Shown here: positions 1 to 64,000 of the stretch, piece by piece
How positions within the stretch are numbered: position 1 is the stretch's first letter
Layout of the letters: each line of letters starts with the position of its first letter
Assembly: GCA_937912225.1 (NCBI GenBank)
Contig: CALDOJ010000036.1
Coordinates: 31,191 to 95,190 of the forward strand
Direction of reading: 5' to 3'
DNA from: Candidatus Woesearchaeota archaeon
GTDB taxonomy: Archaea > Nanobdellota > Nanobdellia > Woesearchaeales > GCA-2686295
Length of the DNA: 64,000 bases
Translations under genes and position numbers: made by a program
Notes under the pieces: generated by a model
Told to the model about the DNA's origin: nothing
Database searches by the model: none
The model's input: only the letters and a program-made list of their open reading frames with translations

Positions 1-1
1 T

Positions 2-3000
2 GTTTACAATAATGGTAGTGGATTCAAAAATATTTATGATGCTGATTGTAATGTTAATGGAAAAACAAATATTTATTACAATTTAACTTTAGATGCAATA
101 GGTGGAAACCACACCATCAGAGTTGTCATTGCATATTTGGGTACGCCAGGAGTTACTTGTGGAGCTGATTCTTCAACAGCAAAATGGACTGATACTGATG
201 ATATGACTTTTTATGTTAATCCACCACCTGATAATACTGTCCCCAGTGTTTCAAATCCTACGCCTGCAAATGGAACATTATATGAATTTCAAAGCGGATT
301 AGAAATAGATCTTTGCGTTAATATAACTGATAATTATGAACTAGATTCTAAAAGAGTTAATGTTACATGGAGTATTAATAGCCAAATATTTTCGCTTAGC
401 GCGTCTGGAGGAACATCTTATTGTTATGCATTTACAAATACTTCTTCAATAACAACTTATAATGTAACTTTTTTAGTTAATGATAGTTCTAATAACCAGA
501 ATAATTCGATAAATACTACTTTCATTATCCAAAGAACAACTAATATCACTATTGAATATCCTCTTCAAGGAAATGTTTATCCATACGAACCTCTTCAAAT
601 GAACATAACTGTTAGCGAAGGTTATGACGTGGATAAAGCATTTTACTCGTTAAACTCTGGTGCAAATACATCTATAATGAAAGACAGATATAATGCATCA
701 TTTACAACTTCTGATTCAGAAGGTGTGATTGGAGAAAACACTAGTACTTACAATAATCTTTCAATGTCTTTTAGAACAATTGAAAATATGAGTGTTAGAC
801 AAGTCGGATTACAATTAAAAAGAAATGGTTCTGGAAATAATTTTACTCAAATTCAAATAAGAACTGACAATGCAGGTCTTCCTTCATCCACTATTCTTGC
901 TTATGGAAACATTTCAAATAATTCTGTGAGCATTAATTACACCATGGTTAATATTACTTTAAACACCACTTTAAATTTAACAAATAACACTGTTTATTGG
1001 TTATTTTTAACACCTAATAGTTCAATTACAGATTTTTATACTTGGGAATCAAACAATAATAATTCTTATGCAACCGGAAATTATAGTAACAATGCAAGTT
1101 TAGATTTATTATTTTCAGTTTATGACAGATATAAATTTAGAACTATTTTTTCAGCGCTTTCAAAAAGCAACCACCAAATAATTGCTTATGCAAATAGTAG
1201 CTCTGAAGATAGCATTTCATCACCTTCAGTTAATTTCTCGATTGATTCAACAGCACCAATCATTTCAATTATTAATTACACGCCTTCAACAGCATCAAGT
1301 ATTGATCCAAATATAACAATTAATTATACAATAAATGTTACTGACAATATTGAAGTAGACACAGTTATAATTCAATATTTAAAACAAGGTAATTCCGTTT
1401 TTACAAATAGTACAACTGATAATTCAACAGGATTATTCATAGGAAATATTACCCCCACTTCCGAAGGTATTTGGATAGTTAGAGTTAAAGCAATTGACAG
1501 TTCTAACAATTCTAGACTCTCTTCAAATACAACTTTAAATGTAACTTATGAATATAATTGGAATATAACTCCAGGTTCATTTAATGAAACATCTGCGTTT
1601 TTAGATACAAACATCACTGTTGGAAATATTACTTTCAATAACTCTGGAGATTTTCCAATCAGTTTTAATATTTCTAAAACTGATTCAACTATTCCTTTAA
1701 TGTTTTTTAATGGTTCGGAAACATTTTCTTTTGTTGTTAGTCCATCAAGTCTTTCAATAATTTCAGTTATTACGACCGGACAAAATCTTGAAACTGAACA
1801 ACCAATGAGTATTTTTGTAAATGCTATAAATAGCACTTCAGAGCCAAGAAATAAAACTATAAACTTTACATTAATTTCGTATATTTCAGGTCCTTATTTG
1901 ACTGCTGAAATAACTACTTATGATTCAAATGTTAATCAAGGTCAAAATAGAATTGAATTAACTGCAAGAGTTAAAAATGTTGGTAATGAAACTGCTTATA
2001 ATGTTTCTAGTTATTGGGCTATTCCTAGTGATTGGACTGCTAAAACAAATTTAACTCAAAATTATTCAACCTTATCAATTGGAGAGCAAACTTCATTTAC
2101 AAGATATGTTAGTGTTGATTCTGATGCGTCGATTGGTAATAAAACTATTAACATAACAATTGTTTCGTCAGCCACTCAGAACAATTCTGATTCCAGAGTT
2201 GTTTTAGTTAATGGAACTGTTGAAGCAGAAGTTGTTGTTGTTAATAGTGGCGGAGGTGGGGGTGGCACTCGAACAGTTTACATTGCTCCTAGCGAAACTA
2301 AAGTTAATATTAGTTTAGAGGATATAGTTGAAATAAACAGAGGAACAAATGCAACCATCAATGCAACAATAGAAAACGTTGGTGATTTAGATTTACAGAA
2401 TGGTAGTTTTACTTTGGAAAATTTTCCATTAATTCATTATAAAATAACTCCTAATTCATTTGTTGAATTGAATACTAGTTCAAATTTCTCAGTTTCAATT
2501 TTTATTCAAATACCTAATTATTTTAATGGCGGGAAAAAAGAAGTTAGTTTTAATCTTGAAACAACAACCAAAGGAACAGTTAAGGAATTCAATAAAACTT
2601 TTACAATCATTGTTATTACTGAAGATAAAAGTTTAGCATTAGATTGTTTTAAAGAAGCAGAGAATTTGCTTAATATTAGTAAAGAAGAAGGACTTATAAT
2701 TAAAAGTTTAGATAAAAAACTTGTTGATGCAAAAAATAATTATGAAGATAAAAATTTTGTAGATGCAAATAATTTTTGTAAACAAATTCTAAAAGAATTA
2801 CAATTAGTTAAAGATATTAAAGTTAAAATCGACTCAATTCATAGTCGATATCAAGGATTAGAAGCTAATATATTTGAACTTAATGAACTTATAAGCTTAA
2901 TGGAGATGGCTTTTTCTCAGGAAGATTTTGAGCTTGCTAGTAAAAGAGCTGAACAAGCAGAATTATTATTAAATTTAAAAGAAGAAGAACAAAAAAGAAC

Positions 3001-3538
3001 TGTTAAAGAAGTATTTGAACTTGTTAAACTGAACAAAAAAGTTGTTGGTAGCTTATTAGTAATGGTTATTATAATCATTATTTTTGCTAATTCGTCACGA
3101 AAGCTTTTATCTGTTACAAAAAAACTGAATGTTCTTTCTGAACAACAAAACATATCTCATTCGAAAATTGATGATTTGCAAAGAAAATATTTTGTAAATA
3201 AAAGCATTCCAAGAATTTTATATGATAAAGAAAAAGCTTATCATACTAATAATCTTGCTATTCTTGAAAATAAAAAAAGTGAATTGAAATTAAAACGTTT
3301 ACAAATAATAAGTGGTAAAGATTTAGAAGATATTAAAAGAATTCAAAAAGAAGTTGAAGAAAATAAAAAAGAATTTCAAAGAAAATATTATGTTGATAAA
3401 ACTATAAGTAAAAAAACTTTCAAAAGATTAAATACTACTTTTGATAAAATCATGGACGAGTTAAATAAGAAACTTGAAATGAAAACAAAGAAAAAAATTA
3501 ATTTTAAACTTAAAAGATTGTTACGAAAACACAAATGA
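2..3538 (+). CDS. Large surface glycoprotein-type protein (Ig/CARDB-like repeats, C-terminal TM anchor, coiled-coil cytoplasmic tail); 5' end off-window
   Basis: The frame of the called 137..3538 ORF stays open back to base 2, and the TTG-start product lacks a signal peptide, so the true start is upstream of the window. About 65 N-x-S/T sequons by hand count. CARDB-like strings VKNVGNETAYNV and IENVGDLDLQNG. G6 linker. TM VVGSLLVMVIIIIIF. Lys/Glu coiled-coil tail with two LQRKY[FY] motifs. Confidence 0.6.
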   Translation, partial: VYNNGSGFKNIYDADCNVNGKTNIYYNLTLDAIGGNHTIRVVIAYLGTPGVTCGADSSTAKWTDTDDMTFYVNPPPDNTVPSVSNPTPANGTLYEFQSGLEIDLCVNITDNYELDSKRVNVTWSINSQIFSLSASGGTSYCYAFTNTSSITTYNVTFLVNDSSNNQNNSINTTFIIQRTTNITIEYPLQGNVYPYEPLQMNITVSEGYDVDKAFYSLNSGANTSIMKDRYNASFTTSDSEGVIGENTSTYNNLSMSFRTIENMSVRQVGLQLKRNGSGNNFTQIQIRTDNAGLPSSTILAYGNISNNSVSINYTMVNITLNTTLNLTNNTVYWLFLTPNSSITDFYTWESNNNNSYATGNYSNNASLDLLFSVYDRYKFRTIFSALSKSNHQIIAYANSSSEDSISSPSVNFSIDSTAPIISIINYTPSTASSIDPNITINYTINVTDNIEVDTVIIQYLKQGNSVFTNSTTDNSTGLFIGNITPTSEGIWIVRVKAIDSSNNSRLSSNTTLNVTYEYNWNITPGSFNETSAFLDTNITVGNITFNNSGDFPISFNISKTDSTIPLMFFNGSETFSFVVSPSSLSIISVITTGQNLETEQPMSIFVNAINSTSEPRNKTINFTLISYISGPYLTAEITTYDSNVNQGQNRIELTARVKNVGNETAYNVSSYWAIPSDWTAKTNLTQNYSTLSIGEQTSFTRYVSVDSDASIGNKTINITIVSSATQNNSDSRVVLVNGTVEAEVVVVNSGGGGGGTRTVYIAPSETKVNISLEDIVEINRGTNATINATIENVGDLDLQNGSFTLENFPLIHYKITPNSFVELNTSSNFSVSIFIQIPNYFNGGKKEVSFNLETTTKGTVKEFNKTFTIIVITEDKSLALDCFKEAENLLNISKEEGLIIKSLDKKLVDAKNNYEDKNFVDANNFCKQILKELQLVKDIKVKIDSIHSRYQGLEANIFELNELISLMEMAFSQEDFELASKRAEQAELLLNLKEEEQKRTVKEVFELVKLNKKVVGSLLVMVIIIIIFANSSRKLLSVTKKLNVLSEQQNISHSKIDDLQRKYFVNKSIPRILYDKEKAYHTNNLAILENKKSELKLKRLQIISGKDLEDIKRIQKEVEENKKEFQRKYYVDKTISKKTFKRLNTTFDKIMDELNKKLEMKTKKKINFKLKRLLRKHK

Positions 3539-4881
3539 TATTTCAAAAAACTAAACTAATAGGATTAAGTATTATGATTGTTTTATTAATCTGTTCTGTA
3601 GAGGGAGCAACTGAACAAAGCATATTATCCAGTCTTTCTAAAATTGAAGTTTTAAAACAAGAAATGATTGATTCAGGTATAAATGTTCTTTTAATGAATG
3701 ATTTGATTGCAGAAGTTAATATTTATCTTGATGAGAATAGATTCGATGATGCAGAGACGGTTATTCAATCAATTTATCAAATTAAAGATTCTGCTTTTAA
3801 AACTCAAAATGAAATGTCTCGTGTTAATAAACTATACCTCGAATTGTTAGATAAAAATATTAGTTTAGTAACTGTTAGTAATGCTAAACTTGAATCGGAT
3901 CTTGTTTATGCTAAAAGAGAGTTTGAAAATGAAAATTATGCAGAATCATTAACATTATTAACAAAAGTTGAGTCTGTTCTCTTAGAGAATATAGGACTTA
4001 GATTTAATTCATTAAAAGAATTAATTTTGGAGCTAGAATTAAAGGCTGAAGAATTAAATACTCCTTCTTCACGTATTAAAACTTTAAAAGATTTGCTTGA
4101 TGAATCATTAGAGAAAGGTTTAATTGATGAATTGATTATTATTGAAGATGAACTTGATGAAATAAAAAATAGTTTTGAATTTATCAAAGAACTTAGAGCA
4201 GATTTTTTATTATTAGAACAATCCAATCTTTCAACAGAGAGATTATCCGATGGTTTACGTGATGCAGAGATTGACTTAAGTTTTTCTGATTATAAATCTG
4301 CTAATGCCAAGTTTGCTGAACTGAAGCTTTTAAAAGATAAAATTTTGACTGTGAAAAAAAATGTTGAAACTTTAGAAAATCTTTTTTTAGAAGAAGAATA
4401 TGGTGATTTAGAAATTGAAGCTCTTGAATCTAGTTTAAAAAAAGCTAATGAAGAATTATACCTCGGCAATTACGAATTAGCTGAAGAAATAGTTTTGCAG
4501 GTTAAAATTGATTATGAAAATTTGAAAGCAGATTCATTGGTTAAAACAGTTGGTGCAAGAAAAGAGCAACTTAGCTTTCAAGAGTTTATTAAAAAAAATC
4601 TTGGTTTAATAGTAATCATTCTAATTGTTGGTATTTTGGCAATGATTTTAACAAAGAAAACTTGGATGTTTGCTTTAAGGAAAAAATTACTTAGAAATCA
4701 CAATAAAGAACTTGACGTTAATAGGAAAATGGTTGATGACCTTCAAAGAAAATATTACATTAAAAGAACTATTTCTAGAGAAACTTATGATGAAAGTTTT
4801 GAATTGCTTAGTGGAAACATAATGGAATTAGATGATAAGATTTCTTTATTAAACAAAAAGATTAAAAAGGACAAGAAATAA
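3535..4881 (+). CDS. Secreted coiled-coil protein with C-terminal TM anchor and short cytoplasmic LQRKYY-motif tail
   Basis: ATGA overlap with the upstream gene. N-terminal signal-like LIGLSIMIVLLICSVEGA, then a long heptad-rich Leu/Glu/Lys region. TM LGLIVIILIVGILAMILT. Tail DDLQRKYYIKRTISRETYDE matches the tails of the upstream protein. Confidence 0.55.
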   Translation: MIFQKTKLIGLSIMIVLLICSVEGATEQSILSSLSKIEVLKQEMIDSGINVLLMNDLIAEVNIYLDENRFDDAETVIQSIYQIKDSAFKTQNEMSRVNKLYLELLDKNISLVTVSNAKLESDLVYAKREFENENYAESLTLLTKVESVLLENIGLRFNSLKELILELELKAEELNTPSSRIKTLKDLLDESLEKGLIDELIIIEDELDEIKNSFEFIKELRADFLLLEQSNLSTERLSDGLRDAEIDLSFSDYKSANAKFAELKLLKDKILTVKKNVETLENLFLEEEYGDLEIEALESSLKKANEELYLGNYELAEEIVLQVKIDYENLKADSLVKTVGARKEQLSFQEFIKKNLGLIVIILIVGILAMILTKKTWMFALRKKLLRNHNKELDVNRKMVDDLQRKYYIKRTISRETYDESFELLSGNIMELDDKISLLNKKIKKDKK

Positions 4882-4892
4882 GAAGTATAATC

Positions 4893-5420
4893 ATGGATTT
4901 ATATGAAGAAATAAAAAACAAACAAATCGTATTAGTTGTTCTTCCAAAAGCACAGTATATAAATAAGTTAATGGAAGTTGTTAAAGCAATTGATTCTGTT
5001 TCAAAAAAGATTTGTTATGTTGCTTTAAATAAGCCTTATAATAGCATTATGAGCATGCTTCAATCACATGAAATTCTTGTTGAGAAGTATTTTTTTATAG
5101 ATGTTCTTACTAGCTCTGTTAAGATTCCTGAACCTATCGAGTATTGCGAGTTTGTTCAATCTCCAAGTGCTTTAACTGATATAAGCTTGGGTTTTTCTAA
5201 AGCCATGCAAGAGAAAGGTTGTGATAATGCTATTTTTGATACTATTTCAACATTAATGATTTATCAAGACATTGGAGAAATTATTAAATTTACACAAAAC
5301 ATGATGACTAAGGCTCGAGTTAGCAATATGAAATCAGTTTATGTTACTCTAAAAGAAGACAGTGAAGAGTTAATTAAAGATTTGATGATGTTTGTTGATG
5401 GCGTTATTGAGTTAGAATAA
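4893..5420 (+). CDS. KaiC/RecA-fold-like small protein without a recognisable P-loop
   Basis: Layout resembles KaiC/RAD55-type signalling ATPase domains (IVLVVLP... CYVALNKPY ... FIDVLT ... AIFDTISTLM ... SVYVTL). No GxxxxGK[ST] is present. The family call is by eye only. Confidence 0.3.
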   Translation: MDLYEEIKNKQIVLVVLPKAQYINKLMEVVKAIDSVSKKICYVALNKPYNSIMSMLQSHEILVEKYFFIDVLTSSVKIPEPIEYCEFVQSPSALTDISLGFSKAMQEKGCDNAIFDTISTLMIYQDIGEIIKFTQNMMTKARVSNMKSVYVTLKEDSEELIKDLMMFVDGVIELE

Positions 5421-5462
5421 AAAATGAAAAAATTAATAAATGAATAAACAAAGGTGATACTT

Positions 5463-5831
5463 ATGGCTAAGAAAATTTTACTTGTGGATGACGAACCACA
5501 CATTATTGAACTTGAAAAAGCAATTCTTACACTTGAAGGTTTTGAAATTTTAACTGCTGAAGATGGAGCAACTGCTCTTGAAATATTAAAAACAGAAAAG
5601 CCTGACTTAGTTATTCTTGACATGATGATGCCTGGAATGAGTGGCAGGGAGACTTGTGACTCTATTCGAAAGAATCCTAAGACTAAAGATTTGAAGGTTA
5701 TCTTTGTGACTGTTGCTAAGTTTTCTGAGATGGGTCAAAAAAGTCTTGAAGAACTTGGAGTTTCAGATTATTTGACTAAACCATTTGATAATGATGAGTT
5801 AGTTGCAAGAGTTAAGAAAGCTTTAAAATAA
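5463..5831 (+). CDS. Stand-alone response regulator receiver (CheY-like)
   Basis: KILLVDDEP, phospho-acceptor context LVILDMMMPGMSG, FVTVAK, YLTKPF. The ATG at 5463 follows AAGGTGAT, so the GTG at 5454 called by the ORF track lies inside the SD. Confidence 0.9.
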   Translation: MAKKILLVDDEPHIIELEKAILTLEGFEILTAEDGATALEILKTEKPDLVILDMMMPGMSGRETCDSIRKNPKTKDLKVIFVTVAKFSEMGQKSLEELGVSDYLTKPFDNDELVARVKKALK

Positions 5832-5839
5832 ATCTAAAA

Positions 5840-8800
5840 TTAATTATTTTCTTTAAATCTATTAAATACTGTTAGTTCGTGTTCTCCTTCTGCTCTCTTT
5901 GTTGTTGGAAGTGTAAAATAAAATGTTGAACCTTTGTTTAGCTTACTTTCAACCCACATACTTCCGCCTAATACTTCAATTATTCCTTTTGAAATTGCAA
6001 GTCCTAAACCAGTTCCACCAACTTTTCTAGTATATGAAGAATCTGCTTGGTAGAATCGTTCAAAGATTTTCTTTAAGTTTTTCTTTTCAATTCCTGTTCC
6101 TTCATCTTTAACTGCAAATAATAATTCTTTATCTTGTTTTTTAACTGAGATAATTATTTTAGTGTTAGGTTTGTCAGAATATTTGACAGCATTGTTTACC
6201 AAATTTACAATTACTTGTGATAACCTGCTTTTATCAACAATTGCATCTTGGATTTTAGAATCAACATTCATTTCTAATTCGACCTGTTTTTTAGCGGCCA
6301 TCACATACAATTCATTAACAACATCTTTTACTAATTCTGATAAATTAATTTTTTCAAAAAAGAATTTCATTGTTCCAAGGTCCAGTCTTGATAAATCTAA
6401 AATATCATCAATTAATTGTTTTAATCTATCTGCATCTTTCATTACAATGCTTAAATAATAATCTCGTTGTGTTTTATTTTCTAAAATCTTCTTATTTTGT
6501 AAAAGTGTTGCAAACCCGTGAATTGATGCTAATGGAGTTTTTAATTCGTGAGCGGTAACTGAAATAAACTCGCTTTTGTATTTGTCCATTTTCTTCATTT
6601 CTTTATTTGCAGCATTTAGTTCTTTATTGATTCCAACTAATCTTTTTTCAGATATCTCAAGTTCTTCTTTTGAAAGACTAACATCTTCAAGAATGTTAAG
6701 AACTGCAGTTCTTGTTTTTTCAAGTTCTTCGACTTTGTTATTTAACTCTACAGTTTTATTTTCAACTAAAGTTTCTAGTTCTTCTTCATGTAACTGTAAT
6801 TCTTTCCGAGATTCTTCTAATTCTTTAGTTCTTTCTTTAACAGTTATTTCTAAGTTAGTAGTTATTTTTTGAAGTTCGTTTGTTTTTTCATCAACTTCTT
6901 TTCTAAGAGTGTTTGTTAATAAAAAATTAAAAACTATTCCTATTATTAAAATTGCAAACATAATTCCTGCAGTAGAAGTCCAAATACTATTTATAGTCTG
7001 TTCAACAAAAGAAACTACTTCTGCTTCATCCATTTTAGTTACAATTCCAACATCTAATTCGGGTATATAATTGGTTACAGCAATAACAGGTGTGTTTCGA
7101 TAATCATTAAAATCTAAAAACACATCTTGATTATTTAACAAAGCTTGTGTTATTGGAATTTCAGTATTTTCTTTTGGAATGATATCTTGAGCTTCTGCTT
7201 CTGTTTCAAACCTTCTTTTGGAAAAAAATTCTGCATCTCCATTTCTATTCCTAAATGCCACTAAACTTTCTCCAGTTTCTCCCATACCAATTTCGTTATT
7301 AAATTTTTCAACTAAGACTTCTGTGTTTAAATTTGCAACTAACACTCCTTCATTATAAGGTATTGAAATAGAAAAAAATATTTTTTCTTCAGTCTCAGAA
7401 TAATAAACTGATTTAAAATAAGTTTCAATTTTTCCAAATAGGAATGCCTCCTCAGTTGATTTATCTAAACCAATATTTTGTTCGTTTGAAGAAGCAATTA
7501 CTATTCCGTCAGAATTTAAAATAAATAACTCGTTAAATTCATTGATGTTATTAACAAGCTTTTTTTGTTCTTCGATTGAAAGTTCTTCATCAATTGCAAA
7601 AATTTTAAGTCTATATTCTTGCTCTTTAAGATATTCCTGAATAAACTTTGATTGTAAGTTAGCAATTGTAGATAATTGACTTGCTATTGTTAATGATCGT
7701 TCTTCTTTCATAGACTGAGTAACATTATATGTGTTAAAAAGAAATAATCCTAATATTAATAACAATGAAATACTAAGTAAAATTACAACAGTGTTTTTCT
7801 CAAAATGAATTAGTTTTAATTTATATAAAAAAAATACTATTATTAGAATTATGATACCTACACCTATAAACACAAACATTAACTTAGTTAAGGATAATTC
7901 TTCTGATTTAACTTCTTCCTTGAATTGAGATATGTCCTGAATAACAACAACTGTTCCAACTTTATTTCCTCCAGCATCATAAAGTGCAAAACCACCATCT
8001 ACAAACGTCTTTTCGCCTAATGAAAATTCATGAAACATGCTCCCTTCATCAGATGATAATTTAAAGTGATTCTCATTAAATGAAGCTTCATTAAAAAGCA
8101 AGTTTGTTTTATCTGTAGAATCAATCAAAAGAAAGTCGTCCATATCATAATAATTATTTCTCAGCCCTTTAAGTTCTCTTATAAAAGCCCATTCATGTTC
8201 ATCAATGAAATCTTTTTTAACAACTATTCCATAATCAAAACCTGTTTGTTGTTTCATAGCGTTAATGAACTTATCAATTTCTTGACCGAATTCAACATAA
8301 CCAATTAATTCACCATTATAATAATAAGGATGAACTACTCTTAATGCAAAGGCAGTCTTTCCAAGTTCTATTCCAGCACCCCAAGAATTTGATAATTTAG
8401 ATTGTTCAAATGTGATTCTTGTTATTTCATCACCAAAAATATCTTTATTATGAACTCGTAAAAGATTAGTTCCGTTTAAATTATAAAAATAAAAATGTGT
8501 TATATCATATACTTCCTTGTTTTTATTAAACATTTCAACAACTGAATTATACAATTTATCTCTATCTCCTTCTAAAAAGATTTTTTTATATTCTTCTTGT
8601 TCCATAAAATTAGTCATTAAATTTTTCAAAGTAGTTACATCTTTTTCATTTAAAACATCAAAAACTATTTTTGCGTCTTGAATATTTTTTAAAACTAATT
8701 TTTCAAGAGAGATTTCAGATAATAATTCTTCCTTAGAAGTAAGTGTGATTCCTGATTCATATTCATCCAAGTAAGTAGTTGCTGCAACATGTAATCCAAC

Positions 8801-9310
8801 ACCATCAGCTGTTTTAGCATTAACAAGAACTATATGCATATATTTCTGTTTAATACTTCCATCTGCTTCTTCCCAATCATAAATACCTTCAGCTTCAACC
8901 CCGCCTTCTGTTTTTGACATAATATTCCAAAAACCAGGAAGTTTATCTGCAAGATTATGAAGGTCTAAATTAACTATGCTTGGATTAACGTGAAATCTTG
9001 CAATTAAAGAATTGTAATCAGTTACTGCTGTATAACCAGATTTACCAACTTGTTGAACTGCAATTTCTTGAAAGTAAGAATCATTTTGAAGATCTAAAAC
9101 TGTTTTATCAGGATTTAATGTAATATAAATCTCGATTTGTTTTGCAACATCAATTGCTTTTTGTTTAATAAACAATTCCGCTTGTTTTAAGAATTCGTTA
9201 GTTGAAGAAGATTCATAATCTGCTACTGATGTAACAGTATTACTTTCAGCAACAACTAAAGTTGAAACTAATAAAAACAATACAAAAATTAATTTAAACA
9301 ATTTATTCAT
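5840..9310 (-). CDS. Membrane sensor histidine kinase with two extracytoplasmic sensor regions
   Basis: Signal/TM at the N-terminus, a TM pair near residue 480-530 and a third TM near 790. Long coiled coil with ELEKTRTAVLNILEDV. H-box SVTAHELKTPL, N-box LVNNAVKY, G-boxes VKDEGTGIE and GGTGLGLAISK. Confidence 0.9.
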   Translation of the reverse strand: MNKLFKLIFVLFLLVSTLVVAESNTVTSVADYESSSTNEFLKQAELFIKQKAIDVAKQIEIYITLNPDKTVLDLQNDSYFQEIAVQQVGKSGYTAVTDYNSLIARFHVNPSIVNLDLHNLADKLPGFWNIMSKTEGGVEAEGIYDWEEADGSIKQKYMHIVLVNAKTADGVGLHVAATTYLDEYESGITLTSKEELLSEISLEKLVLKNIQDAKIVFDVLNEKDVTTLKNLMTNFMEQEEYKKIFLEGDRDKLYNSVVEMFNKNKEVYDITHFYFYNLNGTNLLRVHNKDIFGDEITRITFEQSKLSNSWGAGIELGKTAFALRVVHPYYYNGELIGYVEFGQEIDKFINAMKQQTGFDYGIVVKKDFIDEHEWAFIRELKGLRNNYYDMDDFLLIDSTDKTNLLFNEASFNENHFKLSSDEGSMFHEFSLGEKTFVDGGFALYDAGGNKVGTVVVIQDISQFKEEVKSEELSLTKLMFVFIGVGIIILIIVFFLYKLKLIHFEKNTVVILLSISLLLILGLFLFNTYNVTQSMKEERSLTIASQLSTIANLQSKFIQEYLKEQEYRLKIFAIDEELSIEEQKKLVNNINEFNELFILNSDGIVIASSNEQNIGLDKSTEEAFLFGKIETYFKSVYYSETEEKIFFSISIPYNEGVLVANLNTEVLVEKFNNEIGMGETGESLVAFRNRNGDAEFFSKRRFETEAEAQDIIPKENTEIPITQALLNNQDVFLDFNDYRNTPVIAVTNYIPELDVGIVTKMDEAEVVSFVEQTINSIWTSTAGIMFAILIIGIVFNFLLTNTLRKEVDEKTNELQKITTNLEITVKERTKELEESRKELQLHEEELETLVENKTVELNNKVEELEKTRTAVLNILEDVSLSKEELEISEKRLVGINKELNAANKEMKKMDKYKSEFISVTAHELKTPLASIHGFATLLQNKKILENKTQRDYYLSIVMKDADRLKQLIDDILDLSRLDLGTMKFFFEKINLSELVKDVVNELYVMAAKKQVELEMNVDSKIQDAIVDKSRLSQVIVNLVNNAVKYSDKPNTKIIISVKKQDKELLFAVKDEGTGIEKKNLKKIFERFYQADSSYTRKVGGTGLGLAISKGIIEVLGGSMWVESKLNKGSTFYFTLPTTKRAEGEHELTVFNRFKENN

Positions 9311-10584
9311 TTTTTCTTTTCTAATTTTAATTCTAATTCTTTAACTTGTTTTTTTAATTCAACCATTTTCATTTCTCGTCCAACTGTTAAATTACTAAAT
9401 TTTTCTAGTTGTTCAATTTTTATTTTAAGCTCTTTTGTTCGGCTTTCTACTTCTGATTCTAATTCTTTCTCGTGATTTTTAATTTTATTATTTGATGTTT
9501 TTAACTCATCAGACATTTTATTAAATGCGACTGATAATTCTCCAAGTTCGTCTTTTGACTTGACTTGAATTTTATAATTAAGATTTTCTTTTGCGAATTC
9601 TTCAGTTCCTTTAACTATTTCTCCTAAAGGCGAAGTTATTGTTTTTGAAAAAAGGAATGCGAAAATACTTGCAAAAATTGTAATTAATAAACTAACAAAA
9701 ACTGTTGCTTTCATCAAATCATTTACTGGCTGTAATGCTTCTTCTGTATCTATGGCTGCTAACAGACAAATTTCTCGTTCTGGAATCCAAATATGATAAT
9801 CTATCACTTCAATATTTCTATAACCAATATATTTCAAAGAACTTTCTTTTCCGTCTAAGCAATCTTCAACACCTGAATTATAAATTGCGCCTTTAAGAGC
9901 CATGTCGTCTTTAAATCTTGATTCTGTTAACATATAATTAAATTTGTTCACTAAGTATGTTTCTCCTGTGTCACCCATACCAGAACGTTCAGTCAATATT
10001 GAACTAATAACTTTTAGATTAACTCTGCCAACCAATACTCCTTTAACTATTCCATTTTCATCTTTTATTGGTGTTGAAACAGTCATAGAAGGTAAATTTA
10101 ATGATAAATCATAATAAAAAGGTTGAATATAAGATTCTGTTAAACCACGCTTAAAATAAATTTCATTTGATTTAATCTTGCCTTCTTGTTTTTTATCAGT
10201 TGACATATGGGCTATGCCTTTTTCATTTAAGATAAATAATTCAAAAAAATTTTGACTTGGAGAATTTAAAGTTTTTATTAAATAATCTTGAAGTTTATGA
10301 TGAGCAATCATATCATTAGAATTTGAAACTTCATGAAAATTATTCATAGCATAAAATAAATTCAGAAGAGTCTCATCTTGAGATAATTCTTCTAAATGAT
10401 ATTTTTCTTCAATAATAAAACTTTCAACTTGATTGGCTTTTAATACTGCTATACTTTCTAATTGAGATCGGACTCTATCTTCAATAGAAGATTTACCTAT
10501 TATAAAAAAAATTAAACTACTTACAAGTATAATTATTAGAGCTAAACTAATAAACACGCTTATTAATTTTATACTTAGTTTCAA
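9307..10584 (-). CDS. Membrane sensor protein (Cache-like ectodomain + HAMP + coiled coil) with no kinase or other output domain
   Basis: Two TM helices flank a ~270-aa ectodomain. HAMP-like ITSPLGEIVKGTEEFAKENLNYKIQVKSKDELGELSVAFNKMSDEL. Ends in a coiled coil. ATGA overlap with the kinase gene. TTG start after AGAGGT. Confidence 0.7.
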   Translation of the reverse strand: MKLSIKLISVFISLALIIILVSSLIFFIIGKSSIEDRVRSQLESIAVLKANQVESFIIEEKYHLEELSQDETLLNLFYAMNNFHEVSNSNDMIAHHKLQDYLIKTLNSPSQNFFELFILNEKGIAHMSTDKKQEGKIKSNEIYFKRGLTESYIQPFYYDLSLNLPSMTVSTPIKDENGIVKGVLVGRVNLKVISSILTERSGMGDTGETYLVNKFNYMLTESRFKDDMALKGAIYNSGVEDCLDGKESSLKYIGYRNIEVIDYHIWIPEREICLLAAIDTEEALQPVNDLMKATVFVSLLITIFASIFAFLFSKTITSPLGEIVKGTEEFAKENLNYKIQVKSKDELGELSVAFNKMSDELKTSNNKIKNHEKELESEVESRTKELKIKIEQLEKFSNLTVGREMKMVELKKQVKELELKLEKKK

Positions 10585-10643
10585 ATTTTAAGTTCTAACC
10601 TCTTTTTTTAATAGTTCAATACATTCCAATATTTAAATCCGGT

Positions 10644-12548
10644 TCATTCTAAAAACTCAGTTGTAAAAACAGTTTCAATATCAAAAGAGTTTTCAAGTTC
10701 TCCAACAGAATCTAAATCTTCATATAGTTTCTGCCATTTTTCTTTAGTCATAAAACCTATTTTTTGTGATGAATCTGCTTTAAAATATTGAATTGAAGAT
10801 TGAAGCATGTTTTTTTGATGTACAGGGTCTAATCTTGCATCATATTCAAAAACAAATCCTGTTGAATCCTCAGGGTTTTCATAAACATACTCCCATCCTT
10901 TCAAAGTAGCTGATAAAAACTTTCTAACTAATTCCGGATTAGTTTTTATAAGCTCATCAGTTGTAAAGATAACATTATAATAACTATCAAATCCAAAATC
11001 TGAAGGGTACAAAACATTGACTTCATAATTCTCTTCTAAAGCTTCTTGTAATTCATTTATAGAAACTCCAGCAACTAAATCAACATTTTCATCAAATAAA
11101 GATTGCAAACCATATTGTTTAGATACAAAATTAATATTTGAAGAATCAACACCATTATTTTCTAAAAGAATCTTTTTGATGATTGCTTGTGAACCAATAC
11201 TTGCAATAGTTGTTCCTTCTAAATCTTTAAGAGATAAAATATTTTTTTCTTTTAAAGACAAAAACACTGTTGGATTCTTATAATAAACTGCCGCAATCGC
11301 CTTTAGTTTTGCACCAGAACTAATCTTCTTCAATAAATCAATTGGAATAGTAACTCCAAATTGATCATCTCCATTTATAACTCTATCTTCAATTGACGCA
11401 TCATAACCTGCTGAATGCAAATCAACTTTTAATCCTTCAGCACCATAATATCCTAGTTGGTCTGCAGCATAGAAACCTACGAATTGATTTTGATGCAACC
11501 AAGATAATTTTACATTTACTTCTTCTTCTTCTTCTTCTTCAGAATAAATTTTCTCTAAAAATTTAGTTGTATAAACTAATTCAGAACCAATTGGTCTACT
11601 TAATATTCCTTGTTCAAATAAAATTCTTTGAGTACCTTCCCATTCTTTAGATTCCATCCACCCAAGTGGACTGTCACCAGTATGAATTAAAGGAATACTC
11701 TGACTTAACATGTAAGTTTCATGTTCTCTTGTGCTATCAACAGCGTATTTTAAAACAGTTGTAACTGTTTCTTCTTCATTCTCAATAGCGTATTGCCAGC
11801 CTTTCAAAGTAGCTCTTAGAAAATCTTCTACTAATTCAGGATTATTATTAATCATATCATCAGTTGTAAACAATACATCTGCATAAATATTAGCTCCATA
11901 ATCGGCCATTAAAATCGTGTTTACTTCATGACCTGCTTGCATTGCTAAATGTGGTTCGTTAATAATATAACCAGTTGATACATCAGTATCACCAGCTAAT
12001 AATTCAGTCGCATCATAACCAATAGTTACTTCATTAATTTGACTACGATCAATCTTAAGCCTATTCATCATAGATGCATACAAAATTCCGACATTAATAT
12101 CAGTTCCATCACTAGCTCTTTCAATACCAACAGTTTTACCAACAAAATCTTGAGGACTAGTAATTCCGCTAGTTCCTAAAGAGTAAGCAACAACTGGATT
12201 AATTTTATATATTACTGCAATAGCTTTTAGTGGTAGACCTTGTTCTCGAGCTAAAATTAATTCATCAGCACCAGTTATTCCAAATTCGACATCACCTTTA
12301 GCAACAGCAGATATGGTTGGTTCTTCAAATGAAAAAGGCTCTATATTAACATTTAATCCTTCATCAGAATAAAAACTGTTTTCTTTAGCAACATAATTAC
12401 CTGCGAATTGAGATTGATGAAGCCATTTAAGTTTTAAAGTTACATCAGTTAGTTCTTTTTCTTTAAATAAGAAAAAACTAGATAACACTAAAATAGCAAC
12501 TAAAACAATAGCTGAGTTAATTAAAAAGGTTTTTTTTGTATGTTTCAT
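10644..12548 (-). CDS. Tandem-duplicated NMT1/THI5-like (NitT/TauT-type) solute-binding protein, membrane/signal anchored
   Basis: Two homologous halves (LKLKWLHQSQFAGNYVA... and VKLSWLHQNQFVGFYAA...) joined by an E7 linker. N-terminal hydrophobic anchor. Confidence 0.65.
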   Translation of the reverse strand: MKHTKKTFLINSAIVLVAILVLSSFFLFKEKELTDVTLKLKWLHQSQFAGNYVAKENSFYSDEGLNVNIEPFSFEEPTISAVAKGDVEFGITGADELILAREQGLPLKAIAVIYKINPVVAYSLGTSGITSPQDFVGKTVGIERASDGTDINVGILYASMMNRLKIDRSQINEVTIGYDATELLAGDTDVSTGYIINEPHLAMQAGHEVNTILMADYGANIYADVLFTTDDMINNNPELVEDFLRATLKGWQYAIENEEETVTTVLKYAVDSTREHETYMLSQSIPLIHTGDSPLGWMESKEWEGTQRILFEQGILSRPIGSELVYTTKFLEKIYSEEEEEEEVNVKLSWLHQNQFVGFYAADQLGYYGAEGLKVDLHSAGYDASIEDRVINGDDQFGVTIPIDLLKKISSGAKLKAIAAVYYKNPTVFLSLKEKNILSLKDLEGTTIASIGSQAIIKKILLENNGVDSSNINFVSKQYGLQSLFDENVDLVAGVSINELQEALEENYEVNVLYPSDFGFDSYYNVIFTTDELIKTNPELVRKFLSATLKGWEYVYENPEDSTGFVFEYDARLDPVHQKNMLQSSIQYFKADSSQKIGFMTKEKWQKLYEDLDSVGELENSFDIETVFTTEFLE

Positions 12549-12566
12549 TTATTAGCCTCCAGCTCT

Positions 12567-13355
12567 TTAAATCCATTTATTAGTTATTTCTTCTATTTGT
12601 TTTCCCCAAATCATCGTACCTAATACTTGATTAACTTCATTCATCAAAAGATTATTTTCTTTCATTGAAGCTAAGCCATAAAATTCTTGAGTAAAAGGAG
12701 TACCTACTACTTTTAATGAAGGATTATTTTTAACCAATTCTAAACCTGCAATGTAATCTATAATGATTGCACTTAAGTTATCATTCAATAATGCAACTGT
12801 TGCAAGATCATAATCTTCATAAGATAATACTAAAGATTCACCAGCATATTTTACTGCTTCATCATAACTAGTTGTATCCATTTGAACACCAACTTTTTTA
12901 CCAAGTAAATCTTCAGGAGTTAAAACTGATTCATCTTCAGCACTCACAACAATTACTTGACCGGCATTAAAATAAGGGATGGAAAATAACATTTCTTGAG
13001 ATCTTTCATCAGTAATAGTTATTGAAGAAATTGCAAAATCAACTTCTCCAGCTTTCACAGCAACGAATAATTCATCCCAACCATAATTAACAAATTCAAT
13101 TTCTAAATTTAAACGCAAAGCTATTTCTCTTGCAACATCAACGTCTATTCCTGCAAATTCACCATTTTCATCTAAGAACTCCATTGGTTCATAAGGAATA
13201 TTTGTACCAACAATTAACTTTCCTCGTTCTTGTACTTTTGAAAACGAATCATCACTTAATTGTTCATTTAACAATTCATCATTAGTTGATGTACAACTAA
13301 TAGTCATCAAAGACAATATTACTAGTACTAAAAAAAACGCTTGTTTATATTTCAT
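12567..13355 (-). CDS. Family-3 (amino-acid type) solute-binding protein, probable lipoprotein
   Basis: LIVGTNIPYEPMEFLDENGEFAGIDVDVAREIA...VDFAISSITITDERS...FSIPYFNAGQ. Signal ends in MTISCTS. Confidence 0.75.
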   Translation of the reverse strand: MKYKQAFFLVLVILSLMTISCTSTNDELLNEQLSDDSFSKVQERGKLIVGTNIPYEPMEFLDENGEFAGIDVDVAREIALRLNLEIEFVNYGWDELFVAVKAGEVDFAISSITITDERSQEMLFSIPYFNAGQVIVVSAEDESVLTPEDLLGKKVGVQMDTTSYDEAVKYAGESLVLSYEDYDLATVALLNDNLSAIIIDYIAGLELVKNNPSLKVVGTPFTQEFYGLASMKENNLLMNEVNQVLGTMIWGKQIEEITNKWI

Positions 13356-13368
13356 ATTTATTTCACCT

Positions 13369-16300
13369 TCATTGTTTTTTCTTTAATCGTTTAATTTCTT
13401 CTTTTAGTTTGATCATTTGTAATTCTCTATTAATTGCATACGTATGAAATTTTTCAAGTTCTTCAGTTCTTCTCTTCAATGCTTCATCAGATTTTTTTCT
13501 ATGAGTAACATCTCTAAGAGCTCCTGCTATTCCAATAATCTTCCCAGAAGAATTTTTAATAGGTGCTTCATCAATCTCAGCCCAAAATATTTCTCCATTT
13601 TTCTTCTTGAATTCTAAAATATAAGGTTTTTGAATTACTCCTGTCTTTAAAGCTTTCACAGTTAGTTTTAAACCTTCATCATTAATAGGGTTTTTTGTTG
13701 TTAAAGTAGTCCATTTAACCATCATCTCTTCTGGTGTGTAACCAAATACTCTTTTAGAAAGAGGATTCACATATGATAATTTATGATTTGTATCATGAAT
13801 GTAGAACATGTCATCACTATGTTCAATAATAGTTTTATATTTTTTCTCACTAGCTTCTAACAAGTTCTCTGCTTCTTTTTGATCAGTTATATCTCTAAAT
13901 ATTTCCATAATAACTTTTTTACCTTTAAGATTCATACCAACATGATTAATTTCATAAGTTCTATTCCCAGCAACCCCTGTTGTAATAATACTTCTTCGCT
14001 CACCTAATTTAATAGGTTTCTTCAATGGACAATCACCACATTGTTTTTTATTATCCTTATAAAGATTATAACATTTCTTTCCAATTGCTTTTTTTCCAAA
14101 AATGTTTAAGAAAAATTCATTCATGTAAAGAATATTTAAGTTTTCATCAACAATATCCATTCCTTCAGGTAAAGCCTTAAGAATATTTTCTGAAAACTCT
14201 TTTTCTTTTCGAAGTTCTCCTTCCGCAGTCTTTATATTTGTGATATCTGAAAGAACTCCCTCATAACCTTTCGCCACACCATTTTTATTATATACAATTC
14301 TAACACTATCTCGCACCCATTTTATATCTCCAGTCTTAGTTTTAAGTTTATACTCACTAAAAAAGTATTTATCTTTTTTCTTAAGAGCTTTATTTAAAAC
14401 AGGAGTTATACGCGTTACATCATCCTCAAACATTAGACTAACATACGATCTAACTTTGTTATTAATAACATCACTAACAGGAAAACCTGTAACTTCTTTA
14501 AATGCAAAACTTGCAAAAGAAAAAGTCCAATTCATATCACATTTGTAAACAACACCAGGAACAGTGTCTATCATATTTCTAAATTGTTCCTCGCTTTCTT
14601 TTAATTTTTCTTCTGCAAGTTTTTTATCTGTAATATCTTGAGTTGTTCCTATTAATTTAACTACAACTCCTTTCTCTTTTTTAGTTTTGCATCTTGCATT
14701 TACCCACACAATGTTCCCAGAAGGTTGAACTAAACGTATTTCTATATTATATCCAACACCTGTTTTAGTAGTATTCGCAACAGAATCATTAAATAAATTC
14801 CAATCCTTTGGATGAATATATTTCTTATGCTCTTTATAATTAAGTTCTCCTTTTTTTGGATCAATACCAAATATTTTAAATAATTGTTCAGACCAAATAG
14901 GTTGTGCAGTTTTAACATCAAAACTCCAACTTCCAATACTGGCTACTTCTTGTGCTTCCATTAATTGTTCTTCACTTACTATTAATTCTTCTTCTGCTTG
15001 TTTTCTTTCAGTAATATCTCTAATAACACCAACTACTTTAACTGGTTTATTATTCTCATAAATTAATTGTCCAGATTCTTCAGCAAAAATATATTTTCCA
15101 TTCTTAAGTTTAAGTCTGAATTCTGTTGTCGTAACTTTTCCCGTCTTCCAGAGCATTTCAAAATCTTTCATAACAGATTTCAAATCATCAGGATGAACAA
15201 AATTAGACAAAGGTTTTCCAAGAACTTCTTTTACTCTATAACCATATTTACCAATATTATCTGAAACAAAAATAATATTTCCATTAATATCATAACTATA
15301 AATTATGTCTGAGACTTTATTAACAAGAGTTTTGAATTTTTCTTCACTTTCTTTTAACTTTTTCTTTGAAAGTTCTCTGGAAGTAATATCTTGAAAAATA
15401 CAATGTGTTCTTTGAAACACACCATTTTCATCATATTCTGCAGTTCCATTATATTCAACAAGGATATGTTCGCCATTTTTTTGTTTCATAGAAAAGAGAA
15501 TATCACAAGCAGTACCTGTTTTTTTAAAATTAGAAAAATTTGATTTAAAATCATTTAATTTATCAGATGAAACAAACTCTGAAAAATTCTTACCAATAAC
15601 ATCTTGTTTTTTATATCCAAGAATGTTTAACCAAGCAGGATTAACGTCTAATAAATCCCCGTTTGAATCTAAAGATTGATATGGAACTGGAATTTTTTGG
15701 TAAACTGTTCTAAATTTATTCTCGCTTTCTATTAACTTAGTTTCAAAAAGCTTTTTTTCAGTTATGTCTTGAGTTATTCCAATTGCATTTATTGCTTTAC
15801 CTTTTTTATCAAATAATATCTTTGCTTTTTCTTTTACCCACTTTACTTTTCCTTTTACTATAATACGATGTTCAAGATTATAAACTCCAGACTTTAAACC
15901 TTCAGTCCACTTTTTAGCAACATATTCTTTGTCATCAGGATGAATGGTTGCTAAAAAACTTGATAAATTTAGAGAAGCTCCTTGTTTAACTCCAAATATC
16001 TTATAATTTTGTTCAGTCCATTCTAAAATGTCATTAACAATATCTAACTTCCAAGTTCCAATCAAACCAATTTCTTGCGATTTTAATAATTTTGATTCAC
16101 TTTCTTTTAAAGCTTCTTCTGAAAGTTTTTTTTCAGTAATATCAACTGCAGCAGCATAAATATATTTACCGGCATGCGTTGTTTGCCATTCTAAAGTTCT
16201 ATAAGAACCATTCTTATGTTTATATCGATTAACAAAATTAATTATAGAGTCTCCTTTTAGTTGTTTTTCTTTAAGCTCAACAGCTATTCTTTTTAAATCA

Positions 16301-17742
16301 TCAGGATGAGAAAGTTTAGTCCAACCAAGATCTAAAAATTCTTTTTTAGTATAACCCAACATAGATTTACAAGAATTATTAACATTAATTATAGTCCCAT
16401 CAACTTTTGAAATAGTCATTAAAACAGGCGCAGATTCAAAAATATCTTTTAATTTTTCTTCACTTTCTCTCAAATCTTCTTCTGCTTTCTTACGTTCTGT
16501 TGTTATAGTAAAATAAACTGATATGCCTTCTTTAGAAGGGTAAACTCTAACATCATACCAATTAATATAAGGTTTCTTTCCAAAAAAGATTTCAAAAGTA
16601 ACTAATTTATTATTTTTTAAAGCATAAGTATATTTTTCTTCAAATATACTTCCCTTAGCTTCTTTAAACACTTCATTAAATATTTGTTTGCCTAAAATAT
16701 CTTTGCTCTTTTTATTTAAAAGTTCTTCAGATTTTTTATTAAAATAAGTAAATCTAAGGTCTTGATTTAGTGTGAAAAATGCATCACTAATGCTTTCCAC
16801 AGTTGTTCTAAGTTTCTCTTCACTTTCAATTAATTTTTTTCCTATTCTATTTTTTCTCAGAAAATTGTTGAAAAGACCACTTATTGTTGAAATTTCGTCC
16901 TTAACTTTTTTATCTATTTTCGTCTCAGATTCAACAATATCCAAACCTATAAATCCTTTTAATTCATTGTTCTCTGTTAAAGGTATGGTGATTAAAGATT
17001 TGATTTTTTGTAATTGAAAATGTTTTTTTTCTAATTTTGCTTCAGAAGGTAATTTTGCTACACTTTCAACAACAAAAGGTTTTAGTTTTAGTATTTGTTT
17101 ATTAAACCAAGGTAATTCTTTTTTTAAATTAATATTTTTTAAATTATTTATTTCTGGCTTCACTCCTTTTCTACACCATTCATGAGTATTTGACATAAAC
17201 TTTCCTGAAACAGAAAAAATATAACTTCTATCTGCATGAAAATAATTTCCAATAGTTTCTAAAGCTTTATTTATAACATCATCAACTAATTCTTTATCAT
17301 AATCAATAAAAGACATAGAAAGTTCATTTAAGATATTCTCAAACAACAATTTTTGCTTTAAAAGTTTTTCTGCGTTTTTTTGTTCAGTAATATCTCTAAG
17401 AATTGTTTGTAAAGCAATTACTTTACCATTTTTCTTTATTGGTCGACTTTTATACTCCATAAAAAAGTTTCCTTTCGGAGCAATTATTTCAACAGAACCA
17501 TGAGTTGGTTTACCTTTAGCTAAGTCAAGCATTTCTTTTGTAAGCTGAAGAACATGTTTTTTTACAACCAATTTATACGTGGACTCACCAATTAAATCTG
17601 ATTCTTTAAAGCCATATTTATTAACTGCTTTATTTGCATAAAGAACTCTACCTTTTAGATCTATAAATAGAATTATATCTGTAAAGTTATCAAACAGGTC
17701 TGATTTAAAATTACTAGTACTAATCTCTGGTTTTTTACCCAT
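13369..17742 (-). CDS. Giant cytoplasmic multi-PAS/PAC (+GAF-like) sensor protein without output domain
   Basis: Ten recurring PAC-end linkers D[IV]T-x-[KR]K-x-EE-L-x-SE counted by eye. A GAF-like segment near residues 150-290. One PAS carries C-x10-C-x2-C. The protein ends in a short coiled coil. Confidence 0.8.
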   Translation of the reverse strand: MGKKPEISTSNFKSDLFDNFTDIILFIDLKGRVLYANKAVNKYGFKESDLIGESTYKLVVKKHVLQLTKEMLDLAKGKPTHGSVEIIAPKGNFFMEYKSRPIKKNGKVIALQTILRDITEQKNAEKLLKQKLLFENILNELSMSFIDYDKELVDDVINKALETIGNYFHADRSYIFSVSGKFMSNTHEWCRKGVKPEINNLKNINLKKELPWFNKQILKLKPFVVESVAKLPSEAKLEKKHFQLQKIKSLITIPLTENNELKGFIGLDIVESETKIDKKVKDEISTISGLFNNFLRKNRIGKKLIESEEKLRTTVESISDAFFTLNQDLRFTYFNKKSEELLNKKSKDILGKQIFNEVFKEAKGSIFEEKYTYALKNNKLVTFEIFFGKKPYINWYDVRVYPSKEGISVYFTITTERKKAEEDLRESEEKLKDIFESAPVLMTISKVDGTIINVNNSCKSMLGYTKKEFLDLGWTKLSHPDDLKRIAVELKEKQLKGDSIINFVNRYKHKNGSYRTLEWQTTHAGKYIYAAAVDITEKKLSEEALKESESKLLKSQEIGLIGTWKLDIVNDILEWTEQNYKIFGVKQGASLNLSSFLATIHPDDKEYVAKKWTEGLKSGVYNLEHRIIVKGKVKWVKEKAKILFDKKGKAINAIGITQDITEKKLFETKLIESENKFRTVYQKIPVPYQSLDSNGDLLDVNPAWLNILGYKKQDVIGKNFSEFVSSDKLNDFKSNFSNFKKTGTACDILFSMKQKNGEHILVEYNGTAEYDENGVFQRTHCIFQDITSRELSKKKLKESEEKFKTLVNKVSDIIYSYDINGNIIFVSDNIGKYGYRVKEVLGKPLSNFVHPDDLKSVMKDFEMLWKTGKVTTTEFRLKLKNGKYIFAEESGQLIYENNKPVKVVGVIRDITERKQAEEELIVSEEQLMEAQEVASIGSWSFDVKTAQPIWSEQLFKIFGIDPKKGELNYKEHKKYIHPKDWNLFNDSVANTTKTGVGYNIEIRLVQPSGNIVWVNARCKTKKEKGVVVKLIGTTQDITDKKLAEEKLKESEEQFRNMIDTVPGVVYKCDMNWTFSFASFAFKEVTGFPVSDVINNKVRSYVSLMFEDDVTRITPVLNKALKKKDKYFFSEYKLKTKTGDIKWVRDSVRIVYNKNGVAKGYEGVLSDITNIKTAEGELRKEKEFSENILKALPEGMDIVDENLNILYMNEFFLNIFGKKAIGKKCYNLYKDNKKQCGDCPLKKPIKLGERRSIITTGVAGNRTYEINHVGMNLKGKKVIMEIFRDITDQKEAENLLEASEKKYKTIIEHSDDMFYIHDTNHKLSYVNPLSKRVFGYTPEEMMVKWTTLTTKNPINDEGLKLTVKALKTGVIQKPYILEFKKKNGEIFWAEIDEAPIKNSSGKIIGIAGALRDVTHRKKSDEALKRRTEELEKFHTYAINRELQMIKLKEEIKRLKKKQ

Positions 17743-17788
17743 TTCCTCCCTCTTAATAATTTTCTAGTTTGACAGTATAAATACTTTC

Positions 17789-18925
17789 TTATTCGTCGGA
17801 ACTTTTAAACATATCTTCTGCAGTTGTTGGTTTTGTTTCAGATTCTTGTTCTGTTTGTACAACTGGTTCAGCTTTAGCAGGTGCAGAGTCTATAGATGCA
17901 AGTTCTGCAGGTGCAGTTTGTTTAACAGGTTCTTCTTCAACAGACTTTTCTTCGCTTTCACCTTCAGCTTTTACTTCTTGCTTTTTTCCTCCAAACAAAC
18001 CAAAAAGTTTTTTCTTTTCTTCAGGCTTAGATTCTTCTTCACTGTTTCTTTCTTCAGCTTCTGATTCTTCCAAATTAACCTTATACTTCTTTTGTAATTT
18101 ATCAGTTAATTGTTTAAACATTAATTTTAAATCAGTTTTTGTATGTTTACTTCTTTCGTCTAATAATTTAATAACTGTGCCTGTATGTTTCTCAAAATCA
18201 TTAAATTTGTTAAGCAAATCAACGAATTCTTTTTTCTCAGCTTTCTGATCAGTTTGAACTCTCATTTTATCAAAATCAGCTTGCATTTTTTTGAACTCAC
18301 GATTTATATCTTTAACTTGTGAATCAAATTTATCAAATTCAGAAAACTTTTTCTCAACATCTAAAAAAATCGTTTCAACTCTATCAGCATGTCTTTCAAC
18401 AATTGACTCGACTTTTTTAAGATTAGCCAACTCATTTTTTATTTCTTCATGTAATTTTATTATTTGCTCAGTTCCTTTGTAAACATCCATTTGACCACGC
18501 ATACCTTTCAACTGAGACATGATATCCTTCATCAAAGATTCATTTCCTTCAATGTTGGCCTTAAGAGCTTCAATTTTCCCATCTGTTTTTCGAAGTTCAG
18601 TCATGAATACACTTGGTTGAACTGTTTCTACTTCATCAATGGCTTTTGTGGCTTTTACTTCTACTTTTGAAAAAGCTTGTTCTAAATCATTAAGCATACC
18701 TCTAATCTCACCCATTTGTTCAGTTACAATTCCAAATCTTTCAGTAGTGGATTTTCTTATCTCATTTAAAGAATCAATCTGACCTTTTATTTTAGCCAGT
18801 TCTATTTCTACTTGTCCACCAAGATTAGCACCTCTATTTTTAGGGGATGATTCTTCTATTTCCTGCTCAGCAGGATTCTCATCACCTTCTCCTATAGTAG
18901 GGCCTGATTTATTCCAAAAAGCCAT
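17789..18925 (-). CDS. Coiled-coil protein with acidic N- and C-terminal tails
   Basis: Long heptad-like Lys/Glu/Leu core and acidic low-complexity ends. Overlaps the upstream gene by 17 nt. No family recognised. Confidence 0.45.
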   Translation of the reverse strand: MAFWNKSGPTIGEGDENPAEQEIEESSPKNRGANLGGQVEIELAKIKGQIDSLNEIRKSTTERFGIVTEQMGEIRGMLNDLEQAFSKVEVKATKAIDEVETVQPSVFMTELRKTDGKIEALKANIEGNESLMKDIMSQLKGMRGQMDVYKGTEQIIKLHEEIKNELANLKKVESIVERHADRVETIFLDVEKKFSEFDKFDSQVKDINREFKKMQADFDKMRVQTDQKAEKKEFVDLLNKFNDFEKHTGTVIKLLDERSKHTKTDLKLMFKQLTDKLQKKYKVNLEESEAEERNSEEESKPEEKKKLFGLFGGKKQEVKAEGESEEKSVEEEPVKQTAPAELASIDSAPAKAEPVVQTEQESETKPTTAEDMFKSSDE

Positions 18926-19775
18926 TATCTACCTCTTTTTTTTCTTTTAATATGTTTGACATTATTCTCTTATCCCTTATCCCTTTAATGTTTTTCGCTA
19001 ACTCAGGTTGATGAAAAACAAATTCAATCCACATTGAAAAATCATTATCATAGTTTCGTGTATGAAACTCAAAATCCTCAGGGTTCATAAAACTTAAAGC
19101 AGTTATTAAATCTTGTATTGATGTTAAAAGCTTCCCACTTTTCAAACGAAAGAATTTTTCAGGATCTATTACTAGTTCAAGTTTTGGTTCTGTAACTGTT
19201 TCATCAACTTCACTCTGAGGCTCTACTTCTAGCTTATCAGATTCTGTGGTTGTGACTGTCTCTTCAGAAGTATTTTCTGGCTTAACTGGTTCATTCTGAG
19301 GCTCTACTTCTGGTACATAAGAAGTTTCCTTCTGAACACTAGAACTTTCAGTTCTTTGTGTACTAGTAGCTTCGTTACTATTTTCTTCTTTTATATCTAA
19401 ATCTTCTCTGTTTGAATTATTCTCTTTCATTCCTTCTTCAAAAGCTTGAGCCTTTTCTTCATTTAACTTTTCTTTAATCTTTCTTTCAACTTCTGCTTTA
19501 ATATCTACCAAAGGTAATCTTGATTCTTCAATTAATTCCTCTTCTGAAAATTTTAAAATATTCTTAATAACTTCATAGTCTTCTTGTTTTCGAGTATACT
19601 GAGCCCATCGTAATTTTGAATCAAGACTTCTAAGATGAAAGTCTGCTATTGAAGGATTATGACCTTCTTTTCTTAATTCAGTTATTCTTGACTTTAACTC
19701 TCGAACATGACTTCTCAAATCCTCTGTTAAAATTTCATTTTCTTTATCCGAAACTAATTGTTTATTTTTACTCAT
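18909..19775 (-). CDS. Acidic protein with C-terminal copy of the NDF-x-W[VI] ~70-aa domain
   Basis: C-terminus KFFRLKSGKLLTSIQDLITALSFMNPEDFEFHTRNYDNDFSMWIEFVFHQPELAKNI aligns with the domains in the two upstream genes. ATGA overlap. Confidence 0.5.
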   Translation of the reverse strand: MSKNKQLVSDKENEILTEDLRSHVRELKSRITELRKEGHNPSIADFHLRSLDSKLRWAQYTRKQEDYEVIKNILKFSEEELIEESRLPLVDIKAEVERKIKEKLNEEKAQAFEEGMKENNSNREDLDIKEENSNEATSTQRTESSSVQKETSYVPEVEPQNEPVKPENTSEETVTTTESDKLEVEPQSEVDETVTEPKLELVIDPEKFFRLKSGKLLTSIQDLITALSFMNPEDFEFHTRNYDNDFSMWIEFVFHQPELAKNIKGIRDKRIMSNILKEKKEVDNGFLE

Positions 19776-20602
19776 TTCAATTTCTCATTTACTTCATCAT
19801 TCAAGTCATTTATATCAGAATCAAGTGCTCTTACTTGTCCTTCTACAAAACTTGGTTTTCCAAAAAATAATTTTCCTAAAAATTTATTATTACTAATTTT
19901 TTCTTTTATTTTTTGAAAAAAGTTTTTCTTTGATTTTTCTTTTGAATGAACTGATTCTTTCTTTTTAACTTTCTTTTTCACTTCCTTTTTTACTTCTTCG
20001 TCTTCCTTCTTAATTTCTTCAGCTTCTTTTTCAACTTTTTTCTCAGATTTTTCCTCTCTTGCTTCTTTTGATTCATCAAGTGCTTTTTGAATTTCTACAA
20101 CTTCAGGACTATTGTCTTCTTCAATTGTTTTATTCAAATTAATTTCTGGCAATTTAGAATCAGAATCAACTTCTTTTTCTGGCTCAACCAAGGGTTTAAC
20201 TTCTTGTTCATCAGCTTCTTTATTTGAATCGTCAGAAGTTTCATCTTTGAACATATCATCAATTTTCTTATTAGATTCTTGTTCTGATTCAAAAGGTTCT
20301 TTCTTAACAGGTTCTGATTCTGTTTTCTGATTTTCATCCGGATTCTTAATTAAATCGTGAAAATAATCATCGATTAATTTAATCATAGAATCCTTATCTT
20401 TAGCTTTTTCTAAAACATCCGCCAGTTCATTATTTTTGAAAACACCTTTAACCCAAATAGCAAAATCATTCTTCTCTGAATTAACATGCAAAGCGAATTC
20501 TTCATCAGATCCTTTATCTAAAAAAACTCTAAATTCACCTATAGTTCTCAAAACTTCTCCATTGCCTAAATAAAAATATTCCTCTTGTTTCAAATTCCTC
20601 AC
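19772..20602 (-). CDS. Acidic/Lys-rich protein with N-terminal copy of the NDF-x-W[VI] ~70-aa domain
   Basis: N-terminus EEYFYLGNGEVLRTIGEFRVFLDKGSDEEFALHVNSEKNDFAIWVKGVFKNNELADVL. Start is ambiguous: GTG 20602 lies inside GAGGTGA, and TTG 20593 is an alternative. Confidence 0.5.
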   Translation of the reverse strand: MRNLKQEEYFYLGNGEVLRTIGEFRVFLDKGSDEEFALHVNSEKNDFAIWVKGVFKNNELADVLEKAKDKDSMIKLIDDYFHDLIKNPDENQKTESEPVKKEPFESEQESNKKIDDMFKDETSDDSNKEADEQEVKPLVEPEKEVDSDSKLPEINLNKTIEEDNSPEVVEIQKALDESKEAREEKSEKKVEKEAEEIKKEDEEVKKEVKKKVKKKESVHSKEKSKKNFFQKIKEKISNNKFLGKLFFGKPSFVEGQVRALDSDINDLNDEVNEKLK

Positions 20603-20639
20603 CTCTTATGTGGATTTATTATTATTTGTTGTTTTCTAA

Positions 20640-22829
20640 TTAACCCTCCTGTAAAACATTAATTAATTCATCTTTTGAGTTTGCTGTTTGCATTCTATCG
20701 GCTAATTGGTCGTTGTGAAATACTCCTCGAACCCAACTAGCAAAATCGTTTTTATCATTAGACACATATTGTTTAAAATCATCATCATTAGTTTCTCTTA
20801 AATACTCGACTAATTCAAGTACGGATTTTATTTCTTTACCGCTTTGTAATCTAAAATATTGATCGGATGAAATGTCTTTTTTAACAACAATTTTTTCTAA
20901 ATCAGCATCTAATTCCTCTTCTTCCTTTTTCTTTTCAGTTCGAGATTCAGAATTTTCAACAAGTTTAGTTTCTGTTTCTAAATGTTCTTCTAATTCTTTT
21001 TTATCTGAATTTTCCAATTGAACAGGCTCTTCTGCTTCTTCTTTTACAGCAGTTTCTGGTTTAACTTCTGATTCAGAATCATCATCAGCCATCGCAGCAA
21101 ACGCTTTTTCTTGTTCTGTTATAGGCTCTTTCTTTTCAGGTTCAACAGCTTCTGCAAGTTTTGCCTCCTCTTCCTTTTCCTCTTTTTCTTCTACAGCTTC
21201 AACTGCTTCTTTATCAGATGTTGAGTCAAACCACTTTTCAGATTCTAATAATTTTTTCTCTTCATCAGTTAACTCTGGAAGTTTCTGTTTTTTACTCCTT
21301 AAATCAATCAAATCTAACATTTGTTGTTTATCTGGTTTAACCATCATATGCTGTGCTAATTCTTTATCTCCAACAGCATCTTTAACCCAATCAGCAAACT
21401 CATTCTTTTCTTTATTTACATGCTGATCATAATCACTTTGTTTCATCGCAGATAACTCATCATATAATGCTTTCAAACTAATAACTAACATACCATTTAC
21501 TAAACTTAGAATTTTATCAGGCGACACTTCTTTTCTGAAAAGATCAACTTCAACTGTTTCACCATCAGCGCTGCCACTAGCAGCTTCAACTGCTTCAGCT
21601 TCTTCTCTTGATTGTTTTGCTGCGTTAATAGATGCTTTAAAGTCATCTTCAGATACAAGTTTCTTTTCTTTCTTCTTAGGAACTTTTCCAATTTTTTCCC
21701 AATTTTTCTTAACTCTAGGTCTTAATCCTTCTAAATATACTTCAACCATGTTAAAATTTCCAACTTTTACTTTATCTAAAGATAATTTTAGTTCCAATTT
21801 CATATCAAATACATCAATTTCTAACTCTTCTAATTGTTCAAGTTCATACACTAATTGATCAATTTCATCATTGTATTTGTTATACTTTTCAAGTTCTTCA
21901 TCTGTTAATCTTTGTACTGAATGAAGGATTGGTCTGAATGTTACGAAGTATGGTTGACCTCTATTATATGACGCGTTTTGAACCATTCCACTTCCAACAC
22001 TGGCTTTAACTAATGATTTTAAAACACTATCACCATACTTAGTTTTAATTCTATCTAAGTCTCCTTCATCTCTAGTTCTCATTTGAACTTCTGTGTTAAT
22101 GTTCGCTTTAATCTGACCTACGAAGTCGGCCAAAACCTGAGATACTAACATAATCCCTATTCCCCACTTACGAAACTCTCTACATCCTCTTTCAATCTGT
22201 ACGAATCCATCACCACTACCTCCAAACTTAGGTAGAATTCTGTGAATCTCATCATAAATAATCATGAGTTTTAATGGCTCACTTTCAGTAGGTCTTTCAT
22301 CAAAAATTTGTCTAATAGTATTAGCTACAACTAAATCAATTCCTTTCGGATCCAACTTATTCATAGCATAAATTTGAATTTCGCCAGGTTTTGCATTCTT
22401 CTGAATTTCAATTACTTCTCGAGGATTAGTTATTTGTTTAACATTTCCATTGAATGCTTTTGCATCTTTAGGTTTCATTCCAAATCCAGGATAATACTTC
22501 AACATTCCTTTTTCTTTACATGGACGCAACATTCCGCTCCATTGAGCTGTAGGGTCAAAGGCAATTACCGCTACATCTTTTAACAAACATTCTTCTATTA
22601 TTACTTGAGCTGAAATAGATTTTCCTCCACCAGTTGACCCTGCTACAATTGAATGAATCTTTAACTGGTCTAAATCAAAATAAGTTTTATGGTCTGTTTC
22701 AGCAATTTTTCCCCACCAACCACTTCTAGGTCCTGGTTTTGGTAACTGAGTATAATCAACTTTAAGATGGAACCTTTTATTGGAATCCATTTTTTTCCAG
22801 ATTATAAAAGCTATTAATGCAATTGTCAA
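20640..22829 (-). CDS. Membrane-associated HerA/FtsK/VirB4-clade P-loop ATPase with two C-terminal NDF-x-W[VI] domains
   Basis: Walker A AGSTGGGKS, Walker B LMIIYDEIH and MLVSQ following it. Acidic low-complexity spacer. Two repeat domains, at residues ~431-508 and ~655-729. The called TTG start leaves only a partial TM (see finding on the in-frame TAG). Confidence 0.6.
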   Translation of the reverse strand: MTIALIAFIIWKKMDSNKRFHLKVDYTQLPKPGPRSGWWGKIAETDHKTYFDLDQLKIHSIVAGSTGGGKSISAQVIIEECLLKDVAVIAFDPTAQWSGMLRPCKEKGMLKYYPGFGMKPKDAKAFNGNVKQITNPREVIEIQKNAKPGEIQIYAMNKLDPKGIDLVVANTIRQIFDERPTESEPLKLMIIYDEIHRILPKFGGSGDGFVQIERGCREFRKWGIGIMLVSQVLADFVGQIKANINTEVQMRTRDEGDLDRIKTKYGDSVLKSLVKASVGSGMVQNASYNRGQPYFVTFRPILHSVQRLTDEELEKYNKYNDEIDQLVYELEQLEELEIDVFDMKLELKLSLDKVKVGNFNMVEVYLEGLRPRVKKNWEKIGKVPKKKEKKLVSEDDFKASINAAKQSREEAEAVEAASGSADGETVEVDLFRKEVSPDKILSLVNGMLVISLKALYDELSAMKQSDYDQHVNKEKNEFADWVKDAVGDKELAQHMMVKPDKQQMLDLIDLRSKKQKLPELTDEEKKLLESEKWFDSTSDKEAVEAVEEKEEKEEEAKLAEAVEPEKKEPITEQEKAFAAMADDDSESEVKPETAVKEEAEEPVQLENSDKKELEEHLETETKLVENSESRTEKKKEEEELDADLEKIVVKKDISSDQYFRLQSGKEIKSVLELVEYLRETNDDDFKQYVSNDKNDFASWVRGVFHNDQLADRMQTANSKDELINVLQEG

Positions 22830-22850
22830 TAAAGAACCAATTATTAATCC

Positions 22851-24614
22851 CTATTGCCAGAAAAATAATCCAAAGAAATACAACTGCCAAAATGGTGTTA
22901 CTACTTCAAAAATTTCACTTGTTCCAGCGCTAAATCCCAAATAATTAGCAGTTACTCTAATAATATAAACTCCTCTGGGTGCATCTTTAGGAATCTTAAC
23001 TGTTTTTAATAATGAAAAAGATGTTTTCAATAACACATTAGTACTATAAGTCCATAAAGTTGTGTTACCAGTTTCATCTTGAATAGTATAAAATAATGAA
23101 ACAGGATATTCTTGATCAGATAATAAATTTTTCAAATCTGTTTTGAATTGTAAATCTTCATTTGGATGAACTTGTTTCTTAGAAGAATCTAATTCCATTA
23201 ACAAAGCTTGTACTGGAAGTTGATTTGCAGATATTAATTCAACAGTTAATGGAATAGATGCATTAAAATCTCCTGTTATTTCTATAGTTCCATTATAAGT
23301 TCCTAATTCTCCTCTTCCAAAAATAGTTGGAGTAATACTACCCCTTTCATTTGGAGCAACTAATAATTTATTCTTATCCAACTCAACTAAATTAGCAATA
23401 TCACCTGTTACTTTGAAAAATGCCTGGGTTGTTCCTTCTTTATAACTATAAACAACTATTTCTTCTTGTAAGAAGTTTCCTAATCTAAGTTTTCTATTAA
23501 TAGTATTAAGTGAAATAACTATATCTGTTCCTTCAACTCTTTTTGGTTGTTCTACTTGTGGTACGAGTGGCGCTTCACCAGGACCAACATCATCACCAGG
23601 ACCAACATCTCTACCAGGACCAATACCAGTAAAATCGTTAGGTGTTACTGCTTGAACCAATATGATATTATGAATTGTTGTTTGATTCTTTACAATTGAA
23701 ACATTGTTTGCATATACATCATAACCTGATTTTATTGCAAAAATAGTATATTGTCCTTCAGGAGCTGTAATATTATAAAAACCAAACGTGTCAGATGCAT
23801 CATTATAATTCGAAATATGTATAATTACATCAGATATTGGAACTCCTGCTTCAGTTGTTACAATTCCTGCAATATTTCCTGGATTTGGTAAATCACCTTC
23901 TCCTTCAGCACATATATCATATGGATCTGGAAAGAAATAATATCTTTGCTCTGTAGCATTTGGAATTGGTAATATCATTTGATAATTTAACTGTCTTCCG
24001 TTAAAACCATTAGTCCAATTTCCGAGTTTTGGTGCTACAAATATTAATTCTCCATTACCATCTTGAAGAACACCCAAAGTGAAATTTTCAATACTTCCAT
24101 CCCCTCCATTAAGTGTTGTGGCTGGAATAGTTATTGGAGTATTACCTATTTCAATTGTAATATTATCTTTAAAAGTATTTGTTCCTGATAACTTTGCAGT
24201 GAATGAATCATATTGGTCCATTCCTAAAAAAGTATCTAGCACCGTTAAATTAGCTGGCTGAATATTTACAAAATCTAATAATTGAGGCATAACTGTACTT
24301 GCATACACTTCATGATCAATATCTGTTTCTAAACAATCAAATAATAAATTTGCTTCTAAAGTTTCCAATCCTTCTAAATCATAAAATGCTTCATTTTGAA
24401 ATCCTGGAACTCTTACTGCATAACCATATACTCCTGACCATAAAAAAGCAGGTAAACTCATATCAATATTTACTTCATAAATTACTCCTCCTTTCCCTGA
24501 AAAAGTATTAGTTGCCCAACCAATAAACTTGCTTGCAAAAACCAATCCGAATATAGCAAGAGCTACTAATAAAACTAATAATACTGTTTGTGCAGCTTTC
24601 TCTACATGTTTCAT
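22851..24614 (-). CDS. Secreted/anchored beta-rich envelope protein (carboxypeptidase-regulatory-like + Ig-like modules)
   Basis: N-terminal TM/signal TVLLVLLVALAIFGLVFA. GIVTTEAGVPISDVIIHISN...GQYTIFAIKSGYD. GPGRDVGPGDDVGPGEAP linker. Short hydrophobic C-terminus ends at TAG. Confidence 0.55.
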   Translation of the reverse strand: MKHVEKAAQTVLLVLLVALAIFGLVFASKFIGWATNTFSGKGGVIYEVNIDMSLPAFLWSGVYGYAVRVPGFQNEAFYDLEGLETLEANLLFDCLETDIDHEVYASTVMPQLLDFVNIQPANLTVLDTFLGMDQYDSFTAKLSGTNTFKDNITIEIGNTPITIPATTLNGGDGSIENFTLGVLQDGNGELIFVAPKLGNWTNGFNGRQLNYQMILPIPNATEQRYYFFPDPYDICAEGEGDLPNPGNIAGIVTTEAGVPISDVIIHISNYNDASDTFGFYNITAPEGQYTIFAIKSGYDVYANNVSIVKNQTTIHNIILVQAVTPNDFTGIGPGRDVGPGDDVGPGEAPLVPQVEQPKRVEGTDIVISLNTINRKLRLGNFLQEEIVVYSYKEGTTQAFFKVTGDIANLVELDKNKLLVAPNERGSITPTIFGRGELGTYNGTIEITGDFNASIPLTVELISANQLPVQALLMELDSSKKQVHPNEDLQFKTDLKNLLSDQEYPVSLFYTIQDETGNTTLWTYSTNVLLKTSFSLLKTVKIPKDAPRGVYIIRVTANYLGFSAGTSEIFEVVTPFWQLYFFGLFFWQ

Positions 24615-27553
24615 GATGCAATCCTCATTTGTAAAGTTTTTATTTTTTCAAACAACTCGGTTTTATAATCTTCATCTAATCTCTTATACACTTCTTCTAG
24701 CTGATGATAATAGTATCTTGCTTTTCCAATATTATCAGCTTTTATATTATTCTCAATATCTGAAACTAATTTCTGTGAATAACCATGATCCAACTTAGTA
24801 CATAAATTCCTAATTTTTTGATAAACTTCATTTTTTGAAGGAGTAGATAATTTTTCATAATACAATTTAATCTCTCTATAAATAAAATGAGCTTTATCAA
24901 GGTCATGAACTTCTAAATTATCAAGAGCATCATTTATCAATAAGTTAATAGTATGAATTTTCTTATCGCCAAATAAAACATAGTAAAAGAATCTCATCTT
25001 ATCTATTCTAATATGACTATGCCCTGCATATACTAATACTAAAACCATTATTAAAACTATCAAATAACCTTTTTTATCCATATTAACATTAAAGTCAAAT
25101 ATGGAATTTCCAGTTATAGAAGTTACCGCTTTAGTATATGAATCTTCAAACAAGACTGTTTGTGCTTTATCAATGTTCTCCAAATCTATTTGTTCATCAA
25201 AATAATAAATTATTTTTTGAGGGTTATCAAATTCAATTAATGGATCTTTCTCCAAAATTTTATGATTTGTTATTATTGTTAAATCATCGGTTGTCTCTGC
25301 TAATTCTTTTGGTATAGATTCTACAACTCTTAATTTATATGTGCTATTCACATATTTTAATTCTTTAACCACTAAAGTAATAGTTTTCTTTGTTCCATCA
25401 AAGTATTCTAATTCAACATTTCTGGCAGTTGTTGATATAGTTGCTTTTGATTGAGTTAATTTACTTGCTTCAAAAAATTTCTCTTTATCTAAATATTTTT
25501 TTATAGTTGAATATTTATCAGATACTTCTTTTAATTCAGGATCTCGAATATATTTAATAAACGCTTTATTTTCTAACACATTCACATTAACAATTATAGA
25601 ATTATAAGTATCAGATATTTTAGTTTCTAATGTTTGTATTTTATCTTCTTTTTCTTTTTCAGATAAAACATTATTGTAAGTTGCATCATTTATATCTCTA
25701 TAAGCTCTTTGTATTGTTACAATTGCACTTTTGATATTTTTCTCTATATCTAATACATCTATTACCCGTCGTTCATGAAGTCCTTTAGTTGATAAAGTAT
25801 CAATTATTGCGTATAATTCATCAGTAAATTCTGTTTCTGAAAAAGTTGTTTTTACGTCTATTACTTCATCAATTATTTTAAAAGTTCTTTCTTCTGTTGC
25901 TTTTGAATTCTTATCCGAATCTTCACATTCAATTTTCCATTTATAATCTTTATAATCTAATCCTGTCAATGAAAATATTTGTTCTGTGTTATCTGAAACT
26001 ATTTTTGTTCCTTTCTTTGTATACCAACTTTCATCCTTCTCTGCAGTATACAACACACAAGTTGTATCTCCTTGATCAGATACTTTAAATTTAACATCTA
26101 TACTTTTCGAATTAAATTCTTGTTTATCTGCAGGTGAAATAAGTTCAATACTTGGCGCAGTTACATCTTTTCCTTCTATTTCTGCAAGGTAAGTAATATT
26201 TTCCCTTAACCAGATTTCATCATAGAGAACTTCATAATTAGATTTTAAAACCGTTAATCTGTAAGTGCCTCTTGAAATATAAAATGTGTATTGACCTTTA
26301 CTATTTGTTATTCCTTCTCTATTTGCTAGTTCGATTCTTGCTCCAGATATAACACTTCCAGAATTTATATCTTTAACAGTTACAGCCAATTCCAATACAT
26401 TCTTAACAGTTATTGTTGTATTAAGAGACTTAGAATTTCCTTCTTCGTCAGTAACTGTTAACTTTTCAATGTATGAACCAGAATTTTCATAAGACATATT
26501 TATAGTATCATTAGTTTTAGTTGTTCCATCGCTTAAAGTCCAAAGATAAGTATATTCACCAATTCCGCCATTTACATAAGCTTCTAGTTCTGTTGGTTCA
26601 TCAACATCAACAGATTTATCTCCAACAACAGAAATTGTTATACTATTTTCAACTTCAAAACTTATTACATCAGTTAAAGTTGTATTTTGATATTCTAACT
26701 CTGTATTTGCAGCATAAGTTCCTACTTCTGTTGTGTAAGTCATTGATTCTGTTCTTGGAAATGTTCCATTTGTTATGGTTATTGTTTCTCCTAATGTGAA
26801 CCATCCTCCGCTTGAAGTTCCTATTTCAATTGTCATATTTGAACCATTTAATGCATTTATTGTGAAAGTTCCTGCTTCTCCTAAGCTGTAAGTTTCTTTA
26901 TTCAAACTAATGTTCAAGAATGGTGTTTCAATTTCTTCTTCAACGGTTTCATTCTCTATTGTAAATATTCTATTGCCACTAATATTTGCATTCCCAACAC
27001 TATCTTGACAACTTATATTCCAGTAATGCATTCCACTATCTGCAGAAATATTAACTATTTTTGAAGTTCCATTAATTGCAGTTATTGCTTGTATTGCATC
27101 ATCTAAAGTTAATATACAATTCATGCTTGTTGCAAAGTTATCTGTTGCTACGAAGGTTACATTCGTTAAATTAGTTAAGTTTGCATTATTGATTGGATTC
27201 TCTAAAACAATAATTGGTGCTGAGAGATCAATATTTATTGTTCGCTCAATAATACTTTCGCTGTTGTTCTCATCTGAGCAGTTAATATACCATTCATGAA
27301 CTCCTTCGGTCAAGGTTTCAGTAAATGTATTACTGCTTTCTGCTGATTTACTTTGTTCTTCTATTTGGTCTATAAATAAACTACAAGTGGTAGAATTAGT
27401 GTAATTAGTGAGTGTGAATGTAAAGTTAACATTTGAAGTATTATACACTGCATTATCTACAGGTACAATATCAGACATTGTTGAAGAAATTATTTGAAGA
27501 CTTAAAACTAACATGACCATCAACATAATTAATTTTGCTGATTTACTTCTCAT
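24611..27553 (-). CDS. Large surface protein (repeated Ig-like modules, PKD-like, carboxypeptidase-regulatory-like), TM anchor and helical cytoplasmic tail
   Basis: Signal peptide KLIMLMVMLVLSLQIISS. Repeats with a C...W[YN]I.C.D pattern. PKD-like EYTYLWTLSDGTTK...LTVTDEEGNS. TM GYLIVLIMVLVLVYAG. ~130-aa helical tail. Confidence 0.6.
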   Translation of the reverse strand: MRSKSAKLIMLMVMLVLSLQIISSTMSDIVPVDNAVYNTSNVNFTFTLTNYTNSTTCSLFIDQIEEQSKSAESSNTFTETLTEGVHEWYINCSDENNSESIIERTINIDLSAPIIVLENPINNANLTNLTNVTFVATDNFATSMNCILTLDDAIQAITAINGTSKIVNISADSGMHYWNISCQDSVGNANISGNRIFTIENETVEEEIETPFLNISLNKETYSLGEAGTFTINALNGSNMTIEIGTSSGGWFTLGETITITNGTFPRTESMTYTTEVGTYAANTELEYQNTTLTDVISFEVENSITISVVGDKSVDVDEPTELEAYVNGGIGEYTYLWTLSDGTTKTNDTINMSYENSGSYIEKLTVTDEEGNSKSLNTTITVKNVLELAVTVKDINSGSVISGARIELANREGITNSKGQYTFYISRGTYRLTVLKSNYEVLYDEIWLRENITYLAEIEGKDVTAPSIELISPADKQEFNSKSIDVKFKVSDQGDTTCVLYTAEKDESWYTKKGTKIVSDNTEQIFSLTGLDYKDYKWKIECEDSDKNSKATEERTFKIIDEVIDVKTTFSETEFTDELYAIIDTLSTKGLHERRVIDVLDIEKNIKSAIVTIQRAYRDINDATYNNVLSEKEKEDKIQTLETKISDTYNSIIVNVNVLENKAFIKYIRDPELKEVSDKYSTIKKYLDKEKFFEASKLTQSKATISTTARNVELEYFDGTKKTITLVVKELKYVNSTYKLRVVESIPKELAETTDDLTIITNHKILEKDPLIEFDNPQKIIYYFDEQIDLENIDKAQTVLFEDSYTKAVTSITGNSIFDFNVNMDKKGYLIVLIMVLVLVYAGHSHIRIDKMRFFYYVLFGDKKIHTINLLINDALDNLEVHDLDKAHFIYREIKLYYEKLSTPSKNEVYQKIRNLCTKLDHGYSQKLVSDIENNIKADNIGKARYYYHQLEEVYKRLDEDYKTELFEKIKTLQMRIAS

Positions 27554-27785
27554 TTTCTAGTCTCCCAATTAGCTTTTTTAATTCTTCTATCATCTGTTGA
27601 TTAGTTTGTTCTTGCTTTAATTTTGCAATTTTAGAAGTAACTGGTTCAGTAAAACTGAAGCATTTTGATCTAACAACAGAACGTATTTCTTCACTTAAAT
27701 CCATATAGTGATTTTTATCTGCTAGAATTCTTAGTTCTCTAACTAGTGTTGAGGGCATTCGTACGCTTACAACTGTATCTGTCAT
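27543..27785 (-). CDS. Ribbon-helix-helix DNA-binding protein with coiled-coil tail
   Basis: VVSVRMPSTLVRELRILADKNHYMDLSEEIRSVVR fits strand-helix-helix. Overlaps the next gene by 11 nt. Confidence 0.6.
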   Translation of the reverse strand: MTDTVVSVRMPSTLVRELRILADKNHYMDLSEEIRSVVRSKCFSFTEPVTSKIAKLKQEQTNQQMIEELKKLIGRLENEK

Positions 27786-27790
27786 CGTTG

Positions 27791-27946
27791 TTATTTGTTC
27801 TCTAGCACATACTGTCTTGAAAATTCTCTTATAGCCTCAGATCTAGAACTAAACACATTTTTTTTTACAAGGGTATCTAGAATTACAATAGTGTCGTCTG
27901 GTAATCTCACGTTTACTACTTCTATGTTTTTCTGAGGTTTCTGCAT
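27791..27946 (-). CDS. Small ribbon-helix-helix (CopG-like) protein, not in the supplied ORF track
   Basis: My own translation: MQKPQKNIEVVNVRLPDDTIVILDTLVKKNVFSSRSEAIREFSRQYVLENK. ATG at 27944-27946, TAA at 27791-27793. Ends 5 nt before the next RHH gene. Confidence 0.65.
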   Translation of the reverse strand: MQKPQKNIEVVNVRLPDDTIVILDTLVKKNVFSSRSEAIREFSRQYVLENK

Positions 27947-27952
27947 GGTCAC

Positions 27953-28019
27953 GTATGTTACTTGTAGTTTATTTGTATGTTATCTGTAAGTGTCTCTGTA
28001 GACCGAAATGACACTTGTA
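27953..28019. promoter_or_regulatory. Candidate RHH operator: direct repeats over the divergent promoter region
   Basis: GTATGTTACTTGTAG (27953-27967) and GTATGTTATCTGTAA (27975-27989) lie 22 bp apart. Extra YTGTA copies at 27996-28000 and 28015-28019. They flank a weak minus-strand TATA-like CAAATAAA about 24 nt from the ATG at 27946. Confidence 0.35.
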
Positions 28020-28111
28020 TGACAATTAACTGACATTAGTAGTATATAAATCTTTTGATTTCGTCTTTTGAAAGGAGAAACTATAAAAAACCAACAATAT
28101 TTCAAACAAAA

Positions 28112-28561
28112 ATGAAAGAATACGAAGTCCTAAGAAAAAAATATTCGCTGCCAAACCTAAAAGAATTAGAACAAGACTTTGGCTTTGAAGAAATAGAAGA
28201 ACAAAAATATTTATTACGAGCAATTGTTAAGAAAATAATAGATACAATTGAAACACACGCTAAATTGTTAGAAGAAATAATTAATCCAGAAGCAAGCATT
28301 AGTAATATGAACGAAGCAAGCTCTTTTAATGAAGAAGAAAAACCATTAATTCTTAAAAATTATAAAAAATTATTATTTTATCATCGAAGTCATATGCAAA
28401 TAAATTTAAATTATGATGAAAAAAGTTTTGCAGATTTTTTGAATACATTTTATGAAGATTGGCACAAAATAAAAGTTGATTTGAACACAATCATTGGCAA
28501 GATGAAAAACTCTTGGAAAAAAGACGTGAAAACAAAAATAGAATTAGGATATTTTGGATAA
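28112..28561 (+). CDS. Hypothetical helical protein
   Basis: First ATG in the ORF; the TTG at 28055 is upstream of the predicted TATA-to-TSS distance (TATATAAA at ~28044). No family recognised. Confidence 0.4.
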   Translation: MKEYEVLRKKYSLPNLKELEQDFGFEEIEEQKYLLRAIVKKIIDTIETHAKLLEEIINPEASISNMNEASSFNEEEKPLILKNYKKLLFYHRSHMQINLNYDEKSFADFLNTFYEDWHKIKVDLNTIIGKMKNSWKKDVKTKIELGYFG

Positions 28562-28588
28562 AAAAATAAACATGAGGGTAATGAAAAA

Positions 28589-29215
28589 ATGAATTTATTG
28601 ATATTAGGACCACAAGCTTCCGGAAAAGGAACACAAGCAAAAAGAATTGCTAAAGAACTAGGCATACCACACATCTCAACAGGAGATATTTTTAGAGACA
28701 ATATTGAAAGAGGAACAGATTTAGGGAAGAAAGTTCTTATGATTCAAGGCGGAGAACTAGTTCCGGATGAATTAACAAATAGCATCGTTAAAAATAGACT
28801 AAAACAAGAAGATTGTGCAAATGGATACATATTGGACGGGTATCCAAGAAATCTTGTACAAGCAGAATACTTAAACAGTATTAGCCAAATAGATGCAGTT
28901 ATTGATTTAGAAGTTCCAACAAAAGTAATAATGGAAAGAATTACTAGCAGAAGAGCTTGTGGAGATTGTAAAGCAGATTATAATATAATTTATATGAAAC
29001 CAAAACAAGAAGGTATCTGTGATAAATGTGAAGGAGAATTAATTCAACGAAAAGACGATACTCCAGGACCAATTAAAAAAAGATTAGATATTTATTATTC
29101 CCAAACACAACCATTAATTAGCTTCTATAAAGAACAAGGAGTCTCTCTTAAAGAAATTGATGGAGTAGGAACACCTGGCGAGATTCTTGATAGAATAATG
29201 AATGTTTTGCGTTAA
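28589..29215 (+). CDS. adk: Adenylate kinase, long bacterial-type with Cys4 zinc lid
   Basis: P-loop GPQASGKGTQ, LVPDELT, GYILDGYPRN. Lid CGDC...CDKC. Confidence 0.9.
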   Translation: MNLLILGPQASGKGTQAKRIAKELGIPHISTGDIFRDNIERGTDLGKKVLMIQGGELVPDELTNSIVKNRLKQEDCANGYILDGYPRNLVQAEYLNSISQIDAVIDLEVPTKVIMERITSRRACGDCKADYNIIYMKPKQEGICDKCEGELIQRKDDTPGPIKKRLDIYYSQTQPLISFYKEQGVSLKEIDGVGTPGEILDRIMNVLR

Positions 29216-29736
29216 AGCATACGATTATACAATTGTTCTTTTACTTTTTTTATTTCTTGTTTTCCAGTATGAATACTATTAGTAAATAATCCTAAAACCA
29301 TGCCAAGACTAAAACCTGCACCAATAATCATGCTTGAAGCGTGATAAATTTCACCAAACATTTCTTCAAACCTATAACCAGAAAAAGCAACTGCTGCAAC
29401 CCCGAATATGGTTGTCGCCATTAAACCATTACCAATGGGTTCAGGCATTTTCCAAATAGGACCTGTTTGAAAATAACCAAATTCATCTTGAACATTTCTT
29501 AAATTAGAAATCTGAGAATTATATTCGTTCCTTTTCTTTTTATTAAACCACAAAGAATAATTAAAATTTGTTTCAATTTCATCAAAAACACCATCTATTA
29601 TTTGTTTATCTGCAGGATCTTTTTCTGTACGATTATAATTATAAGTATTGATTAAATTTTGGACAGCCGATTCTAAATCAGGAAAGAAACTTTTCTCGTA
29701 TTTTTTTTGTTTACTCACGAAACTGCTCCCAAACAC
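29212..29736 (-). CDS. Hypothetical membrane protein (two C-terminal TM helices)
   Basis: Hydrophobic segments GLMATTIFGVAAVAFSG and SSMIIGAGFSLGMVLGLF. Stop overlaps the adk stop at a TTAA. Confidence 0.4.
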   Translation of the reverse strand: MFGSSFVSKQKKYEKSFFPDLESAVQNLINTYNYNRTEKDPADKQIIDGVFDEIETNFNYSLWFNKKKRNEYNSQISNLRNVQDEFGYFQTGPIWKMPEPIGNGLMATTIFGVAAVAFSGYRFEEMFGEIYHASSMIIGAGFSLGMVLGLFTNSIHTGKQEIKKVKEQLYNRML

Positions 29737-29768
29737 CTCTTATGGATTAATTTCAGATTTATTATTAT

Positions 29769-30743
29769 TTAAAGTTTTCTAGTTAATAATTCTTTAATAA
29801 CATAAGTTGCATAACTTCCTTTAGGTAAGTTAAAAGAAACATTTACTTTGAACATGCCTTTGTTTAAGTCATCTTCGACCATCGTTCCTACTTTTAAATC
29901 TTTTAATTCAATAAATAAATCTCGATCATTACCTTCGCAACTTAAATCAGGTAAACTAGGAATTATAAAATCTCTTTCAGAAATATTTTCTTCTTCTAAA
30001 ATTTCTTGAACTATTTGTTCAATTTTATCATTTGTATAATCAGTTCCAAAACCAACTATTGGAATTTTCTCGTTGTCCATTATATTAAGTTCTAAATATT
30101 TTGTAATTGTTTTATTAAAAATAAAACTTTGATATGCGTGAATAAATAATAACAAAATTTTTTTAGGTATTTTTCTTAAAGCTCCAACATAATCATTCAT
30201 ATTTTTTTTCAGATGTTCTTTTGTTTTTTGTTCATAATCGCCATTATTCAAAAGAATTTCGCTAACAGCTTTTTTGAAATCTTTTTTGAGAATACACCGT
30301 CCAATATTCACATTGTTATTTGAAAAACGTTGCTGATCAAAACAATTTGGAATTAAATCTAAATGTTTAATAGAAGTATTTTTTTCTAAGTTTCTTATTA
30401 CAATTTCAAAATAATTACCTTTCAAATGACCTAAAGAAAGAGGTTCTTTTGAAAAACCCATAAAAGTTAATTTCAAATCTTTAAGTTCATAATCATCAAG
30501 TTTATGTTTAAGTCTTTCAATTGAAATATACTGTTCAGTTACTGCATGTTTATCTTTATTACCAGCATAAGCAATTTTTGTTCTTCGAATATTTAAGTTA
30601 TTACAAATTGCTTGAATTGCTCTTTCAGTCGTATAATTCTTTTTCTCGAGCAAAAAAATTGAATAATCTCCTTCTTCTGACAGTTCATATCCAGGAATTT
30701 CTCTTACAAAAAAGTCTTCGGGAATTTGTTTTAACTTATACAT
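29769..30743 (-). CDS. truD: tRNA pseudouridine synthase TruD/Pus7 family
   Basis: IPEDFFVREI and AGNKDKHAVTEQ motifs. Start moved to the internal ATG (MYKLKQ) because the called extension runs toward the tRNA gene. Confidence 0.75.
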   Translation of the reverse strand: MYKLKQIPEDFFVREIPGYELSEEGDYSIFLLEKKNYTTERAIQAICNNLNIRRTKIAYAGNKDKHAVTEQYISIERLKHKLDDYELKDLKLTFMGFSKEPLSLGHLKGNYFEIVIRNLEKNTSIKHLDLIPNCFDQQRFSNNNVNIGRCILKKDFKKAVSEILLNNGDYEQKTKEHLKKNMNDYVGALRKIPKKILLLFIHAYQSFIFNKTITKYLELNIMDNEKIPIVGFGTDYTNDKIEQIVQEILEEENISERDFIIPSLPDLSCEGNDRDLFIELKDLKVGTMVEDDLNKGMFKVNVSFNLPKGSYATYVIKELLTRKL

Positions 30744-30803
30744 ATAAAACAAGAAATGAAAAAGATTTAAAAAACTTCCACTTATTCTCAACACTAAACA
30801 AAT

Positions 30804-30878
30804 GGACCTGTGGCGCAGTCTGGATAGCGCGATAGCCTCCTAAGCTATAGGTCGGGGGTTCAAATCCTCCCTGGTCCG
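30804..30878 (+). tRNA. tRNA-Arg (anticodon CCU)
   Basis: Hand-folded cloverleaf. Acceptor GGACCTG/CTGGTCC with one U-U at 6:67. D stem GCGC/GCGC with a GG loop. Anticodon stem ATAGC/GCTAT, loop CTCCTAA. T arm GGGGG-TTCAAAT-CCTCC. Discriminator G, no encoded CCA. GC-rich against an AT-rich background. Confidence 0.85.
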
Positions 30879-30925
30879 TCTATGTTTTCTAAAAATTTAT
30901 ATACTATTATTTTCTATCAAGTGTA

Positions 30926-31921
30926 ATGGGAAAGAAAATTTTGATTTCAGTGTCTGCAGTGACTGGAATCATCGCATTATACTTAATTTTCAAAGTTATT
31001 CCATTCAATGAAGTTCTTAACACATTTAAATCTGCCAATCCACTAACCTTATTAGGTTTTTTATGTGTTTCTTTTGGTTTAATGGCAGTTCTTTCTTGGA
31101 AATGGAAAGTTGTACTAAGAAGCCAAAATGTGATTATTCCATTCAAACATTTATTTGCATACAGATTAATTGGTTATGGTGTAAGCTATTTAACTCCTTC
31201 AGCAAAACTTGGCGGAGAACCTGTTAGAGCAGCTTTATTAACCAGACATGATATGAAATTCTCAGAAGCATTATCTTCAGTAGTTATTGATAAAACCATA
31301 GAAGTTGCTTCATCAGCAATCTTTTTTTTTATTGGTGTAATGATAGTATTCTTTAGATTCGCACTACCAGGTCAAATTGAAGTTACTATGATTTTATTTG
31401 CAATTATATTCTTAGCATTAATGGTTTTTATGTACCAAAGAATGTCGTCAGGAAAAGGATTCATCGCAAGTTTTTGTAAATTATTACGTCTTCATAAAGT
31501 TAAAAAATGGGCTTTATCTGAAAAGAAATTAGAAGAATTTGAAAGTAGAATAATAAAGTTTTTCCAAGAAGATAAAAAAGATTTCTTACTTGCATTTTTT
31601 GCTTGTTTTATGTCATGGGTTTTTATGTTCTTTGAATATAAGTTTGCAGCACTAATACTAGGTTATAATCTTTCTTTTGTTGCAATATTCTTAATTATTA
31701 GTTTTGTTGGAGCAGCGTTTATCGTTCCAGTTCCAATGGCCATTGGTTCGTTAGAAGCCAGTCAAGTAGCTGTTTTTACAATGTTGGGTTTAAAGTCAGC
31801 TGCAGGTGTTGCGCTTGCGTTCATTATTAGAATCAGAGATTTATTATGGAGTATTACAGGATTATTACTTCTTAGTTATTATGGACTTAAAATAAGTCAA
31901 ACTTTAAAGAAAAAATTTTGA
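30926..31921 (+). CDS. Flippase-like / LPG-synthase-TM-like polytopic membrane protein
   Basis: About 8 TM segments. LIGYGVSYLTPSAKLGGEPVRAALL resembles the UPF0104/flippase-like family signature. Confidence 0.5.
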   Translation: MGKKILISVSAVTGIIALYLIFKVIPFNEVLNTFKSANPLTLLGFLCVSFGLMAVLSWKWKVVLRSQNVIIPFKHLFAYRLIGYGVSYLTPSAKLGGEPVRAALLTRHDMKFSEALSSVVIDKTIEVASSAIFFFIGVMIVFFRFALPGQIEVTMILFAIIFLALMVFMYQRMSSGKGFIASFCKLLRLHKVKKWALSEKKLEEFESRIIKFFQEDKKDFLLAFFACFMSWVFMFFEYKFAALILGYNLSFVAIFLIISFVGAAFIVPVPMAIGSLEASQVAVFTMLGLKSAAGVALAFIIRIRDLLWSITGLLLLSYYGLKISQTLKKKF

Positions 31922-31925
31922 AAAA

Positions 31926-33032
31926 ATGAAACCTATTTTTATTGGAGAAGGTCTTCGAATGTTCAAACGTAGACGAAAGTATGAACAAGAAGGATTTAAG
32001 CCATATGAAGGTAATGCAAAGAATATTTGTGAACAAATTGTAAGAAATTGTTATAATAAAAAAGAAAACTATTTCATGACTAGCTTAGGGCATTTCTGCG
32101 AGTATTGGAGTCGAGATTTTGGACTTTGTGTTGAGTCTTTAAAAAAACTTGGTTATGAAAAAGAAATTAAAAGCACTCTTAATTATGCACTTAACATATT
32201 TCAAAAAAAAGGAAAAATAACTACGACCATTAATCCTAAAGGCAAACCATTCGACTTTCCAACATACGCACCTGACAGTCTTGGATTCACATTACATTCT
32301 TTAGTTACTTTAAATGATAAAGAACTAGTTGAAAAACATAAATCCTTTTTAGAAAAAGAAGTAAAAAGATATTATAAAAAAGTCATAAATAAAAAAACTG
32401 GCTTAGTGAAAAAAAAACATTTTAGTTCAATGAAGGATTTAGCTAAAAGAAAATCTTCTTGCTATGATAATATTATGAGCGGTTGGATTTCTAAAAACCT
32501 TGACTTGCTTGGCCTAAATAATCCTTTAAAAAAATATGACTTCAAAAAATTAATTTTAGATAATTTTTGGACCGGAACACATTTTATTGATGACCTTTCA
32601 GGAAGCAAAATTTTATCAGGTGATGCTAATACTTACTCATTCTGGACAAAATTATTCGAGGAAGAAGATTTAATTTCTTCTGCCATTAGTAAAGTTCAAA
32701 AGAAAGGATTAGATAAACCTTTTCCAATTAAATATAGTATTGAAAAGCCTAAAACTGTTTGGTACGACTTATTAAGTTCAGGTTATGAATTTCAAAGTAT
32801 TTGGGCAATGACAGGTATTCCCTTCATAAAAGTCGTTTTGAAAGTTGATGAAGAACTTGCTAAAAAATACTTTGATAAATATACTGCTTTAATTGAAGAG
32901 CATAAAACTTTTTTAGAAGTTTATGAAAAAGATGGCTCTATTTTCAAGAGATATAATTATGTCTCTGATGAAGCAATGCTTTGGGCTTCAATGTATTTAG
33001 AACTAGATTTTATTCTTAACAAAAATAGTTAA
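31926..33032 (+). CDS. Six-hairpin (alpha/alpha)6 glycosidase-like protein (glycogen-debranching C-terminal-like)
   Basis: CEYWSRDFG, SSMKDLAKRKSSCYDN, EVYEKDG...EAMLWAS resemble amylo-alpha-1,6-glucosidase-type barrels. By eye only. Confidence 0.35.
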   Translation: MKPIFIGEGLRMFKRRRKYEQEGFKPYEGNAKNICEQIVRNCYNKKENYFMTSLGHFCEYWSRDFGLCVESLKKLGYEKEIKSTLNYALNIFQKKGKITTTINPKGKPFDFPTYAPDSLGFTLHSLVTLNDKELVEKHKSFLEKEVKRYYKKVINKKTGLVKKKHFSSMKDLAKRKSSCYDNIMSGWISKNLDLLGLNNPLKKYDFKKLILDNFWTGTHFIDDLSGSKILSGDANTYSFWTKLFEEEDLISSAISKVQKKGLDKPFPIKYSIEKPKTVWYDLLSSGYEFQSIWAMTGIPFIKVVLKVDEELAKKYFDKYTALIEEHKTFLEVYEKDGSIFKRYNYVSDEAMLWASMYLELDFILNKNS

Positions 33033-33776
33033 CTCAGAAACAAGTTTTGCAGCTAAAGTTGATTCTTGTCCAACAATGTAATTTTTCTTTTTTCTAATAG
33101 AATCTAAAAACGAATGAATATCTCGTCCTTCACTACAAGTAACTGCATTTCCAAGCCATTCAAGACGATGACCATCACTTCCAGCAGTCAATCCTTTGTT
33201 TTCAGCCAAAGCCCATCCAAGAGATGAAAGATTAGCTCGTTTTTTCATAGCTGCATTTAAAACTTCTACAGCCACAAATTCACTCAGTAATTCTTTTCTT
33301 TTTTTACTGTTCAAAAAGTAGAAACTTTTTTTTGGTTGAACTGTAAAAGGATGTGCTACTGAAGAAACAGCATTTAAATCATGTGCTGCATCAATAATTT
33401 CTTGAATGGAAAGAGATGTTTTGTTAAATCGAAAACGTTTATGATACTTCAAGTTTTTTTTAACATATTTTTGATAAAAATTTACTAAATCTCCTTCTGA
33501 ATAAAAATAAAGCAAAATATCCTTATCATTCTTTGAAGTAACTTCAATACCTGGAATTACAAATAAATCCTTTTGTTCTAAAGCTAAAAGACTTCCTCGA
33601 ATATCATTATGATCTGTGACTGCAACTCCAATTCCAAGTGATTTAGCATGAGATAATACATCTTGTAATTTAGTTTTACAATCATGAGAATATTCTGTAT
33701 GAAAATGCATATCTACAACAGAATACTTTTTACCTAATTCGGCAAAATTAGGCAAAGCATAAGTAAATTGATTCAT
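33003..33776 (-). CDS. PHP-domain metal-dependent phosphoesterase
   Basis: VVDMHFHTEYSHDC, VAVTDHN, VAHPF, GSDGH. Ends with TAG. Confidence 0.7.
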   Translation of the reverse strand: MNQFTYALPNFAELGKKYSVVDMHFHTEYSHDCKTKLQDVLSHAKSLGIGVAVTDHNDIRGSLLALEQKDLFVIPGIEVTSKNDKDILLYFYSEGDLVNFYQKYVKKNLKYHKRFRFNKTSLSIQEIIDAAHDLNAVSSVAHPFTVQPKKSFYFLNSKKRKELLSEFVAVEVLNAAMKKRANLSSLGWALAENKGLTAGSDGHRLEWLGNAVTCSEGRDIHSFLDSIRKKKNYIVGQESTLAAKLVSELTIFVKNKI

Positions 33777-33805
33777 AATAATAATAATTCTAAAATTTAT
33801 AGTAT

Positions 33806-34336
33806 TTAAATCTTATCTTTAGTTATTCCAAGAAGATAGCCTGTATAATGAGTTATTGGAGGAAGTATTAAACTAATAATAACTAAGACTATTAATAAAT
33901 CCCATTCTGGAAAAAATATGAACGAAGTAAATAATAAAGCTCCAACGATGTAATCTAATTGATCAAATGGAATCCAAGGTTTTCCTGAACCAGTCCCTCT
34001 TCTTCTCTTAAAAAAAGATTCGACAGCATCACCAAAAATAGCTCCAAAAGCCATTAAAAAACCCAACCAAATTGTTTGAGTTTGATAATTAAATAAACTA
34101 ATATTCGCAAACCAAGGAAAATTGTAAAGATATTTCTGCAAAAGAAACATGAGTGTTCCAACAATTACTGCAAACACTATACCTCGAATGGTTTTATTAT
34201 CACCAAGAAGTCTTTTTCCTTTGTAAGATTTACCAAAATCTAAAGGTTTGTTAAGAAAAGGTATTTTTGAAACTAAAGGAGGAGTTAAGTTCGAAAAATA
34301 TGCTGGTACAAAAAAATATGATGCTTCTAAAATCAT
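33806..34336 (-). CDS. carS: CDP-archaeol synthase
   Basis: GDNKTIRG, GDAVESFFKRRRG, PFDQLDY. Polytopic membrane protein. Confidence 0.8.
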   Translation of the reverse strand: MILEASYFFVPAYFSNLTPPLVSKIPFLNKPLDFGKSYKGKRLLGDNKTIRGIVFAVIVGTLMFLLQKYLYNFPWFANISLFNYQTQTIWLGFLMAFGAIFGDAVESFFKRRRGTGSGKPWIPFDQLDYIVGALLFTSFIFFPEWDLLIVLVIISLILPPITHYTGYLLGITKDKI

Positions 34337-34878
34337 ATTAATACCTTTTTGAATTTTATTTTACTAATCATTAAAGCAATCGATATTACAACAAAAAAAG
34401 TTGTAACATTAATATTAACTTTCAAAAGAATGAGTGCTGGAAAAAGCACACCATTCACAGTTATTGGCATTCCAAGATACCCTTTAACTTGTTGTTTTAA
34501 AGAGTTAAATCTTGCAAGTCTATAAGCACCAGCTAAAACCATTAAAGCAACTAAGATTGCAAGTGCATCATTATTGTAAAAGAGGTAAACCATTATTGCA
34601 GGTGCAACTCCAAATGAAACAAGATCAGCTAGTGAATCAAGTTCTTCGCCAAGTTTTGATTCTGCTTTCAAACAACGAGCAAGTTTTCCATCAAGATAAT
34701 CAAATACAACTGCAACTAATAACGCAATAGCTGAAAAAACAAACAAACCTTTTATTGCTAAAAATATAGAGATTAACCCACACAAAATATTAAGAATGGT
34801 TGCTGTGTTTGGAAATATTTCCTTTTTCAAAACTTTTGAGTTTTGAGACCCAAAAATCTTAGATTTTTGTTGTTTCAT
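34333..34878 (-). CDS. pssA: CDP-alcohol phosphatidyltransferase, probable archaetidylserine synthase
   Basis: DYLDGKLAR-x8-G-x3-D-x3-D motif. Sits between carS and psd with ATGA overlaps on both sides. Confidence 0.7.
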   Translation of the reverse strand: MKQQKSKIFGSQNSKVLKKEIFPNTATILNILCGLISIFLAIKGLFVFSAIALLVAVVFDYLDGKLARCLKAESKLGEELDSLADLVSFGVAPAIMVYLFYNNDALAILVALMVLAGAYRLARFNSLKQQVKGYLGMPITVNGVLFPALILLKVNINVTTFFVVISIALMISKIKFKKVLI

Positions 34879-35489
34879 TTTCTTTCAGCAATAATAGATG
34901 ACCCAGCAGAAACTTTATCTCCTAGCTTAACTTTTAATTTTATCGTGCTGGGCAGGATAAGAGTTACTTGACTTCCCAACTTAATTAAACCTATCCTCTG
35001 ACCTTTAAGAACTTTCTCATTCTCTTTTACTAAAGGCACAATTCTTCTTGCAAGAAAACCTGCAATTTGAATTGATTTAACTTTAAATTTTTTATCTTGA
35101 AAAAGCATTTGAACATTTTCATTTTCAAAAGTTGAAGCAAGCGAACTAGCATTTAAGAATTTTCCATCACTATGCTTAACATATTTGACAGTTCCTGAAA
35201 TCGGTGCTCGATTAATATGAACATCAAATGGACTCATAAAAATTGAAACAATATATCCTTTGTTAGCAACATCTTTAGTAAAAGATTTTACATGACCTAA
35301 GAATTGTTTTTCAATATCAATTTTGTCTTCATCAAATTTCTTGATTAAAGTTATTTTTCCATCTGCAGGACTAATAATATTATTGCCTAAAGGTATTTGT
35401 CTTGCAGGGTCTCGAAGGAAATAAAACTGATGAAAAATTAAGAATGCAACGTAAAGAATTATTAAAATTATAAAAATAGTTCCAATCAT
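34875..35489 (-). CDS. psd: Phosphatidyl(archaetidyl)serine decarboxylase proenzyme
   Basis: SPFDVHINRAPISG and KLGSQV (LGS-type self-cleavage site). N-terminal TM. Confidence 0.75.
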   Translation of the reverse strand: MIGTIFIILIILYVAFLIFHQFYFLRDPARQIPLGNNIISPADGKITLIKKFDEDKIDIEKQFLGHVKSFTKDVANKGYIVSIFMSPFDVHINRAPISGTVKYVKHSDGKFLNASSLASTFENENVQMLFQDKKFKVKSIQIAGFLARRIVPLVKENEKVLKGQRIGLIKLGSQVTLILPSTIKLKVKLGDKVSAGSSIIAERK

Positions 35490-35545
35490 AAAAATAACTA
35501 AACATAAAATAGTTCAAAAAGTTTTCGTTTTTAAAAGAAAAATGC

Positions 35546-35562
35546 TCAGCAATAAAATTGCT
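35546..35562 (-). terminator. Hairpin plus T-run downstream of ppdK
   Basis: CAGCAAT-AAA-ATTGCTG perfect 7-bp inverted repeat, followed on the minus strand by a T-rich tract. Confidence 0.35.
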
Positions 35563-35617
35563 GGCAAGTTTTAAAAAAATTAAAACTTAAAAAAAATATA
35601 AAAAATTATTGTTTTGC

Positions 35618-38242
35618 TTAATCTCTTAGAGTTGCTTGAGCTGCTGCAAGTCTTGCAATTGGAACTCTGAATGGTGAGCAACTAACATAGTTTAATCCTG
35701 CTCTATAACAAAACTCTACGCTTGTAGGTTCTCCACCGTGTTCTCCACAAATTCCTAATTTTAAGTCTTTCTTAACAGATCGTCCTTTTTCTACAGCCAT
35801 TTCTACAAGCTGACCAACACCAGTTTGGTCTAATGATTGGAAAGGATCTCGTTCTAAAATACCTTTTTCAATATATTCAGGAACGAATGATCCAACATCA
35901 TCTCTTGAAAATCCAAGAGTCATTTGTGTTAAATCGTTTGTTCCAAAGCTGAAAAATTCTGCTTCTGCTGCAACTAAATCCGCTGTAAGAGCTGCTCTTG
36001 GTACTTCAATCATAGTTCCAATCATATATTTCACTTTTGAATCGTCACCAAGAACTCTTTTTGCAACTGCTAAAACAATTTCTTTTTGATTTTTAAACTC
36101 TTCAACGTTTCCAATTAATGGAATCATAACTTCAGGGTTTACTTCAATTCCTGATTCTGAAACTTCTTTTGCTGCTTCAAAAATTGCTTCTGCTTGCATT
36201 TGGGTAATTTCCGGGTAAGAAATTCCTAATCTACAGCCTCTATGACCAAGCATTGGATTAACTTCATGAAGTTCTTCGATTTTTTGCTTTAAAATTTCTG
36301 TTGTAGTGTTTAATTCTTCTGCAATACTTTCGATTTCTTTTTCTTCTCTAGGTAAAAATTCGTGTAGAGGCGGATCTAATAATCTTACTGTAATTGGTTT
36401 TCCTGCCATTACTTTGAATAAACCTGTAAAGTCATCTTTTTGGAAAGGTTTTAGTTTTGCTAAAGCTTTTTTTCTACCTTCAAGATCTGCTGATAAAATC
36501 ATTTCTCTAACTGCTCTGATTCTTTCACCTTCAAAAAACATATGCTCAGTTCTACAAAGACCAATTCCTTCTGCTCCAAAGCTAATTGCTTGTTCAGCAT
36601 CTTTTGGAGTGTCTGCATTTGTTCTAATTCCCATTGTTCTGAATTTGTCTGCCATCTCCATTAATTTTCCAAAGTCTCCGCTTAATACAGGATCAGTAGT
36701 TGGGATTTTACCTTCGAATACTTCTCCACTAGTTCCATCAAGAGTTATATAATCTCCTTCTACAAAACTAACACCACCCAATACTAAAGTTCGGTCTTTT
36801 TCACTAATTCTTGCTTCTCCAAGTCCTGAAACACAACATTTACCCATTCCTCTAGCAACAACTGCTGCATGGCTAGTCATACCGCCTTTTGCTGTTAAGA
36901 TTCCTTGAGCAGCATCCATTCCGATTAAGTCTTCTGGGCTTGTATCATTTCTAACTAAAATTACAACATCACCTTTTTTCTTCATTTCAACTGCTGCAAA
37001 GTTATCAAAAGCAATTTTTCCAACTGCTCCACCAGGCGAAGCTGGAAGTCCTTTTCCAATTGCGGTGTGTAATTGTTTTGCAATCGGATCAAGTTGTTTA
37101 TGTAATAATTGATCAAGTTGATTCGGGTCAACTCTTAGAACAGCTGTTTTTTCATCAATTAAACCTTCTTGTACCATTTCTACAGCCATTCTAACTGCTG
37201 CGTGAGCAGTTCTTTTTCCAGACCTTGTTTGCAAAATGTATAATTTTCCTTCTTGAATTGTAAACTCCATATCTTGCATGTCTTTGTAATGATCTTCTAC
37301 TTTATGATAAATTTCAACAAGTTCTTTGTATTGTTCTGGCATTCCTTCTTCCAATTTCGAAATTGGTTTTGGAGTTCTAATTCCAGCTACAACATCTTCT
37401 CCTTGTGCGTCCATTAAGTATTCGCCGTAAAAAATATTTTCTCCTGTTGCAGGGTCTCTTGTAAAGCAAACTCCTGTTCCGCTTGAATCGCCCATATTTC
37501 CAAAAACCATGACTTGTGCGTTAACTGCAGTTCCTTTTAATCCTCTGATATCATTTAATCTTCGATAAGTAATTGCTCTACCATTGTTCCATGAACCAAA
37601 TACTGCTTCAATTGACATTAATAATTGTTCTTTTGCATCTGTTGGAAATTTTCGACCTGATTTTTCTTCGATTAATTCTTTATATTTTTCAACTAAGAAT
37701 TTTAAATCTTTAGCATCTAATTCTGTATCGAATTTTACCCCTTTTGTTTCTTTAACATCGTCTAAAATACCTTCGAAATCATGATGTTCTACACCCATTA
37801 CAACGTCTCCAAACATTTGAAGAAATCGTCTGTATGAATCCCATGCAAATCTTTCATTTCCTGATTTTGTAGCAAGACCTTTTACTGCTGCATCATTCAA
37901 ACCAAGATTTAATACTGTGTCCATCATTCCTGGCATTGAAACAGCTGCTCCACTTCTAACAGATAATAAAAGTGGGTTTTCTGAATCTCCAAACTTTGCA
38001 TCCATTACTTTCTCAAGTTGTTCAAGGTGTTCTTCAATTTCCTTGATTGCTTGTTCAGGCATTTTCTTGCCTACTTCGTAAAATTCTGCACAAGTTTCTG
38101 TTGTTATTGTAAATCCTGGCGGTACTGGAATTCCTAGTGACGCCATCTCTGCTAGGTTAGCACCTTTACCACCTAGTACATCTTTCATATTTTTATTTCC
38201 TTCAGTCTTATCTGACCCAAAGAAGTATACATGTTTTACCAT
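35618..38242 (-). CDS. ppdK: Pyruvate, phosphate dikinase
   Basis: GGKGANLAEM, GGMTSHAAVVARG (phosphohistidine), LCRTEHMF, FFSFGTNDLTQ, full length 874 aa. Confidence 0.95.
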   Translation of the reverse strand: MVKHVYFFGSDKTEGNKNMKDVLGGKGANLAEMASLGIPVPPGFTITTETCAEFYEVGKKMPEQAIKEIEEHLEQLEKVMDAKFGDSENPLLLSVRSGAAVSMPGMMDTVLNLGLNDAAVKGLATKSGNERFAWDSYRRFLQMFGDVVMGVEHHDFEGILDDVKETKGVKFDTELDAKDLKFLVEKYKELIEEKSGRKFPTDAKEQLLMSIEAVFGSWNNGRAITYRRLNDIRGLKGTAVNAQVMVFGNMGDSSGTGVCFTRDPATGENIFYGEYLMDAQGEDVVAGIRTPKPISKLEEGMPEQYKELVEIYHKVEDHYKDMQDMEFTIQEGKLYILQTRSGKRTAHAAVRMAVEMVQEGLIDEKTAVLRVDPNQLDQLLHKQLDPIAKQLHTAIGKGLPASPGGAVGKIAFDNFAAVEMKKKGDVVILVRNDTSPEDLIGMDAAQGILTAKGGMTSHAAVVARGMGKCCVSGLGEARISEKDRTLVLGGVSFVEGDYITLDGTSGEVFEGKIPTTDPVLSGDFGKLMEMADKFRTMGIRTNADTPKDAEQAISFGAEGIGLCRTEHMFFEGERIRAVREMILSADLEGRKKALAKLKPFQKDDFTGLFKVMAGKPITVRLLDPPLHEFLPREEKEIESIAEELNTTTEILKQKIEELHEVNPMLGHRGCRLGISYPEITQMQAEAIFEAAKEVSESGIEVNPEVMIPLIGNVEEFKNQKEIVLAVAKRVLGDDSKVKYMIGTMIEVPRAALTADLVAAEAEFFSFGTNDLTQMTLGFSRDDVGSFVPEYIEKGILERDPFQSLDQTGVGQLVEMAVEKGRSVKKDLKLGICGEHGGEPTSVEFCYRAGLNYVSCSPFRVPIARLAAAQATLRD

Positions 38243-38424
38243 TTTTTATTTCACCTATAATATTTTTATAGACCCAAAAATTAATAATGATTTTTGATGC
38301 CTATATATCTCTATTTCCTATTTTATCTTACGTTTTTATTGATTCTCTAAGAACCTCAACTGACAGTAAAAAAAACCTCTTTTTAAAGATAGTTATGATA
38401 TAGAATATATGTTAGAAATCAGAG

Positions 38425-39210
38425 TTACTTTTTCAAAAGAATTCCAACAGGACAATGGTCACTTCCCATTACTTCTTGCAAGATAAATGCATCTTTTAAT
38501 TTCTTCTCTAAAACCTTTGAAACAAGAAAATAATCTATCCTCCAACCGACATTATTTGCTCGAGCATTAAACATGTAACTCCACCAAGAATATTCATGCT
38601 CTTTATTAGGGTAAAAATATCTGAATGTGTCAATTAAACCTGCTTCTAAATGTTTTGTCATGCCAAGTCTTTCAGTATCTGAGAATCCTGCATTTCCAGG
38701 TTTTGTTGCGGTTGTCATATTTGACTTAGGATTCTTCAAATCAATTTCTTTATGAGCAACATTTAAATCACCACAAATAATAACTGGTTTCTTATTTTCT
38801 AAACCTTTGACAAATTTTCTAAAATCATCATCCCATTTTTTTCGATAAGAAAGTCTTAAAAGTTCTCGCTTAGAATTTGGTGTATAAACATTCACTAAAA
38901 AGAACTCATCATATTCTAAAGTTAGAACTCGACCTTCAGCATCATGTTCTTCAATCGCCATTCCATACATTACTGATGACGGCTTGACTTTTGAAAATAC
39001 TGCAGTTCCAGAATAACCTTTTTTCTCTGCAGAGTTCCAGAAATGATGAGGATATTTATCTAACACCAAATCAACTTGATCAGGATGAGCTTTTGTTTCT
39101 TGAATACACAAAACATCAGGATCTTCCTTTTTTACAAAGTCTAAGAATCCTTTTTTTAAGGCTGCTCGAATTCCATTTACATTCCAAGAAATAAGTTTCA
39201 TATTTGTCAT
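38425..39210 (-). CDS. xth: Exodeoxyribonuclease III (AP endonuclease)
   Basis: SWNVNGIRA, LCIQETK, GDLNVAH, GSDHCPV. Confidence 0.9.
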   Translation of the reverse strand: MTNMKLISWNVNGIRAALKKGFLDFVKKEDPDVLCIQETKAHPDQVDLVLDKYPHHFWNSAEKKGYSGTAVFSKVKPSSVMYGMAIEEHDAEGRVLTLEYDEFFLVNVYTPNSKRELLRLSYRKKWDDDFRKFVKGLENKKPVIICGDLNVAHKEIDLKNPKSNMTTATKPGNAGFSDTERLGMTKHLEAGLIDTFRYFYPNKEHEYSWWSYMFNARANNVGWRIDYFLVSKVLEKKLKDAFILQEVMGSDHCPVGILLKK

Positions 39211-39252
39211 AAATAAAAGAAATTAAAAAAAGTTATATAAAGTTTTTTATTA

Positions 39253-39540
39253 TTACTTTCTAACATTAGAAAGATATTTTGCAATTGGAGAAAAAACACT
39301 CCACTTAGCATATAATTCAACTTCTTGTCGATATTCAGCTATTAAATGTTGAAACCCAATATTATTAAGTCCGTTTTTAATTTTATTTGAAACAGAAGTT
39401 AAAACTTTATTTGGCTTAATATTCAAAGGTTCAATATTTCTAATCATATCATCTAATGTTCCTGAACTACATTGAAGTGTTGTACATGCTAATTCATACC
39501 TTCCAATTTGATCCATTGCTTTTTGATATTTATCTCTCAT
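39253..39540 (-). CDS. Hypothetical small protein
   Basis: 95-codon ORF in a gene-sized gap. No family recognised. Confidence 0.35.
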   Translation of the reverse strand: MRDKYQKAMDQIGRYELACTTLQCSSGTLDDMIRNIEPLNIKPNKVLTSVSNKIKNGLNNIGFQHLIAEYRQEVELYAKWSVFSPIAKYLSNVRK

Positions 39541-39572
39541 AAAACTTAGAATTAAAAAGAATTATTTAAACC

Positions 39573-40991
39573 TTACTCTTTATGATGCTTTTTTAGAAGG
39601 TCCATGGCAGTCTTTCCATCAACTTTGCCTTGAAATTTACCCATAACCATACCCATTAAAGCTCCAATTGAAGCGCCAGAATTTTTATCAACTATTGCTT
39701 TAATCTCTTTTTCTAAATCACCTGTTGAAGCAACTTTGAATTTATTAAAATTAAGCTTTTTAGTTTTACTAAAATCTGCTAATAAATCAATTATTGAACC
39801 TTTAGGCAAATCTCCTACAACAACTTTTTTTAAAACTTCATCAGCAATCTTCTTAGTATCAACATCAATAGAATATCGTTTTTTCAAATCTTTTGGAATA
39901 TTTGTAAAGAAATCAACTACTAATTTGAAATCTTTATATTTCTTAAAGTAAGACTCAATATCAAACTTTTCTTTATCTGCAAAGCTTACTGCAAGTTTTG
40001 CATAATCATCATTTAAACCAAATATTTTTTTGAATCTTTTAATTTTATCGTCAATAGTTTCTAATTTTTGAAATTTACCAAATGCAGGTATAATTGTAGG
40101 AACATCAGTTTCTGGATACATTCTAGAAGCTCCAGGCATTGGTCTTAAAAAAGAAGTTGTAAAATCAGGTTCAGCCTTTCTTACTTCTTTTTCTATCTTT
40201 TTCTTTTTCTTAAGTAAATCAAGATGCCTTTGAATTTCATTGTCAACTACTTTTGGAATACTCTTTAAGTCTTGAAAACCTTTTATTTCAACTCTTTCTC
40301 CACCTTTAATTGAAATATTTACGTCTTGACGAATACTTCCAATTCCTCGTTTACAAGCACCAGTACTTCTAAGAATCATACCTATTTTTGCAGCTGTATC
40401 TTTACATTCAAGAGGATTAGCAATGTCTGGTTCAGTCGCAATTTCAATAAGTGGAATTCCTAATCTTGAAATATTATAAGTATCATGGTCTTTTGTTCTG
40501 TTCATTACTTGACAAGCTTCTTCTTCTAAACAAACAGATGAAATTCTTATTTTTTTACCGTTTATGTCAATATGACCATTCATACCAACTAATGCAGTTC
40601 TTTGAAAACCAGAAGTATTACTTCCATCAACAACTGTTTTTCTCATGACTTGAATTTTATCAACGATTCGACAGTTAAGAATTTGTGCTATTTGCAAACA
40701 AGTTTTAAGTGCATCCTTGTTAATCGGACCTGGTGGTTCTTCATCCATTTCAACTAAACAAGTAATATCATCATAACCCCAGTAAGTGAATAATTTTCCT
40801 TTTAATTGTTCGTATGCTGCAGCAATATCAACTTTTCCTGATTCTCCTGCACTTGCTCGAAGTTTTCGATCAAATGTAAAATCAGGTTTGTCTTTTCGAA
40901 TCTCAGTTGGACAATTACAAAAAAGCTTTTTACCTTCAAGCTGTTGATGAATTTCTATTCCAGATTTAAAACCAAGTTTTTTGTAGTCCAT
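39573..40991 (-). CDS. gatE: Glu-tRNA(Gln) amidotransferase subunit E (short form)
   Basis: MDYKKLGFKSGIEIHQQLEGKKLFCNCP, RPMPGASRMYPETD, YqeY-like tail GALMGMVMGKFQGKVDG. ATG 40991 follows AGGTGT; the GTG at 41003 is an alternative. Confidence 0.85.
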   Translation of the reverse strand: MDYKKLGFKSGIEIHQQLEGKKLFCNCPTEIRKDKPDFTFDRKLRASAGESGKVDIAAAYEQLKGKLFTYWGYDDITCLVEMDEEPPGPINKDALKTCLQIAQILNCRIVDKIQVMRKTVVDGSNTSGFQRTALVGMNGHIDINGKKIRISSVCLEEEACQVMNRTKDHDTYNISRLGIPLIEIATEPDIANPLECKDTAAKIGMILRSTGACKRGIGSIRQDVNISIKGGERVEIKGFQDLKSIPKVVDNEIQRHLDLLKKKKKIEKEVRKAEPDFTTSFLRPMPGASRMYPETDVPTIIPAFGKFQKLETIDDKIKRFKKIFGLNDDYAKLAVSFADKEKFDIESYFKKYKDFKLVVDFFTNIPKDLKKRYSIDVDTKKIADEVLKKVVVGDLPKGSIIDLLADFSKTKKLNFNKFKVASTGDLEKEIKAIVDKNSGASIGALMGMVMGKFQGKVDGKTAMDLLKKHHKE

Positions 40992-41003
40992 ATAATCATA
41001 CAC

Positions 41004-42293
41004 CTATATTAAGAATTCTTCTCGCTCACTTCTTTCAGAAAGTTCTCCTCTTAAATTCTTTTCAAATAATTCTTTGACGTCTTTTTTATGATTCGATAAT
41101 AACCATGCAAGCTTGATAAATGCTGTTTCTGGAGTCATGTCTGAATAATTTCCAATCACTCCTGCTTTAATTAAATCTCTTCCAGGAGAATAAACATTCA
41201 TGTCAATTCTTCCATAAATTGTTTGAGGCGCAACTACTACAGGCATTTTTTTAGCTAAGCTTTGAACTGCTTTCAAAATTTTCTCATTTTCACCAGTGAA
41301 TTCATCAACTTTCATACTCGGAATATGGCCTATTCCTAAAAGTTCAATAACTAATCCATCAAAGTTTTTGAAAGCTTCAAATTCAGAAGCATACATGTGA
41401 ACATGAGGTTTAATTAAACCAATTTTTAATTTTTCATCAAATAATTTAAGAGTTAATTTTTTCTTTAAATCTTTCTTTTCATAAGTTGTTGCAAAAGTCA
41501 CAGTTTCTTTTTCATAATTAATTCTTGCAATTGGACCTGCATTAATTGGTCTAAAAGCATCTCTTCTTGAAGTATGCATTTTTCGAACTTTAGTTCCAGG
41601 CAAAATCCAACAAATTTTATCATTAGTATTTTCATGCATACAAACTCCAACTCCAGAAAAATCCGTCTTAGTAATAAACAATGCAGCTGATAAAAGATTC
41701 ATTGCTGAATCAGTACTTCCTCGGTCAGAACTTCGTTGACTTCCAACAATTATAACTGGAATTCCAAGTCCTTCAAAAGCAAATGAAAGAGCAGCTGAAG
41801 TATAATGAATAGTATCTGTTCCTTGAGTCAAAATAATTCCATCAACTCCTTTTTTTACTTCTTCAGCAACCGCTTTAGCTAAAATATTATAATGAGGAAA
41901 ACGCATCATTTCTGATTGCATATTTCTTACAAGTTTACTTTTAATATTTGCTAAACCTTTAATTTCAGGAAACAAATTTAGTAAATCATCCTCTGTAAAC
42001 TTTGCAATTACAGCGCCTGTTGAATAATCAACTTTTGAAGCAATAGTTCCACCAGTATGAAGTATAGAAATGGTTTTTAAACCTTTTTTCATTACAGGTT
42101 TTGAACTTTTCTCAGAAATTTCTTTATATTTTTTTAAGACTTCAATCTTTTTAATTTCAGATTTTTTCAAACCAACATTATATCCGCTAACTAATTTTAA
42201 GAAAATAATGTTTGAATCTTCTTCAGGCATTAAAACACCTTCTAAAACATCATTTTTACAGAATACTTTTACCTTATCACCTACGTTAGCCAT
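41004..42293 (-). CDS. gatD: Glu-tRNA(Gln) amidotransferase subunit D (asparaginase-like)
   Basis: ILHTGGTIASKVDYSTGAV, LTQGTDTIHYT. Ends with TAG directly abutting gatE. Confidence 0.9.
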   Translation of the reverse strand: MANVGDKVKVFCKNDVLEGVLMPEEDSNIIFLKLVSGYNVGLKKSEIKKIEVLKKYKEISEKSSKPVMKKGLKTISILHTGGTIASKVDYSTGAVIAKFTEDDLLNLFPEIKGLANIKSKLVRNMQSEMMRFPHYNILAKAVAEEVKKGVDGIILTQGTDTIHYTSAALSFAFEGLGIPVIIVGSQRSSDRGSTDSAMNLLSAALFITKTDFSGVGVCMHENTNDKICWILPGTKVRKMHTSRRDAFRPINAGPIARINYEKETVTFATTYEKKDLKKKLTLKLFDEKLKIGLIKPHVHMYASEFEAFKNFDGLVIELLGIGHIPSMKVDEFTGENEKILKAVQSLAKKMPVVVAPQTIYGRIDMNVYSPGRDLIKAGVIGNYSDMTPETAFIKLAWLLSNHKKDVKELFEKNLRGELSERSEREEFLI

Positions 42294-42400
42294 ATAAGAA
42301 AATAAAAGAAAGAAGTATTTAAAAGTTTGGAATTATGAATAAATTCCGAACTTCAAAAAGTTTAATTTTTGTAATTATTGTTTAAAGTTTAAATATTATT

Positions 42401-42512
42401 TAACCATAATAACTTGATTTATCAGTTCCAACCCTTATCAGCGTTGACGGAACTAGCTCTCTGCTAGGTCGCGATGCAAAAAAAGCATCTAACCATAATA
42501 ACTTGGTTTATC
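42401..42512. repeat. 23-bp direct repeat duplicating the cdc48 3' end, bracketing a GC-rich hairpin element
   Basis: TAACCATAATAACTTGATTTATC (42401-42423) versus TAACCATAATAACTTGGTTTATC (42490-42512), 1 mismatch. The 66-nt interior is about 54% GC and contains AGTTCC...GGAACT, CTAGC-TCTCT-GCTAG and GATGC-A7-GCATC. Confidence 0.6.
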
Positions 42513-44765
42513 TTCTTGCATGCTTTTTGCATGAGCGCTTGTGAAATGATCTTTAAGTTTTTCATAAGCCTCGGCAATATCTTTAGTGGCACTTGGTCTA
42601 ACTTTTTTCAATGCTTCTTCAAAGAAAGCCATTTTTACAGTTTTAGCTTTCATATCATCTCTTAAAGCCATGATTGCTGCTTCTCTACAAACAGCTTCAA
42701 GATCTGCACCTACATATCCTTCGGTTTTATCGACTAACTTTTTCAAATCAAAATCTTTTGCTAATGGCATTCCTTTAGTATGAACTTTAAAGATTGCATT
42801 TCTGCTTCCTTTATCAGGAACAGGTGCTAAAACAATTCTATCAAATCTTCCTGGACGAAGAAGAGCAGTATCAAGCATGTCAGGTCTATTCGTTGCAGCA
42901 ATTATTACAACATCATTTAAATCTTGTAAACCATCCATTTCAGTTAAAAGTTGATTAACAACTCTTTCATTAACTTTTGAGTCAGCACTATCACTTCTTT
43001 TATGAGCCATAGAATCAATTTCATCAAAGAAAATTATTGTTGGAGATGTTTGTCTTGCTTTTTCAAAGATTTTTCTAACAGCTTTTTCACTTTCACCAAC
43101 CCACTTACTTAAAAGTTCAGGTCCTTTAACAAGAATAAAGTTTGCTTCACTTTCAGTTGCAACAGCTTTTGCAAGCAAAGTTTTACCAGTACCTGGTGCT
43201 CCATAAAGAAGAACTCCTCGAGGAGGTGTAATTCCCAATCTTGAAAAAGCTTCTTTTTTCTTCAAAGGCCATTCAACAGCTTCAATAAGTTCTTGTTTAA
43301 CTTCTTCTAAACCGCCAATATCAGTCCATTTAATATTTGGAATTTCAATTAATACTTCTCTCATAGCACTAGGTCTTACGACTTTTAATGATTCTTTAAA
43401 ATCATCTTGAGATAACTTTAATTTTTCAAGAACTTCTTGAGGAATTGTTTTCTCATCTTCAAGTTCTAGATCAGGAAGAACTCGTCTTAAAACAATCATA
43501 GCAGCTTCTCTTGCAAGAGCTGAAAGATCAGCACCTACAAACCCATGAGTTATTTCAGCCATTCGTTTTAAATTAACATTTTTATTAAGAGGCATGTTTC
43601 TAGTATGAATTTGTAAAATTTTATGTCGTCCTTCTTTTTGTGGAACACCAATTTCAATTTCTCGATCAAACCTACCAGGTCTTCGAAGTGCAGGATCAAG
43701 CGAGTTTGGAATGTTTGTTGCTGCAATTACAACTACTTTTCCTCGACTTTTTAACCCATCCATTAAAGCTAATAACTGAGCAACAACTCTTCTCTCTACT
43801 TCGCCTTTGCTTTCTTCTCGCTTAGAAGCAATAGCGTCAATTTCATCAATAAAAATTATTGAAGGACCATTCTTTTCTGCTTCTTCAAACTTCTTTCTAA
43901 GATTCTCTTCACTCTGACCATAATATTTACTCATAATTTCAGGACCATTAATTAAAAGAAAATTAGCATTTGTTTCATTAGCAACAGCTTTTGCTAACAA
44001 AGTTTTACCAGTTCCTGGAGGACCATGAAGCAGTACTCCTTTTGGTGGTTCAATTCCAAGAGTTTCAAAAACTTCAGGATGTTTTAATGGTAATTCAACC
44101 ATTTCTCTAACTTTTTTAATTTCAGATTCAAGTCCACCAACATCTTCATATGAAATATCAAAAACTTTTTCTTCTTGAACTTCAACTGATTCTGTTGAGT
44201 ATTTTACTTCTGTATGTTCTGTGATTAAAACTGCTTGTTTTGGATTTGCATCAGTTACGATGAATTTTAAATCTCCAAGACCAAAGCCCATCATAGTATC
44301 ATCAAGCATTGAAAACATATCATCAAAGAAAGGGTTACTAGACATAGTGTTTCTTCTTCTTTTAGTTCCGCCAAGCGAAACAATGTCTCCTTTCATAACT
44401 GCTCGTCCTAAAAGTCCTTTTTTGAAAATCTCAGGATTTGCTCGTACCATCACACCTTTTCGAGCTGGCGCAATAGTGATTTTTTTAGCTTCTTTAACAT
44501 CAACTTTTTTGACAGTAACCATTTCACCAATAGTTGTTTTAGCATTTCTTCTAATTAAACCGTCCATTCGAATCATGTTTAAACCAATATCTCCTGGTAG
44601 CGCCCTATCAGCTATTGCAACAGTAACTCTAGCACCATTAATTTCAACAATGTTTCCAGGTCTAATATCTAATTCTCGTAAGAAAGAACTATCAACTCTA
44701 ACAATTCCTTTGTTAACATCTTCTTGTATTGCTTCAGCAACTTTAAGTCTAATTTCGTTTGTAAT
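42489..44765 (-). CDS. cdc48: Cdc48/VAT-type tandem AAA+ ATPase
   Basis: Two Walker [16 protein letters not shown] / [15 protein letters not shown] and two DEID Walker B. The N-domain ([21 protein letters not shown]...GLNMIRMDG) is encoded upstream of the first ATG (44576). Proposed ATT start at 44763-44765 after GAGGGG. Ends with TAG. Confidence 0.85.
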
Positions 44766-44785
44766 GGTTATCCCCTCAAATAAAT

Positions 44786-44981
44786 ATTTTTGATGACTTT
44801 AGAGAATAAATAACTCTTTAAATTCTTTTTGGTTTAATGACTCCATTCTTTAAGAAAAATCATTATCCAAAAAAAGAATATTTTTGATTTAATGACTCCA
44901 TTCTTTAAAAAAAGTCATTATCCAAAAAAGAACTTTTTTGGTTTAATAACTGATTTCTTTAAAAAAAACTAAAAGAAATAG
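44786..44981. repeat. About 3.5 tandem copies of a ~55-bp unit upstream of cdc48, each with an internal palindrome
   Basis: Units start near 44786 (partial), 44826, 44881 and 44934. Unit 2 carries TAATGACT (44890-44897)-N15-AGTCATTA (44913-44920). Unit 1 carries TAATGA/TCATTA. Confidence 0.7.
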
Positions 44982-45011
44982 AAGGGGAAAAAATAATCTA
45001 AAAAAAAATGT

Positions 45012-45416
45012 TTATTGTTGTTTAAGCTTTGGTAATGGGATTGGTGCTGGTAGGCCCAGATCTTTACTTAAGATTAAAGCTTGAATATTGCATTTGTTAA
45101 GAACATTGTTCATAACTTGGTTTGTTGCTTCTTTAGGAATAGATTTGTTCTTTTTCCAAGAATCAAGAACTTCTTTAGCTGTTTTTTCATCAGATAACAA
45201 TACTAATTCGCCATTTAATTCTATATTTCCAATTCCAGGTTCATATTTTGAAGTGTATTGAAAAGTAAACTTCATTGCTTTTTGGTCACCACCAATTGCT
45301 AATTTTGCTTCTTTAACATCTTTAATAGTAACATTATTACTAATGCTAACTTTACCTGTAACAGGAAGTTTTTTTTCAATCATCATTTTTGTGAAATTTA
45401 ATCCAACTATTGCCAT
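45012..45416 (-). CDS. Hypothetical protein, possibly SecB-like fold
   Basis: The order of beta-rich N-half and C-terminal helix (VMNNVLNKCNIQALILSKDLGLPAPIPLP) loosely parallels SecB. Weak by-eye call. Confidence 0.25.
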   Translation of the reverse strand: MAIVGLNFTKMMIEKKLPVTGKVSISNNVTIKDVKEAKLAIGGDQKAMKFTFQYTSKYEPGIGNIELNGELVLLSDEKTAKEVLDSWKKNKSIPKEATNQVMNNVLNKCNIQALILSKDLGLPAPIPLPKLKQQ

Positions 45417-45502
45417 TTTTAAAATCCTCCGTGTTTGAATAACACCTTCTTCTCGTTATTAAGTTTTGGTTTATAAAAGTTTTGAATTTACAAGAATAAA
45501 AA

Positions 45503-45787
45503 GAAATATTTATATATAAAACCCGCTATCCTGAAGGTTATGATTACAAAAAGTGATTATGCGTGGCAATAGTAAACCTTTTTTCTTAGATAGTAATATA
45601 ATATTAACTGGTGATTATGCGTGGCATTTACAAATTCATAACTTATTTTAAAACTTCTAATGGCTTCTGGCGTTTGTTCTTCTAATTAAAAATTCTTAGA
45701 TTAAAAAATAAAATGAAATTTCGGAGGCAAACAAAAAATTGTAAGATTTTTGAGTCTCCTAAAATAAAATTTTCGGAGGAATATAAA
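45503..45787 (+). promoter_or_regulatory. trpB promoter plus ~250-nt leader with overlapping Trp-codon mini-ORFs
   Basis: GAAATATTTATATA (45503-45516) is identical to the trpS promoter core, and 23 nt later comes ATG 45540. The perfect 16-nt repeat GTGATTATGCGTGGCA lies at 45553-45568 and 45611-45626. Mini-ORFs are 45540-45572, 45559-45651 and 45617-45685. Confidence 0.4.
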
Positions 45788-46972
45788 ATGAATATAAAAA
45801 ATAATATACCAAATAAAAAAGGATTTTTCGGAGAGTACGGAGGTCAATTTGTACCAGAAGGATTAAAGATTGCAATGAATAATCTTACAAAAGATTATTT
45901 AAAAATAAAAAAAGACAAAACTTTCAAAAAAGAATTTGTTGAATTAATGAATAACTATGTGGGCAGACCATCAGCACTTTATTTTGCTAGAAATCTAAGC
46001 AAAAAATATGGTTGTAAGATCTACTTTAAAAGAGAAGATTTAAACCACACAGGAGCTCATAAAATTAACAACACTATAGGACAAGCTTTGCTTGCAAAAA
46101 GAATTGGCATAAAAAAAATTATTGCTGAAACTGGAGCAGGTCAACATGGAGTTGCAACAGCAACTGCAGCTGCATTGATGGGCTTAGAATGTGAAATTTT
46201 TATGGGAGAAATTGATGCAAAAAAACAGATGATGAATATTTATCGTATGCAATTGCTTGGAGCTAAAGTCAATGTTGTTAAAAAAGGTGGCAGAACCTTA
46301 AAAGATGCAGTTGATGCAGCACTTGAATACTATATGCACCATCCAGAAGTATTTTATCTTCTTGGTTCTGTTGTAGGTCCACACCCTTATCCAATGATGG
46401 TTCGTGATTTTCAATCAATTATTGGAAAAGAAGCAAAGAAACAAATAAAAAAGCAAGAAGGAAGATTACCCGACTACCTTGTTGCTTGTGTTGGTGGCGG
46501 AAGTAATGCAATTGGCTTGTTTTATGACTTTATACCTAACAAACAAGTTAAGTTAATAGGTGTAGAGCCTGCTGGTAAAGGACTAAAAACAGGTAAACAT
46601 GCAGCAACTATGACTCTTGGAAAACCAGGTGTTTTACATGGATTTTATAGTTATCTTTTACAAGATAAAGATGGTAATCCATTGCCTGTTTATTCTATAG
46701 CTTCAGGACTCGATTATCCTGGAGTTGGACCTGAACAAAGCTTTTTGAAAGATATTAAAAGAGCAGAATTTAAACATGTAACTGATGCTGAAGCTTTAGC
46801 AGCGTTTCATGAAACTTCTAGAATTGAAGGAATAATTCCTGCTTTAGAAACAAGCCATGCCCTTGCATATTCTTTCAAACTTGCAAAGAAGCTTAGAAAA
46901 GATCAAATTATTATTGTGAACTTTTCAGGTCGAGGAGACAAAGATGTAGAGTTTGTTGCAAGCCTGCATTAA
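45788..46972 (+). CDS. trpB: Tryptophan synthase beta chain (TrpB1-type), stand-alone
   Basis: [43 protein letters not shown] 45788 follows CGGAGGAAT. The called start at 45713 adds 25 non-conserved residues. Confidence 0.9.
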
Positions 46973-47003
46973 TTTTTTTTTTTTATTTTCAGAGGATAAA
47001 AAA

Positions 47004-47017
47004 GAAATATTTATATA
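47004..47017 (+). promoter_or_regulatory. trpS promoter core (TATA), probably giving a leaderless mRNA
   Basis: GAAATATTTATATA followed by exactly 23 nt and then the trpS ATG at 47041. No SD. Confidence 0.45.
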
Positions 47018-47040
47018 ACTAAAGAAGCAAACAAAATAAG

Positions 47041-48156
47041 ATGGATAAAACAATAATTACTCCTTGGGAAGTTAAAGGTAATGTTGATTATAATAAATTA
47101 ATAAGTGAATTTGGAGTTTCTAAAATTGATGAATCCTTAATGAAACAAATAGAAAAGCATGCAGGTGAAATTCATCATTTTCTTAGAAGAAATATTTTTT
47201 TTGCTCATAGAGATTTAAAGTTCTTTTTTGATGAATACGAGAAAGGTAATGCTTTTATGTACACTGGTTGTGGACCTTCAGGACCAATTCATATGGGACA
47301 TGCAACTGTTTGGATGTTTACTAAATGGCTTCAAGATAAACTAGGACTTGATCTTTGGTTTCAATTCACAGATGATGAAAAATTTCTTTTTAAAGATAAA
47401 TCAATGGATGAAATACAAAAATGGCTTTATGAAAATATGTTAGATGTTATTGCTTTAGGTTTTGATCCAAAAAAAACTCATTTTCTAATTGATACAAAAC
47501 ATGCAGGAATAATGTATCCTGAAGCAATCAAAGTTGCTAAAAAGATTACTTTTTCAACTGTAAAATCTGCATTTGGGTTTACTAACGAAAATAATCTTGG
47601 AACTATATTTTTTACTTCAATGCAAGCAGTTCCAGCATTTTTACCTAATATAATTGCGGGTAAAAAAATGGCTTGTTTAATCCCTCATGCAATAGACCAA
47701 GACCCACATTTTAGAGTTACAAGAGATGTCCTTCCAAAATTAGGACATTACAAACCAGCTTCTATTCAATCAATGTTTCTTCCGGGTTTAGGAGGTATGA
47801 AAGAAGATGGAAAACTTTCTTCTTCTACTGGTGAAGCGATTTATTTAACAGATGATAAAAAAACTGTTCGGAAAAAAATAATGAAATATGCTTTCTCTGG
47901 TGGTCAAGCAACACTTGAAGAACATAGAAAAAAAGGAGGTAACCCTGATATTGATGTTAGTTACCAATGGCTTCGATTCTTCGAAGAAGATGATAATAAA
48001 TTAAAAAAGATTTATGAAGATTATAAATCTGGAAAATTATTATCTGGAGAACTTAAACAAATTCTTGTTGATAAAATAAATGCTTTCTTAAAACAACATC
48101 AGAAGAATCGAGAAAAAGCTAAAGACAAACTCGATCAATTTATCTTTAAACAATAA
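47041..48156 (+). CDS. trpS: Tryptophanyl-tRNA synthetase, archaeal/eukaryal type
   Basis: GCGPSGPIHMGH (HIGH-type), KLSSS (KMSKS-type), overall length 371 aa. Confidence 0.9.
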   Translation: MDKTIITPWEVKGNVDYNKLISEFGVSKIDESLMKQIEKHAGEIHHFLRRNIFFAHRDLKFFFDEYEKGNAFMYTGCGPSGPIHMGHATVWMFTKWLQDKLGLDLWFQFTDDEKFLFKDKSMDEIQKWLYENMLDVIALGFDPKKTHFLIDTKHAGIMYPEAIKVAKKITFSTVKSAFGFTNENNLGTIFFTSMQAVPAFLPNIIAGKKMACLIPHAIDQDPHFRVTRDVLPKLGHYKPASIQSMFLPGLGGMKEDGKLSSSTGEAIYLTDDKKTVRKKIMKYAFSGGQATLEEHRKKGGNPDIDVSYQWLRFFEEDDNKLKKIYEDYKSGKLLSGELKQILVDKINAFLKQHQKNREKAKDKLDQFIFKQ

Positions 48157-48222
48157 TTTAAAGAAAAATATTTAAACATCCTAGCTTATAGTCTATAATA
48201 ATTTCATAAAAGAGGTGAAAAA

Positions 48223-48453
48223 ATGTTTAAAGTTGCTCCTTTACCTAGTAATTTCATGCTTGTTTCAATGCTTGGATTTATTTTTAGTGCTTATTTCTTA
48301 GATAACCCTGGTCTTAAAAGTTGGGCTTTTACTTTTATGTTGGTATTTGCAGTTATGTTTATTGCATCTATGATTAGTATGAGTAAAGCTCCTCTTGAAG
48401 ATGAAGAAATGCTAGAAGAATTAGCTATTCACAGGAAGATTCATAAAAAATAA
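48223..48453 (+). CDS. Small membrane protein
   Basis: Two hydrophobic helices. ATG follows AGAGGTGA. Confidence 0.45.
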   Translation: MFKVAPLPSNFMLVSMLGFIFSAYFLDNPGLKSWAFTFMLVFAVMFIASMISMSKAPLEDEEMLEELAIHRKIHKK

Positions 48454-48459
48454 TTAAAA

Positions 48460-49395
48460 ATGGGATTTTTTGATGCTTATAAAAAGAAAAAATTATTAAG
48501 TGCGCTAAAGAGCGATATAGAAATTACTTTAGGAACGCACATTAAAAGTATTATGACTAAGTACGTAATAAGTGTTCATCCTGATGAGAAGTTAATTGAT
48601 GCGGCAAACATAATTGTTGGAGAAAAAGTTTCTTGTGTGGTTGTAAAAGACGAGGAAGAGCCTATTGCAGTTCTTACTGAACGTGATTTTTTAAAAAAAG
48701 CTCCTTTAAATCAAGATGAATTTGAAACATTATTAGTTAAAGATCTTATGTCTTCGTCATTAATAACTGTTGAATCTAAAACAAATGTTTTTGATGCTGT
48801 AAAAATTCTTTCTAAAAACAATTTTCGTAAATTAGTAATTAAAGATATTAATTTACAAGGAATAGTTACTCAAACAGATTTTATTAAACTAATGGACCAG
48901 TTTTATGATAAGTTAACAATTAAAACTTCTGATTTAACAACTATACAAGATGTTATGACAAAAAATGTTTTGACAATTAATTATGGTGAGAAATTTAAAA
49001 AAGCAAAAGAAATGATGGCCCAAAAAGGTGTTGGTTCAATTGTTGTGATGAAAAATAATGAAGTTGCTGGAATAACTACTGAATATAATGTTGTTGCAGA
49101 ACTCGTTAAAGATGCTGGAAGAATAAACACTTTAAAAGTTGAAGAAACCATGAGTTCTCCAGTTATTGGTATAAAACCAGAAACAAATATTTTTGACGCG
49201 AATAGAATTATGATTAAAGAAAATATTAGAAGATTGCCTGTTATGAATGGTAATAAAATGGTTGGTATTATTACTCAAACAGATTTGTGTCGAGCGATGT
49301 ATTATTTCTTGAGAATGACTTTATGGCATTTAGAAAAAAATAGTTTAGAATTTGAACCTTTAGAAAAACAAACTGAAGAAAGTATAATGGTTTAA
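48460..49395 (+). CDS. CBS-domain protein (four CBS repeats)
   Basis: Four repeats of the I/V-M-T-x-x-V...V-x-E-x-D pattern, e.g. GIVTQTDF and GIITQTDL. Confidence 0.75.
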   Translation: MGFFDAYKKKKLLSALKSDIEITLGTHIKSIMTKYVISVHPDEKLIDAANIIVGEKVSCVVVKDEEEPIAVLTERDFLKKAPLNQDEFETLLVKDLMSSSLITVESKTNVFDAVKILSKNNFRKLVIKDINLQGIVTQTDFIKLMDQFYDKLTIKTSDLTTIQDVMTKNVLTINYGEKFKKAKEMMAQKGVGSIVVMKNNEVAGITTEYNVVAELVKDAGRINTLKVEETMSSPVIGIKPETNIFDANRIMIKENIRRLPVMNGNKMVGIITQTDLCRAMYYFLRMTLWHLEKNSLEFEPLEKQTEESIMV

Positions 49396-49434
49396 TTATT
49401 ATTCTTAATGAATTCAAAAAAAGATTAAAATAAC

Positions 49435-49734
49435 TTATTTGTTTAAAGCATCAAACTTCTCTTTTGCTTTACTTTCTTTCCAGAAAACTTCATGACTCGC
49501 TCTTTTTTCAAATAAAGAAATTGCAGTATTAATTATGTCTGATTGAAAATCTTTAAGGTTTTTATCTGAAAATAATTTCTTTGCATCATCAATACATTCT
49601 TTCATTAAAACAATATTATCTTCTCGACATTTTGATTCTTCTACTCTCTCTTCTTCTTCGCTTAAAAATATTTCTTCCCATTTAGGATAAGAACTTTTAT
49701 CAATTGTTTTTGGAAAAGATTTTGAAAACCCCAT
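49435..49734 (-). CDS. Hypothetical small acidic protein
   Basis: 99-codon ORF. No family recognised. Confidence 0.35.
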   Translation of the reverse strand: MGFSKSFPKTIDKSSYPKWEEIFLSEEEERVEESKCREDNIVLMKECIDDAKKLFSDKNLKDFQSDIINTAISLFEKRASHEVFWKESKAKEKFDALNK

Positions 49735-49757
49735 AATGTTAGAGAAGAGTTGGAGAT

Positions 49758-50954
49758 TTATAAAGTTAACCCGTAATCATCCGAAAGAGCTTCGGAGTGT
49801 GAACCTTTAAAAAATTTAAATGAAACAATTAATCCTAAAAATAGTAATAATCCGTTCACAACAAACAAAACTCCAAATCCATAAATATCAACTATAAGTC
49901 CGCTAAAAATATAGCTTAAAAAACCACCAATTTTTGCTAATGACATGTATGAACAAACAACTTCTGCTTCTTTATTTAACCGTTCACCAATATCTGACAT
50001 TAAAGTCCATGCAGATACATTCCAAATTGAAGACCCTATTCCTAAGAAAAAAAGTATTACTAATAATATTGTATAGTTTGATGCAAATGCTAATAATAGT
50101 AATGAAAAACTATAAATTAAAATTCCTACAAACATAACTTTTGACCTGCCAAATTTATCTGCTAAATGACCAAAATAGAATTGAAATAAATGTGCTATTC
50201 CAATAAAAAATATTGCTACTCCAATAAAACTATAACCTAAATTTAATTTTTCAATAATAAATAATGGTAAAAAAACTTTAATTGCAGGTTGACTTGCATG
50301 TGCAACAAAGCCAAGTATCGCCATTCCTCTTAATGGTCTGATTGATAAAAAATTCTTTAAACTATCTAAGAAATTAAAATCATTTTTGTGAATCTTTTTC
50401 CTTAATTTTGGATTTCTAAAAACAAGTATAAAGCTTAATAGAATTAAAAGAAATGCTGTTAATAAGAATGGTGCTTTAACAAATAATTTATCGGCTAGAA
50501 CTCCGCCAAGAACTGGTGCAATAATTGCACCGATGTATTGTATGCTAAGACTAATTCCAGAATATTTTCCTCTATCTTTATCTGAAAGATGATCTTCAAC
50601 TTTAGCTAATGCAATTAAAGTTACGATAGTTATTGCAAGTGCATCAAGAATTCTTGCAAATGCAATCAAAGACCATGAAGTTCCTGAAAGATAAATTATT
50701 ATTGCAAGAAGCTGTATCATTAAACCAAATATTATTATTCTAAGCTTTCCAATATCATCTGCTAATTTTCCAAAAATTGGTGAAAAGAAAATTATTGCAA
50801 GCGGCATAACTGAGAATATTAATCCTAATTGAAAATTATCAAAACCTAAACTCTTAATATAAGGAGCTAAAACCGGTTCTATAAGAAAAATTGCGAAAGT
50901 AAAAAATACACTTATGCCTGTAGCTTTTATATATTCTCTAAAGTGCAATTTCAA
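49758..50954 (-). CDS. MFS transporter
   Basis: About 12 TM segments. GKLADDIGKLR and GHLADKFGRSK loop motifs are typical of MFS. Confidence 0.75.
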   Translation of the reverse strand: MKLHFREYIKATGISVFFTFAIFLIEPVLAPYIKSLGFDNFQLGLIFSVMPLAIIFFSPIFGKLADDIGKLRIIIFGLMIQLLAIIIYLSGTSWSLIAFARILDALAITIVTLIALAKVEDHLSDKDRGKYSGISLSIQYIGAIIAPVLGGVLADKLFVKAPFLLTAFLLILLSFILVFRNPKLRKKIHKNDFNFLDSLKNFLSIRPLRGMAILGFVAHASQPAIKVFLPLFIIEKLNLGYSFIGVAIFFIGIAHLFQFYFGHLADKFGRSKVMFVGILIYSFSLLLLAFASNYTILLVILFFLGIGSSIWNVSAWTLMSDIGERLNKEAEVVCSYMSLAKIGGFLSYIFSGLIVDIYGFGVLFVVNGLLLFLGLIVSFKFFKGSHSEALSDDYGLTL

Positions 50955-50960
50955 ACCTCT

Positions 50961-52277
50961 TTATTCGAAAATTTTCTCTTTTTTATGTAGAGCAGATGGA
51001 GCTTCTCCTCCATGCCAAGTAAATCTTGGCCTGATTCTTATAGGATACATCTTCTCGTTAGTATCATCAAATATAATTGCAGAACCTTTTTCTCTAGGAA
51101 GATCATTTAATTGAGTTACTAAACCTTCACGCATATAAGACTGCATCAACATACCAAGTGCTTCAGTATCAAGCTTTGCAGTAATTCTATGAGCAATAAC
51201 AGTATCTGACTGAGTCATAACATCAGTATGAATTTTTCCTGGTTGCTGTGTTGCAAGAATTAAAGAAATTCCTGGTTGTCTTCCTTCTCTAAGAATTGTT
51301 ACAAGAGGGTCTGTTGCAGTAGTTTTTCCTTCTAATGGTAAAAATTCATGAGCTTCATCAATAACAAGCCATACAAGAGGAGATTCTTGTTTCTTAATTG
51401 CTTCATCTCCAAAGTAATTTACTGATTTATGAATGTCATGATACTCTTCTGATTTTCTAGCAACCATTCTTTCAATAAAAAGTTTTTGAGCAACTAAACC
51501 AATAACTAAATTCTTTATATTCCAAGAACCAGGCATTGTTGCATAACAAGATACATCTAAAACAGTTACTTGTCCACCTTTTGCTAAGTCACTAAGCGAA
51601 GTTCCTTCTTCATCAAAAACACCCCAATTATTTGCGTTCAAAAATTGATTTTTGGCAGCATTCTTTACTGAAGTATCAGCATCTTTGTTTTGCTTAATTG
51701 CAGAAAGTATATCTTTCATACTAAAGTCATCATTGTTTTCTTTTAAGTCGTGAATAACTGATTCAATTAATACACCAACTGGTTCGTGAGGACTAATTCC
51801 AAACGAGATGTTCCAATCTTCAGCATTTAATTCTGAAGGTTTTATTGAGAAAGGATGATCGGTTGGGATACCTTCATCTTTATATTTTTGATAGTAACCA
51901 ACAGGAGTGTATATTTGAACATCTAAACCTTTACCTTCTAGTTTCCATTCATCCAACAAATCTTTATCTTTCTTATTAGGATATTTCATAGTCCAATAAA
52001 TACCCATGGTATCAAGCATGATAACAGATATATTTTGTTTAATGTCTTTTGGCAAATTAGCCATACCTTCTGCAATAACACCCATAGTGTAAGATTTTCC
52101 GGATCCTCTCTTACCACATACAAAAATAACGTGTGAACGAACCATATCTAAAAAAACTTGATTAGAAAGAGAGGTAGTTCGACCCATCTTAACATAATGT
52201 TTTGCTAACAAAATAGTTCCTTCTGTTCCAAACTTTCTTTTGTCAGATTCACTTCGACCAACAACTATATCATACAT
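50961..52277 (-). CDS. HerA-like (DUF87-type) P-loop ATPase
   Basis: Walker A GKRGSGKSYT, Walker B WLVIDEAHEF, LILATQQP. A promoter-like AAATATTTATATT lies 22 nt upstream of the ATG. Confidence 0.75.
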   Translation of the reverse strand: MYDIVVGRSESDKRKFGTEGTILLAKHYVKMGRTTSLSNQVFLDMVRSHVIFVCGKRGSGKSYTMGVIAEGMANLPKDIKQNISVIMLDTMGIYWTMKYPNKKDKDLLDEWKLEGKGLDVQIYTPVGYYQKYKDEGIPTDHPFSIKPSELNAEDWNISFGISPHEPVGVLIESVIHDLKENNDDFSMKDILSAIKQNKDADTSVKNAAKNQFLNANNWGVFDEEGTSLSDLAKGGQVTVLDVSCYATMPGSWNIKNLVIGLVAQKLFIERMVARKSEEYHDIHKSVNYFGDEAIKKQESPLVWLVIDEAHEFLPLEGKTTATDPLVTILREGRQPGISLILATQQPGKIHTDVMTQSDTVIAHRITAKLDTEALGMLMQSYMREGLVTQLNDLPREKGSAIIFDDTNEKMYPIRIRPRFTWHGGEAPSALHKKEKIFE

Positions 52278-52334
52278 ATAGCTTATTTAGTAGAGAACTA
52301 ATATAAATATTTATTCTAATTGGATAGTAGAGTC

Positions 52335-52796
52335 TTACTCGCCAAGAATATTGATTGCAACATGCCTTTTACTTTTCAAAGGTCTAGGACAAGGACCATC
52401 AAATTCTGCAAAGATAATTCTTTGATATTTTCCAAGGTCAAGTTTTCCTTCATATAAAGAAATTGTTTCACTGTTTCTAGAATAAAGAGCTGCTTTAATA
52501 TGACTATGAGCATTAGGTGGTTCATCTTCAGGACAATTTCTTTTACTAACATCATTATGAAGATAATCCTTATGACTTGGAGCAACTTCATTCAAATAAT
52601 ACTCTAAATCTTTCAAAAGTCTTTCTTCATATTCATTAACCATTATGCCAGTTGTAGTGTGCATTGCTTGAACTAAAACTTGACCATTTTCTTTTCCAGA
52701 CTTTTTAATTTCTTCAAGAACTAAATCAGTAATATCTGTTAATTGTGTGTGATGTTCAGTTTCTAATTTTAAAATTGTTCTATACATATCAAACAT
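52335..52796 (-). CDS. YjbQ/UPF0047 family (secondary thiamine-phosphate synthase-like)
   Basis: HTTTGIMVNEYE, NAHSHIKAAL, GKYQRIIFAEFDG. Confidence 0.7.
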   Translation of the reverse strand: MFDMYRTILKLETEHHTQLTDITDLVLEEIKKSGKENGQVLVQAMHTTTGIMVNEYEERLLKDLEYYLNEVAPSHKDYLHNDVSKRNCPEDEPPNAHSHIKAALYSRNSETISLYEGKLDLGKYQRIIFAEFDGPCPRPLKSKRHVAINILGE

Positions 52797-52820
52797 TTTG
52801 CTTTAAAAAAATAAAAGTTA

Positions 52821-52845
52821 TTTATATAACTTTGTAAAAGCAAAA
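52821..52845. promoter_or_regulatory. Promoter-module repeat copy A
   Basis: TTTATATAACTTTGTAAAAGCAAAA, identical to 53493-53517. Confidence 0.45.
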
Positions 52846-52863
52846 AAATGTTAATTTTGTTGA

Positions 52864-53448
52864 TTATAATTTAATCAAAAATAATATTCCTATTAAAGCA
52901 ATAAATAAACCACAAACTCTAAGTGTTTTATTCAAAGCATTCTTCTTAGTGAACCAATAACCAAAATATAGTCCTGAAAGATGAATTATTATTGTTGTTA
53001 GAATAAATCCAACAACATACAAATAAGGACTTGCAATTTGAGGAACTTCCATTCCATGTGCATAACCGTGAAATATTCCAAAAAATGCAATAAAGAGACT
53101 TGTTATTATTATTGATAATTTTTTTTCTGAAAAAATAGCTATTCCTAAAATGATAACTGAAATTGCAATTCCTAATTCAACTCCAATAAAAGGAATAAAA
53201 TTTAAGCCCATAACTCCTCCAACAATCATAAATAATACAAAAATTAAAGGAACACTCCATAAAGCATAGCCACCTATTTGAGCACTTATTATTCCTACAC
53301 TAAGCATTGCCAACAAATGATCTGATCCGAAAATTGGATGGGTTAAACCTGCAATTAATCCACCCATACCATGACCTTGATGTCCTAAAACAAATTTACT
53401 AAATAAAGGAATATTAAGAAAAAAAATTAATATTTTTTTAAAATTCAT
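52864..53448 (-). CDS. hupE: HupE/UreJ family membrane protein
   Basis: GHQGHGMGGLIAGLTHPIFGSDHLLAMLSVG. Six hydrophobic segments. Confidence 0.75.
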   Translation of the reverse strand: MNFKKILIFFLNIPLFSKFVLGHQGHGMGGLIAGLTHPIFGSDHLLAMLSVGIISAQIGGYALWSVPLIFVLFMIVGGVMGLNFIPFIGVELGIAISVIILGIAIFSEKKLSIIITSLFIAFFGIFHGYAHGMEVPQIASPYLYVVGFILTTIIIHLSGLYFGYWFTKKNALNKTLRVCGLFIALIGILFLIKL

Positions 53449-53492
53449 ATTTAATCACAATAATAAGTTTTTAGCAGAAAAATAAAAATTTC

Positions 53493-53517
53493 TTTATATA
53501 ACTTTGTAAAAGCAAAA
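53493..53517. promoter_or_regulatory. Promoter-module repeat copy B
   Basis: TTTATATAACTTTGTAAAAGCAAAA. Lies about 65-90 nt upstream of the foldase gene. Confidence 0.45.
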
Positions 53518-53583
53518 CTTTAAATAAATAATTTCACTCATCATGACAAAAAGGGTGTGAAGAAATTATACTAGGTGATAATA

Positions 53584-55053
53584 GTGGCCAAAAAAAGAAT
53601 TAAGAAGACTACCCAAAAGACTTCTAAAAAATCATTAAAAGTTCCAAAACCTAAAAAAAGTTATACATGGATGATGCCTGTTTTAGGTGTAATAATAATC
53701 GCAGCAGTTTTATTTTTCAACAGAGGACACTTTGATGAAAAAGTAATAACTGGAGAAGGAAAAATTGTTGGTTATTTGAACAACAACGCAATATATCAAT
53801 CAGAAGTTCAAGCACAGTTTGAATTACTTCCACCAGAATTAAGTGGTTTAATGGATGAGAAAACTTTGTTAAGTCAAATGATTGATGAAAAAATCTTACT
53901 ATCTAAATCTGAAGAACTTGGATTAACTGCTAGCTCAGAAGAAGTTGAAGCTGAAATTAATAATATCTTAGCTCAAAACGGATTAACTGCTGAGCAATTA
54001 GATCAAAACTTACAAGCTCAAGGAGTTTCATTAAAAATATTAAAAGAAATGTTTGGAAAACAAATCTCAATTAATAAATTATTAACTCAAGAAGCATTTT
54101 CAAGAATTAAAATTAGTGAAGCAGACCTTCAAATGTTCTACGCTGCAAATCTTGACCAGTTTCAAACTGGAGAACAAGTTAAAGCAAGACATATTCTAGT
54201 TCAATATGGTGATATGAGCGAAGAAGAAACTTTATTGGCTATGAATGCGATTGAAAAATTATTAACAGAAGATGATTCAAACTTTTGTGAATTAGTAACT
54301 GAATATTCTGAAGATCCTGGAAGTATTTCTACATGCGGAGAATACACTTTCCCTAGAGGAATGATGGTCAAAGAATTTGAAGAAGCAGCATTTACTCAGG
54401 AAGTTGGTGAAAAAACAGTTGTTAAGACTCAATTTGGATATCATTTAGTTCAAACTTTAGAAAAACTTTCTGCAGAAACAGTTCCATTAGAAGCTGCTTC
54501 AGAACAAATAAGAGAAATCTTAGTAGTTCAAGAACAACAAACTGTTTTCGCATTATATGTTGAAGAATTAAAAGCAGAAAATGAAATCGTAAACTGTTAT
54601 GCAACTCCTGAAGTAGACTTGTGTATTGAAGAAGAAACTCAAGTTGAAGACTTGGATGAAGTTGAAGAAGAAGTAGAAGAAGATGAAACTATTGTTAATG
54701 AAATCGAGTTAGAAGATGAAACTATTGAAGTTGAAACAACTATTGAAATTTCAGGAGAAACAAAAACAGATTCAACTATGGATTTATTTGCCAAATGTTT
54801 AACTGAGAAAAATACTAAATTATACGGAACTTTCTGGAGTAGTCAAAGCACAACTCAGAAAGAAATGTTTGGAGATTCACTTCAATATTTAAATTATGTC
54901 GAATGTTCAATCGAAGGTAATACTAGAGATCAAACTGATACTTGTAGAGATGCAAATATTTCCGGTTATCCTACTTGGGAGATTAATGGTAGAAAATATC
55001 CAGGACCTCAAACATTAGAAAAAATTGCTCAATTAAGTGGATGCACGCTATAA
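53584..55053 (+). CDS. Membrane-anchored SurA/PrsA-like parvulin PPIase fused to a thioredoxin-like domain lacking CxxC
   Basis: TM YTWMMPVLGVIIIAAVLFF. Parvulin VKARHILV...FGYHLVQ. Acidic linker. C-terminal LYGTFWSSQSTTQKEMFG...YVEC...GYPTWEINGRKY...LSGC. GTG 53584 follows AGGTGAT. Confidence 0.7.
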   Translation: MAKKRIKKTTQKTSKKSLKVPKPKKSYTWMMPVLGVIIIAAVLFFNRGHFDEKVITGEGKIVGYLNNNAIYQSEVQAQFELLPPELSGLMDEKTLLSQMIDEKILLSKSEELGLTASSEEVEAEINNILAQNGLTAEQLDQNLQAQGVSLKILKEMFGKQISINKLLTQEAFSRIKISEADLQMFYAANLDQFQTGEQVKARHILVQYGDMSEEETLLAMNAIEKLLTEDDSNFCELVTEYSEDPGSISTCGEYTFPRGMMVKEFEEAAFTQEVGEKTVVKTQFGYHLVQTLEKLSAETVPLEAASEQIREILVVQEQQTVFALYVEELKAENEIVNCYATPEVDLCIEEETQVEDLDEVEEEVEEDETIVNEIELEDETIEVETTIEISGETKTDSTMDLFAKCLTEKNTKLYGTFWSSQSTTQKEMFGDSLQYLNYVECSIEGNTRDQTDTCRDANISGYPTWEINGRKYPGPQTLEKIAQLSGCTL

Positions 55054-55105
55054 GCGATATGTTTATAAAGTATATAACATTCACAATAGTTACTTTATGT
55101 GAAAT

Positions 55106-55262
55106 GGTCCTTTTTTGAGGGAAGCATTATGCTTTGCTATGAGATCAAGACACTCTTACATAAACCAGCCCGACACAGAGAGTAACTTAACGGAGCACGA
55201 CATTAGTCAAGCAATGAGTTTGAGCGTTGGTGCCTCGGGCAACATAACTTTTCAAGTTATGA
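55106..55262. ncRNA. Candidate structured RNA of unknown class (GC-rich island in a 460-nt gap)
   Basis: 55161-55240 is 41/80 GC by hand count against a ~30% background. Long-range complement GCCCGA (55168-55173)/TCGGGC (55235-55240). Local hairpin GAAGC-ATTAT-GCTTT. No convincing ORF. Confidence 0.3.
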
Positions 55263-55514
55263 AAAAAAACAATAATGTTCATTAATCATAGAACAAGTTC
55301 ACTATCATTCATTTATCACACAGTACCAAAGTATTTTGAATAGTAAAAAACTTGTTCTAAGAAAAAGTATAACTTATCATAATTATTTCATTTAAAATTA
55401 GTAAATAATCAGAGATTACCAATAGAGATAACAAAGACGATAAAACAACAAAAAGTTGTACTTTTTCTAAAAAAAAGCTTAGTGAATTATAAATTTAAAA
55501 GGAGGTCATTAAAA

Positions 55515-56765
55515 ATGGCAAAAATAGCACAAGTTGCAGCAAAATATATTGTTCATGCAAACATAAATATAGAAGGAGTCGTAGATAAACCAGATGTAAT
55601 AGGCGCAATCTTCGGACAAACAGAAGGATTATTAGGAGCTGATTTAGAATTAAGAGAGCTTCAAAGATCAGGAAGAATTGGTAGAATTGAAGTAAACGTT
55701 GAAACTAAAGGCGGTAAAACAACAGGAGAAATAATAATTCCTAGTTCATTAGACAAAGCTGAAACAGCAATTGTTGGAGCAGCTTTAGAAATTATTCAAA
55801 GAATTGGTCCTTGTAACGCAAAGATCAAAGTTGAAGGCATTGAAGATATTAGAATTTCAAAGAGACAATTCGTTATCGAGAGAGCAAAAGAACTTTTAAA
55901 AAACTTAATGGATGGAGTATTACCAGATTCACAAGAATTAGCTGATGAAGTAGCTTATTCAGTAAGAATTATGGAAATACAAGAATATGGTAAAGAAAGA
56001 TTACCTGCAGGACCAGGCATTGAAGATAGCGAAGAAATAATTCTTGTTGAAGGAAGAGCAGATGTTTTAACTCTTTTAAAACACGGTTTTAAAAACGCGA
56101 TTGCTATGAACGGAACAAGTGTTCCACAAACAATTATAGAACTTTGTAAAACAAAAGAAATAACTGTTTTCGTTGATGGAGATAGAGGGGGAGATCTTAT
56201 TATAAAAGAACTTTTCAACGTAGCGGAAGTTGACTTTGTTACAAAAGCTCCTGACGGAAAAGAAGTAGAAGAATTAACACAAAAAGAAATCCATAAAGCT
56301 TTAAGAAGTAAAGTTGCAGCAGAACAAGCTAAACTAGAAACAAAAGTAGCTCCTTCTCAAACTAGAGAAAAACCTGCACCTGCAAAACCATTTGAAAGAC
56401 GAAATGAAAAATTTTCAAGACCAGTTGCAAGAACTGAAGAAAGTAAACCCGCAGCTAAAGTTGAGAAGAAAAAACTTTCTTCTAAAGAAAAAGAGTCTTT
56501 TAATGGAATGTTAGAAGACCTTATTGGAACAAGAGGCGCTTATGTTTTAGATGAGAGTCTTAATATTTTAGGAAAAGTTCCTGTTTCAGAACTTCAAAGT
56601 ACAATTAGAAGTTTAAGATCTGGAATTTATGCCGTTATCTTAGATGGAACAATTGAAAAAGACCTTGTAAGCATTGCTGAAAGAGCAAATGTTAATATTT
56701 TAGTAGCAATGGATTGCAAAGTTAAATCTACAAGAGTTCAAATATTTACAGGCGACGACTTGTAA
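55515..56765 (+). CDS. dnaG: Archaeal DnaG (Toprim) primase-like/exosome-associated protein
   Basis: AKYIVHANI..GVVDKPDVIGAIFGQTEGLLG, ILVEGRADV, VFVDGDRGGDLI. ATG 55515 follows GGAGGTCAT. Confidence 0.9.
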   Translation: MAKIAQVAAKYIVHANINIEGVVDKPDVIGAIFGQTEGLLGADLELRELQRSGRIGRIEVNVETKGGKTTGEIIIPSSLDKAETAIVGAALEIIQRIGPCNAKIKVEGIEDIRISKRQFVIERAKELLKNLMDGVLPDSQELADEVAYSVRIMEIQEYGKERLPAGPGIEDSEEIILVEGRADVLTLLKHGFKNAIAMNGTSVPQTIIELCKTKEITVFVDGDRGGDLIIKELFNVAEVDFVTKAPDGKEVEELTQKEIHKALRSKVAAEQAKLETKVAPSQTREKPAPAKPFERRNEKFSRPVARTEESKPAAKVEKKKLSSKEKESFNGMLEDLIGTRGAYVLDESLNILGKVPVSELQSTIRSLRSGIYAVILDGTIEKDLVSIAERANVNILVAMDCKVKSTRVQIFTGDDL

Positions 56766-56800
56766 ATGTTATTTTTTTCTTTTTATTTTAATATTCTATA

Positions 56801-57490
56801 ATGACTCAAACCAAAGAAGAATGGAAAGTTTTTAAAAACGTTTTCTCAGAATTTTCTTTAAGGAGCTTATTTAAACTTCAGACAGAAGGTCATTTTGAAG
56901 AATTGGTAAGCCCTATTATGATTGGTAAGGAAGCTAATGTTTTTTCTGCAATAACTAAGGAAGGCGACACCATCATTGTAAAAATTTATCGACTTGAAAA
57001 TTGTAATTTTAATAAGATGTATCAGTATATTAGAGCAGACCCTAGATTTGCAAAATTAAAAAGACAAAAACGTGATATTGTATTTGCTTGGACTCAAAGA
57101 GAATACAAAAATTTAATGGTCGCACGAGAAGCCATAAATGTTCCAACACCTATAACTTTTAAGAATAATATTTTAGTTATGGAAATGATTGGCGATCCAG
57201 CTCCAATGTTAAAAGATTGTAGACCTGATGATGCAGAAGATTTCTTAAAACAAGTTCTTGAAACTGTACAACTATTAAAAGAAAAAGGGTTAGTTCATGG
57301 AGACTTATCTGAATTTAACATCTTAAACGAAAATGAAAAACCAGTATTCATAGATTTCTCACAATCAACTCTTACAAAGACGCCTAATGCTAAGGATTTG
57401 TATGATCGAGACTTAGAAAACTTAAAAAGATTCTTTTCTAAACTAATTAAAAAGGACAGAATTGAAGAAATATTTAAAGAATTTTTTTAA
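56801..57490 (+). CDS. rio1: RIO-type serine protein kinase
   Basis: GKEANVF, IIVKIYR, LVHGDLSEFNIL, IDFSQS. Confidence 0.8.
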   Translation: MTQTKEEWKVFKNVFSEFSLRSLFKLQTEGHFEELVSPIMIGKEANVFSAITKEGDTIIVKIYRLENCNFNKMYQYIRADPRFAKLKRQKRDIVFAWTQREYKNLMVAREAINVPTPITFKNNILVMEMIGDPAPMLKDCRPDDAEDFLKQVLETVQLLKEKGLVHGDLSEFNILNENEKPVFIDFSQSTLTKTPNAKDLYDRDLENLKRFFSKLIKKDRIEEIFKEFF

Positions 57491-57525
57491 TAACATTTTT
57501 ATAGGAAGTTTTTTTCTAAACTTGT

Positions 57526-58068
57526 ATGGACGAGTATATTCATGAGATAAAAATTCCAAAGGCAAGAATCGCAGTACTTATAGGTACAAAAGGCGAAACT
57601 AAGAACGAATTAGAAGAATATACTAGAACTAGCATAGATGTTGATTCTAAAGAAGGAGAAGTTAAAATTAGTGGAACTGATCCTATTAAACTTTACGCTG
57701 TTAAAGAGATGATTCTTGCAATTAGTAGAGGGTTTAATCCTGATATTGCTAAATTATTATTAAAAGCAGATTATGTTATTGAAATTGTTTCATTAGCAGA
57801 GTTTTCTGACAAAAAAAATCAATTAGATAGAGTTCGTGGACGAGTAATTGGTAAAAAAGGAAAATCCAGAGCTACAATCGAAAACTTAACCGATACTTAT
57901 GTTTCTGTTTACGGGAAAACTATTTCTATTATTGGTGAATCTCATAAAGTAACTCTTGCAAGAAAAGCTGTTGAAAATTTATTAAAAGGCAGTACACATT
58001 CAGCAGTTTACAAATGGCTTGAAAAGAATCGTCAAAAAATGAAACAAGAAGAAATAACTGGTTTCTAA
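57526..58068 (+). CDS. KH-domain RNA-binding protein (Dim2/Pno1-like)
   Basis: Two KH-like GxxG segments (IGTKGETK, IGKKGKSR). Adjacent to the RIO kinase, as is typical in archaea. Confidence 0.7.
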   Translation: MDEYIHEIKIPKARIAVLIGTKGETKNELEEYTRTSIDVDSKEGEVKISGTDPIKLYAVKEMILAISRGFNPDIAKLLLKADYVIEIVSLAEFSDKKNQLDRVRGRVIGKKGKSRATIENLTDTYVSVYGKTISIIGESHKVTLARKAVENLLKGSTHSAVYKWLEKNRQKMKQEEITGF

Positions 58069-58550
58069 GCACTTAATAATTGAATATCTTTTGCTCTATA
58101 ACAAAAATCTTTTTCTTGATCATCATTTATTTTATCACATAAAAAATCTTTTTCAAAAAGAGTCACATAACAACCATACTTTTGTTCATCGCCAACAATA
58201 TTTTTACAACCACTTCCAAAAGCCATAGTTGATTCTTGAATTTCAGGTTGAATAACTAGAATATCTTTATTAACTAATTCTCTACTCAAATCTAATTTTG
58301 CAATTGCAAAATACATCATAGAAATAAATACTAATATTAAAAAGAACAATCCAACAACAATTGATATCTCATGTTTAGTTTTTTTTAAAGAACCTTTTTT
58401 TTGTTCTGCAAATATATAATCAACCGCTATATCAAAATCACCTGAAGAAGTTCCTCTTTTGACAAGATAGTCTCTTATTGTTTTTAAATCATAACCTGCC
58501 TTCATCTGATCCTGAATATAAGAAATAAGTTCCGAACTCACCATGTTCAA
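58065..58550 (-). CDS. Hypothetical single-pass membrane protein with Cys-rich ectodomain
   Basis: N-terminal helical module, TM ISIVVGLFFLILVFISMMYFAIA, and five Cys in the C-terminal ~55 residues. Confidence 0.4.
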   Translation of the reverse strand: MNMVSSELISYIQDQMKAGYDLKTIRDYLVKRGTSSGDFDIAVDYIFAEQKKGSLKKTKHEISIVVGLFFLILVFISMMYFAIAKLDLSRELVNKDILVIQPEIQESTMAFGSGCKNIVGDEQKYGCYVTLFEKDFLCDKINDDQEKDFCYRAKDIQLLSA

Positions 58551-58641
58551 TTAATTGCAGTAGTTATATTTAAATCTTTTTAACTAAAATCGAGTAGAAA
58601 GATTTATTAAGGAAAACTAAATTATCAAAATTGAAAAAAAT

Positions 58642-60429
58642 ATGACTGAAATAACACCGAGTCTAGATTCATTCAATAAGACTGAAGAAACACCAACCAA
58701 CGAATCTAGTGAACCAAAAAATAATTCTCCAATACAAAAACCAAAACAAACAACTACTGCTCACGAATTAGCTAAGAAGCAAAGAGATATTTCTATATCA
58801 GAATTTTTTGAAAAAAATAGACATTTACTTGGTTTTGATAATAAAAGAAAAGCACTTCTTACAACTGTTAAAGAAGCCGTAGATAATGCACTTGATGCAT
58901 GTGACGAATCAGGCATCTTACCCGAACTTGAAATTACAATGGTCGATATGGGTAATGACCGATTCAAAATTTCTATTGAAGATAATGGTCCTGGAATTGT
59001 TAAAGCTCAAATTCCTAAAATTTTCGCAAAATTATTGTATGGTTCTAAGTTTCATAGTTTGAAACAAAACCGAGGTCAACAAGGTATTGGTATTTCTGCA
59101 TCTGTTATGTATGGACAACTTACTACTGGTAAAGCTGCAAGAATTATTAGTAAAATTCATCCTAATGAACCAGCCCATTATTACGAATTAACAATTGATA
59201 CTCAAAAGAATAAACCAAAAATTGTCAAAGAAGAAACAAAAGAATGGTATAAAGAACATGGTACTAGAATTGAAATCGATCTTGAAGGTTCTTACCTTAA
59301 AGGCAATCAATCAGTTGATGAATATTTAAAACAAACTGCAATTATTAATCCTCACGCAACTATTACTTATGTTAATCCTAAATCTGAACAAATAATGTTT
59401 CCTAGAGCAACTGACGAGCTTCCAAAGCAATCTGCAGAAATCAAACCTCATCCTTATGGTATTGAACTTGGAATGCTTATTAAAATGTTAGAATGGAGCG
59501 AATGTAAAACTGTTAAAAAATTTTTACAAACAGAATTCTCAAGAGTTAGTAGTAGAAATGCTGATGATATTTTAGAACGGTCAGCTATTATTTCTAATAC
59601 TAAACCTAATAAAGTTAATAGAGAAATGGCTGAGCGAATAATGGAAGCAATTAAAAAAACTAAATTAATGGCTCCACCTACTGACTGTATTAGTCCAATT
59701 GGTTCAAACTTGCTTGAAAAAGGTCTTAGAAAAGAAGTTAATGCTGAATTTTATACTAGTATTACAAGACCACCTTCTGTTTATAGAGGTAATCCTTTTG
59801 TTATTGAAGCAGCTCTTGCTTATGGCGGATTAATTCCTAAAGAAGGTTCAATTCAAGTTTTAAGATATGCAAATAAAGTTCCACTCCTCTATCAACAAGG
59901 TGCTTGTGCAGTTACTCAATCAATTGCAAAAACTTCTTGGAGATCATATGGACTTACTCAATCTGGAAGTAATCTTCCTCAAGGTCCGGTTGTTATCTTA
60001 GTTCATATTGCATCTGTTTGGGTTCCTTTTACTAGCGAGGCTAAAGAAGCTATTGCTCATTATCCTGAAATTATTAAAGAAGTTAAACTTGCATTACAAG
60101 AAATTGGAAGAAATCTTTACAGGTATGTTGCAAAGAAACGAAAAGTTCATGATGAAATGAAAAAAAGAAGTTACATTGAAAGTTATATTCCTCATGTTTC
60201 TAGCGCTCTAAAAGAAATTCTTGAATTTTCAGATATTGAAGAACAAAATATTACTGAATTATTAGAAAAACTGCTTGAAAAGCATCGTGGTGAAATTGAC
60301 GAAATGGAATTTGATAAAAACAAAAATACTGATTATGATGAAGATTTTGCTAAAATTGGTAAAGAAGAGAAAAGTGAAGATGACGAAGATTTAGATAATG
60401 AAGATTCAGACGAGGAACAAGATGAATAA
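58642..60429 (+). CDS. top6B: DNA topoisomerase VI subunit B
   Basis: Bergerat-fold motifs TTVKEAVDNALDA, EDNGPGI, GQQGIGIS. Acidic C-terminal tail. Confidence 0.9.
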   Translation: MTEITPSLDSFNKTEETPTNESSEPKNNSPIQKPKQTTTAHELAKKQRDISISEFFEKNRHLLGFDNKRKALLTTVKEAVDNALDACDESGILPELEITMVDMGNDRFKISIEDNGPGIVKAQIPKIFAKLLYGSKFHSLKQNRGQQGIGISASVMYGQLTTGKAARIISKIHPNEPAHYYELTIDTQKNKPKIVKEETKEWYKEHGTRIEIDLEGSYLKGNQSVDEYLKQTAIINPHATITYVNPKSEQIMFPRATDELPKQSAEIKPHPYGIELGMLIKMLEWSECKTVKKFLQTEFSRVSSRNADDILERSAIISNTKPNKVNREMAERIMEAIKKTKLMAPPTDCISPIGSNLLEKGLRKEVNAEFYTSITRPPSVYRGNPFVIEAALAYGGLIPKEGSIQVLRYANKVPLLYQQGACAVTQSIAKTSWRSYGLTQSGSNLPQGPVVILVHIASVWVPFTSEAKEAIAHYPEIIKEVKLALQEIGRNLYRYVAKKRKVHDEMKKRSYIESYIPHVSSALKEILEFSDIEEQNITELLEKLLEKHRGEIDEMEFDKNKNTDYDEDFAKIGKEEKSEDDEDLDNEDSDEEQDE

Positions 60430-61507
60430 CCCAGTACTACAAAAAATACATGAAGAAGCTAAGAAAATTTTTGAAGCTATCAAAAAGAAAGAAAAACCTT
60501 CATTAGAATCCCCTGTTAGAAGTTTAAGTAATGTTAATTATGATGCCGATATTGGTTATTTTGAATTAAGTGGAAATATGAAAAAAAGAACTCTTGCAGC
60601 GTCAACTGTTAAAACTTTTGCTCAAACTTTAAGAATGATGGGTTTGTCAAAAGAGATCATTGAAAAAAATGATATTGCAACAAAAAGAGAAGCTTATTAT
60701 GTTAGTAAAAATTGGGGTGATTCAAGATTTAAAGAACAACCAGAATCAGATACTGTAATGGATGACATTGAAGCAATGTTTGAAGTTAATCGTGAACAAC
60801 TTGGTTTTATTCCTGAAGAAAAAGGCGGAGATATCGCTGGAAAACTCGTCGTAATTGATAAAGATCCTGATTCTGGTAAAGAAATAAGAATTGATTGTAC
60901 AAAATTCGGAAGTGGTGCTTATTCTATTCCTTCAAGTGTTGAAGAATTAAAATTTGAAACTAATGCTCAGTTTATTTTAGCTATTGAAACAGCCGGTATG
61001 TTTCAAAGGTTAGTAAAACATAATTATTGGAAAAAAGCTAATTGTATTCTTATTAGTATGGGTGGAGTTCCAACTCGTGCTTGTCGTAGATTTATTAGAA
61101 GACTTAGTGATAATGTTAATATTCCTGTATTTGTATTTACTGATGGTGATCCGTATGGATTTTTGAATATTTATCGAACTTTAAAAGTTGGTTCTGGTAA
61201 CGCAGCTCACATTAACAAATATTTTTGTGTTCCAAAAGCAAAATTTATTGGTATTACTCCTCAAGATATTATTGATTATAAATTGCCAAGTCATCCTTTA
61301 AAAGAAGTTGATATTAAAAGAATTAAAGACGGTATTAAAAACGATCCATTTGTTAAATATCATAAATCTTGGCAAAGAGCTTTAAAACAACAAATGCAAA
61401 TGAAGGTAAGAGCCGAGCAGCAAGCACTTGCAAAACACGGTTTAAACTTCGTAATTTCTAATTATTTGCCTGAGAAATTAAAAAATCCTGATTCTTGGCT
61501 TGATTAG
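60422..61507 (+). CDS. top6A: DNA topoisomerase VI subunit A (Spo11-like)
   Basis: REAYYV (catalytic Tyr context), Toprim LAIETAGMF and FTDGDPYG. ATG 60422 overlaps the top6B stop (ATGAATAA). Confidence 0.9.
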   Translation: MNNPVLQKIHEEAKKIFEAIKKKEKPSLESPVRSLSNVNYDADIGYFELSGNMKKRTLAASTVKTFAQTLRMMGLSKEIIEKNDIATKREAYYVSKNWGDSRFKEQPESDTVMDDIEAMFEVNREQLGFIPEEKGGDIAGKLVVIDKDPDSGKEIRIDCTKFGSGAYSIPSSVEELKFETNAQFILAIETAGMFQRLVKHNYWKKANCILISMGGVPTRACRRFIRRLSDNVNIPVFVFTDGDPYGFLNIYRTLKVGSGNAAHINKYFCVPKAKFIGITPQDIIDYKLPSHPLKEVDIKRIKDGIKNDPFVKYHKSWQRALKQQMQMKVRAEQQALAKHGLNFVISNYLPEKLKNPDSWLD

Positions 61508-61714
61508 GAAAACAATCTTCTACAGAGCAATGATTTTTAGTTCTAAAAGGTATTTAATAAGAATCGATTTTAGAAATCAATAGATTTTTAAAAATTATTA
61601 GAGTTTTAATATTAATGTTAATTACAAAAAATAATTTTTTAGAATTGTCAGAAATTAAAAATTTCTGCAATACAAAACTTTTTTTGTTATATCATAATTC
61701 TAAGGAGGAGAATT

Positions 61715-62377
61715 ATGCTTAAAACAGATTTACATTTACATGCAGGTGAAGATATTCATCATAAATTAAAATATTCTTCTAAAAAATTAATTGATTATGC
61801 TGCGAGTAAAGGTTTCAATGTCTTAAGTTTAACATTTCATGAACATGTTTATTTCAATAAAAAAATTGAATCTTATGCTAAGAAAAAAGGCATTCTGCTT
61901 ATTCCTGGTGTTGAGCGTTATATTGAAGATAAAGAAGTTCTTATTTACAATGTTACAAAGAAAGAGTATAAAAATTTGAATACTTTTGATGATTTACGAA
62001 AGTTAAAAAAACGAAAGAATATTTTGATTATTGCTCCTCATCCTTTCTTTCTAAGATCTAATTGTCTTGGCAAAAAACTTGAAGAGAATATCGATTTATT
62101 TGATGGAATTGAATACAGTCATTTTTATCTTTCTTGGTTTAATAGAAATAAAAAAGCTGTAAAAATTGCTATAAAATATAATAAAACTTTAATTGGAACT
62201 AGTGACGCTCATAACTTGCATCAAATGAATAGCACTTTTTCTTTAGTTAATTCAAATCCAACTATTAAAAGTTTTTTTAATGCTGTTAGAAATAATAAAA
62301 CACAACTTATAACAAAACCTATTTCTTTATCTCGTTTCTTGTGGAGATCTATTAAAGTAGTTCTTGACCTTGAATAG
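61715..62377 (+). CDS. PHP-domain phosphoesterase
   Basis: TDLHLHAGEDIHH, IIAPHPF, GTSDAHN. ATG follows AAGGAGGAG. Confidence 0.65.
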   Translation: MLKTDLHLHAGEDIHHKLKYSSKKLIDYAASKGFNVLSLTFHEHVYFNKKIESYAKKKGILLIPGVERYIEDKEVLIYNVTKKEYKNLNTFDDLRKLKKRKNILIIAPHPFFLRSNCLGKKLEENIDLFDGIEYSHFYLSWFNRNKKAVKIAIKYNKTLIGTSDAHNLHQMNSTFSLVNSNPTIKSFFNAVRNNKTQLITKPISLSRFLWRSIKVVLDLE

Positions 62378-62414
62378 CAATATTTAAATAATACTAAAGC
62401 TAATTTTCACTTAT

Positions 62415-63008
62415 ATGTCTATGGAACTATTGCGACCGGGAGATGAAAGAGATATTTTTGCTGCTAAGTATGAGGTTGAAAAGCAAGATGTCTTGAATTT
62501 TAAAAATTTCTACAAGCACATGCATGAATGGTTAGAAGACGAAGGATTTGTTGATCCTGAAGGTATGAAAGATAAATTTGAATCGTTTTATTTTGAAAAA
62601 TTAACAACTAGTGGTTTGAAAGAACATCGTATTTGGTGGAGATGTGTTTTTATTCCTGGAGAAAGTTCTTATGTTCGATACGTATTAAAAATTGATTTTC
62701 AAAACTTAGCCATGAAAGATACTGAAATAATGCATCATGGACAAAAATTTAAAACTAATTCTGTTGATGCAGTTGTTAGGGTTGAAGCTTGGGTTCAATT
62801 GGATTATCAAGATCAATGGCAAAAACATTGGTTTTTGAAACATTTTGATTCTTTTTTTAGAAGAAGAATTTTTCATGAACGATGGGAAGAGCATAAACGA
62901 GAACTTTACAAAAAAGCTTATAATTTTCAGAAACGAATGAAACAATTCTTAGAACAAAAAACTTATGAGCCTATGCCTAAGATTTTCAGACATAAAAGAG
63001 GAGTTTAA
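62415..63008 (+). CDS. Hypothetical Trp/His-rich protein
   Basis: 197-codon ORF. No family recognised. Confidence 0.4.
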   Translation: MSMELLRPGDERDIFAAKYEVEKQDVLNFKNFYKHMHEWLEDEGFVDPEGMKDKFESFYFEKLTTSGLKEHRIWWRCVFIPGESSYVRYVLKIDFQNLAMKDTEIMHHGQKFKTNSVDAVVRVEAWVQLDYQDQWQKHWFLKHFDSFFRRRIFHERWEEHKRELYKKAYNFQKRMKQFLEQKTYEPMPKIFRHKRGV

Positions 63009-63047
63009 GACCAAAAATTTTTATAAGTTTTAATTATCTCTTAATTT

Positions 63048-64000
63048 ATGAAAGAAATTATTAATTTTGTTCTTAAAAATCTCAATAAACAAAGTAATGG
63101 TGAAAATATTCCTGTTTTTAGCAATTCTAAATCAGAAGCAGTTAATATTTCTAGTGATAATTTTTGCGAGTTAAAAGAAAAATCTTCTAGTTTGAAAATC
63201 GGATTTGTTGATGGTGGTAACTCTGAATTAATTTGTGCTAATAATTTATCTTTACATTTTATTAGAATTGCAGGCGTTATTTATCAAAATAAAAAAAAGA
63301 TTTTAATTAAGAAAAAAGAATTTTATTGTTTATCTACATATGACAATAATAAATTTAAAACTAAAATTTTTCCAAATGAAACATTTAAAGAATTAACATT
63401 TGATAGTTTTGATTCTAGCATTAGAGAAGGTAAATCTAGAATTGATATTTCTAAAATTGGACAATTAGTTCGAAGACTTGCCGAATTAGAAATGAGTGCT
63501 AATTTAATTAAAGAATCTGATGCATTAGTAATTGATGGTTCTTTAGAGGAGAAATTTACTTTCGAAGAAGATTTCTTGAAAACTTTATTTTCCAAAGCTA
63601 AAGATAAAACTATTATTGGTTTTAATAAAACAAATTCGATTTTAACAACTAATGGTAGTTCAGTTAGTGCTATTCTTTCTAATATGAAAGAAGGTAGTTG
63701 GTTTTATCATCCTATTATAAAAAATCCTTCTAATTATGATTTATACTTTGTTAAATTAAATAATCATTCAAAACATTCATTTCGAATTGATGCTTATAAT
63801 AATCCTGTAAGTTTATTTTCTGAATTATCTAATATGAGCAAAGACCCTATTTTTGTTGGTTATCCTTATGGTTTAATTGAAGTTGATAGACTTGCAAGAA
63901 TTAGTAATAAAGAAGCTGAACTTTTAAAAACAAGATTGGCTGTTGAATTTAGTTCTGATTGGAAAGAAGTCAAGAAGTATTTAACGAGTAAGAATGCTCA
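63048..64000 (+). CDS. NurA-like nuclease (3' end off-window); absent from the supplied ORF track
   Basis: My own translation from ATG 63048 is open to the window end: IGFVDGGNSEL, LVIDGSLE, GYPYGLIEVDRLARISNKE resemble NurA catalytic and C-terminal motifs. The 63323..63595 minus ORF is its shadow. Confidence 0.55.
   Translation, partial: MKEIINFVLKNLNKQSNGENIPVFSNSKSEAVNISSDNFCELKEKSSSLKIGFVDGGNSELICANNLSLHFIRIAGVIYQNKKKILIKKKEFYCLSTYDNNKFKTKIFPNETFKELTFDSFDSSIREGKSRIDISKIGQLVRRLAELEMSANLIKESDALVIDGSLEEKFTFEEDFLKTLFSKAKDKTIIGFNKTNSILTTNGSSVSAILSNMKEGSWFYHPIIKNPSNYDLYFVKLNNHSKHSFRIDAYNNPVSLFSELSNMSKDPIFVGYPYGLIEVDRLARISNKEAELLKTRLAVEFSSDWKEVKKYLTSKNA

Follow-up and report, generated by a model that had tools for sequence, protein, structure and literature searches.

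A conserved cytoplasmic tail domain in surface proteins encoded beside KaiC-type and CheY genes in a DPANN gene cassette

The window (the whole 64-kb stretch of DNA that was analysed) opens with a series of forward-strand genes for two membrane-anchored proteins, BIG and CC, a small KaiC-like protein, K175, and a stand-alone CheY-type receiver, followed by a convergent gene for a sensor histidine kinase (Table 1). The length of BIG was given as 1133 aa in the first-pass annotation. This is too short: the window alone covers at least 1178 aa of the protein, and its length on the source contig is 1303 aa. BIG consists of a sequon-rich ectodomain, one C-terminal transmembrane (TM) helix, and a cytoplasmic tail that contains two tail domains. 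It has 69 NxS/T sequons, where 27.5 are expected, and an NPCBM_assoc/NEW3 match (3.7e-8), and is predicted to be a heavily glycosylated surface protein. The start of CC overlaps the stop of BIG at 3535-3538 (ATGA), as first noted. The K175 gene begins after a gap of 11 nt, within the 12 nt first noted. In the Aenigmatarchaeota, BIG and CC are fused as one polypeptide. The gene upstream of BIG, 17 nt away and just beyond the left edge of the window, encodes a KaiC ATPase with an intact P-loop, which was overlooked in the first-pass annotation. The full cassette order is KaiC ATPase, BIG (two tails), CC (one tail), and K175, and the active KaiC ATPase is always the first gene.

Table 1. Positions of the genes and protein features at the start of the window.
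Feature	Position (nt)	Strand	Remarks
BIG, surface protein, last 1178 of 1303 aa	2..3538	+	ORF open to the window edge
BIG TM helix (VVGSLLVMVIIIIIFA)	3041..3088	+	K/R-rich stretch next to it, on the cytoplasmic side
Tail domain copy 1 (IDDLQRKYFVNKSIPRILYDKEKAYHTNNLAILE)	3167..3268	+	Profile iE 5e-11; model helix, NKSIP loop, helix
Tail domain copy 2 (KKEFQRKYYVDKTISKKTFKRLNTTFDKIMDELN)	3365..3466	+	Profile iE 7e-10; model helix, DKTIS loop, helix, pLDDT 86-89
CC, 448-aa protein	3535..4881	+	Signal peptide, all-helical ectodomain, TM helix (nt 4600-4653), one tail domain
Tail domain copy 3 (VDDLQRKYYIKRTISRETYDESFELLSGNIMELD)	4732..4833	+	Profile iE 3.7e-10
K175, 175-aa putative inactivated KaiC-like (iKaiC) protein	4893..5420	+	Walker A missing
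Stand-alone CheY-type receiver, 122 aa	5463..5831	+	ATG start; mechanical ORF list starts at GTG 5454
Sensor histidine kinase, convergent	5840..9310	-	dCache_3, dCache_1, HisKA, HATPase_c

The three LQRKY[YF] peptides have the sequences first quoted, and all lie past a C-terminal membrane anchor, on the cytoplasmic side. The motif is absent from all other real ORFs of the 64-kb window. Each copy had been placed after a TM helix. Copies 1 and 3 do follow one directly (24-28 residues), but copy 2 is about 90 residues away, behind copy 1. The window does contain an identical 13-mer, CAAAGAAAATATT, in exactly three places (3179, 3377, and 4744). Shuffling gives an expected count of 0.06, and three occurrences were reached in 0 of 100 shuffles. 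The identity of the 13-mer had been taken as meaningful, but it is explained by codon bias (CAA 0.89, AGA 0.71, AAA 0.84, TAT 0.86). The pairwise DNA identity of the three tail copies is only 51-55%, and the genome has a G+C content of about 29%.

A profile built from nine Woesearchaeota copies of the tail found matches in proteins of Aenigmatarchaeota and Diapherotrites with iE values of 3e-6 to 7e-7 (3,487 ORFs). The iterated profile collected 53 domains in 34 ORFs at 21 loci, from Woese-, Aenigmat-, and Diapherotrites/Iainarchaeota genomes, and positions Q9, Y12, and Y23 are conserved in at least 90% of these 53 domains. In the tail proteins of the 21 loci, the first copy always starts 20-31 residues past the TM helix and the second copy starts 86-96 residues past it. 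In almost all of the proteins, 7-23 residues separate the end of the last copy from the C-terminus. Three tails per cassette were counted in 15 of 21 cassettes by profile and in two further cassettes by eye, and they can be split as 2+1, three in one protein, or 1+1+1. When the profile of the three window copies only was searched against 1.84 billion representative proteins, 18 matches were obtained and 16 of them are true tails. All full-length matches have an identical C-terminal architecture. A spurious match to a repeat protein (P0057, ...AVKEFQRKYG...) makes clear that the 5-mer by itself lacks specificity. LQRKY[YF] forms the core of a cytoplasmic domain, unnamed until now, that is about 34 residues long. 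It is a genuine conserved domain with fixed TM spacing in three phyla and the hallmark of a conserved DPANN gene cassette. A single-sequence AF2 model of the BIG tail (pTM 0.36) predicts helix, 5-residue loop, and helix for both copies (pLDDT 54-89). The hydrophobic positions of helix 2 are spaced i, i+3/4, i+7 in a heptad-like manner. The domain is rich in charged residues, and its best-conserved positions include a polar Gln and two Tyr.

The tail had been compared with SHOCT-type domains. The likeness holds for the modelled shape (helix, 5-residue loop, helix) but not for family membership. The Pfam SHOCT profile (PF09851, gathering score 27 bits) gave no match at E<=10 for the three window tails, the whole 148-aa BIG tail, or any of the 53 tails from the 21 loci, and no other Pfam or PDB profile matched the tail. 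In SHOCT domains, a Gly in the turn and a Glu in helix 2 are strongly conserved (PMC3581485). The window copies have K, N, D, or R at the Gly position and lack the conserved Glu; a Gly at this position is found only in some Aenigmat- and Iainarchaeota copies. The tail, as modelled, is like SHOCT in its length of about 30 residues and its two short helices with a tight turn, and both are mostly located at or near the C-terminus, often past TM segments. Distant relatives share with SHOCT a K-G turn and a helix 2 that starts with I-[ST]xxx[YF]. Features peculiar to the tail are an invariant Gln and Tyr in helix 1 and a helix 2 that continues as a long heptad-like extension. The tail is also repeated (usually three per cassette) and tied to KaiC-family genes. 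Some partner iKaiC proteins bear near-canonical SHOCT repeats. At loci of the Iainarchaeota type, K175 forms a fusion protein with a coiled coil and two SHOCT-like repeats that are in register with the tail profile, and hhalign aligned this profile with the SHOCT-like repeats of a partner protein at 55.8% probability, ungapped over 30 columns. Experiments on canonical SHOCT showed no oligomerisation (PMC3581485). SHOCT-like domains in bacteria have been predicted to anchor at the inner leaflet and to help in membrane complex assembly (PMC11237479). To this poorly understood SHOCT-like class the tail adds a case in which a candidate binding partner is clear and the copy number is kept at three.

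K175 was described at first as a KaiC/RecA-like protein that lacks a Walker A. Both points were upheld. The predicted fold is confident (AF2, pLDDT 91.2, pTM 0.87), and a Foldseek comparison with the PDB gave PH0284 as the best match (TMq 0.77), then FlaH (4yds) and KaiC (7s66/8zn5), all with a probability of 1.00. In the model, strand 1 leads directly to helix 1 via "PK" in place of the P-loop. Because the Walker A motif GxxxxGK[ST] was found in 0 of 23 family members, K175 appears to be an inactivated KaiC and not an ATPase. The neighbouring KaiC ATPases have a Walker A, GG[PAC]G[TS]GKT, in 19 of 19 cases, and hhalign detected no sequence similarity between K175 and these ATPases. A total of 42 homologues of K175 were found. 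The window protein scored 16.0 bits against Pfam KaiC (PF06745, E=0.008, threshold 26.6 bits), while distant family members scored above the threshold at 30.5-33.5 bits. Against DUF7504 (PF24336, threshold 27 bits) it scored 15.6 bits (E=0.023) and its relatives 31-35 bits, and many close homologues have precomputed PF24336 matches. Family members also come near the DUF835 threshold. Among the PADLOC anti-phage models, BIG, CC, and K175 were unmatched and the ATPase had only generic P-loop matches.

The co-occurrence of tails and KaiC-like genes was tested in both directions and is supported. Of 34 tail genes, 31 belong to runs that have K175 or a KaiC ATPase on a flank (shuffles 15.6 +/- 2.8; 0 of 10,000 reach 31), a count biased by the fact that its 46 loci were gathered through K175. 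K175 is the gene directly downstream in 16 of 23 tail-gene runs. The unbiased reverse test, with only 4 loci where tail proteins were found without K175, gave a KaiC ATPase upstream in 4 of 4 and K175 downstream in all 3 loci with a long enough contig. K175 itself needs no tails, since 26 of 47 K175 loci have no tail protein within 10 kb and many K175 genes are found only with CheY and a histidine kinase.

The stand-alone receiver was recognized correctly (PF00072, 107.5 bits, E=5e-31). It has the acidic pocket (DD), the phospho-acceptor Asp (D of "VILDMMMP"), the Thr (T of "VTV"), and the Lys (K of "TKPF"). Its start is most likely the ATG at 5463, which is downstream of a ribosome-binding-like site, GGTGA. 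The histidine kinase is probably the cognate kinase of CheY, and a histidine kinase adjoins CheY in 18 of 31 loci. A K175-family gene adjoins CheY in 28 of 31 cases (shuffled 9.1 +/- 2.4; 0 of 5,000 shuffles reach 28). This close linkage of the K175 family with stand-alone CheY genes makes a connection to signalling reasonable. The direct adjacency seen in the window is not universal, as the tail-linked K175 and CheY are about 6 kb apart in three close relatives (L005, L006, and L009), where a Ser/Thr kinase and a second paralogue of K175 are among the genes in between. At another locus (L057), the cassette is located amid housekeeping genes, and CheY and a histidine kinase are absent nearby.

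KaiC-like proteins have been proposed as the main signalling hubs of archaea, with few known inputs. The cassette is a new variation on this known "KaiC signalling hub" theme. The iKaiC domains of archaeal signal transduction (Makarova 2017, as cited by Galperin 2018, PMC5847659) include DUF7504, DUF835, and MEDS, and iKaiC-REC, REC-DUF835, and MEDS-REC fusions have already been catalogued in PMC5847659. K175 is like these modules in its P-loop-less KaiC/RecA fold and its tight receiver linkage, but it is a stand-alone protein of 175 aa without a REC, and the window protein is below every Pfam threshold. A K175-type iKaiC partnered by a pair of tail-bearing surface proteins was not found described in the literature. 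ArlH/FlaH is also a single-domain KaiC-like protein, and FlaH (4yds) is the second-best structural match of K175. ArlH is a KaiC-fold protein that is located under a membrane machine and on the CheY pathway through ArlCDE and CheF. Unlike K175, it binds ATP and has a P-loop. There are no ArlI, ArlJ, or archaellin genes here, and the partners in the cassette, unlike those in the archaellum, are putative surface glycoproteins with tail domains.

Taken together, the arrangement suggests that the cell surface is coupled to signalling inside the cell, in a manner so far undescribed, through the tails, the KaiC-type proteins, and CheY. BIG and CC could form one membrane complex, and KaiC-type proteins could dock or assemble on its three cytoplasmic tails. 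K175 would then connect the complex to the adjacent two-component system of CheY and the Cache-histidine kinase. Such a module, on the archaeal "KaiC hub" principle, would pass from surface to cytoplasm and could work outside-in or inside-out. From the sequences and gene order, the chances seem about even that the tails serve for docking or assembly and in this way tie a glycosylated surface complex to KaiC-type proteins and to a two-component system. We infer the contact between tail and KaiC, the direction of information flow, and the link to CheY phosphorylation. The cassette is a concrete candidate input to KaiC hubs, with surface proteins, a small cytoplasmic domain, and active and inactive KaiC-type partners, and the CheY and histidine-kinase pair next door adds to this. 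It has been kept across three DPANN phyla, in which the cell surface is the host interface and most surface genes are unannotated. A dedicated DPANN device for surface-contact signalling is a more specific version, and a doubtful one. In it, lectin/Ig-type BIG and CC would have exactly three tails that dock a "split KaiC" (an active ATPase ring and an inactive K175 ring), and K175 would lead to CheY and the histidine kinase. If true, the proposed archaeal KaiC signalling hubs would have a defined receptor input for the first time, and the device might be how these episymbionts sense or hold a host.

It is possible, though on balance improbable, that the module is for structure and assembly and not for signalling. 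BIG and CC would be an S-layer-like or adhesin coat (canopy and coiled-coil stalk), both C-terminally anchored. The tails would bundle via helix 2 and so fix the stoichiometry, the KaiC ATPase and K175 would be an assembly, turnover, or anchoring machine as ArlH is for the archaellum, and CheY and the histidine kinase would be mere neighbours. Consistent with this are the three tails kept per cassette however they are split among polypeptides, the hydrophobic spacing of helix 2, the active ATPase that is always first, and the L057 cassette. Like archaeal S-layer glycoproteins, BIG has many sequons and a C-terminal anchor. The BIG/CC size pair also recalls SlaA/SlaB of the Sulfolobales, a heavily glycosylated pair from one operon in which a very large protein lies outermost and the other, of about 450 aa, is a coiled-coil stalk with a TM anchor at its C-terminus. 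This likeness of a big protein and a coiled-coil partner is by description and not by sequence, and BIG has its own TM anchor. To our knowledge, SlaB has no conserved cytoplasmic tail domain and no KaiC neighbours. The K175 family, however, is the tightest neighbour of CheY (28 of 31), iKaiC domains are known to partner receivers on the output or the input side, and self-bundling would leave the KaiC-family flank of nearly every tail run unexplained. The structural and signalling readings are compatible with each other.

It is unlikely that the tail is instead a SHOCT-like amphipathic hairpin on the inner leaflet that stabilises or clusters the anchors and makes no contact with KaiC-like proteins. 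The bihelical shape and juxtamembrane position would fit, an inner-leaflet role is predicted for SHOCT-like domains (PMC11237479), and K175 could be recruited to the membrane where it is fused to C-terminal SHOCT-like repeats. BIG and CC, however, are already TM-anchored, copy 2 is about 90 residues from the membrane, and the best-conserved positions of this charge-rich domain include a polar Gln and two Tyr. The near-obligate KaiC-family neighbourhood would also be unexplained.

A chance likeness in the lysine-rich, low-complexity coiled coil of an AT-rich genome, with the 13-mer as a by-product, could draw on the low G+C content, the codon bias, the unmatched Pfam and PDB profiles, and the unspecific 5-mer behind the P0057 match, but it is effectively refuted by the recovery of the domain by profile in three phyla with its Q, Y, and Y conserved and its TM spacing and position in the protein fixed, by the 16 of 18 database matches with identical architecture, and by gene-neighbourhood statistics that are far beyond chance.

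The left end of the window (G+C about 29%) contains four genes in one direction. They are predicted to encode a large surface protein (BIG), a 448-aa coiled-coil protein (CC), a 175-aa protein (K175) and a stand-alone CheY receiver. Genes were called as greedy longest ORFs. The first-pass annotation described a LQRKY[YF] motif twice in BIG and once in CC. The three peptides read as it quoted them, and the motif is absent from every other real ORF of the window. The ATGA overlap at 3535 is correct and the gap from CC to the K175 gene is 11 nt, within the 12 nt proposed. The 13-mer CAAAGAAAATATT does occur exactly three times in the 64 kb at the positions claimed, against a shuffle expectation of 0.06. 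However, this DNA identity is uninformative in itself, given the dominant codons CAA, AGA, AAA, and TAT (usage 0.71-0.89). A recent DNA duplication was rejected as its origin. Between the three copies, identity is only 51-55% in DNA and 24-38% in protein.

The motif belongs to a domain of about 34 residues, here called the tail. It is retained at all three sites in the orthologues of two Woesearchaeota MAGs, despite divergence of the proteins. Through a genome scan with a K175 alignment, 46 related loci (L numbers) were collected, labeled Woese-, Nano-, Aenigmat-, Diapherotrites or Iainarchaeota. An HMM built from nine Woesearchaeota copies was run against all ORFs of these loci and found copies in Aenigmatarchaeota and Diapherotrites (domain E down to 7.7e-7). 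After three iterations on the same loci as those used for the counts below, it had detected 53 tail domains, spread over 34 ORFs and 21 loci. The tail is thus not a low-complexity coiled coil lacking a significant profile. Its consensus is h-K-x-[LV]-Q-x-x-Y-[FY]-x-x-[KG]-x-[IM]-[SPDG]-x-x-x-[YF] and leads into a heptad-like helix, with Q9, Y12, and Y23 each at least 90% conserved. The first copy begins 20-31 residues past a TM helix, the second 86-96 residues past it, and the last ends 7-23 residues from the C-terminus.

A profile of the three window copies was also searched against 1.84 billion representative proteins. There were 18 matches at E<=1e-3, of which 16 were true tails and two spurious. 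All full-length proteins among these matches follow one of two layouts (about 1300-1390 aa or about 390-460 aa), each with a C-terminal tail. The domain is therefore rare and specific, and chance similarity was excluded as the source of the motif. Pfam and NCBIfam searches of the tails gave no match above threshold, a PDB profile search returned only TPR and coiled-coil noise, and word-indexed protein searches returned identical fragments only (or none), whether with the tail-plus-TM segment or the 53-tail alignment. PF22887 (DUF7022) matched seven of the 53 tails in register, at profile positions of about 86-123 of 166, but weakly: the best E was 1e-3 and every match fell below threshold. The DUF7022 family may hold a related hairpin.

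A loose resemblance to SHOCT-type domains had also been suggested, and it holds for form but not for membership. PF09851 (SHOCT) did not match the tails even at E<=10, and the Gly and Glu that are hallmarks of SHOCT (PMC3581485) are absent from the window copies. The bihelical form is common to both, and distant tails have a SHOCT-like K-G turn. The tail is thus SHOCT-like without being a SHOCT member. Iainarchaeota-type loci encode a fusion of K175 with a long coiled coil and, at the C-terminus, two near-canonical SHOCT-like repeats (PF09851 E=2.7e-4 and 2.5e-3, sub-threshold). The tail proteins of these loci have the most SHOCT-like turns, and the tail profile aligns with the repeats ungapped over 30 columns (55.8% probability).

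The tails were proposed to be cytoplasmic, and three features lead to the same conclusion. The BIG ectodomain has 69 N-x-S/T sequons where its composition predicts 27.5, and the tail region has three. A K/R-rich stretch follows each TM helix, and the N-terminus of CC is a signal peptide. The cytoplasmic regions span aa 1030-1178 of BIG (window numbering) and aa 374-448 of CC. In an AF2 single-sequence model of the BIG C-terminus, each tail is a helix, a five-residue loop and a helix, with breaks exactly at YFV|NKSIP|RILY and YYV|DKTIS|KKTF. With pLDDT of 54-89 and pTM of 0.36, this model is usable for secondary structure only.

In the Woesearchaeota, the order of the cassette is KaiC ATPase, BIG (two tails), CC (one tail), and K175. 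In the source contig of the window, the KaiC ATPase gene lies 17 nt upstream of BIG, whose full length is 1303 aa. This ATPase has an N-terminal DUF5752-like domain of about 110 aa. Two loci (L008 and L011) possess an additional unit, a KaiC ATPase and then a one-tail protein, ahead of the cassette. In Aenigmatarchaeota, BIG and CC form a single chain of about 1390 aa, followed by K175. The chain runs ectodomain, TM, two tails, TM, helical ectodomain, TM, and one tail; these fused proteins also carry a lectin-like Laminin_G_3 domain. In the Diapherotrites locus L039, three one-tail proteins precede the K175 fusion. Exactly three tails were found by profile in 15 of the 21 cassettes, arranged as 2+1, three in one chain, or 1+1+1. 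In L033 and L037 a degenerate third copy can be discerned by eye, and the others are cut by contig ends or deviant (L043, L057). The count of three and the fusion argue that BIG and CC could form one complex in which the tails act together.

The co-occurrence of tails with KaiC-like genes was confirmed. In these loci, 31 of the 34 tail genes lie in runs that have K175 or a KaiC ATPase as a flanking gene, compared with 15.6 +/- 2.8 in within-locus gene-order shuffles (maximum 26 in 10,000), and K175 is the gene immediately 3' of 16 of the 23 runs. Because the loci were picked via K175 and the sample is biased toward it, a reverse test was started from tail matches in the representative library. 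A KaiC ATPase was upstream in four of four tail loci, a small sample, and K175 was directly downstream in all three with sufficient contig. One of these loci (L057) has a different ectodomain and a housekeeping gene context.

K175 has 42 close homologues (46-76% identity) and sub-threshold scores against Pfam KaiC and DUF7504. AF2 models it with confidence (pLDDT 91.2), and the model is closest in the PDB to PH0284, a RecA-superfamily ATPase (TMq 0.77), FlaH, and KaiC. The lack of a Walker A noted in the first-pass annotation extends to the family (0/23 members have one). Remoter members exceed the KaiC and DUF7504 thresholds and approach DUF835. With hhalign, K175 gave no meaningful alignment to the neighboring KaiC ATPases; the link to KaiC comes from structure and intermediate family members. 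The modeled fold, the missing Walker A and these relatives mark K175 as an inactivated KaiC. Such proteins have been catalogued before in archaeal signaling (PMC5847659). K175 has three invariant or near-invariant cysteines (C41, C85, and C110) and strongly conserved blocks, FFIDVLTS, FDxISTL, and KDLxMFVD. These could be a redox site, a metal site or a binding surface.

CheY adjoins a K175-family gene in 28 of 31 cases in loci collected via K175, compared with 9.1 +/- 2.4 in shuffles (0/5,000 reach 28). It adjoins a histidine kinase less often (18/31). In the window and L007, the only K175 lies between CC and CheY. The K175-CheY interval of the window lacks an oligo-T run, and a GGTGA site is ahead of the CheY ATG. 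The receiver is thus plausibly a partner of the convergent kinase and also functionally tied to K175. REC-inactivated KaiC fusions in other systems are a precedent (PMC5847659). A rough NJ tree of the K175 family has three clades. The first is tail-linked (Aenigmat- and Iainarchaeota), the second is always upstream of CheY, and the third (Woesearchaeota, including the window K175) mixes tail-linked and HK-CheY-K175 members. The tail-linked K175 of L005, L006, and L009 lies about 6 kb away from another K175 paralogue, the one that precedes CheY.

Within this interval, directly 3' of K175, these closest relatives encode a membrane Ser/Thr kinase of about 800-830 aa (Pkinase 5.9e-54) that is absent from the window. 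That the conserved Tyr/Ser of the tails are kinase targets is pure speculation. In many loci, a conserved convergent pair of about 76 aa and about 260 aa (the latter with 6-8 TM helices) lies beside K175 or CheY; the window does not have it. Pfam gave no match for this pair or for recurrent 101-aa and 370-aa neighbors.

It can be proposed, at about even odds, that the three tails of BIG and CC build a cytoplasmic platform that recruits KaiC-family proteins, with K175 as the link between this complex and the CheY-kinase pair. Such an arrangement would fit the "KaiC hub" proposal. Possibly, at lower probability, the tails bundle together and organize an S-layer-like or adhesin coat, with the KaiC proteins serving assembly and not signaling; the two readings can coexist. 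Anchoring at the inner leaflet, a role suggested for SHOCT-like domains of bacteria (PMC11237479), is improbable for the tails. It would leave unexplained both the KaiC linkage and the second copy, about 90 residues from the membrane. A defense-system reading was rejected as unsupported. The parts of the cassette are of known kinds (inactivated KaiC, KaiC ATPase, CheY, and SHOCT-like hairpin). The novelty appears to lie in the tail family, in its presence as three copies and in the link of surface proteins to the KaiC family. No description of the tail or cassette was found in the literature searched on KaiC-like proteins, DPANN, DUF7504, and SHOCT; an earlier mention is possible.

Coordinates of features in the window and in related loci
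Sequence	Feature	Position	Strand	Remarks
Window	BIG	2-3538		ORF open to window edge; at least 1178 aa within window
Window	CC	3535-4881		448 aa
Window	K175	4893-5420		175 aa
Window	CheY receiver	5454/5463-5831
Window	Cache-type histidine kinase	5840-9310	-	convergent with the four genes
Window	dCache-HAMP protein	9307-10584	-	no output domain
Window	Double NMT1 binding protein	10644-12548	-
Window	SBP_bac_3 protein	12567-13355	-
Window	1457-aa protein	13369-17742	-	at least 7 PAS domains; no kinase domain detected
Window	HerA-like ATPase	20640-22829	-	DUF5752 match
Window	CarboxypepD_reg protein	22851-24614	-
Window	PKD protein	24611-27553	-
Window	695-aa protein	42489-44576	-	CDC48-type double AAA ATPase
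L051 (source contig)	KaiC ATPase, first cassette gene	5011-6075		354 aa; intact Walker A GGPGTGKT; just left of window position 1
L023	Fused BIG-CC, Aenigmatarchaeota	11601-15773
L024	Fused BIG-CC, Aenigmatarchaeota	12483-16676
L038	Fused BIG-CC, Aenigmatarchaeota	11379-15563
L029	Fused BIG-CC, Aenigmatarchaeota	3-1970
L039	K175-coiled coil-SHOCT-like fusion	9311-11335
L042	K175-coiled coil-SHOCT-like fusion	3-1298
L044	K175-coiled coil-SHOCT-like fusion	2-1288
L005	Membrane Ser/Thr kinase	9093-11591
L006	Membrane Ser/Thr kinase	10722-13175
L009	Membrane Ser/Thr kinase	8919-11327
L006	Pair of about 76 aa and 260 aa	17470-18479
L009	Pair of about 76 aa and 260 aa	15529-16532
L014-L016, L019	Pair of about 76 aa and 260 aa
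L056	Pair of about 76 aa and 260 aa	6914-7950

Behind the histidine kinase, the window has a dense sensor array (9307-17742, minus strand). A phmmer search with the KaiC ATPase also picked up the 695-aa protein weakly, but this ordinary CDC48-type enzyme has no relation to the cassette. A second surface module is present at 17789-27553 (minus strand). Three of its ORFs have no Pfam match, and none of its proteins has a tail domain. A DUF5752-type domain is common to this module and the cassette KaiC ATPases.

Follow-up and report, generated by a model that had tools for sequence, protein, structure and literature searches.

A conserved woesearchaeal gene cluster around a predicted SPEARE-family surface ATPase interrupted by a recent nonsense codon

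The cluster lies on the minus strand of a 64-kb stretch of DNA, the whole of which is called the window here, and comprises eight co-directional ORFs (Table 1). These overlap at four places, all exactly as first annotated: through ATGA at 24611-24614 and 19772-19775, and by 11 nt (27543-27553) and 17 nt (18909-18925). The eight minus-strand ORFs of the first-pass annotation stand, but they amount to seven genes, since ORF4 and ORF5 are halves of a single gene. The genes encode, in order, two ribbon-helix-helix (RHH) proteins, a candidate surface glycoprotein (S980), a membrane motor, two small acidic proteins (D276 and D288), and a coiled-coil protein (CC378).

Table 1. Positions of the genes and features of the cluster in the window.
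Feature	Position	Strand	Details
Cluster, eight ORFs	27952-17789	minus	co-directional
Promoter/leader with putative RHH operator	27952-28050	minus	
TATA-like element	28043-28050	minus	TTTATATA
Three TGTCA	starts 28035, 28024, 28013	minus	11-nt steps
TACA repeats	28019, 28000, 27988, 27977, 27966	minus	
RHH1	27791-27952	minus	53 aa, CopG-type; alternative ATG start 27946
RHH2	27543-27785	minus	80 aa, probable second RHH with C-terminal helix
S980	24611-27553	minus	980 aa, type I surface glycoprotein candidate
S980 TM helix	25022-25069	minus	aa 829-844, single
S980 cytoplasmic tail	24614-25021	minus	136 aa, helical
Predicted SPEARE-family gene interrupted by nonsense codon	20640-24614	minus	ORFs in same frame; intact in L085
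ORF4, ectodomain half	22851-24614	minus	587 aa
CarboxypepD_reg module of motor ectodomain	23658-23873	minus	
TM helix region cut by TAG	22797-22895	minus	aligns with single TM of fused relatives
In-frame TAG	22851-22853	minus	TGG to TAG, G to A at 22852; Trp588 in intact allele
ORF5, ATPase half	20640-22829	minus	729 aa
RecA-like ATPase core	21915-22742	minus	ORF5 aa 30-305
Walker A	22617-22643	minus	AGSTGGGKS, ORF5 aa 63
Walker B	22242-22268	minus	LMIIYDEIH, ORF5 aa 188
Helical bundle	21570-21902	minus	aa 310-420; present in SPEARE protein too
OrfY/DUF5752-like domain 1, ATPase tail	21270-21503	minus	
Acidic disordered linker, ATPase tail	20889-21227	minus	
OrfY/DUF5752-like domain 2, ATPase tail	20643-20873	minus	
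D276	19772-20602	minus	acidic (pI 4.9); OrfY-like domain N-terminal, 20351-20590
D288	18909-19775	minus	acidic (pI 4.9); OrfY-like domain C-terminal, 18930-19169
CC378	17789-18925	minus	378 aa, coiled coil with acidic tail
CC378 lysine-flanked hydrophobic motif	17981-18016	minus	KKKLFGLFGGKK, within acidic tail

ORF4 and ORF5 lie in one frame, with a single TAG between them in a transmembrane (TM) helix, at a site where the 99.5%-identical strain L085 has TGG and a single intact gene of 1312 aa; they are therefore one gene. What had been described as a 587-aa secreted β-rich protein distinct from a 729-aa ATPase was ancestrally one polypeptide. Of 69 complete relatives, 62 carry the fused form, and the position of the TAG is Trp or Leu in the fused relatives that were aligned. 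With the TAG read through, the protein has 1324 aa and contains, in order, a signal/anchor (aa 10-28), an ectodomain of ~550 aa, a TM helix, a HerA-type ATPase, a helical bundle, and two OrfY/DUF5752-like domains joined by an acidic disordered linker. The TAG lies in the middle of the TM helix (flanking residues PFWQLYFFGLFFWQ before and GLIIGSLLTIALIAFIIW after the stop), with 13 and 19 hydrophobic residues on its two sides. By hydropathy, the reconstructed gene and its relatives have an N-terminal segment plus one TM helix preceding the ATPase. ORF5 by itself, first described as a membrane ATPase, does not contain a full TM helix. The start of ORF5 is a TTG or, at the gene caller's choice, an ATG past the helix, from which the ATPase would be soluble.

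The mutation is very recent in the source strain. Only 8 SNPs separate its cluster from that of L085, with no other lesions, and the TAG allele was read on 17 contigs from four independent samples (sources ENA, Logan, and JGI); the four TAG-bearing loci that were fetched are 100% identical to the window. The chances are evenly balanced that the source-strain locus is a fresh pseudogene, its ectodomain and motor uncoupled and the system dead, which would fit either of the functional readings discussed below. The TAG falls within the only TM helix, TAG is an ordinary stop here (it ends 7 of 49 genes), and a soluble ATPase is what the post-helix ATG would give; yet the few SNPs, the lack of further lesions, and the spread of the allele over several sources all argue against decay, and function could survive through the split halves, read-through, or re-initiation. 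The recovery of the nonsense lineage from four samples means that the intact fusion is dispensable, at least temporarily, or that the halves still work.

The ATPase core belongs to the HerA clade of the FtsK-HerA superfamily, as shown by its RecA-like core, its HerA-type motifs, and HerA being the best structural match (followed by DptH, VirB4, TrwB, FtsK, and EccC). Both Walker motifs named in the first-pass annotation were found, and Pfam DUF87 matches at 36 bits (cut-off 23.2). The canonical SQR arginine motif of HerA/FtsK reads SQV in the SPEARE-type ATPases here. In the AF2 model, the core is preceded by just the TM-derived helix and ~25 residues. A Ced or type IV secretion ATPase was rejected on score (CedD, 22.8 vs 600 bits; TraD, 20 vs 366 bits), as was FtsK/SpoIIIE (FtsK_SpoIIIE, 17.2 bits vs a cut-off of 24; a single TM rather than a multi-pass N-terminal domain). 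Among the eight proteins of the cluster there was no match above cut-off to the NurA, Mre11, or Rad50 families, and Pfam and NCBIfam gave no other T4SS or Ced components (VirB6/VirB3, CedA). As first reported by eye, the eight proteins include no pilin, capsid, or integrase detectable by profile. Checked against characterized machines, the cluster falls outside Ced, classical T4SS, FtsK, viral packaging, and known defense systems.

SPEARE proteins are giant, membrane-anchored proteins on the surface of Nanohaloarchaeota (Hamm et al. 2019, PMC6642349; Reva et al. 2023, PMC10266531), and the ATPase here is a homolog of their cytoplasmic domain. Their published architecture comprises a Sec signal, Ig-like domains, a TM, a VirB4/TraG-like ATPase, and a coiled coil (PMC10266531). 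[quoted passage not shown] The comparison sequence was typed in from suppl. Fig. S18 of PMC6642349 as read by OCR, and a few of its residues may be wrong. The alignment extends to aa 366 of the ATPase ORF and is thus not confined to the P-loop. The juxtamembrane ectodomain can be aligned as well (E 2e-8), and a PFW..FG motif is common to both. A claim that the family has no known relative does not hold: Hamm et al. had listed Woesearchaeota-type homologs (PMC6642349), and Table S3 of that paper includes a protein from MAG SM23-78, the MAG of one of our related loci (L007). The ResIII Pfam cross-match from which the original 'restriction enzyme' label came recurs in 8 of 18 relatives here.

The family has 375 representatives at E≤1e-30. 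In the 150 of these that were listed, the ATPase is placed C-terminally, behind N-terminal parts of ~70 to ~5600 aa, and 71 of the 150 have lengths of 1500-6253 aa. True giants of 2000-6253 aa occur as paralogs elsewhere, one of them with Peptidase_S8; 'giant', as first applied to the 980- and 587-aa proteins, was an overstatement, and the reconstructed protein of 1324 aa is itself below the giant size of the SPEARE family (>3000 aa). Judged from these alignments, the cluster is a Woesearchaeota-type, short-ectodomain version of the DPANN SPEARE family. We are highly confident of the anatomy, the family assignment, and the split taken together.

The cluster is a real and strongly conserved unit. 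Its gene order (RHH-RHH-980 aa-[ectodomain-TM-ATPase]-small OrfY/DUF5752-domain proteins-coiled-coil protein) is near-constant: of 80 Woesearchaeota/Nanoarchaeota loci, nearly all have it. At related loci, the S980 gene is directly upstream of the ATPase gene in 55 of 58; RHH1 heads the cluster, with RHH2 immediately behind it, in 50 of 53; one to three small OrfY-domain genes follow the ATPase in 58 of 71; and the CC378 gene is kept in 45 of 55. At least 535 stretches of the cluster were confirmed in a one-genome-per-species collection, in which it is near-universal and apparently single-copy. Adenylate kinase (adk) and TruD (truD) genes are syntenic with it in about one-third of loci. Our literature search found no report of conserved operon partners around a SPEARE-type gene, of a natural nonsense allele, of a strand-specific 11-bp-step TACA array upstream of RHH genes, or of a coiled-coil partner behind giant paralogs and its MinD-like membrane-targeting motif, and no publication on the OrfY structure 4cso.

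S980 contains every module first ascribed to it. A signal-like N-terminus is followed by Ig-like repeats (aa ~30-210 and ~467-560) and a carboxypeptidase-regulatory-like module (aa ~385-460), all found by family profile, a PKD domain (aa 310-382, E 1.5e-9), and a membrane-proximal domain preceding the TM helix and helical tail. The protein is rich in N-glycosylation sequons.

The ~70-aa domain previously seen in both the acidic pair and the ATPase tail occurs in four copies, two in the tail and one each in D276 and D288. It has the DUF5752/OrfY fold (sequence match to PF19027, fold match to 4cso), and a search of related loci with an HMM built from it gave 196 copies, spread over 149 ORFs. D276 also has an E/K-rich linker and a C-terminal hydrophobic patch, FLGKLFFGK, and D288 has a helical N-terminal region and then an acidic linker. 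At one locus (L039), a surface protein of 1480 aa carries the module on its cytoplasmic tail.

CC378 has no relative in the PDB or Pfam and matches Rad50/SMC at the coiled-coil level only. Its lysine-flanked hydrophobic motif, which we take to resemble the MinD C-terminus (KKGFLKRLFGG), is present in 33 of 57 homologs (7 expected). A homolog of CC378 immediately follows the giant paralogs in all three loci sampled (L087, L088, and L089). Reva et al. described a coiled coil at the tip of nanohaloarchaeal giants (PMC10266531).

Two RHH genes had been proposed at the head of the cluster. The first is confirmed (RHH_1, E 9.8e-7, 29 bits, cut-off 20.5), and the second is weak, at 14.6 bits, below the same cut-off. 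RHH1 scores far below the NCBIfam cut-offs for CdrS (22 vs 100 bits), aCcr1 (18 vs 60), and NikR. The promoter/leader is the sole site in the window where three or more TACA are spaced exactly 11 nt apart (0.03 expected). In 55 regions upstream of RHH1 homologs, this spacing occurs 92 times (0.5 expected) and is strand-specific; the 11-bp unit, wwT(G/A)T(C/A)(A/T)TACAww, is lineage-specific. From this pattern, the array is probably the RHH operator. It is reasonably likely that the RHH pair autoregulates the operon, which it would repress by binding the TACA repeats, phased at 11 bp, that lie downstream of the TATA box and ahead of the start codon.

For the cluster as a whole, the best explanation combines SPEARE-type anatomy with a contact or translocation mechanism, a combination to which we give a little less than an even chance; a translocation or contact function taken by itself is somewhat more tentative. 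The homology to the SPEARE cytoplasmic domain brings the first-pass proposal of a surface contact or translocation apparatus into agreement with published hypotheses for the family, namely host contact, translocation, or a pore (PMC6642349, PMC10266531). The ATPase may form a HerA-like hexameric ring held right below the membrane by its own TM helices, with the motor ectodomains and S980 forming an outward-facing contact structure. CC378 would act as a scaffold tethered to the membrane by its MinD-like amphipathic motif, and OrfY-like modules would dock the motor tail with the small acidic proteins. ATP hydrolysis could then move a polymer through or at the envelope in cell-cell contact, a step that agrees with proposals for nanohaloarchaeal SPEARE proteins. 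DNA is somewhat favored over protein as cargo because the closest folds are DNA pumps. Host contact or macromolecule translocation is nonetheless our inference, and several observations weigh against it. After signal cleavage there would be one TM per subunit, so that a hexamer would have 6, or 12 with S980 paired 1:1, a small number for a DNA or protein channel; the SQR motif reads SQV; and the nonsense lineage persists in four samples.

The near-universal, single-copy, adk/truD-syntenic pattern would also suit a housekeeping envelope or division machine that has no part in host interaction. This alternative, which we consider unlikely though worth weighing, could take the form of an organizer of the envelope (an S-layer-like coat) or of a chromosome-handling, membrane-anchored FtsK analogue. 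It draws on the number of confirmed stretches, the rigid gene order, the MinD-like motif of CC378, and the DNA translocases among the closest folds. Archaeal S-layer glycoproteins have N-glycosylation sequons and a C-terminal anchor, as does S980. Two cell-division regulators, CdrS and aCcr1, are among the best NCBIfam matches of RHH1, but at the scores far under cut-off given above, and the flanks of the cluster contain no recurrent division gene. Ectodomain size spans ~20-fold among the family members listed, and there are giant paralogs bearing adhesin or protease domains, which is typical of interaction proteins and not of core division machinery. A lineage with a membrane-uncoupled motor also persists.

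Anti-phage defense around a HerA-type ATPase, as in SIR2-HerA, DUF4297-HerA, or MADS, is very improbable. The ATPase core gives PADLOC matches to mad8 (E 3.4e-13) and HerA (E 1.2e-12), and its top fold matches include defense HerA structures, but the other proteins have no PADLOC match save a coiled-coil-level one to LmuB (E 7e-4), the cluster contains no nuclease, SIR2, or other effector, its synteny is lineage-wide and rigid where defense islands are patchy, and a TM helix and ectodomain precede the ATPase in one polypeptide. Less probable still is a mobile element (conjugative T4SS/Ced-like DNA transfer or a provirus packaging module), for which there are RHH genes, RHH proteins being able to double as relaxosome accessories, and weak matches to TrwB_AAD_bind, T4SS-DNA_transf, TraD, CedD, and a PHROG terminase, against CedD and TraD scores far under curated cut-offs, no match of the eight proteins to integrase, relaxase, capsid, VirB6, VirB3, or pilin families, no relative among 2.9 million viral contigs, conserved chromosomal neighbors, and a GC content (0.27-0.32) inside the span for the remaining window (0.26-0.35).

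Several known systems resemble parts of the cluster. RHH repressors of the CopG, omega, MetJ, and ParG types bind phased direct repeats; similarly, a small RHH gene comes first in the operon here and repeats one helical turn apart cover the promoter/leader, although two different RHH genes stand in tandem. OrfY of Thermoproteus tenax (PDB 4cso) is a stand-alone protein labeled a transcription factor by its depositors, whereas the module is here attached to a membrane motor and to acidic proteins. As in SPEARE proteins, the motor has a signal peptide, an adhesion-type ectodomain, one TM near the C-terminus, a cytoplasmic P-loop ATPase, and a helical bundle. It differs in its size (1324 aa vs 3000-9400 aa for nanohaloarchaeal SPEARE), in lacking serine-protease, laminin-G, and toxin-like regions (Pfam gives just CarboxypepD_reg and Ig-like modules), and in its tail with two OrfY/DUF5752-like domains, absent from the Nha. 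antarcticus protein. Its neighbors are the RHH pair, S980, OrfY-domain proteins, and CC378, whereas a second VirB4/TraG ATPase follows the nanohaloarchaeal SPEARE gene (PMC10266531). HerA of Sulfolobus/Thermococcus, at 15-20% identity, has SQR in place of SQV and an N-terminal HAS barrel that the ATPase here does not have; unlike HerA-NurA, the latter is membrane-anchored and bears an ectodomain. Compared with VirB4/VirD4 (TrwB, TcpA) and Ced, it has neither the CagE/VirB4 N-terminal domain nor the all-alpha domain. FtsK/SpoIIIE and EssC/EccC are likewise membrane-anchored motors of the FtsK-HerA type, which move DNA (FtsK) or proteins (EssC), and the C-terminal DNA-recognition domain of FtsK is a formal analogue of the extra C-terminal modules found here.

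The eight minus-strand ORFs of the cluster lie where the first-pass annotation had placed them, and the gene overlaps it reported are exact to the nucleotide (see table). RHH1 and RHH2 are 5 nt apart, and 37 nt separate the ATPase gene from D276. CC378, the coiled-coil gene that closes the cluster, is followed by a gap of 46 nt, which contains a TATA-like element ahead of the following gene. Of the two ribbon-helix-helix (RHH) genes claimed, ORF1 (RHH1) matches Pfam RHH_1 above the cut-off (29 bits), while the match for ORF2 (RHH2) is sub-threshold. The PKD module proposed for the 980-aa surface protein S980 is likewise matched by Pfam, as are CarboxypepD_reg in the 587-aa ORF4, DUF87/HerA and DUF5752 in the 729-aa ORF5, and, weakly, DUF5752 in D288. 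D276 and D288 are acidic as described (pI 4.9), and the Walker motifs of the ATPase read exactly as quoted.

The ectodomain ORF4 and the ATPase ORF5, treated in the first-pass annotation as two genes, are one gene, judging by frame and by alignment to relatives. They share a reading frame and are separated by a single TAG within a hydrophobic helix, PFWQLYFFGLFFWQ*GLIIGSLLTIALIAFIIW. The ATPase has as its closest relatives undivided proteins of ~1250 aa, likewise with a CarboxypepD_reg module, and in alignment the TAG position is occupied by Trp or Leu in their sole internal transmembrane (TM) helix. A search for homologs of D288 found only three near-identical proteins, one of which led to an intact strain, L085 (a contig of NCBI assembly GCA_041294365.1). 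Its DNA is 99.5% identical to the window, it has TGG at the TAG codon, and it encodes one 1312-aa gene. Only eight SNPs, among them W588*, part the two strains across the 10-kb cluster, so the mutation is very recent. The TAG is not an assembly error, being identical in four independent samples, though all are clonal; nor is it a sense codon (pyrrolysine or other recoding), since TAG terminates 7 of 49 window genes and the 99.5%-identical strain has TGG.

As a consequence of the split, the ectodomain ORF terminates in half a TM helix and the ATPase ORF is without a complete one, gene callers placing its start at an ATG downstream of the helix. Four samples yielded 17 contigs with the split form, and the four loci retrieved match the window at 100% identity. 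Whether the system is simply broken in the window strain is a separate question, on which we consider the chances about even. The two strains also differ by in-frame length changes in a GPGxDV-repeat linker of the ectodomain and in an acidic linker of D288 (288 vs 320 aa). A second in-frame TAG junction occurs in the window, where gatD stops and the following codon opens gatE; with genes so tightly packed, this is probably coincidental.

Coordinates of features in the window, in the ATPase ORF (aa) and in related loci
Feature	Coordinates	Strand	Remark
ATGA overlaps	24611-24614; 19772-19775	-	
Overlap	27543-27553	-	11 nt
Overlap	18909-18925	-	17 nt
TATA-like box	28043-28050		upstream of RHH1
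TACA upstream of RHH1	28019, 28000, 27988, 27977, 27966	-	leader sequence 27952-28050
TAG between ORF4 and ORF5	22851-22853	-	W588*
Length difference from L085, ORF4	~23620	-	36 nt
Length difference from L085, D288	~19434	-	96 nt
CC378 tail, KKKLFGLFGGKK	17981-18016	-	
RecA-like core	aa 30-305		ORF5 model
Helical bundle	aa 310-420		ORF5 model
First OrfY-like domain	aa 445-530		ORF5 model
Acidic disordered linker	aa 535-647		ORF5 model
Second OrfY-like domain	aa 650-729		ORF5 model
168-aa protein and adenylate kinase	28055-30794		divergent from cluster
gatD/gatE	39573-42293		TAG junction
Histidine kinase, dCache-HAMP and PAS-repeat genes	5840-10584; 13369-17742		
PAS-repeat protein	13369-17742		1457 aa
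SNP patches in PAS gene	15911-16049; 17138-17481		
~197-aa protein, L010	9856-10449		after CC378
Surface protein, L039	16392-20834		1480 aa
CC378 homologs after giant paralogs	L087 22596-23489; L088 24805-25707; L089 21583-23064		

The AF2 model of ORF5 (mean pLDDT 85) consists of a RecA-like core, a helical bundle and two OrfY-like domains joined by an acidic disordered linker. In fold comparison the ATPase scores highest with Sulfolobus HerA (25.2), followed by the DptH C-domain (23.9), VirB4 (22.7), defence HerAs (~21), TrwB (17.8), FtsK (16.6), EccC (16.5) and STIV2 B204 (15.3); Foldseek is consistent with this ranking. A profile of the family retrieves only HerA proteins from PDB sequences, and the curated models CedD, TraD and FtsK_SpoIIIE all fall far short of their cut-offs. 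Unlike HerA, the window ATPase has no HAS barrel, and only ~25 residues lie between the TM helix and the first strand of the core. If it forms a hexamer, as all its relatives do, the ring would therefore abut the membrane.

Scanning a one-genome-per-species collection with the ATPase alignment yielded at least 535 confirmed stretches, the best 80 of which come nearly all from Woesearchaeota or Nanoarchaeota metagenome-assembled genomes (MAGs). To count partners, six-frame ORFs of these 80 loci were searched by phmmer, the window proteins serving as queries; each count includes only loci of sufficient length. Gene order proved conserved, with partners retained in most such loci. S980 lies immediately upstream of the ATPase gene in 55 of 58 loci, RHH1 and RHH2 are each present in 50 of 53, one to three small OrfY-domain proteins follow downstream in 58 of 71, and CC378 is found in 45 of 55. 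Ectodomain and ATPase are fused in 62 of 69 complete ORFs; the remaining seven are short paralogs (775–815 aa), which have signal peptide, TM helix and ATPase but keep only the membrane-proximal 220 aa of the ectodomain and a single OrfY-like domain. A second cluster type, in which a short ATPase paralog (~780 aa) accompanies a longer S980-like protein (1350–1410 aa), occurs in L076, L078, L079 and L084; in L076 and L078 the short and long ATPase forms lie a few kb apart.

A 168-aa protein without a Pfam match and adenylate kinase are encoded divergently upstream in about one third of loci, including the window (e.g., L007–L009, L013, L021 and L023), and TruD is upstream in nine loci. The recurrence of these genes indicates a stable chromosomal position. 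The window also encodes archaeal GatD/GatE, Cdc48 and PPDK. No relatives were found among 2.9 million viral contigs, and recurrent flanking families had no informative Pfam match apart from a KaiC-like ATPase in seven loci. On the same strand after CC378, 19 loci have a ~197-aa protein without a Pfam match; the window has a PAS-repeat protein there instead. This gene carries 28 SNPs relative to L085, mostly non-synonymous and mostly in two short patches (~21 in aa 565–611), which look like a recombined or hypervariable segment; the adjacent cluster has only eight SNPs in 10 kb. Together with a histidine kinase with dCache sensors and a dCache-HAMP protein, this very large protein gives the window a signalling gene set exceeding the capacity usually assumed for a small DPANN genome.

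The ~70-aa domain that the first-pass annotation saw shared between the ATPase tail and the two acidic proteins occurs four times in the window; with an HMM of these copies, 149 ORFs of related loci were found to contain 196 copies of it. One copy of this OrfY-like domain is modeled by AF2 at a pLDDT of 95.6, and 32 of 34 copies match Pfam DUF5752 at E≤0.1. Stand-alone DUF5752/OrfY-like proteins of 85–135 aa are numerous in Woesearchaeota, Pacearchaeota and Altiarchaeales, and some (among P0124–P0243) bear the bacterial labels Margulisbacteria, Spirochaetes and Patescibacteria. In L039, an OrfY/DUF5752-like domain forms the C-terminus of a 1480-aa surface protein that also has a TM helix and, in the cytoplasm, a coiled coil; thus, the domain is used on other membrane proteins of these archaea. 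Its recurrence on cytoplasmic ends of membrane proteins and in small acidic proteins suggests a docking module. A search of the literature on DUF5752, OrfY and 4CSO returned nothing.

CC378 has no relative in Pfam, and its family profile found none in the PDB; matches to SMC, Rad50 and Baculo_PEP_C in Pfam/NCBIfam were dismissed as coiled-coil noise. The acidic tail contains a lysine-flanked hydrophobic patch, KKKLFGLFGGKK, that resembles the membrane-targeting sequence of MinD. By a composition-based test, such a patch occurs in 33 of 57 CC378 homologs, as compared with 7 expected from shuffled tails, and in many reads KKGFFAKLFGKK; the D proteins show no enrichment. The next gene after each of the three giant paralogs sampled (L087, L088 and L089; 4862, 6253 and 5175 aa) also encodes a CC378 homolog (E 4e-32, 5e-39 and 4e-12, respectively). 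Since CC378 adjoins both the short form and these giants, motor plus CC378 looks like the conserved core. No RHH pair is apparent at the three giant loci, nor a called neighbor of S980's size and type, direct comparison with window proteins having covered the downstream genes. S980 itself, a type I protein, combines Ig-like, PKD and carboxypeptidase-regulatory-like modules with a tail that is helical; a J-domain in the tail was dismissed, as matches were weak (E 0.03–0.9) and the HPD motif is missing. Giant proteins downstream of the cluster in some loci were not counted as core, because they have the Ig-like repeat type in common with S980 but not its anchor module.

The stretch from the TATA-like box to the RHH1 start contains three TGTCA spaced 11 nt apart, along with an array of TACA. 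This is the sole site within the 64-kb window with at least three TACA at exact 11-nt steps (0.03 expected). Across 55 upstream regions of RHH1 homologs (L006–L084), exact 11-nt TACA-TACA spacing occurs 92 times, as compared with 0.5 expected (200 shuffles, maximum 4), 22-nt spacing 45 times and 33-nt spacing 13 times; a coding control gave none. The reverse motif recurs at 11 nt only four times, making the array strand-specific. At least two TACA are in phase (10–12-nt steps) in 43 of the 55 regions, and the repeat unit approximates wwT(G/A)T(C/A)(A/T)TACAww. Phased direct repeats beside an RHH gene are the classic operator layout for this class, and the array is probably the RHH operator, through which RHH1, RHH2 or both may autoregulate the cluster.

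The data establish the anatomy, conservation and family assignment of the cluster and the split of its motor gene. As to mechanism, it may act as an ATP-driven device that spans the envelope and mediates cell-cell contact or lets macromolecules pass, along the lines suggested for SPEARE, the giant surface proteins of Nanohaloarchaeota with a cytoplasmic ATPase. Consistent with such a role, the nearest folds of the motor are polymer pumps working at membranes, the adhesin-like ectodomain is hugely variable in size, and the cluster is unlike a defence island or mobile element. The main rival, which we hold to be unlikely though deserving of serious consideration, is a housekeeping role in the envelope or in division: the cluster occurs almost universally, in synteny with housekeeping genes, and a single TM helix per subunit and the persistence of a lineage with its motor severed from its anchor also count against contact or passage. 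A more ambitious form of the contact or passage reading seems to us improbable. According to it, motor, CC378, S980 as co-receptor and OrfY-domain adaptors would make up an envelope-spanning machine of a separate class, spread across DPANN and different from T4SS, Ced and T7SS, that builds or powers a cytoplasmic bridge for DNA/protein exchange with hosts, with a variable, host-specific ectodomain and an RHH/TACA circuit that switches the system on at contact.

A phmmer search with the ATPase core (aa 1–430) against 1.84 billion representatives matched 375 proteins at E≤1e-30. Among the 150 of these listed, the ATPase is located C-terminally, and 71 have lengths of 1500–6253 aa; the two listed with an organism name are both from Woesearchaeota. 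SPEARE proteins are mostly extracytoplasmic with a TM helix close to the C-terminus, and their conserved intracellular part was interpreted as a type III restriction enzyme (Hamm et al. 2019, PMC6642349). The ResIII cross-hit that gave rise to this mis-annotation also appears in 8 of 18 relatives here. Similar sequences have been reported in Woesearchaeota, Aenigmarchaeota, Micrarchaeota and Altiarchaeales, and a protein of the MAG 'Euryarchaeota archaeon SM23-78' is listed in Table S3 (PMC6642349); our locus L007 comes from this MAG. The domain was later re-annotated as a VirB4/TraG-like ATPase with a coiled coil behind it, and a T4SS-like 'straw' was proposed (Reva et al. 2023, PMC10266531). 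[quoted passage not shown] The 150 aa at the end of the ectodomain ORF can likewise be aligned, with the stretch before the SPEARE TM helix (E 2e-8), PFW..FG motif included. On the basis of architecture and alignments, the window gene is a short-ectodomain member of the SPEARE family. The Ca. Nha. antarcticus sequence stops after the bundle, whereas the window gene continues into its OrfY tail, which is therefore an addition in this branch.

The protein family is thus already in the literature, Woesearchaeota-type genomes included, and is not a new kind of system. Our literature search found no description of the short form with OrfY tail, the fixed seven-gene operon, the CC378 pairing extending to giants, the RHH/TACA operator, the HerA-first structural placement or the natural nonsense allele, and nothing on the cluster in Makarova et al. 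2014. SPEARE proteins are the main candidates for host attachment and tapping by DPANN symbionts, and have so far been discussed solely as isolated giant genes in Nanohaloarchaeota, their mechanism being disputed between restriction enzyme and T4SS-like 'straw'. In Woesearchaeota-type archaea (at least 535 stretches), the same motor occurs in a compact form of ~1300 aa, within a fixed operon that adds a second surface protein, proteins with the putative docking domain, a dedicated pair of candidate repressors and a recognizable putative operator, and a natural nonsense allele parts ectodomain from motor. The cluster thereby offers a manageable set of components for structure prediction, pull-downs and heterologous expression.

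Follow-up and report, generated by a model that had tools for sequence, protein, structure and literature searches.

The window analyzed here (the whole 64-kb stretch of DNA) contains on its minus strand a 587-aa ORF (24614..22854, from the ORF list and its translation) that stops at a TAG (22853..22851), and directly past this stop, on the same strand and in the same frame, lies an ORF encoding a DUF87/HerA ATPase. The locus raises the question of whether these are two genes or the two parts of one and, if they are one, why a stop codon stands between them. Seven sense codons (GGA TTA ATA ATT GGT TCT TTA) separate the TAG from the TTG (22829..22827) that is the mechanical start of the ATPase ORF, with only 11 hydrophobic residues following this TTG before KK; further in-frame codons past the TAG are ATA (22844..22842), ATT (22841..22839) and ATG (22790..22788), all on the minus strand, as are all features of the gene described below. 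Translated straight through, the junction reads ...EIFEVVTPFWQLYFFGLFFWQ*GLIIGSLLTIALIAFIIWKKMDSNKRF. The initial annotation of this DNA had likewise ended the 587-aa ORF at the TAG and begun the ATPase ORF in the same frame seven sense codons later, and both its coordinates and its read-through sequence were confirmed.

Membrane segments of the split and joined products

Split and fused products were compared by Kyte-Doolittle hydropathy scanning (19-residue window, threshold 1.6). The 587-aa product, encoded by the 587 codons of the 5' part of the gene (22854..24614), retains only its N-terminal transmembrane segment (TM1, 24534..24587), and no TM is found in the ATPase whether it is read from the TTG or from the ATG at 22790, which is the start chosen by the gene caller for the 3' part (20640..22790; 716 aa, identical to the deposited product P0014). 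A second segment (TM2) appears only in the joined protein, where hydropathy peaks at 2.39 (residue 597). This result comports with the observation in the initial annotation that neither half has a complete TM helix at the junction.

The same annotation described a continuous hydrophobic stretch of ~34 residues at the junction, split by the TAG. Joining the halves does form TM2; however, the stretch is not one helix, as its first 14 residues (PFWQLYFFGLFFWQ, 22854..22895, from translation and homologue alignment) correspond to a juxtamembrane motif, PF[YW]xxxx[FL]G.[IL]P[VL]W, that is conserved in homologues and often has Pro and Arg/Lys inside it, and the TM proper consists of the ~20 residues beyond the motif in the homologue alignment. 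Because the 14 residues preceding the stop align to the juxtamembrane motif, the stop falls where TM2 begins on its outer side, at residue one or two of the helix and not in mid-helix. TM2 and its basic anchor (GLIIGSLLTIALIAFIIWKK, 22791..22850) were delimited by translation, hydropathy, AlphaFold and alignment to the homologue TM; in the AlphaFold model, residues 2-23 of the stretch form one helix (pLDDT ~90). Once the stop is present, the codons for TM2 and the anchor have no canonical start codon upstream.

Codon 588 in a sister strain, in homologues and in public contigs

The same gene is uninterrupted in a near-identical strain (contig L004; GCA_041294365.1), where it encodes 1312 aa and has TGG (Trp) at codon 588 between 31-nt flanks identical to those of the window. 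Pairwise alignment of window and sister strain over the 3.9-kb gene shows two SNPs (22852 and 21010) and one 36-nt repeat indel, which is in frame, lies in a GPG(R/D)DV tandem repeat of the ectodomain (23588..23623), and is present in the window and missing from the sister strain. The premature stop at codon 588 (22851..22853) differs from the Trp codon by a single G-to-A change at window position 22852, as read on the coding strand. The 1312-aa protein encoded on L004 (P0124), which belongs to the same 90%-identity cluster as both window products, reads ...FFWQWGLIIGS... across the junction.

More distant relatives likewise carry a single gene. The best matches to a 686-aa query spanning the junction are single proteins of 1000-1200 aa, with coverage of 100%. 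Among 92 aligned homologues none has a stop or a gap at the position of the TAG and all 92 are continuous, the residues in that column being L (32), I (20), V (20), W (8), A (6), Y (3), P (2), F (1) and M (1). At no fewer than five distant genome loci (44-45% identity) among the matches listed, one ORF matches both halves, and in ~100 other DPANN archaea the gene is one continuous ORF. The initial annotation had left to orthologues the question of whether the two ORFs are fused or carry a sense codon at this position; they are fused, with a sense residue in 92 of 92, and orthologues made of separate genes were not seen.

The TAG allele itself recurs. Each of the nine further contigs retrieved has it; seven of these match the window at 100% identity, and the other two show two SNPs each; the sources are ERR2206774, ERR2206788, JGI 3300074305, ERZ890703, ERZ890810, ERZ27060442, ERZ23486368 and ERZ1283812. 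No fewer than two distinct Baltic Sea sequencing runs are represented (ERR2206774 was identified as a Baltic Sea metagenome by accession search), and the contigs were assembled with different pipelines (Logan, SPAdes-type NODE contigs, MEGAHIT k141 contigs, JGI). In public contigs overall the truncated allele is the commoner one, with 16-18 carrying TAG vs. 1 carrying TGG. Some of the supporting contigs have low coverage, ~2-7x according to their names, and in one low-coverage contig the part encoding the ectodomain is interrupted by another nonsense codon, W59*, a TGA at window position 24438.

Explanations for the stop codon

Taken with the sense codon of the sister strain, these data indicate that the two ORFs are very probably one gene for a membrane HerA-type ATPase that has acquired a very recent W588* nonsense mutation and is most likely a loss-of-function early pseudogene in a Baltic Sea population. 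A recent nonsense mutation was among the options listed in the initial annotation, and it is the one that gains support, from TGG at codon 588 in a strain with only two substitutions in the gene. Under this explanation a G-to-A transition at 22852 would have turned TGG into TAG on the coding strand, and termination would be expected at codon 588, as at other TAG stops of the genome. The TM1-anchored ectodomain would be released without TM2 or motor, and the ATPase would be absent, or made in small soluble amounts by re-initiation at TTG 22829 or ATG 22790, in which case it would be uncoupled from both membrane and ectodomain. The population in question would be one of a Woesearchaeota-like DPANN archaeon in the Baltic Sea, with the allele segregating in it. 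The W588* allele has probably lost its function, but the dominance of TAG in public data speaks against this to the extent that the allele must be at least tolerated. Neither half has decayed further in the window, and no further decay is expected at a divergence of two SNPs. Low-level natural read-through of the TAG, or re-initiation, may occur in the TAG strain.

An artefact confined to this contig, the real genome having TGG, is very improbable. It would require only a single-base difference from the intact allele, and the low coverage of some supporting contigs is in its favor; however, the site is not inside a homopolymer, and the TAG is found in the nine other contigs, from varied pipelines and at least two runs, that are otherwise 99.9-100% identical to the window. 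Because these contigs represent several assemblies and samples, the one-off assembly error entertained by the initial annotation is excluded, and the TAG allele, as established from assembled contigs, is real. Programmed read-through or recoding of the TAG (as pyrrolysine or another sense codon), which would produce the full-length fusion from the TAG allele, is extremely improbable. The frame is continuous, the TM that the protein requires is encoded downstream of the TAG, and TAG is indeed the rarest stop in the window, as had been pointed out initially; it is not confined to four sites as was then thought, however, but terminates 7 of the 48 ORFs that are 150 codons or longer (the others ending in TAA, 30, or TGA, 11), with further TAG stops at 58065 (minus strand) and at 61505-61507 and 62375-62377 (plus strand). 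Such scarcity is expected at a G+C content of 29%. In this genome TAG serves as a normal stop: GatD ends there with its family model matched over 3-419 of 420 positions, CDC48 with its model matched to position 729 of 733, and TopoVI-A after a Toprim domain matched 170/170, i.e., each terminates at the end of its family model. Nor is the TAG at codon 588 kept by any relative, being replaced by TGG in the sister strain and by sense codons in the 92 homologues, so that the read-through option of the initial annotation finds no support. The locus resembles stop-codon recoding systems (Pyl-decoding archaea, TAG-reassigned phages) in having an in-frame TAG within an expected single protein, and differs from them in that here TAG stops conserved genes and TGG replaces it in a sister strain with only two substitutions in this gene. 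Arg-CCT is the sole tRNA of the 64-kb window, and no suppressor tRNA is found within it. Two other in-frame abutments in the window were considered as split genes and rejected: at TAG 41004 the 443-codon and 477-codon ORFs are two normal genes, GatD followed by GatE, and at TAA 50961 a second DUF87 ORF is followed by an unrelated gene for an MFS transporter.

It is also unlikely that the TAG allele is maintained as a functional split gene, in which an ectodomain anchored by TM1 and a HerA-like ATPase, soluble and translated by re-initiation at ATG 22790 or TTG 22829, would cooperate or act separately. The prevalence of the TAG allele in public contigs (16-18 vs. 1) and the otherwise intact state of both halves in the window would suit such an arrangement, as would the in-frame ATG 20 codons past the stop and the tight packing or overlap of operon genes in this genome (e.g., the 4-nt overlap at 24611-24614), where coupled re-initiation is plausible. 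However, none of the ~100 homologues examined is split at the W588 point, the ATPase would lose the TM2 that is present in every homologue, and the divergence is too small for intact halves to signal selection. Upstream of ATG 22790 and TTG 22829 there is only a weak GGA or GGT, and the TTG has no strong Shine-Dalgarno-like motif ahead of it; GAGG or GGTG precedes the genes for the 980-aa and 587-aa products and for GatE. The W59* codon on one low-coverage contig points to decay. Near-cognate initiation at ATA 22842-22844 or ATT 22839-22841, which the initial annotation had offered as a way to start the ATPase, is unsupported and not needed. It is quite unlikely, too, that W588* is a tolerated or even favored variant serving as a population-level on/off or dosage switch of a DPANN surface-coupled HerA-like translocase; if it were, the ectodomain would be displayed without its motor, or the motor re-initiated separately, or traces of full-length protein made by leaky read-through of the TAG.

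The W588* nonsense mutation thus remains the preferred explanation, and as such it has no essential difference from known nonsense polymorphisms and early pseudogenes: one substituted base introduces a stop codon too early, the closest relative and every orthologue have an uninterrupted ORF, and gene callers then report two 'hypothetical proteins'. The one departure from the ordinary pattern is that assemblies of public samples most often contain the truncated allele. The TAG itself adds nothing new to the description of the family, being an instance of an ordinary truncated or decaying gene. The practical value of the result lies in annotation. Public databases contain many copies of two 'hypothetical proteins', P0121 (587 aa) and P0014 (716 aa), that are pieces of a single gene, and their records need a disrupted-gene flag; their separation provides no evidence for stop-codon recoding in DPANN archaea.

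The intact protein and its ATPase

A by-product of the analysis is a clearer picture of the intact family, in which a TM, an ectodomain and a second TM precede a HerA-fold ATPase and a DUF5752-like tail. The intact protein has an N-in TM1, an extracellular domain of ~540 aa, TM2, a cytoplasmic ATPase of the HerA-type hexameric-translocase kind and a long acidic tail. The initial annotation had regarded the two ORFs as halves of one protein with the order TM, large ectodomain, TM and cytoplasmic ATPase, and this holds, the orthologues being single proteins of 1000-1300 aa. The ectodomain includes a CarboxypepD_reg-like domain (23658..23873; Pfam CarboxypepD_reg, 28.2 bits, under the gathering score). 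In the ATPase the Walker A motif is GSTGGGKS (22617..22640) and the Walker B motif MIIYDE (within LMIIYDEIH, 22242..22268), and the Glu/Lys-rich tail bears two DUF5752-like modules (21345..21518 and 20691..20864).

Within the HerA/FtsK superfamily the ATPase falls into the HerA clade and does not belong to the FtsK or coupling-protein families. It scores above the Pfam cut-offs for DUF87 (PF01935; 36.1 bits vs. 23.2) and HerA_C (23.5 bits vs. 22), and the best PDB matches to its AlphaFold model (pLDDT 92) are HerA 4d2i and 8xau (E 1.5e-11), with many HerA chains next; the motor domains of TcpA and FtsK are weaker fold matches (TcpA rank 29, FtsK rank 48, E 1.3e-7). The initial comparison to FtsK-like or coupling-protein translocases does not hold at the level of family, as Pfam FtsK_SpoIIIE (PF01580) falls below its cut-off (17.2 bits vs. 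24) and NCBIfam SXT_TraD far below (19.3 bits vs. 366), as does CedD (20.5 bits vs. 600), and this protein has no match to T4SS-DNA_transf or TrwB in Pfam at E <= 0.01. FtsK/SpoIIIE and the type IV coupling proteins (TrwB/VirD4/TraD/TcpA) nonetheless share with the intact protein the combination of an N-terminal membrane anchor with a RecA-like translocase in the cytoplasm that belongs to the HerA/FtsK superfamily; a large extracellular domain flanked by two TMs is, to our knowledge, foreign to those families.

No NurA match was obtained among the flanking ORFs scanned with Pfam, and the protein is thus considered HerA-like and not the repair HerA, given that no nurA is adjacent among those ORFs. 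No conjugation or division genes lie nearby, a PADLOC scan returned only generic HerA and mad8 P-loop matches with no defence context, and a literature search for DUF87 or HerA in DPANN gave nothing relevant. With HerA (e.g., Sulfolobus HerA, 4d2i) the protein has in common the P-loop ATPase core, Walker A and B motifs, and DUF87 and HerA_C scores above cut-off; it differs in its sequence identity of 12-20% and a TM-score to the query of ~0.5, in its long acidic tail with DUF5752-like modules, and in having a large ectodomain and two TM helices ahead of the ATPase, where HerA has a soluble HAS-barrel N-terminus. The intact family is uncharacterised and widespread, with members in Woese-, Pace- and Nanoarchaeota, and represents a candidate for a surface-coupled translocase.

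A single reading frame on both sides of the TAG

The 587-aa ORF (24614..22854, minus strand) ends at TAG 22853..22851, and the 729-aa ATPase ORF that follows it on the minus strand, with a mechanically assigned start at TTG 22829..22827 and its end at 20640, lies in the same frame. Reading of both strands shows seven sense codons between the TAG and the TTG with no change of frame, and an additional in-frame ATG at 22790 (minus strand). Translation through the stop yields ...GTSEIFEVVTPFWQLYFFGLFFWQ*GLIIGSLLTIALIAFIIWKKMDSNKRFHLKVDY..., which matches exactly the read-through sequence reported in the initial annotation. By a crude Kyte-Doolittle hydropathy scan (window of 19 residues, threshold 1.6) the 587-aa product retains only its N-terminal transmembrane segment (TM1) and the ATPase ORF has none, whether begun at the TTG or at the ATG; a second segment (TM2) appears in the joined protein.

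A junction query of 686 aa, in which an X joins the 340 residues preceding the stop to the 345 that follow it, retrieved 279 proteins. The best ~50 of these each form one polypeptide of 1000-1200 aa with 43-58% identity and query coverage of 96-100%; the closest relatives are annotated as Woesearchaeota, Pacearchaeota or Nanoarchaeota. In each of five distant genome loci (44-45% identity) a single ORF matches both ORFs of the window. The occurrence of homologues as single polypeptides upholds the earlier proposal that the two ORFs represent one protein with the order transmembrane segment, ectodomain, transmembrane segment, ATPase. In a junction alignment restricted to the 92 matches that extend 130 residues or more upstream of Walker A, the TAG column is occupied by L (32), I (20), V (20), W (8), A (6), Y (3), P (2), F (1) and M (1), and none of the 92 has a gap or a stop there. 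The homologues have in common a juxtamembrane motif, conserved as PF[YW]xxxx[FL]G.[IL]P[VL]W and frequently containing Pro, Arg or Lys; it precedes ~20-23 hydrophobic residues, after which come a Lys/Arg cluster, the motif K[KR][FY]HxKV[DE]..LPKPGPRS, and then the ATPase. This anatomy places the stop at residue 1 or 2 of TM2, at its extracellular edge, rather than in the middle of the segment.

Origin and prevalence of the TAG allele

An exact-sequence cluster look-up places the 587-aa product (P0121), the 716-aa product from ATG 22790 (P0014) and a 1312-aa protein (P0124; NCBI assembly GCA_041294365.1) in one 90% cluster; across the junction the 1312-aa protein reads ...GLFFWQWGLIIGSLL... Its 11.6-kb contig (L004) is 99.1-99.9% identical to the window, and within the 3.9-kb gene there are three differences in all: TGG versus the window's TAG at 22852, ACT versus AAT at 21010 (N1202T), and a 36-nt in-frame indel in the GPG(R/D)DV tandem repeat of the ectodomain (23588-23623), which is polymorphic between the window and this intact allele. 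Since a sense codon stands here in all the other relatives, the change ran from TGG to TAG, a G-to-A transition of the kind typical of AT-biased mutation; and since the whole gene contains only one other substitution, the nonsense event is very recent. The presence of TGG in a near-identical gene thus supports a recent nonsense mutation, one of the explanations offered initially. The two strains diverge more outside the disrupted gene than within it, identity being 99.1% downstream of a 288-aa ORF (18909-19775); this ORF, which carries a DUF5752-like module, is 320 aa long in the sister strain (L004 7587-8549), with an insertion of ~90 nt.

As a one-off event, the assembly error also suggested at the outset is excluded by recurrence of the same TAG across contigs, samples and assemblers: it is present in every fetched contig other than L004. 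Seven of these (L001-L003, L005-L008) are 100% identical to the window across 2-7.5 kb, and two (L014, L015) have two SNPs each. The samples with the TAG allele are ERR2206774 (a source run listed with Baltic Sea metagenomes), ERR2206788, JGI 3300074305, ERZ890703, ERZ890810, ERZ27060442, ERZ23486368 and ERZ1283812, and their contigs were built by several different assemblers; index counts give 16-18 contigs with the split products versus 1 with the intact protein. Read-through or recoding of TAG fares no better. TAG is indeed the rarest stop among the 48 ORFs that are 150 codons or longer (TAA 30, TGA 11, TAG 7), as expected from a G+C content of about 29%, but the count of four sites given earlier was too low, missing those at 58065 (minus strand), 61505-61507 (plus) and 62375-62377 (plus). 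The window is archaeal and DPANN-like, encoding GatD/GatE, CDC48, TopoVI-A and adenylate kinase, and TAG terminates three of these genes at the proper place: GatD (NCBIfam equivalog matched at 3-419 of 420; TAG 41004), CDC48 (model matched up to 729/733; TAG 42489) and TopoVI-A (Toprim domain matched over 170/170, then TAG). TAG is an ordinary terminator in this genome. The only tRNA in the 64-kb window is Arg-CCT. Near-cognate initiation, the remaining suggestion, likewise found no support. The split amounts to an ordinary nonsense polymorphism at strain level, in a widespread, uncharacterised DPANN gene family, and the prevalence of the TAG allele indicates that it is tolerated.

The TAG at 41004-41006 (minus strand) was considered as a second in-frame junction and rejected: GatD is followed directly by GatE in the same frame, with a start at GTG 41003 or ATG 40991 (minus strand). 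The resemblance to the split is superficial, and this normal gene pair serves as a control for termination at TAG. On the TAG haplotype, contig L014 (~2x coverage; ENA ERZ23486368, ALNE18-1 scaffold_12123) carries another nonsense change, from TGG to TGA (W59*; window 24438, L014 position 328), which divides the 587-aa ORF into 58 and 505 aa (P0122, P0123); either continued decay of the gene or an error in the reads could account for it.

The intact protein and the predicted effect of the stop

Homologue N-termini are rich in Lys/Arg and lead into TM1, and TM2 is followed by the Lys/Arg cluster, which by the positive-inside rule indicates an N-in topology with TM1, an ectodomain of ~540 aa, TM2 and a cytoplasmic ATPase. 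The ectodomain resembles a CarboxypepD_reg-like beta-sandwich, with a match below threshold. The ATPase, with intact Walker A (GSTGGGKS) and Walker B (MIIYDE) motifs, passes the Pfam cut-offs for DUF87 (36.1 bits, cut-off 23.2) and HerA_C (23.5, cut-off 22), fails that for FtsK_SpoIIIE (17.2, cut-off 24), and scores far under those of NCBIfam CedD and TraD. For the 400 residues beyond the stop, AlphaFold with a 50-sequence alignment gives a model that has a mean pLDDT of 92 and a single N-terminal helix (residues 2-23) corresponding to TM2. Its top PDB matches are the HerA hexameric translocases 4d2i and 8xau (E 1.5e-11), with numerous further HerA chains behind them; TcpA, a coupling protein, and the FtsK motor match more weakly. 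The literature searched contained no paper on the family to which the intact protein belongs. The analogy to HerA and FtsK-type pumps makes a membrane-embedded ring the most likely form of the intact protein; in such a ring, cytoplasmic ATP hydrolysis would be linked mechanically by TM2 either to the ectodomain or to a membrane-crossing substrate.

Termination at codon 588 would leave only a TM1-anchored ectodomain with an aromatic juxtamembrane stub, and TM2 would have no canonical start from which to be translated. The ATPase could arise solely by re-initiation, at TTG 22829 with half a transmembrane segment or at ATG 22790 as a soluble protein. Neither site is preceded by more than weak GGA or GGT matches, in contrast to the GAGG or GGTG of other internal operon genes in this window. 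Either route would uncouple the motor from membrane and ectodomain, and motor and ectodomain are joined in all ~100 homologues. The mutation most likely results in loss of function.

Genomic neighborhood

The disrupted gene overlaps by 4 nt (ATGA) the stop of an upstream 980-aa surface protein (24611-27553, minus strand) with a signal or transmembrane segment, a PKD domain, a C-terminal transmembrane segment and a cytoplasmic tail. Two distant loci (L011, L012) have weak homologues of this protein close to the ATPase gene, suggesting that the surface-protein neighborhood is loosely conserved. Small ORFs downstream share with the ATPase tail a ~60-70-aa module weakly matching Pfam DUF5752, with the pattern F.L.nG..v.sl.eL...l..m.d..F..HVn.eKNDFA.WV...f....La; on the minus strand it occurs twice in the tail (20691-20864, 21345-21518), at the N-terminus of ORF 19772..20602 (about 20400-20600) and at the C-terminus of ORF 18909..19775 (about 18930-19130). 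ATPase homologues also carry it.

A second, smaller DUF87/HerA-like ORF of 441 codons with a weak Zot match (50961-52286, minus strand) adjoins an MFS transporter (49758-50960, minus strand) in the same frame, with a TAA between them; the two appear to be unrelated genes rather than parts of a split one. The minus strand also carries, at 5840-17763, a block of sensory genes whose density is unusual for a small DPANN-type genome, comprising a 1464-aa protein with at least 7 PAS domains, a 1166-aa dCache histidine kinase, a dCache-HAMP protein, and NMT1/THI5-like and SBP_bac_3 binding proteins.

Follow-up and report, generated by a model that had tools for sequence, protein, structure and literature searches.

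A cdc48 gene of a Woesearchaeota archaeon whose translation probably begins at an AUU codon

The cdc48 gene found in a 64,000-nt stretch of DNA from a Candidatus Woesearchaeota archaeon of the DPANN group (contig CALDOJ010000036.1 of assembly GCA_937912225.1; the whole stretch is referred to below as the window) appears, from comparison with its orthologues, to encode a complete 758-residue AAA+ unfoldase of the Cdc48/VAT type, the translation of which probably begins at an AUU codon and not at the ATG chosen by gene callers. The likelihood of this reading is put at roughly three in four. The AUU start would add a new, archaeal case to a type of exception already known, and would mainly be a matter of correcting the annotation of a gene whose essential nature is an assumption. 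The positions of the relevant features are collected in Table 1.

Table 1. Features at and around the proposed cdc48 start, in window coordinates; codon numbers are relative to the conserved I-[KR]-L-K-V-A-E motif
Feature	Position	Strand	Basis or remark
Proposed full-length cdc48 CDS, 758 codons plus stop, from ATT	42489..44765	minus	translation, TIGR01243, Pfam
CDC48_N double-psi beta-barrel, residues 6-89 of the ATT-initiated protein	44499..44750	minus	Pfam PF02359, 1cz4 alignment
Called ATG, corresponding to Met64 of the full-length protein; not a conserved start	44574..44576	minus	relatives have Ile
ATT, most likely initiation codon, codon -4	44763..44765	minus	orthologue comparison
ATA, alternative near-cognate start, codon -6, disfavoured	44769..44771	minus	overlaps the Shine-Dalgarno-like site
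Shine-Dalgarno-like GAGGGGAT, 7/8 matches to GAGGTGAT	44770..44777	minus	sequence reading
In-frame TAA closing the cdc48 frame upstream	44799..44801	minus	sequence reading, translation
15-codon mini-ORF, ATG 44846 to TAA 44799, in the cdc48 frame, within the last repeat copy	44799..44846	minus	
TATA-like box TTTAAAGA, about 50 nt upstream of ATT	44815..44822	minus	inferred promoter; leader would be roughly 25 nt
Tandem repeat of 55 bp (2.6 copies) separating the 134-aa ORF from cdc48	44826..44968	minus	
Conserved 134-aa ORF of unknown family	45012..45416	minus	gene tables of related loci

The cdc48 frame on the minus strand is open for 74 codons between the upstream TAA and the called ATG. A preliminary description of this DNA had given the coordinates of the stretch, its TAA, its length in codons and the peptide that it encodes, all of which are exact, and had reported that it contains no ATG, GTG or TTG; a script scan of the 74 codons agrees, and finds CTG to be absent as well. 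The only near-cognate codons within the stretch are ATT and ATA, and these include the two listed in Table 1. At the base composition of the window, the probability of 74 stop-free codons is 0.0014, and that of 74 codons with neither a stop nor a canonical start is 3e-5. The missing canonical start is, however, just mildly unusual for coding sequence, because 63 coding codons would lack ATG, GTG and TTG with P ~0.05 at the rate observed in cdc48 itself (32 of 695 codons in frame). Another open stretch, of about 44 codons, has arisen by chance upstream of ATG 55515 elsewhere in the window, and it is therefore homology, not length alone, that argues for the extension of cdc48. A frameshift from an overlapping ORF was considered and rejected: the only canonical codons nearby are a TTG, which opens an out-of-frame ORF of three codons, and the in-frame ATG 44846, and a reading of the sequence around the start revealed nothing able to feed the cdc48 frame from another ORF.

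The homology is provided by the N-domain: two thirds of the CDC48_N barrel, counted from its N-terminal end, are encoded by the 74 upstream codons. When translated from the ATT, the protein scores 86.8 bits against PF02359 over profile positions 1-84 of 85, whereas from the called ATG the score falls to 30 bits, below the cut-off of 35.1, over positions 60-84 only; the N-domain is thus encoded in part 5' of the first canonical start, as had been proposed. PF02933, the CDC48_2 beta-clam, gives 35.5 bits in the ATT-initiated protein, so that the double-psi barrel and the beta-clam together make up a complete N-domain. Over its whole length the protein scores 1085 bits against the NCBIfam profile TIGR01243 ('CDC48 family AAA ATPase'; cut-off 802.65), residues 5-741 covering profile positions 2-729 of 733, and Pfam recognises in it CDC48_N, CDC48_2, two AAA domains (PF00004) and two AAA_lid_3 domains (PF17862), with both P-loops (GPPGTGKT and GAPGTGKT) present. 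The N-domain region can be aligned to residues 5-140 of Thermoplasma VAT (1cz4), residue 3 corresponding to VAT residue 5, and the ATT-initiated N-terminus lies within 2 residues of that of VAT. Like Thermoplasma acidophilum VAT and archaeal Cdc48 (1cz4, 5g4f), the protein has an N-domain of double-psi barrel and beta-clam together with two AAA domains; set against these it is ordinary, and the oddity would lie in the start codon alone. Its C-terminus, ...KPSYYG, resembles the hydrophobic-Tyr-X proteasome-docking motif.

The start-less stretch is genuine coding sequence of cdc48, and purifying selection acts on it. Nine relatives were compared, and dN/dS for the 59 start-less codons is 0.03-0.11, against 0.07-0.14 in the remaining gene, and the strain variant L086 differs from the window in this stretch by seven synonymous changes and one non-synonymous change. 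These values bear directly on the proposal that a truncated Cdc48 is made from the called ATG and that the upstream stretch is the decaying relic of a 5'-truncated gene. It is true that every gene caller in the databases gives a 695-aa product (P0001, present in NCBI, JGI, ENA and Logan sources), but selection on the upstream codons is not relaxed relative to the remaining gene, the frame is intact in every lineage, and the domain that is complete in the ATT-initiated protein would be left with just its last 25 profile positions. Furthermore, the position of Met64 is occupied by Ile in relatives (GLNIIRMDG), and the called ATG has no Shine-Dalgarno (SD) site at a usable distance before it. A pseudogene or relic was accordingly rejected as extremely improbable. 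In the related loci L087 and L089 the callers choose different, non-homologous Met or Val codons, and the truncated calls are therefore artefacts.

NCBI annotation already starts three orthologues, of 82-85% identity, at the same -4 position: MBC8500693.1 (ATA), MBC8495353.1 (ATA) and MFH1589364.1 (ATT). The window gene, in contrast, is recorded only as the 695-aa truncation, and neither of its full-length forms (758 or 760 aa) occurs in a collection of 15 billion proteins. This gene and those of at least two sister species consequently stand in the databases as 695-719-aa proteins without most of the substrate/adaptor-binding N-domain, and any DPANN proteostasis capacity inferred from such truncated entries would mislead.

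The default suspicion for metagenome-derived sequence is that an error of sequencing or assembly has changed ATG to ATT, and beyond this suspicion no support for an error was found. The 500 nt upstream are identical in five assemblies from different pipelines and different samples (L081-L085: two from ENA, one each from Logan and JGI, and NCBI GCA_041294365.1), the diverged strain L086 differs elsewhere yet keeps both the SD-like site and the ATT, and ATT or ATA stands at the same position in six other species. The chance that such an error accounts for the ATT is negligible.

Comparison with relatives places the ATT precisely. In 87 distinct orthologues an ATG lies within codons -9 to -2, the commonest position being -4 (MxxE[IL]KLKV), and the ATT of the window, at codon -4, is orthologous to this commonest ATG. 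When the ATT, ATA and ATG lineages are aligned, the A and T of the -4 codon are invariant. Seven species-level lineages have ATT or ATA at -4 (the window; L087/88; L173; L002; L171/172; L001/91; L089/90/92), and they form one clade in a neighbour-joining tree. The SD-like block is aligned in all seven, with a spacer that is 4 nt as read by eye, though 5 nt in L087 and L089 by ungapped SD match. Three of the seven (the window, L087/88 and L089/90/92) contain no canonical alternative start, and in this lack of a canonical fallback the window, L087 and L089 lineages differ from the relatives annotated by NCBI. The other four have TTG at -7 or ATG at -6, and in these an ATT or ATA at -4 would also be expected as a mere conserved internal isoleucine. 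Beyond the ATT/ATA clade, the neighbourhood in the tree uses GTG, TTG and possibly CTG as cdc48 starts and avoids ATG. The third base of the -4 codon is never G in the seven lineages, but in a genome of ~29% GC this carries no statistical weight and so does not establish that a weak start has been selected.

The spacing of the SD-like site likewise points to ATT. The distance to the ATT is 4 nt from the end of the full GAGGGGAT, 6 nt from GAGGGG and 8 nt from GAGG, and in the SD-led genes of the window the distance from GAGG to the start is 6-11 nt. The ATG-bearing orthologues mostly have SD spacers of 3-5 nt, and ATG elsewhere follows GGTGAT in the way that the ATT follows GAGGGGAT. Initiation at the ATA, alone or together with the ATT, would have in its favour that ATA is itself a near-cognate codon, that AUA can outperform AUU in E. 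coli extracts (PMC5499595), and that the close relatives P0011 and P0003 start with M-[IV]-T-I-G..., which means that some annotated proteins contain residues corresponding to codons -6 and -5. The ATA is nevertheless disfavoured because the SD block overlaps it, leaving a distance from GAGG of only 2 nt. At codon -6, moreover, L089 has GTA and L001 has GTT, both incapable of initiation, and codon -4 alone is near-cognate in all seven lineages. A start at ATA is accordingly regarded as quite unlikely. Of the claims made in the preliminary description, the SD-like site ahead of the ATT is borne out, as is its 6-nt spacer between GAGGGG and ATT. Its suggestion that either codon might serve can be narrowed to ATT as the best candidate, ATA being the weaker half of it, and ATT as the probable start is strengthened by the alignment of the orthologous 5' regions that had been put forward as a check, by the seven-lineage clade, and by the exclusion, through five base-identical assemblies and the variant L086, of the sequence error that had been kept as a proviso. 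The consensus GAGGTGAT proposed for other genes is roughly right, in that about a dozen further genes in the window carry an SD-like motif (GAGGT / GGAGG / AGGTGA type) ahead of them, but many others seem to be leaderless, their ATG being preceded at about 25-30 nt by a TATA-like box. The layout of cdc48 is not of this leaderless kind: besides its SD-like site, the gene has a conserved TATA-like box at a distance of about 50 nt upstream of the ATT.

For initiation at the favoured AUU, we propose that the SD-like GAGGGGAU, which has one mismatch to the consensus, would pair with the 3' end of 16S rRNA (encoded outside the window) and so bring the AUU, 4 nt downstream, into the P site, in the same geometry as orthologues use for AUG. 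The initiator Met-tRNA would then read AUU with a third-position mismatch, and the protein would begin with Met. A single change from an ancestral ATG to ATA or ATT may have occurred in the ancestor of a Woesearchaeota clade and been retained thereafter. Initiation at AUU would presumably be weaker than at AUG and the translation efficiency of cdc48 probably reduced, and the weak start may be either adaptive or merely tolerated under AT-biased drift. It is tempting to go further and see in the AUU/AUA start a selected translational throttle on a protein-quality-control machine, an archaeal counterpart of infC and of the eIF1/eIF5 circuits; the avoidance of ATG in neighbouring lineages fits selection for weak initiation, but this extension is unlikely on the whole. 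The RNA fold predicted for 85 nt around the start is unremarkable (z = -0.88).

Parallels are known from bacteria. Like infC (encoding IF3) and E. coli pcnB, cdc48 would be a conserved housekeeping gene whose sole usable start is AUU (or AUC) after an SD site. In the case of infC, IF3 rejects AUU, and the gene in this way represses itself. Cdc48, on the other hand, is not an initiation factor and is not known to have a role in start-codon choice; since it is no fidelity factor for start codons, an autoregulatory loop is not implied for cdc48, and nothing in the cdc48 sequence suggests autoregulation of the infC type. The organism of the window also differs in being an archaeon, with aIF1, aIF1A and aIF2 and not IF3, and the comparison with infC may be taken as an analogy only. 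The non-canonical start codon of infC and pcnB is conserved among species (PMC5499595), and the features expected of a gene with an AUU, AUA or AUC start are found in cdc48: no canonical start, a ribosome-binding site at a working distance, and a codon conserved among orthologues. In Deinococcaceae, the starts of dnaA (ATC) and rpsL (CTG) have been proven by N-terminal proteomics (PMC2830850); these too are clade-specific non-canonical starts of core genes, and they first came to notice through conserved N-termini located upstream of any canonical start, although they are bacterial and experimentally verified whereas the case of cdc48 is archaeal and purely comparative.

In the literature consulted, AUG, GUG and UUG are the only start codons named for archaea (PMC7531240), and non-canonical codons are disfavoured by aIF1 (PMC6237735); a search for literature on start codons in DPANN found nothing. 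Ribosome profiling of Haloferax volcanii with harringtonine placed ~30% of putative alternative initiation sites at near-cognate codons (PMC7261190), which is evidence that archaeal ribosomes can start at such codons. Those sites were alternative or extra ones, set aside by the authors, whereas in cdc48 a main ORF would depend entirely on the near-cognate codon for its start, and that codon is conserved across species. A main ORF with AUU or AUA as its only possible start, in a group of seven species with invariant SD-to-start geometry, would make cdc48 a clean natural candidate in which to examine whether the archaeal aIF1/aIF2 machinery initiates at near-cognate codons. The same start call has already been made by the NCBI pipeline in three relatives, and the case for cdc48 is a comparative one drawn from uncultivated organisms.

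The region upstream of cdc48 offers another way in which a canonical start might be dispensed with, namely that ribosomes are delivered by an upstream ORF, either through reinitiation or TAA readthrough from the mini-ORF or from the 132-aa gene of relatives. The 134-aa ORF lies directly upstream of cdc48 in every related locus for which the upstream flank was examined; it has no Pfam, NCBIfam or PDB match, and its single-sequence AlphaFold model (pLDDT 38) is unusable. In favour of such delivery, the mini-ORF shares the cdc48 frame and its stop is 33 nt from the ATT, and the upstream gene of L002, L173, L001 and L087 ends 27-37 nt ahead of codon -4. Against delivery from upstream, however, these distances rise to 76-85 nt in L171 and L089, and within an overall range of 27-85 nt in relatives the spacer contrasts with 246 nt to the ATT in the window. 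The mini-ORF itself, which falls within the lineage-specific tandem repeat and has no SD site, is absent from relatives and probably without a role; its ATG would not even be on the mRNA if the TATA-like box is the promoter. Reinitiating ribosomes would, moreover, still have to choose ATT or ATA. Upstream delivery is thus considered very improbable. Elements similar to this TATA-like box, of the form TTTATAAA(G/T)AG...TTTATTGC, are found in L089 and L171, where they precede the ATA by 46-47 nt.

Within the window the use of such a start is peculiar to cdc48, which is the only one of about 47 genes to require a non-canonical start and the only long ORF with a long start-less coding stretch, and a loose use of start codons throughout the genome was rejected on this ground. 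A second candidate for a start-less gene, at 55383-56765, proved to have a normal SD-led ATG at 55515.

In the cdc48 frame of the window, a TAA is followed by 74 open codons before the ATG that the ORF listing and public gene callers take as the start of cdc48 (see the table). A scripted check found no ATG, GTG, TTG or CTG among these 74 codons, so that the absence of a canonical start noted in the preliminary description is confirmed; the near-cognate codons among them include an ATA and an ATT. The probability of 74 codons without a stop is 0.0014 from the base composition of the window, but open length alone is not decisive, since ATG 55515 in the same window is preceded by some 44 codons that are open by chance. 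Of the approximately 47 real genes of the window, cdc48 alone requires a non-canonical start.

Coordinates of features in the window and in related loci
Feature	Position	Strand	Remarks
Stop codon TAA	44801-44799	minus	closes the cdc48 frame upstream
SD-like GAGGGGAT	44777-44770	minus	upstream of cdc48 ATT
ATA	44771-44769	minus	codon -6
ATT	44765-44763	minus	codon -4
ATG	44576-44574	minus	called start, Met64
132-134-aa ORF	45012-45416	minus	also L087 888-1286, L089 900-1298, L171 135-533, L174 46-444
55-bp tandem repeat	44826-44968	minus	2.6 copies, 86% identity; between 134-aa ORF and cdc48
In-frame 15-codon mini-ORF	44846-44799	minus	within last repeat copy; not conserved
TATA-like TTTAAAGA	44822-44815	minus	resembles TTTATAAA of L089, L171
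Starts with box, no SD	30926, 38425-39210, 41004-42293, 47041, 50961-52277, 52335-52796		examples
Listed 'GTG starts' within SD sites	55482 (vs 55515), 5454, 20602, 29736, 53575		
Gene-free spacer	55054-55514	plus	locally GC-richer core 55095-55275

The window has a GC content of about 29%, and its closest relatives are uncultivated Woesearchaeota/DPANN archaea. Read from the ATT, the cdc48 product has 758 residues and matches NCBIfam TIGR01243 ('CDC48 family AAA ATPase') at 1085 bits (cut-off 803), with residue 5 at profile position 2. Residues 6-89 correspond to positions 1-84 of the 85 in the Pfam CDC48_N profile (86.8 bits); the ATG-initiated product matches positions 60-84 only, at 30 bits, under the 35.1 cut-off. 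In an alignment to the solved N-domain of Thermoplasma VAT, residue 3 pairs with residue 5. These matches bear out the earlier proposal that the N-domain is encoded upstream of the first canonical start.

The exact 695-aa product of the called ATG is present on 19 contigs, and the 500 nt upstream of that ATG are base-identical to the window in five contigs of different sources (two ENA assemblies, Logan, JGI and NCBI GCA_041294365.1). A sixth, L086, represents a diverged strain; it shows 10 differences upstream, the Shine-Dalgarno (SD) sequence and ATT being unchanged. A sequencing or assembly error behind the ATT is ruled out by the five identical contigs together with this strain.

NG86 estimates of dN/dS in comparisons with nine relatives range over 0.03-0.11 for the 59 codons from the conserved motif to Met64, compared with 0.07-0.14 for the remainder of cdc48, and comparison with L086 gives seven synonymous changes and one non-synonymous; the stretch is therefore translated. 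Over the whole gene (window 42489-44765), L086 (Logan SRR36361186) has eight substitutions in these 59 codons and two in the other 695, and it differs further in the upstream spacer; so abrupt a change suggests that strains have recombined or that the contig is a mosaic.

Orthologues from scans of GTDB species representatives and of metagenomes were anchored on the motif [ILV]-[KR]-L-K-V-A-E, its first codon being numbered 0. An ATG lies in codons -9 to -2 in 87 distinct orthologues, most commonly at -4 (MxxE[IL]KLKV), where the window has its ATT. A canonical start is also missing in two other species, L087/L088 (P0019, 84% identical; TAG ATT AAA ATT ACT GAG AAT ATA AAA) and L089/L090/L092 (P0013, P0014; TAA GAA AGG AGG CTG GTA AGA ATA GCT GAT GAG ATA AAA). 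Four more lineages have ATT (L173) or ATA (L002, L171/172, L001/91) at -4; L002 also has ATG at -6, and the last two have TTG at -7, a poor start because it belongs to the SD-like block, with zero spacing. Each of the seven lineages carries an SD-like block (GAGGGGAT, GAGGTAGAT, GGAGTTGAT in two lineages, GGGGTTGAT, GGGGTTGGT, GGAGGCTGGT) and then ATT or ATA after a spacer read by eye as 4 nt, for which ungapped SD matching gives 5 nt in L087 and L089; the spacer is 3-5 nt in 17 of the 27 ATG orthologues having a recognisable SD. In alignment A1, the ATT, ATA and ATG lineages all share the A and T of the start codon without exception.

Initiation at the near-cognate ATA at -6, the preliminary description's second candidate, is the minor alternative: this codon overlaps the SD and lies just 2 nt after GAGG, against 6-11 nt in SD-led genes of the window, and its homologue is not near-cognate in L089 (GTA) or L001 (GTT). 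The ATT lies 8 nt from GAGG, and -4 is the only position that is near-cognate in all lineages; SD spacing and conservation within the clade thus support the ATT, which we favour as initiation codon with odds of roughly two to one. Most likely, the SD would position this AUU for initiation by initiator tRNA; overall, the reading given in the preliminary description is supported.

In a neighbour-joining tree the seven ATT/ATA lineages form one clade, with sister lineages using GTG and more distant ones ATG, which is most simply explained by a single old change; the AUU start would go back to an ancestor of the clade whose ATG had changed to ATA or ATT. Such a weak start could be adaptive and act as a throttle or a stringency sensor, or it could have arisen through AT-biased drift and be tolerated. 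ATG is avoided for cdc48 in the wider tree neighbourhood too (TTG in L093; GTG in L095, L174 and L177). In L096 (around 1185-1205) the start may be CTG (GAGGTGAACAAA CTG GTT GTT AAA), since the in-frame GTG falls within the SD.

NCBI annotation places the start of three relatives at the same -4 position: MBC8500693.1 (MADEIKLKV, ATA), MBC8495353.1 (MGGDIKLKV, ATA) and MFH1589364.1 (MSNEIKLKV, ATT). The full-length cdc48 sequence of the window was not found in the protein collection searched. Met64 is replaced by Ile in relatives, and no SD stands at a usable distance before it. In L087 and L089 gene callers picked other, non-homologous Met or Val codons, so the truncated calls are artefacts.

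Archaeal start codons are given in reviews as AUG, GUG and UUG (PMC7531240), and discrimination against non-canonical codons is reported for aIF1 (PMC6237735). In ribosome profiling of Haloferax volcanii, near-cognate codons made up about 30% of the putative sites of alternative initiation, and the authors set these aside (PMC7261190); a literature search on DPANN start codons found nothing. Bacterial infC universally starts at AUU or AUC, serving IF3 autoregulation, and E. coli pcnB also starts at AUU; bacterial near-cognates have some 1-2% of AUG activity in vivo, and AUA can perform well in vitro (PMC5499595). Deinococcaceae dnaA (ATC) and rpsL (CTG) have clade-specific, proteomics-verified starts (PMC2830850). 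Any resemblance of cdc48 to infC would be functional only. The case would add an archaeal member to a known class of exceptions; mainly it corrects an annotation, with a mechanistic side that lends itself to testing.

A conserved 132-134-aa ORF precedes cdc48, which is followed by gatD and gatE. This ORF is the immediate upstream neighbour of cdc48 in all related loci whose upstream flank was examined, and could encode a Cdc48 partner or an operon mate; it ends in a conserved tail of the LPAPIPLPK[LM]K type, matches nothing in Pfam, NCBIfam or the PDB, and gave an unusable AlphaFold single-sequence model (pLDDT 38). From the upstream stop to codon -4 is 27-85 nt in relatives and 246 nt in the window, because a 55-bp unit is repeated there; the repeat is thus a lineage-specific expansion of the region upstream of cdc48. 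Each full copy contains a TATA-like TTTTTTAAAGAA box, and two copies contain ATG-led mini-ORFs; speculatively, the repeat might add promoters in the lineage with the weakest start context. The TATA-like TTTAAAGA, given its resemblance to TTTATAAA, which stands 46-47 nt before the ATA of L089 and L171, suggests a leadered, SD-dependent mRNA. No notable RNA structure was found at the cdc48 start region.

In many genes of the window a TTTATATA-like box stands some 25-30 nt before the ATG and an SD is missing, a layout suggestive of leaderless mRNAs; operon-internal genes have GAGGT/GGAGG sites instead, so that the genome appears to mix both initiation modes. Several mechanically listed 'GTG starts' are the GGTGA(T) of SD sites (for example AAAGGTGATACTT and TAGGTGATAATA); GTG 55482 was rejected as an ORF start, the ORF beginning at the SD-led ATG 55515 (aaaaggaggtcattaaaa ATG). 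The 460-nt gene-free spacer has no Rfam match at E<=1, and its fold z-scores are -2.33 on the plus strand and -1.45 on the minus strand; it may be a structured RNA, of a kind yet to be described, in an AT-rich genome.
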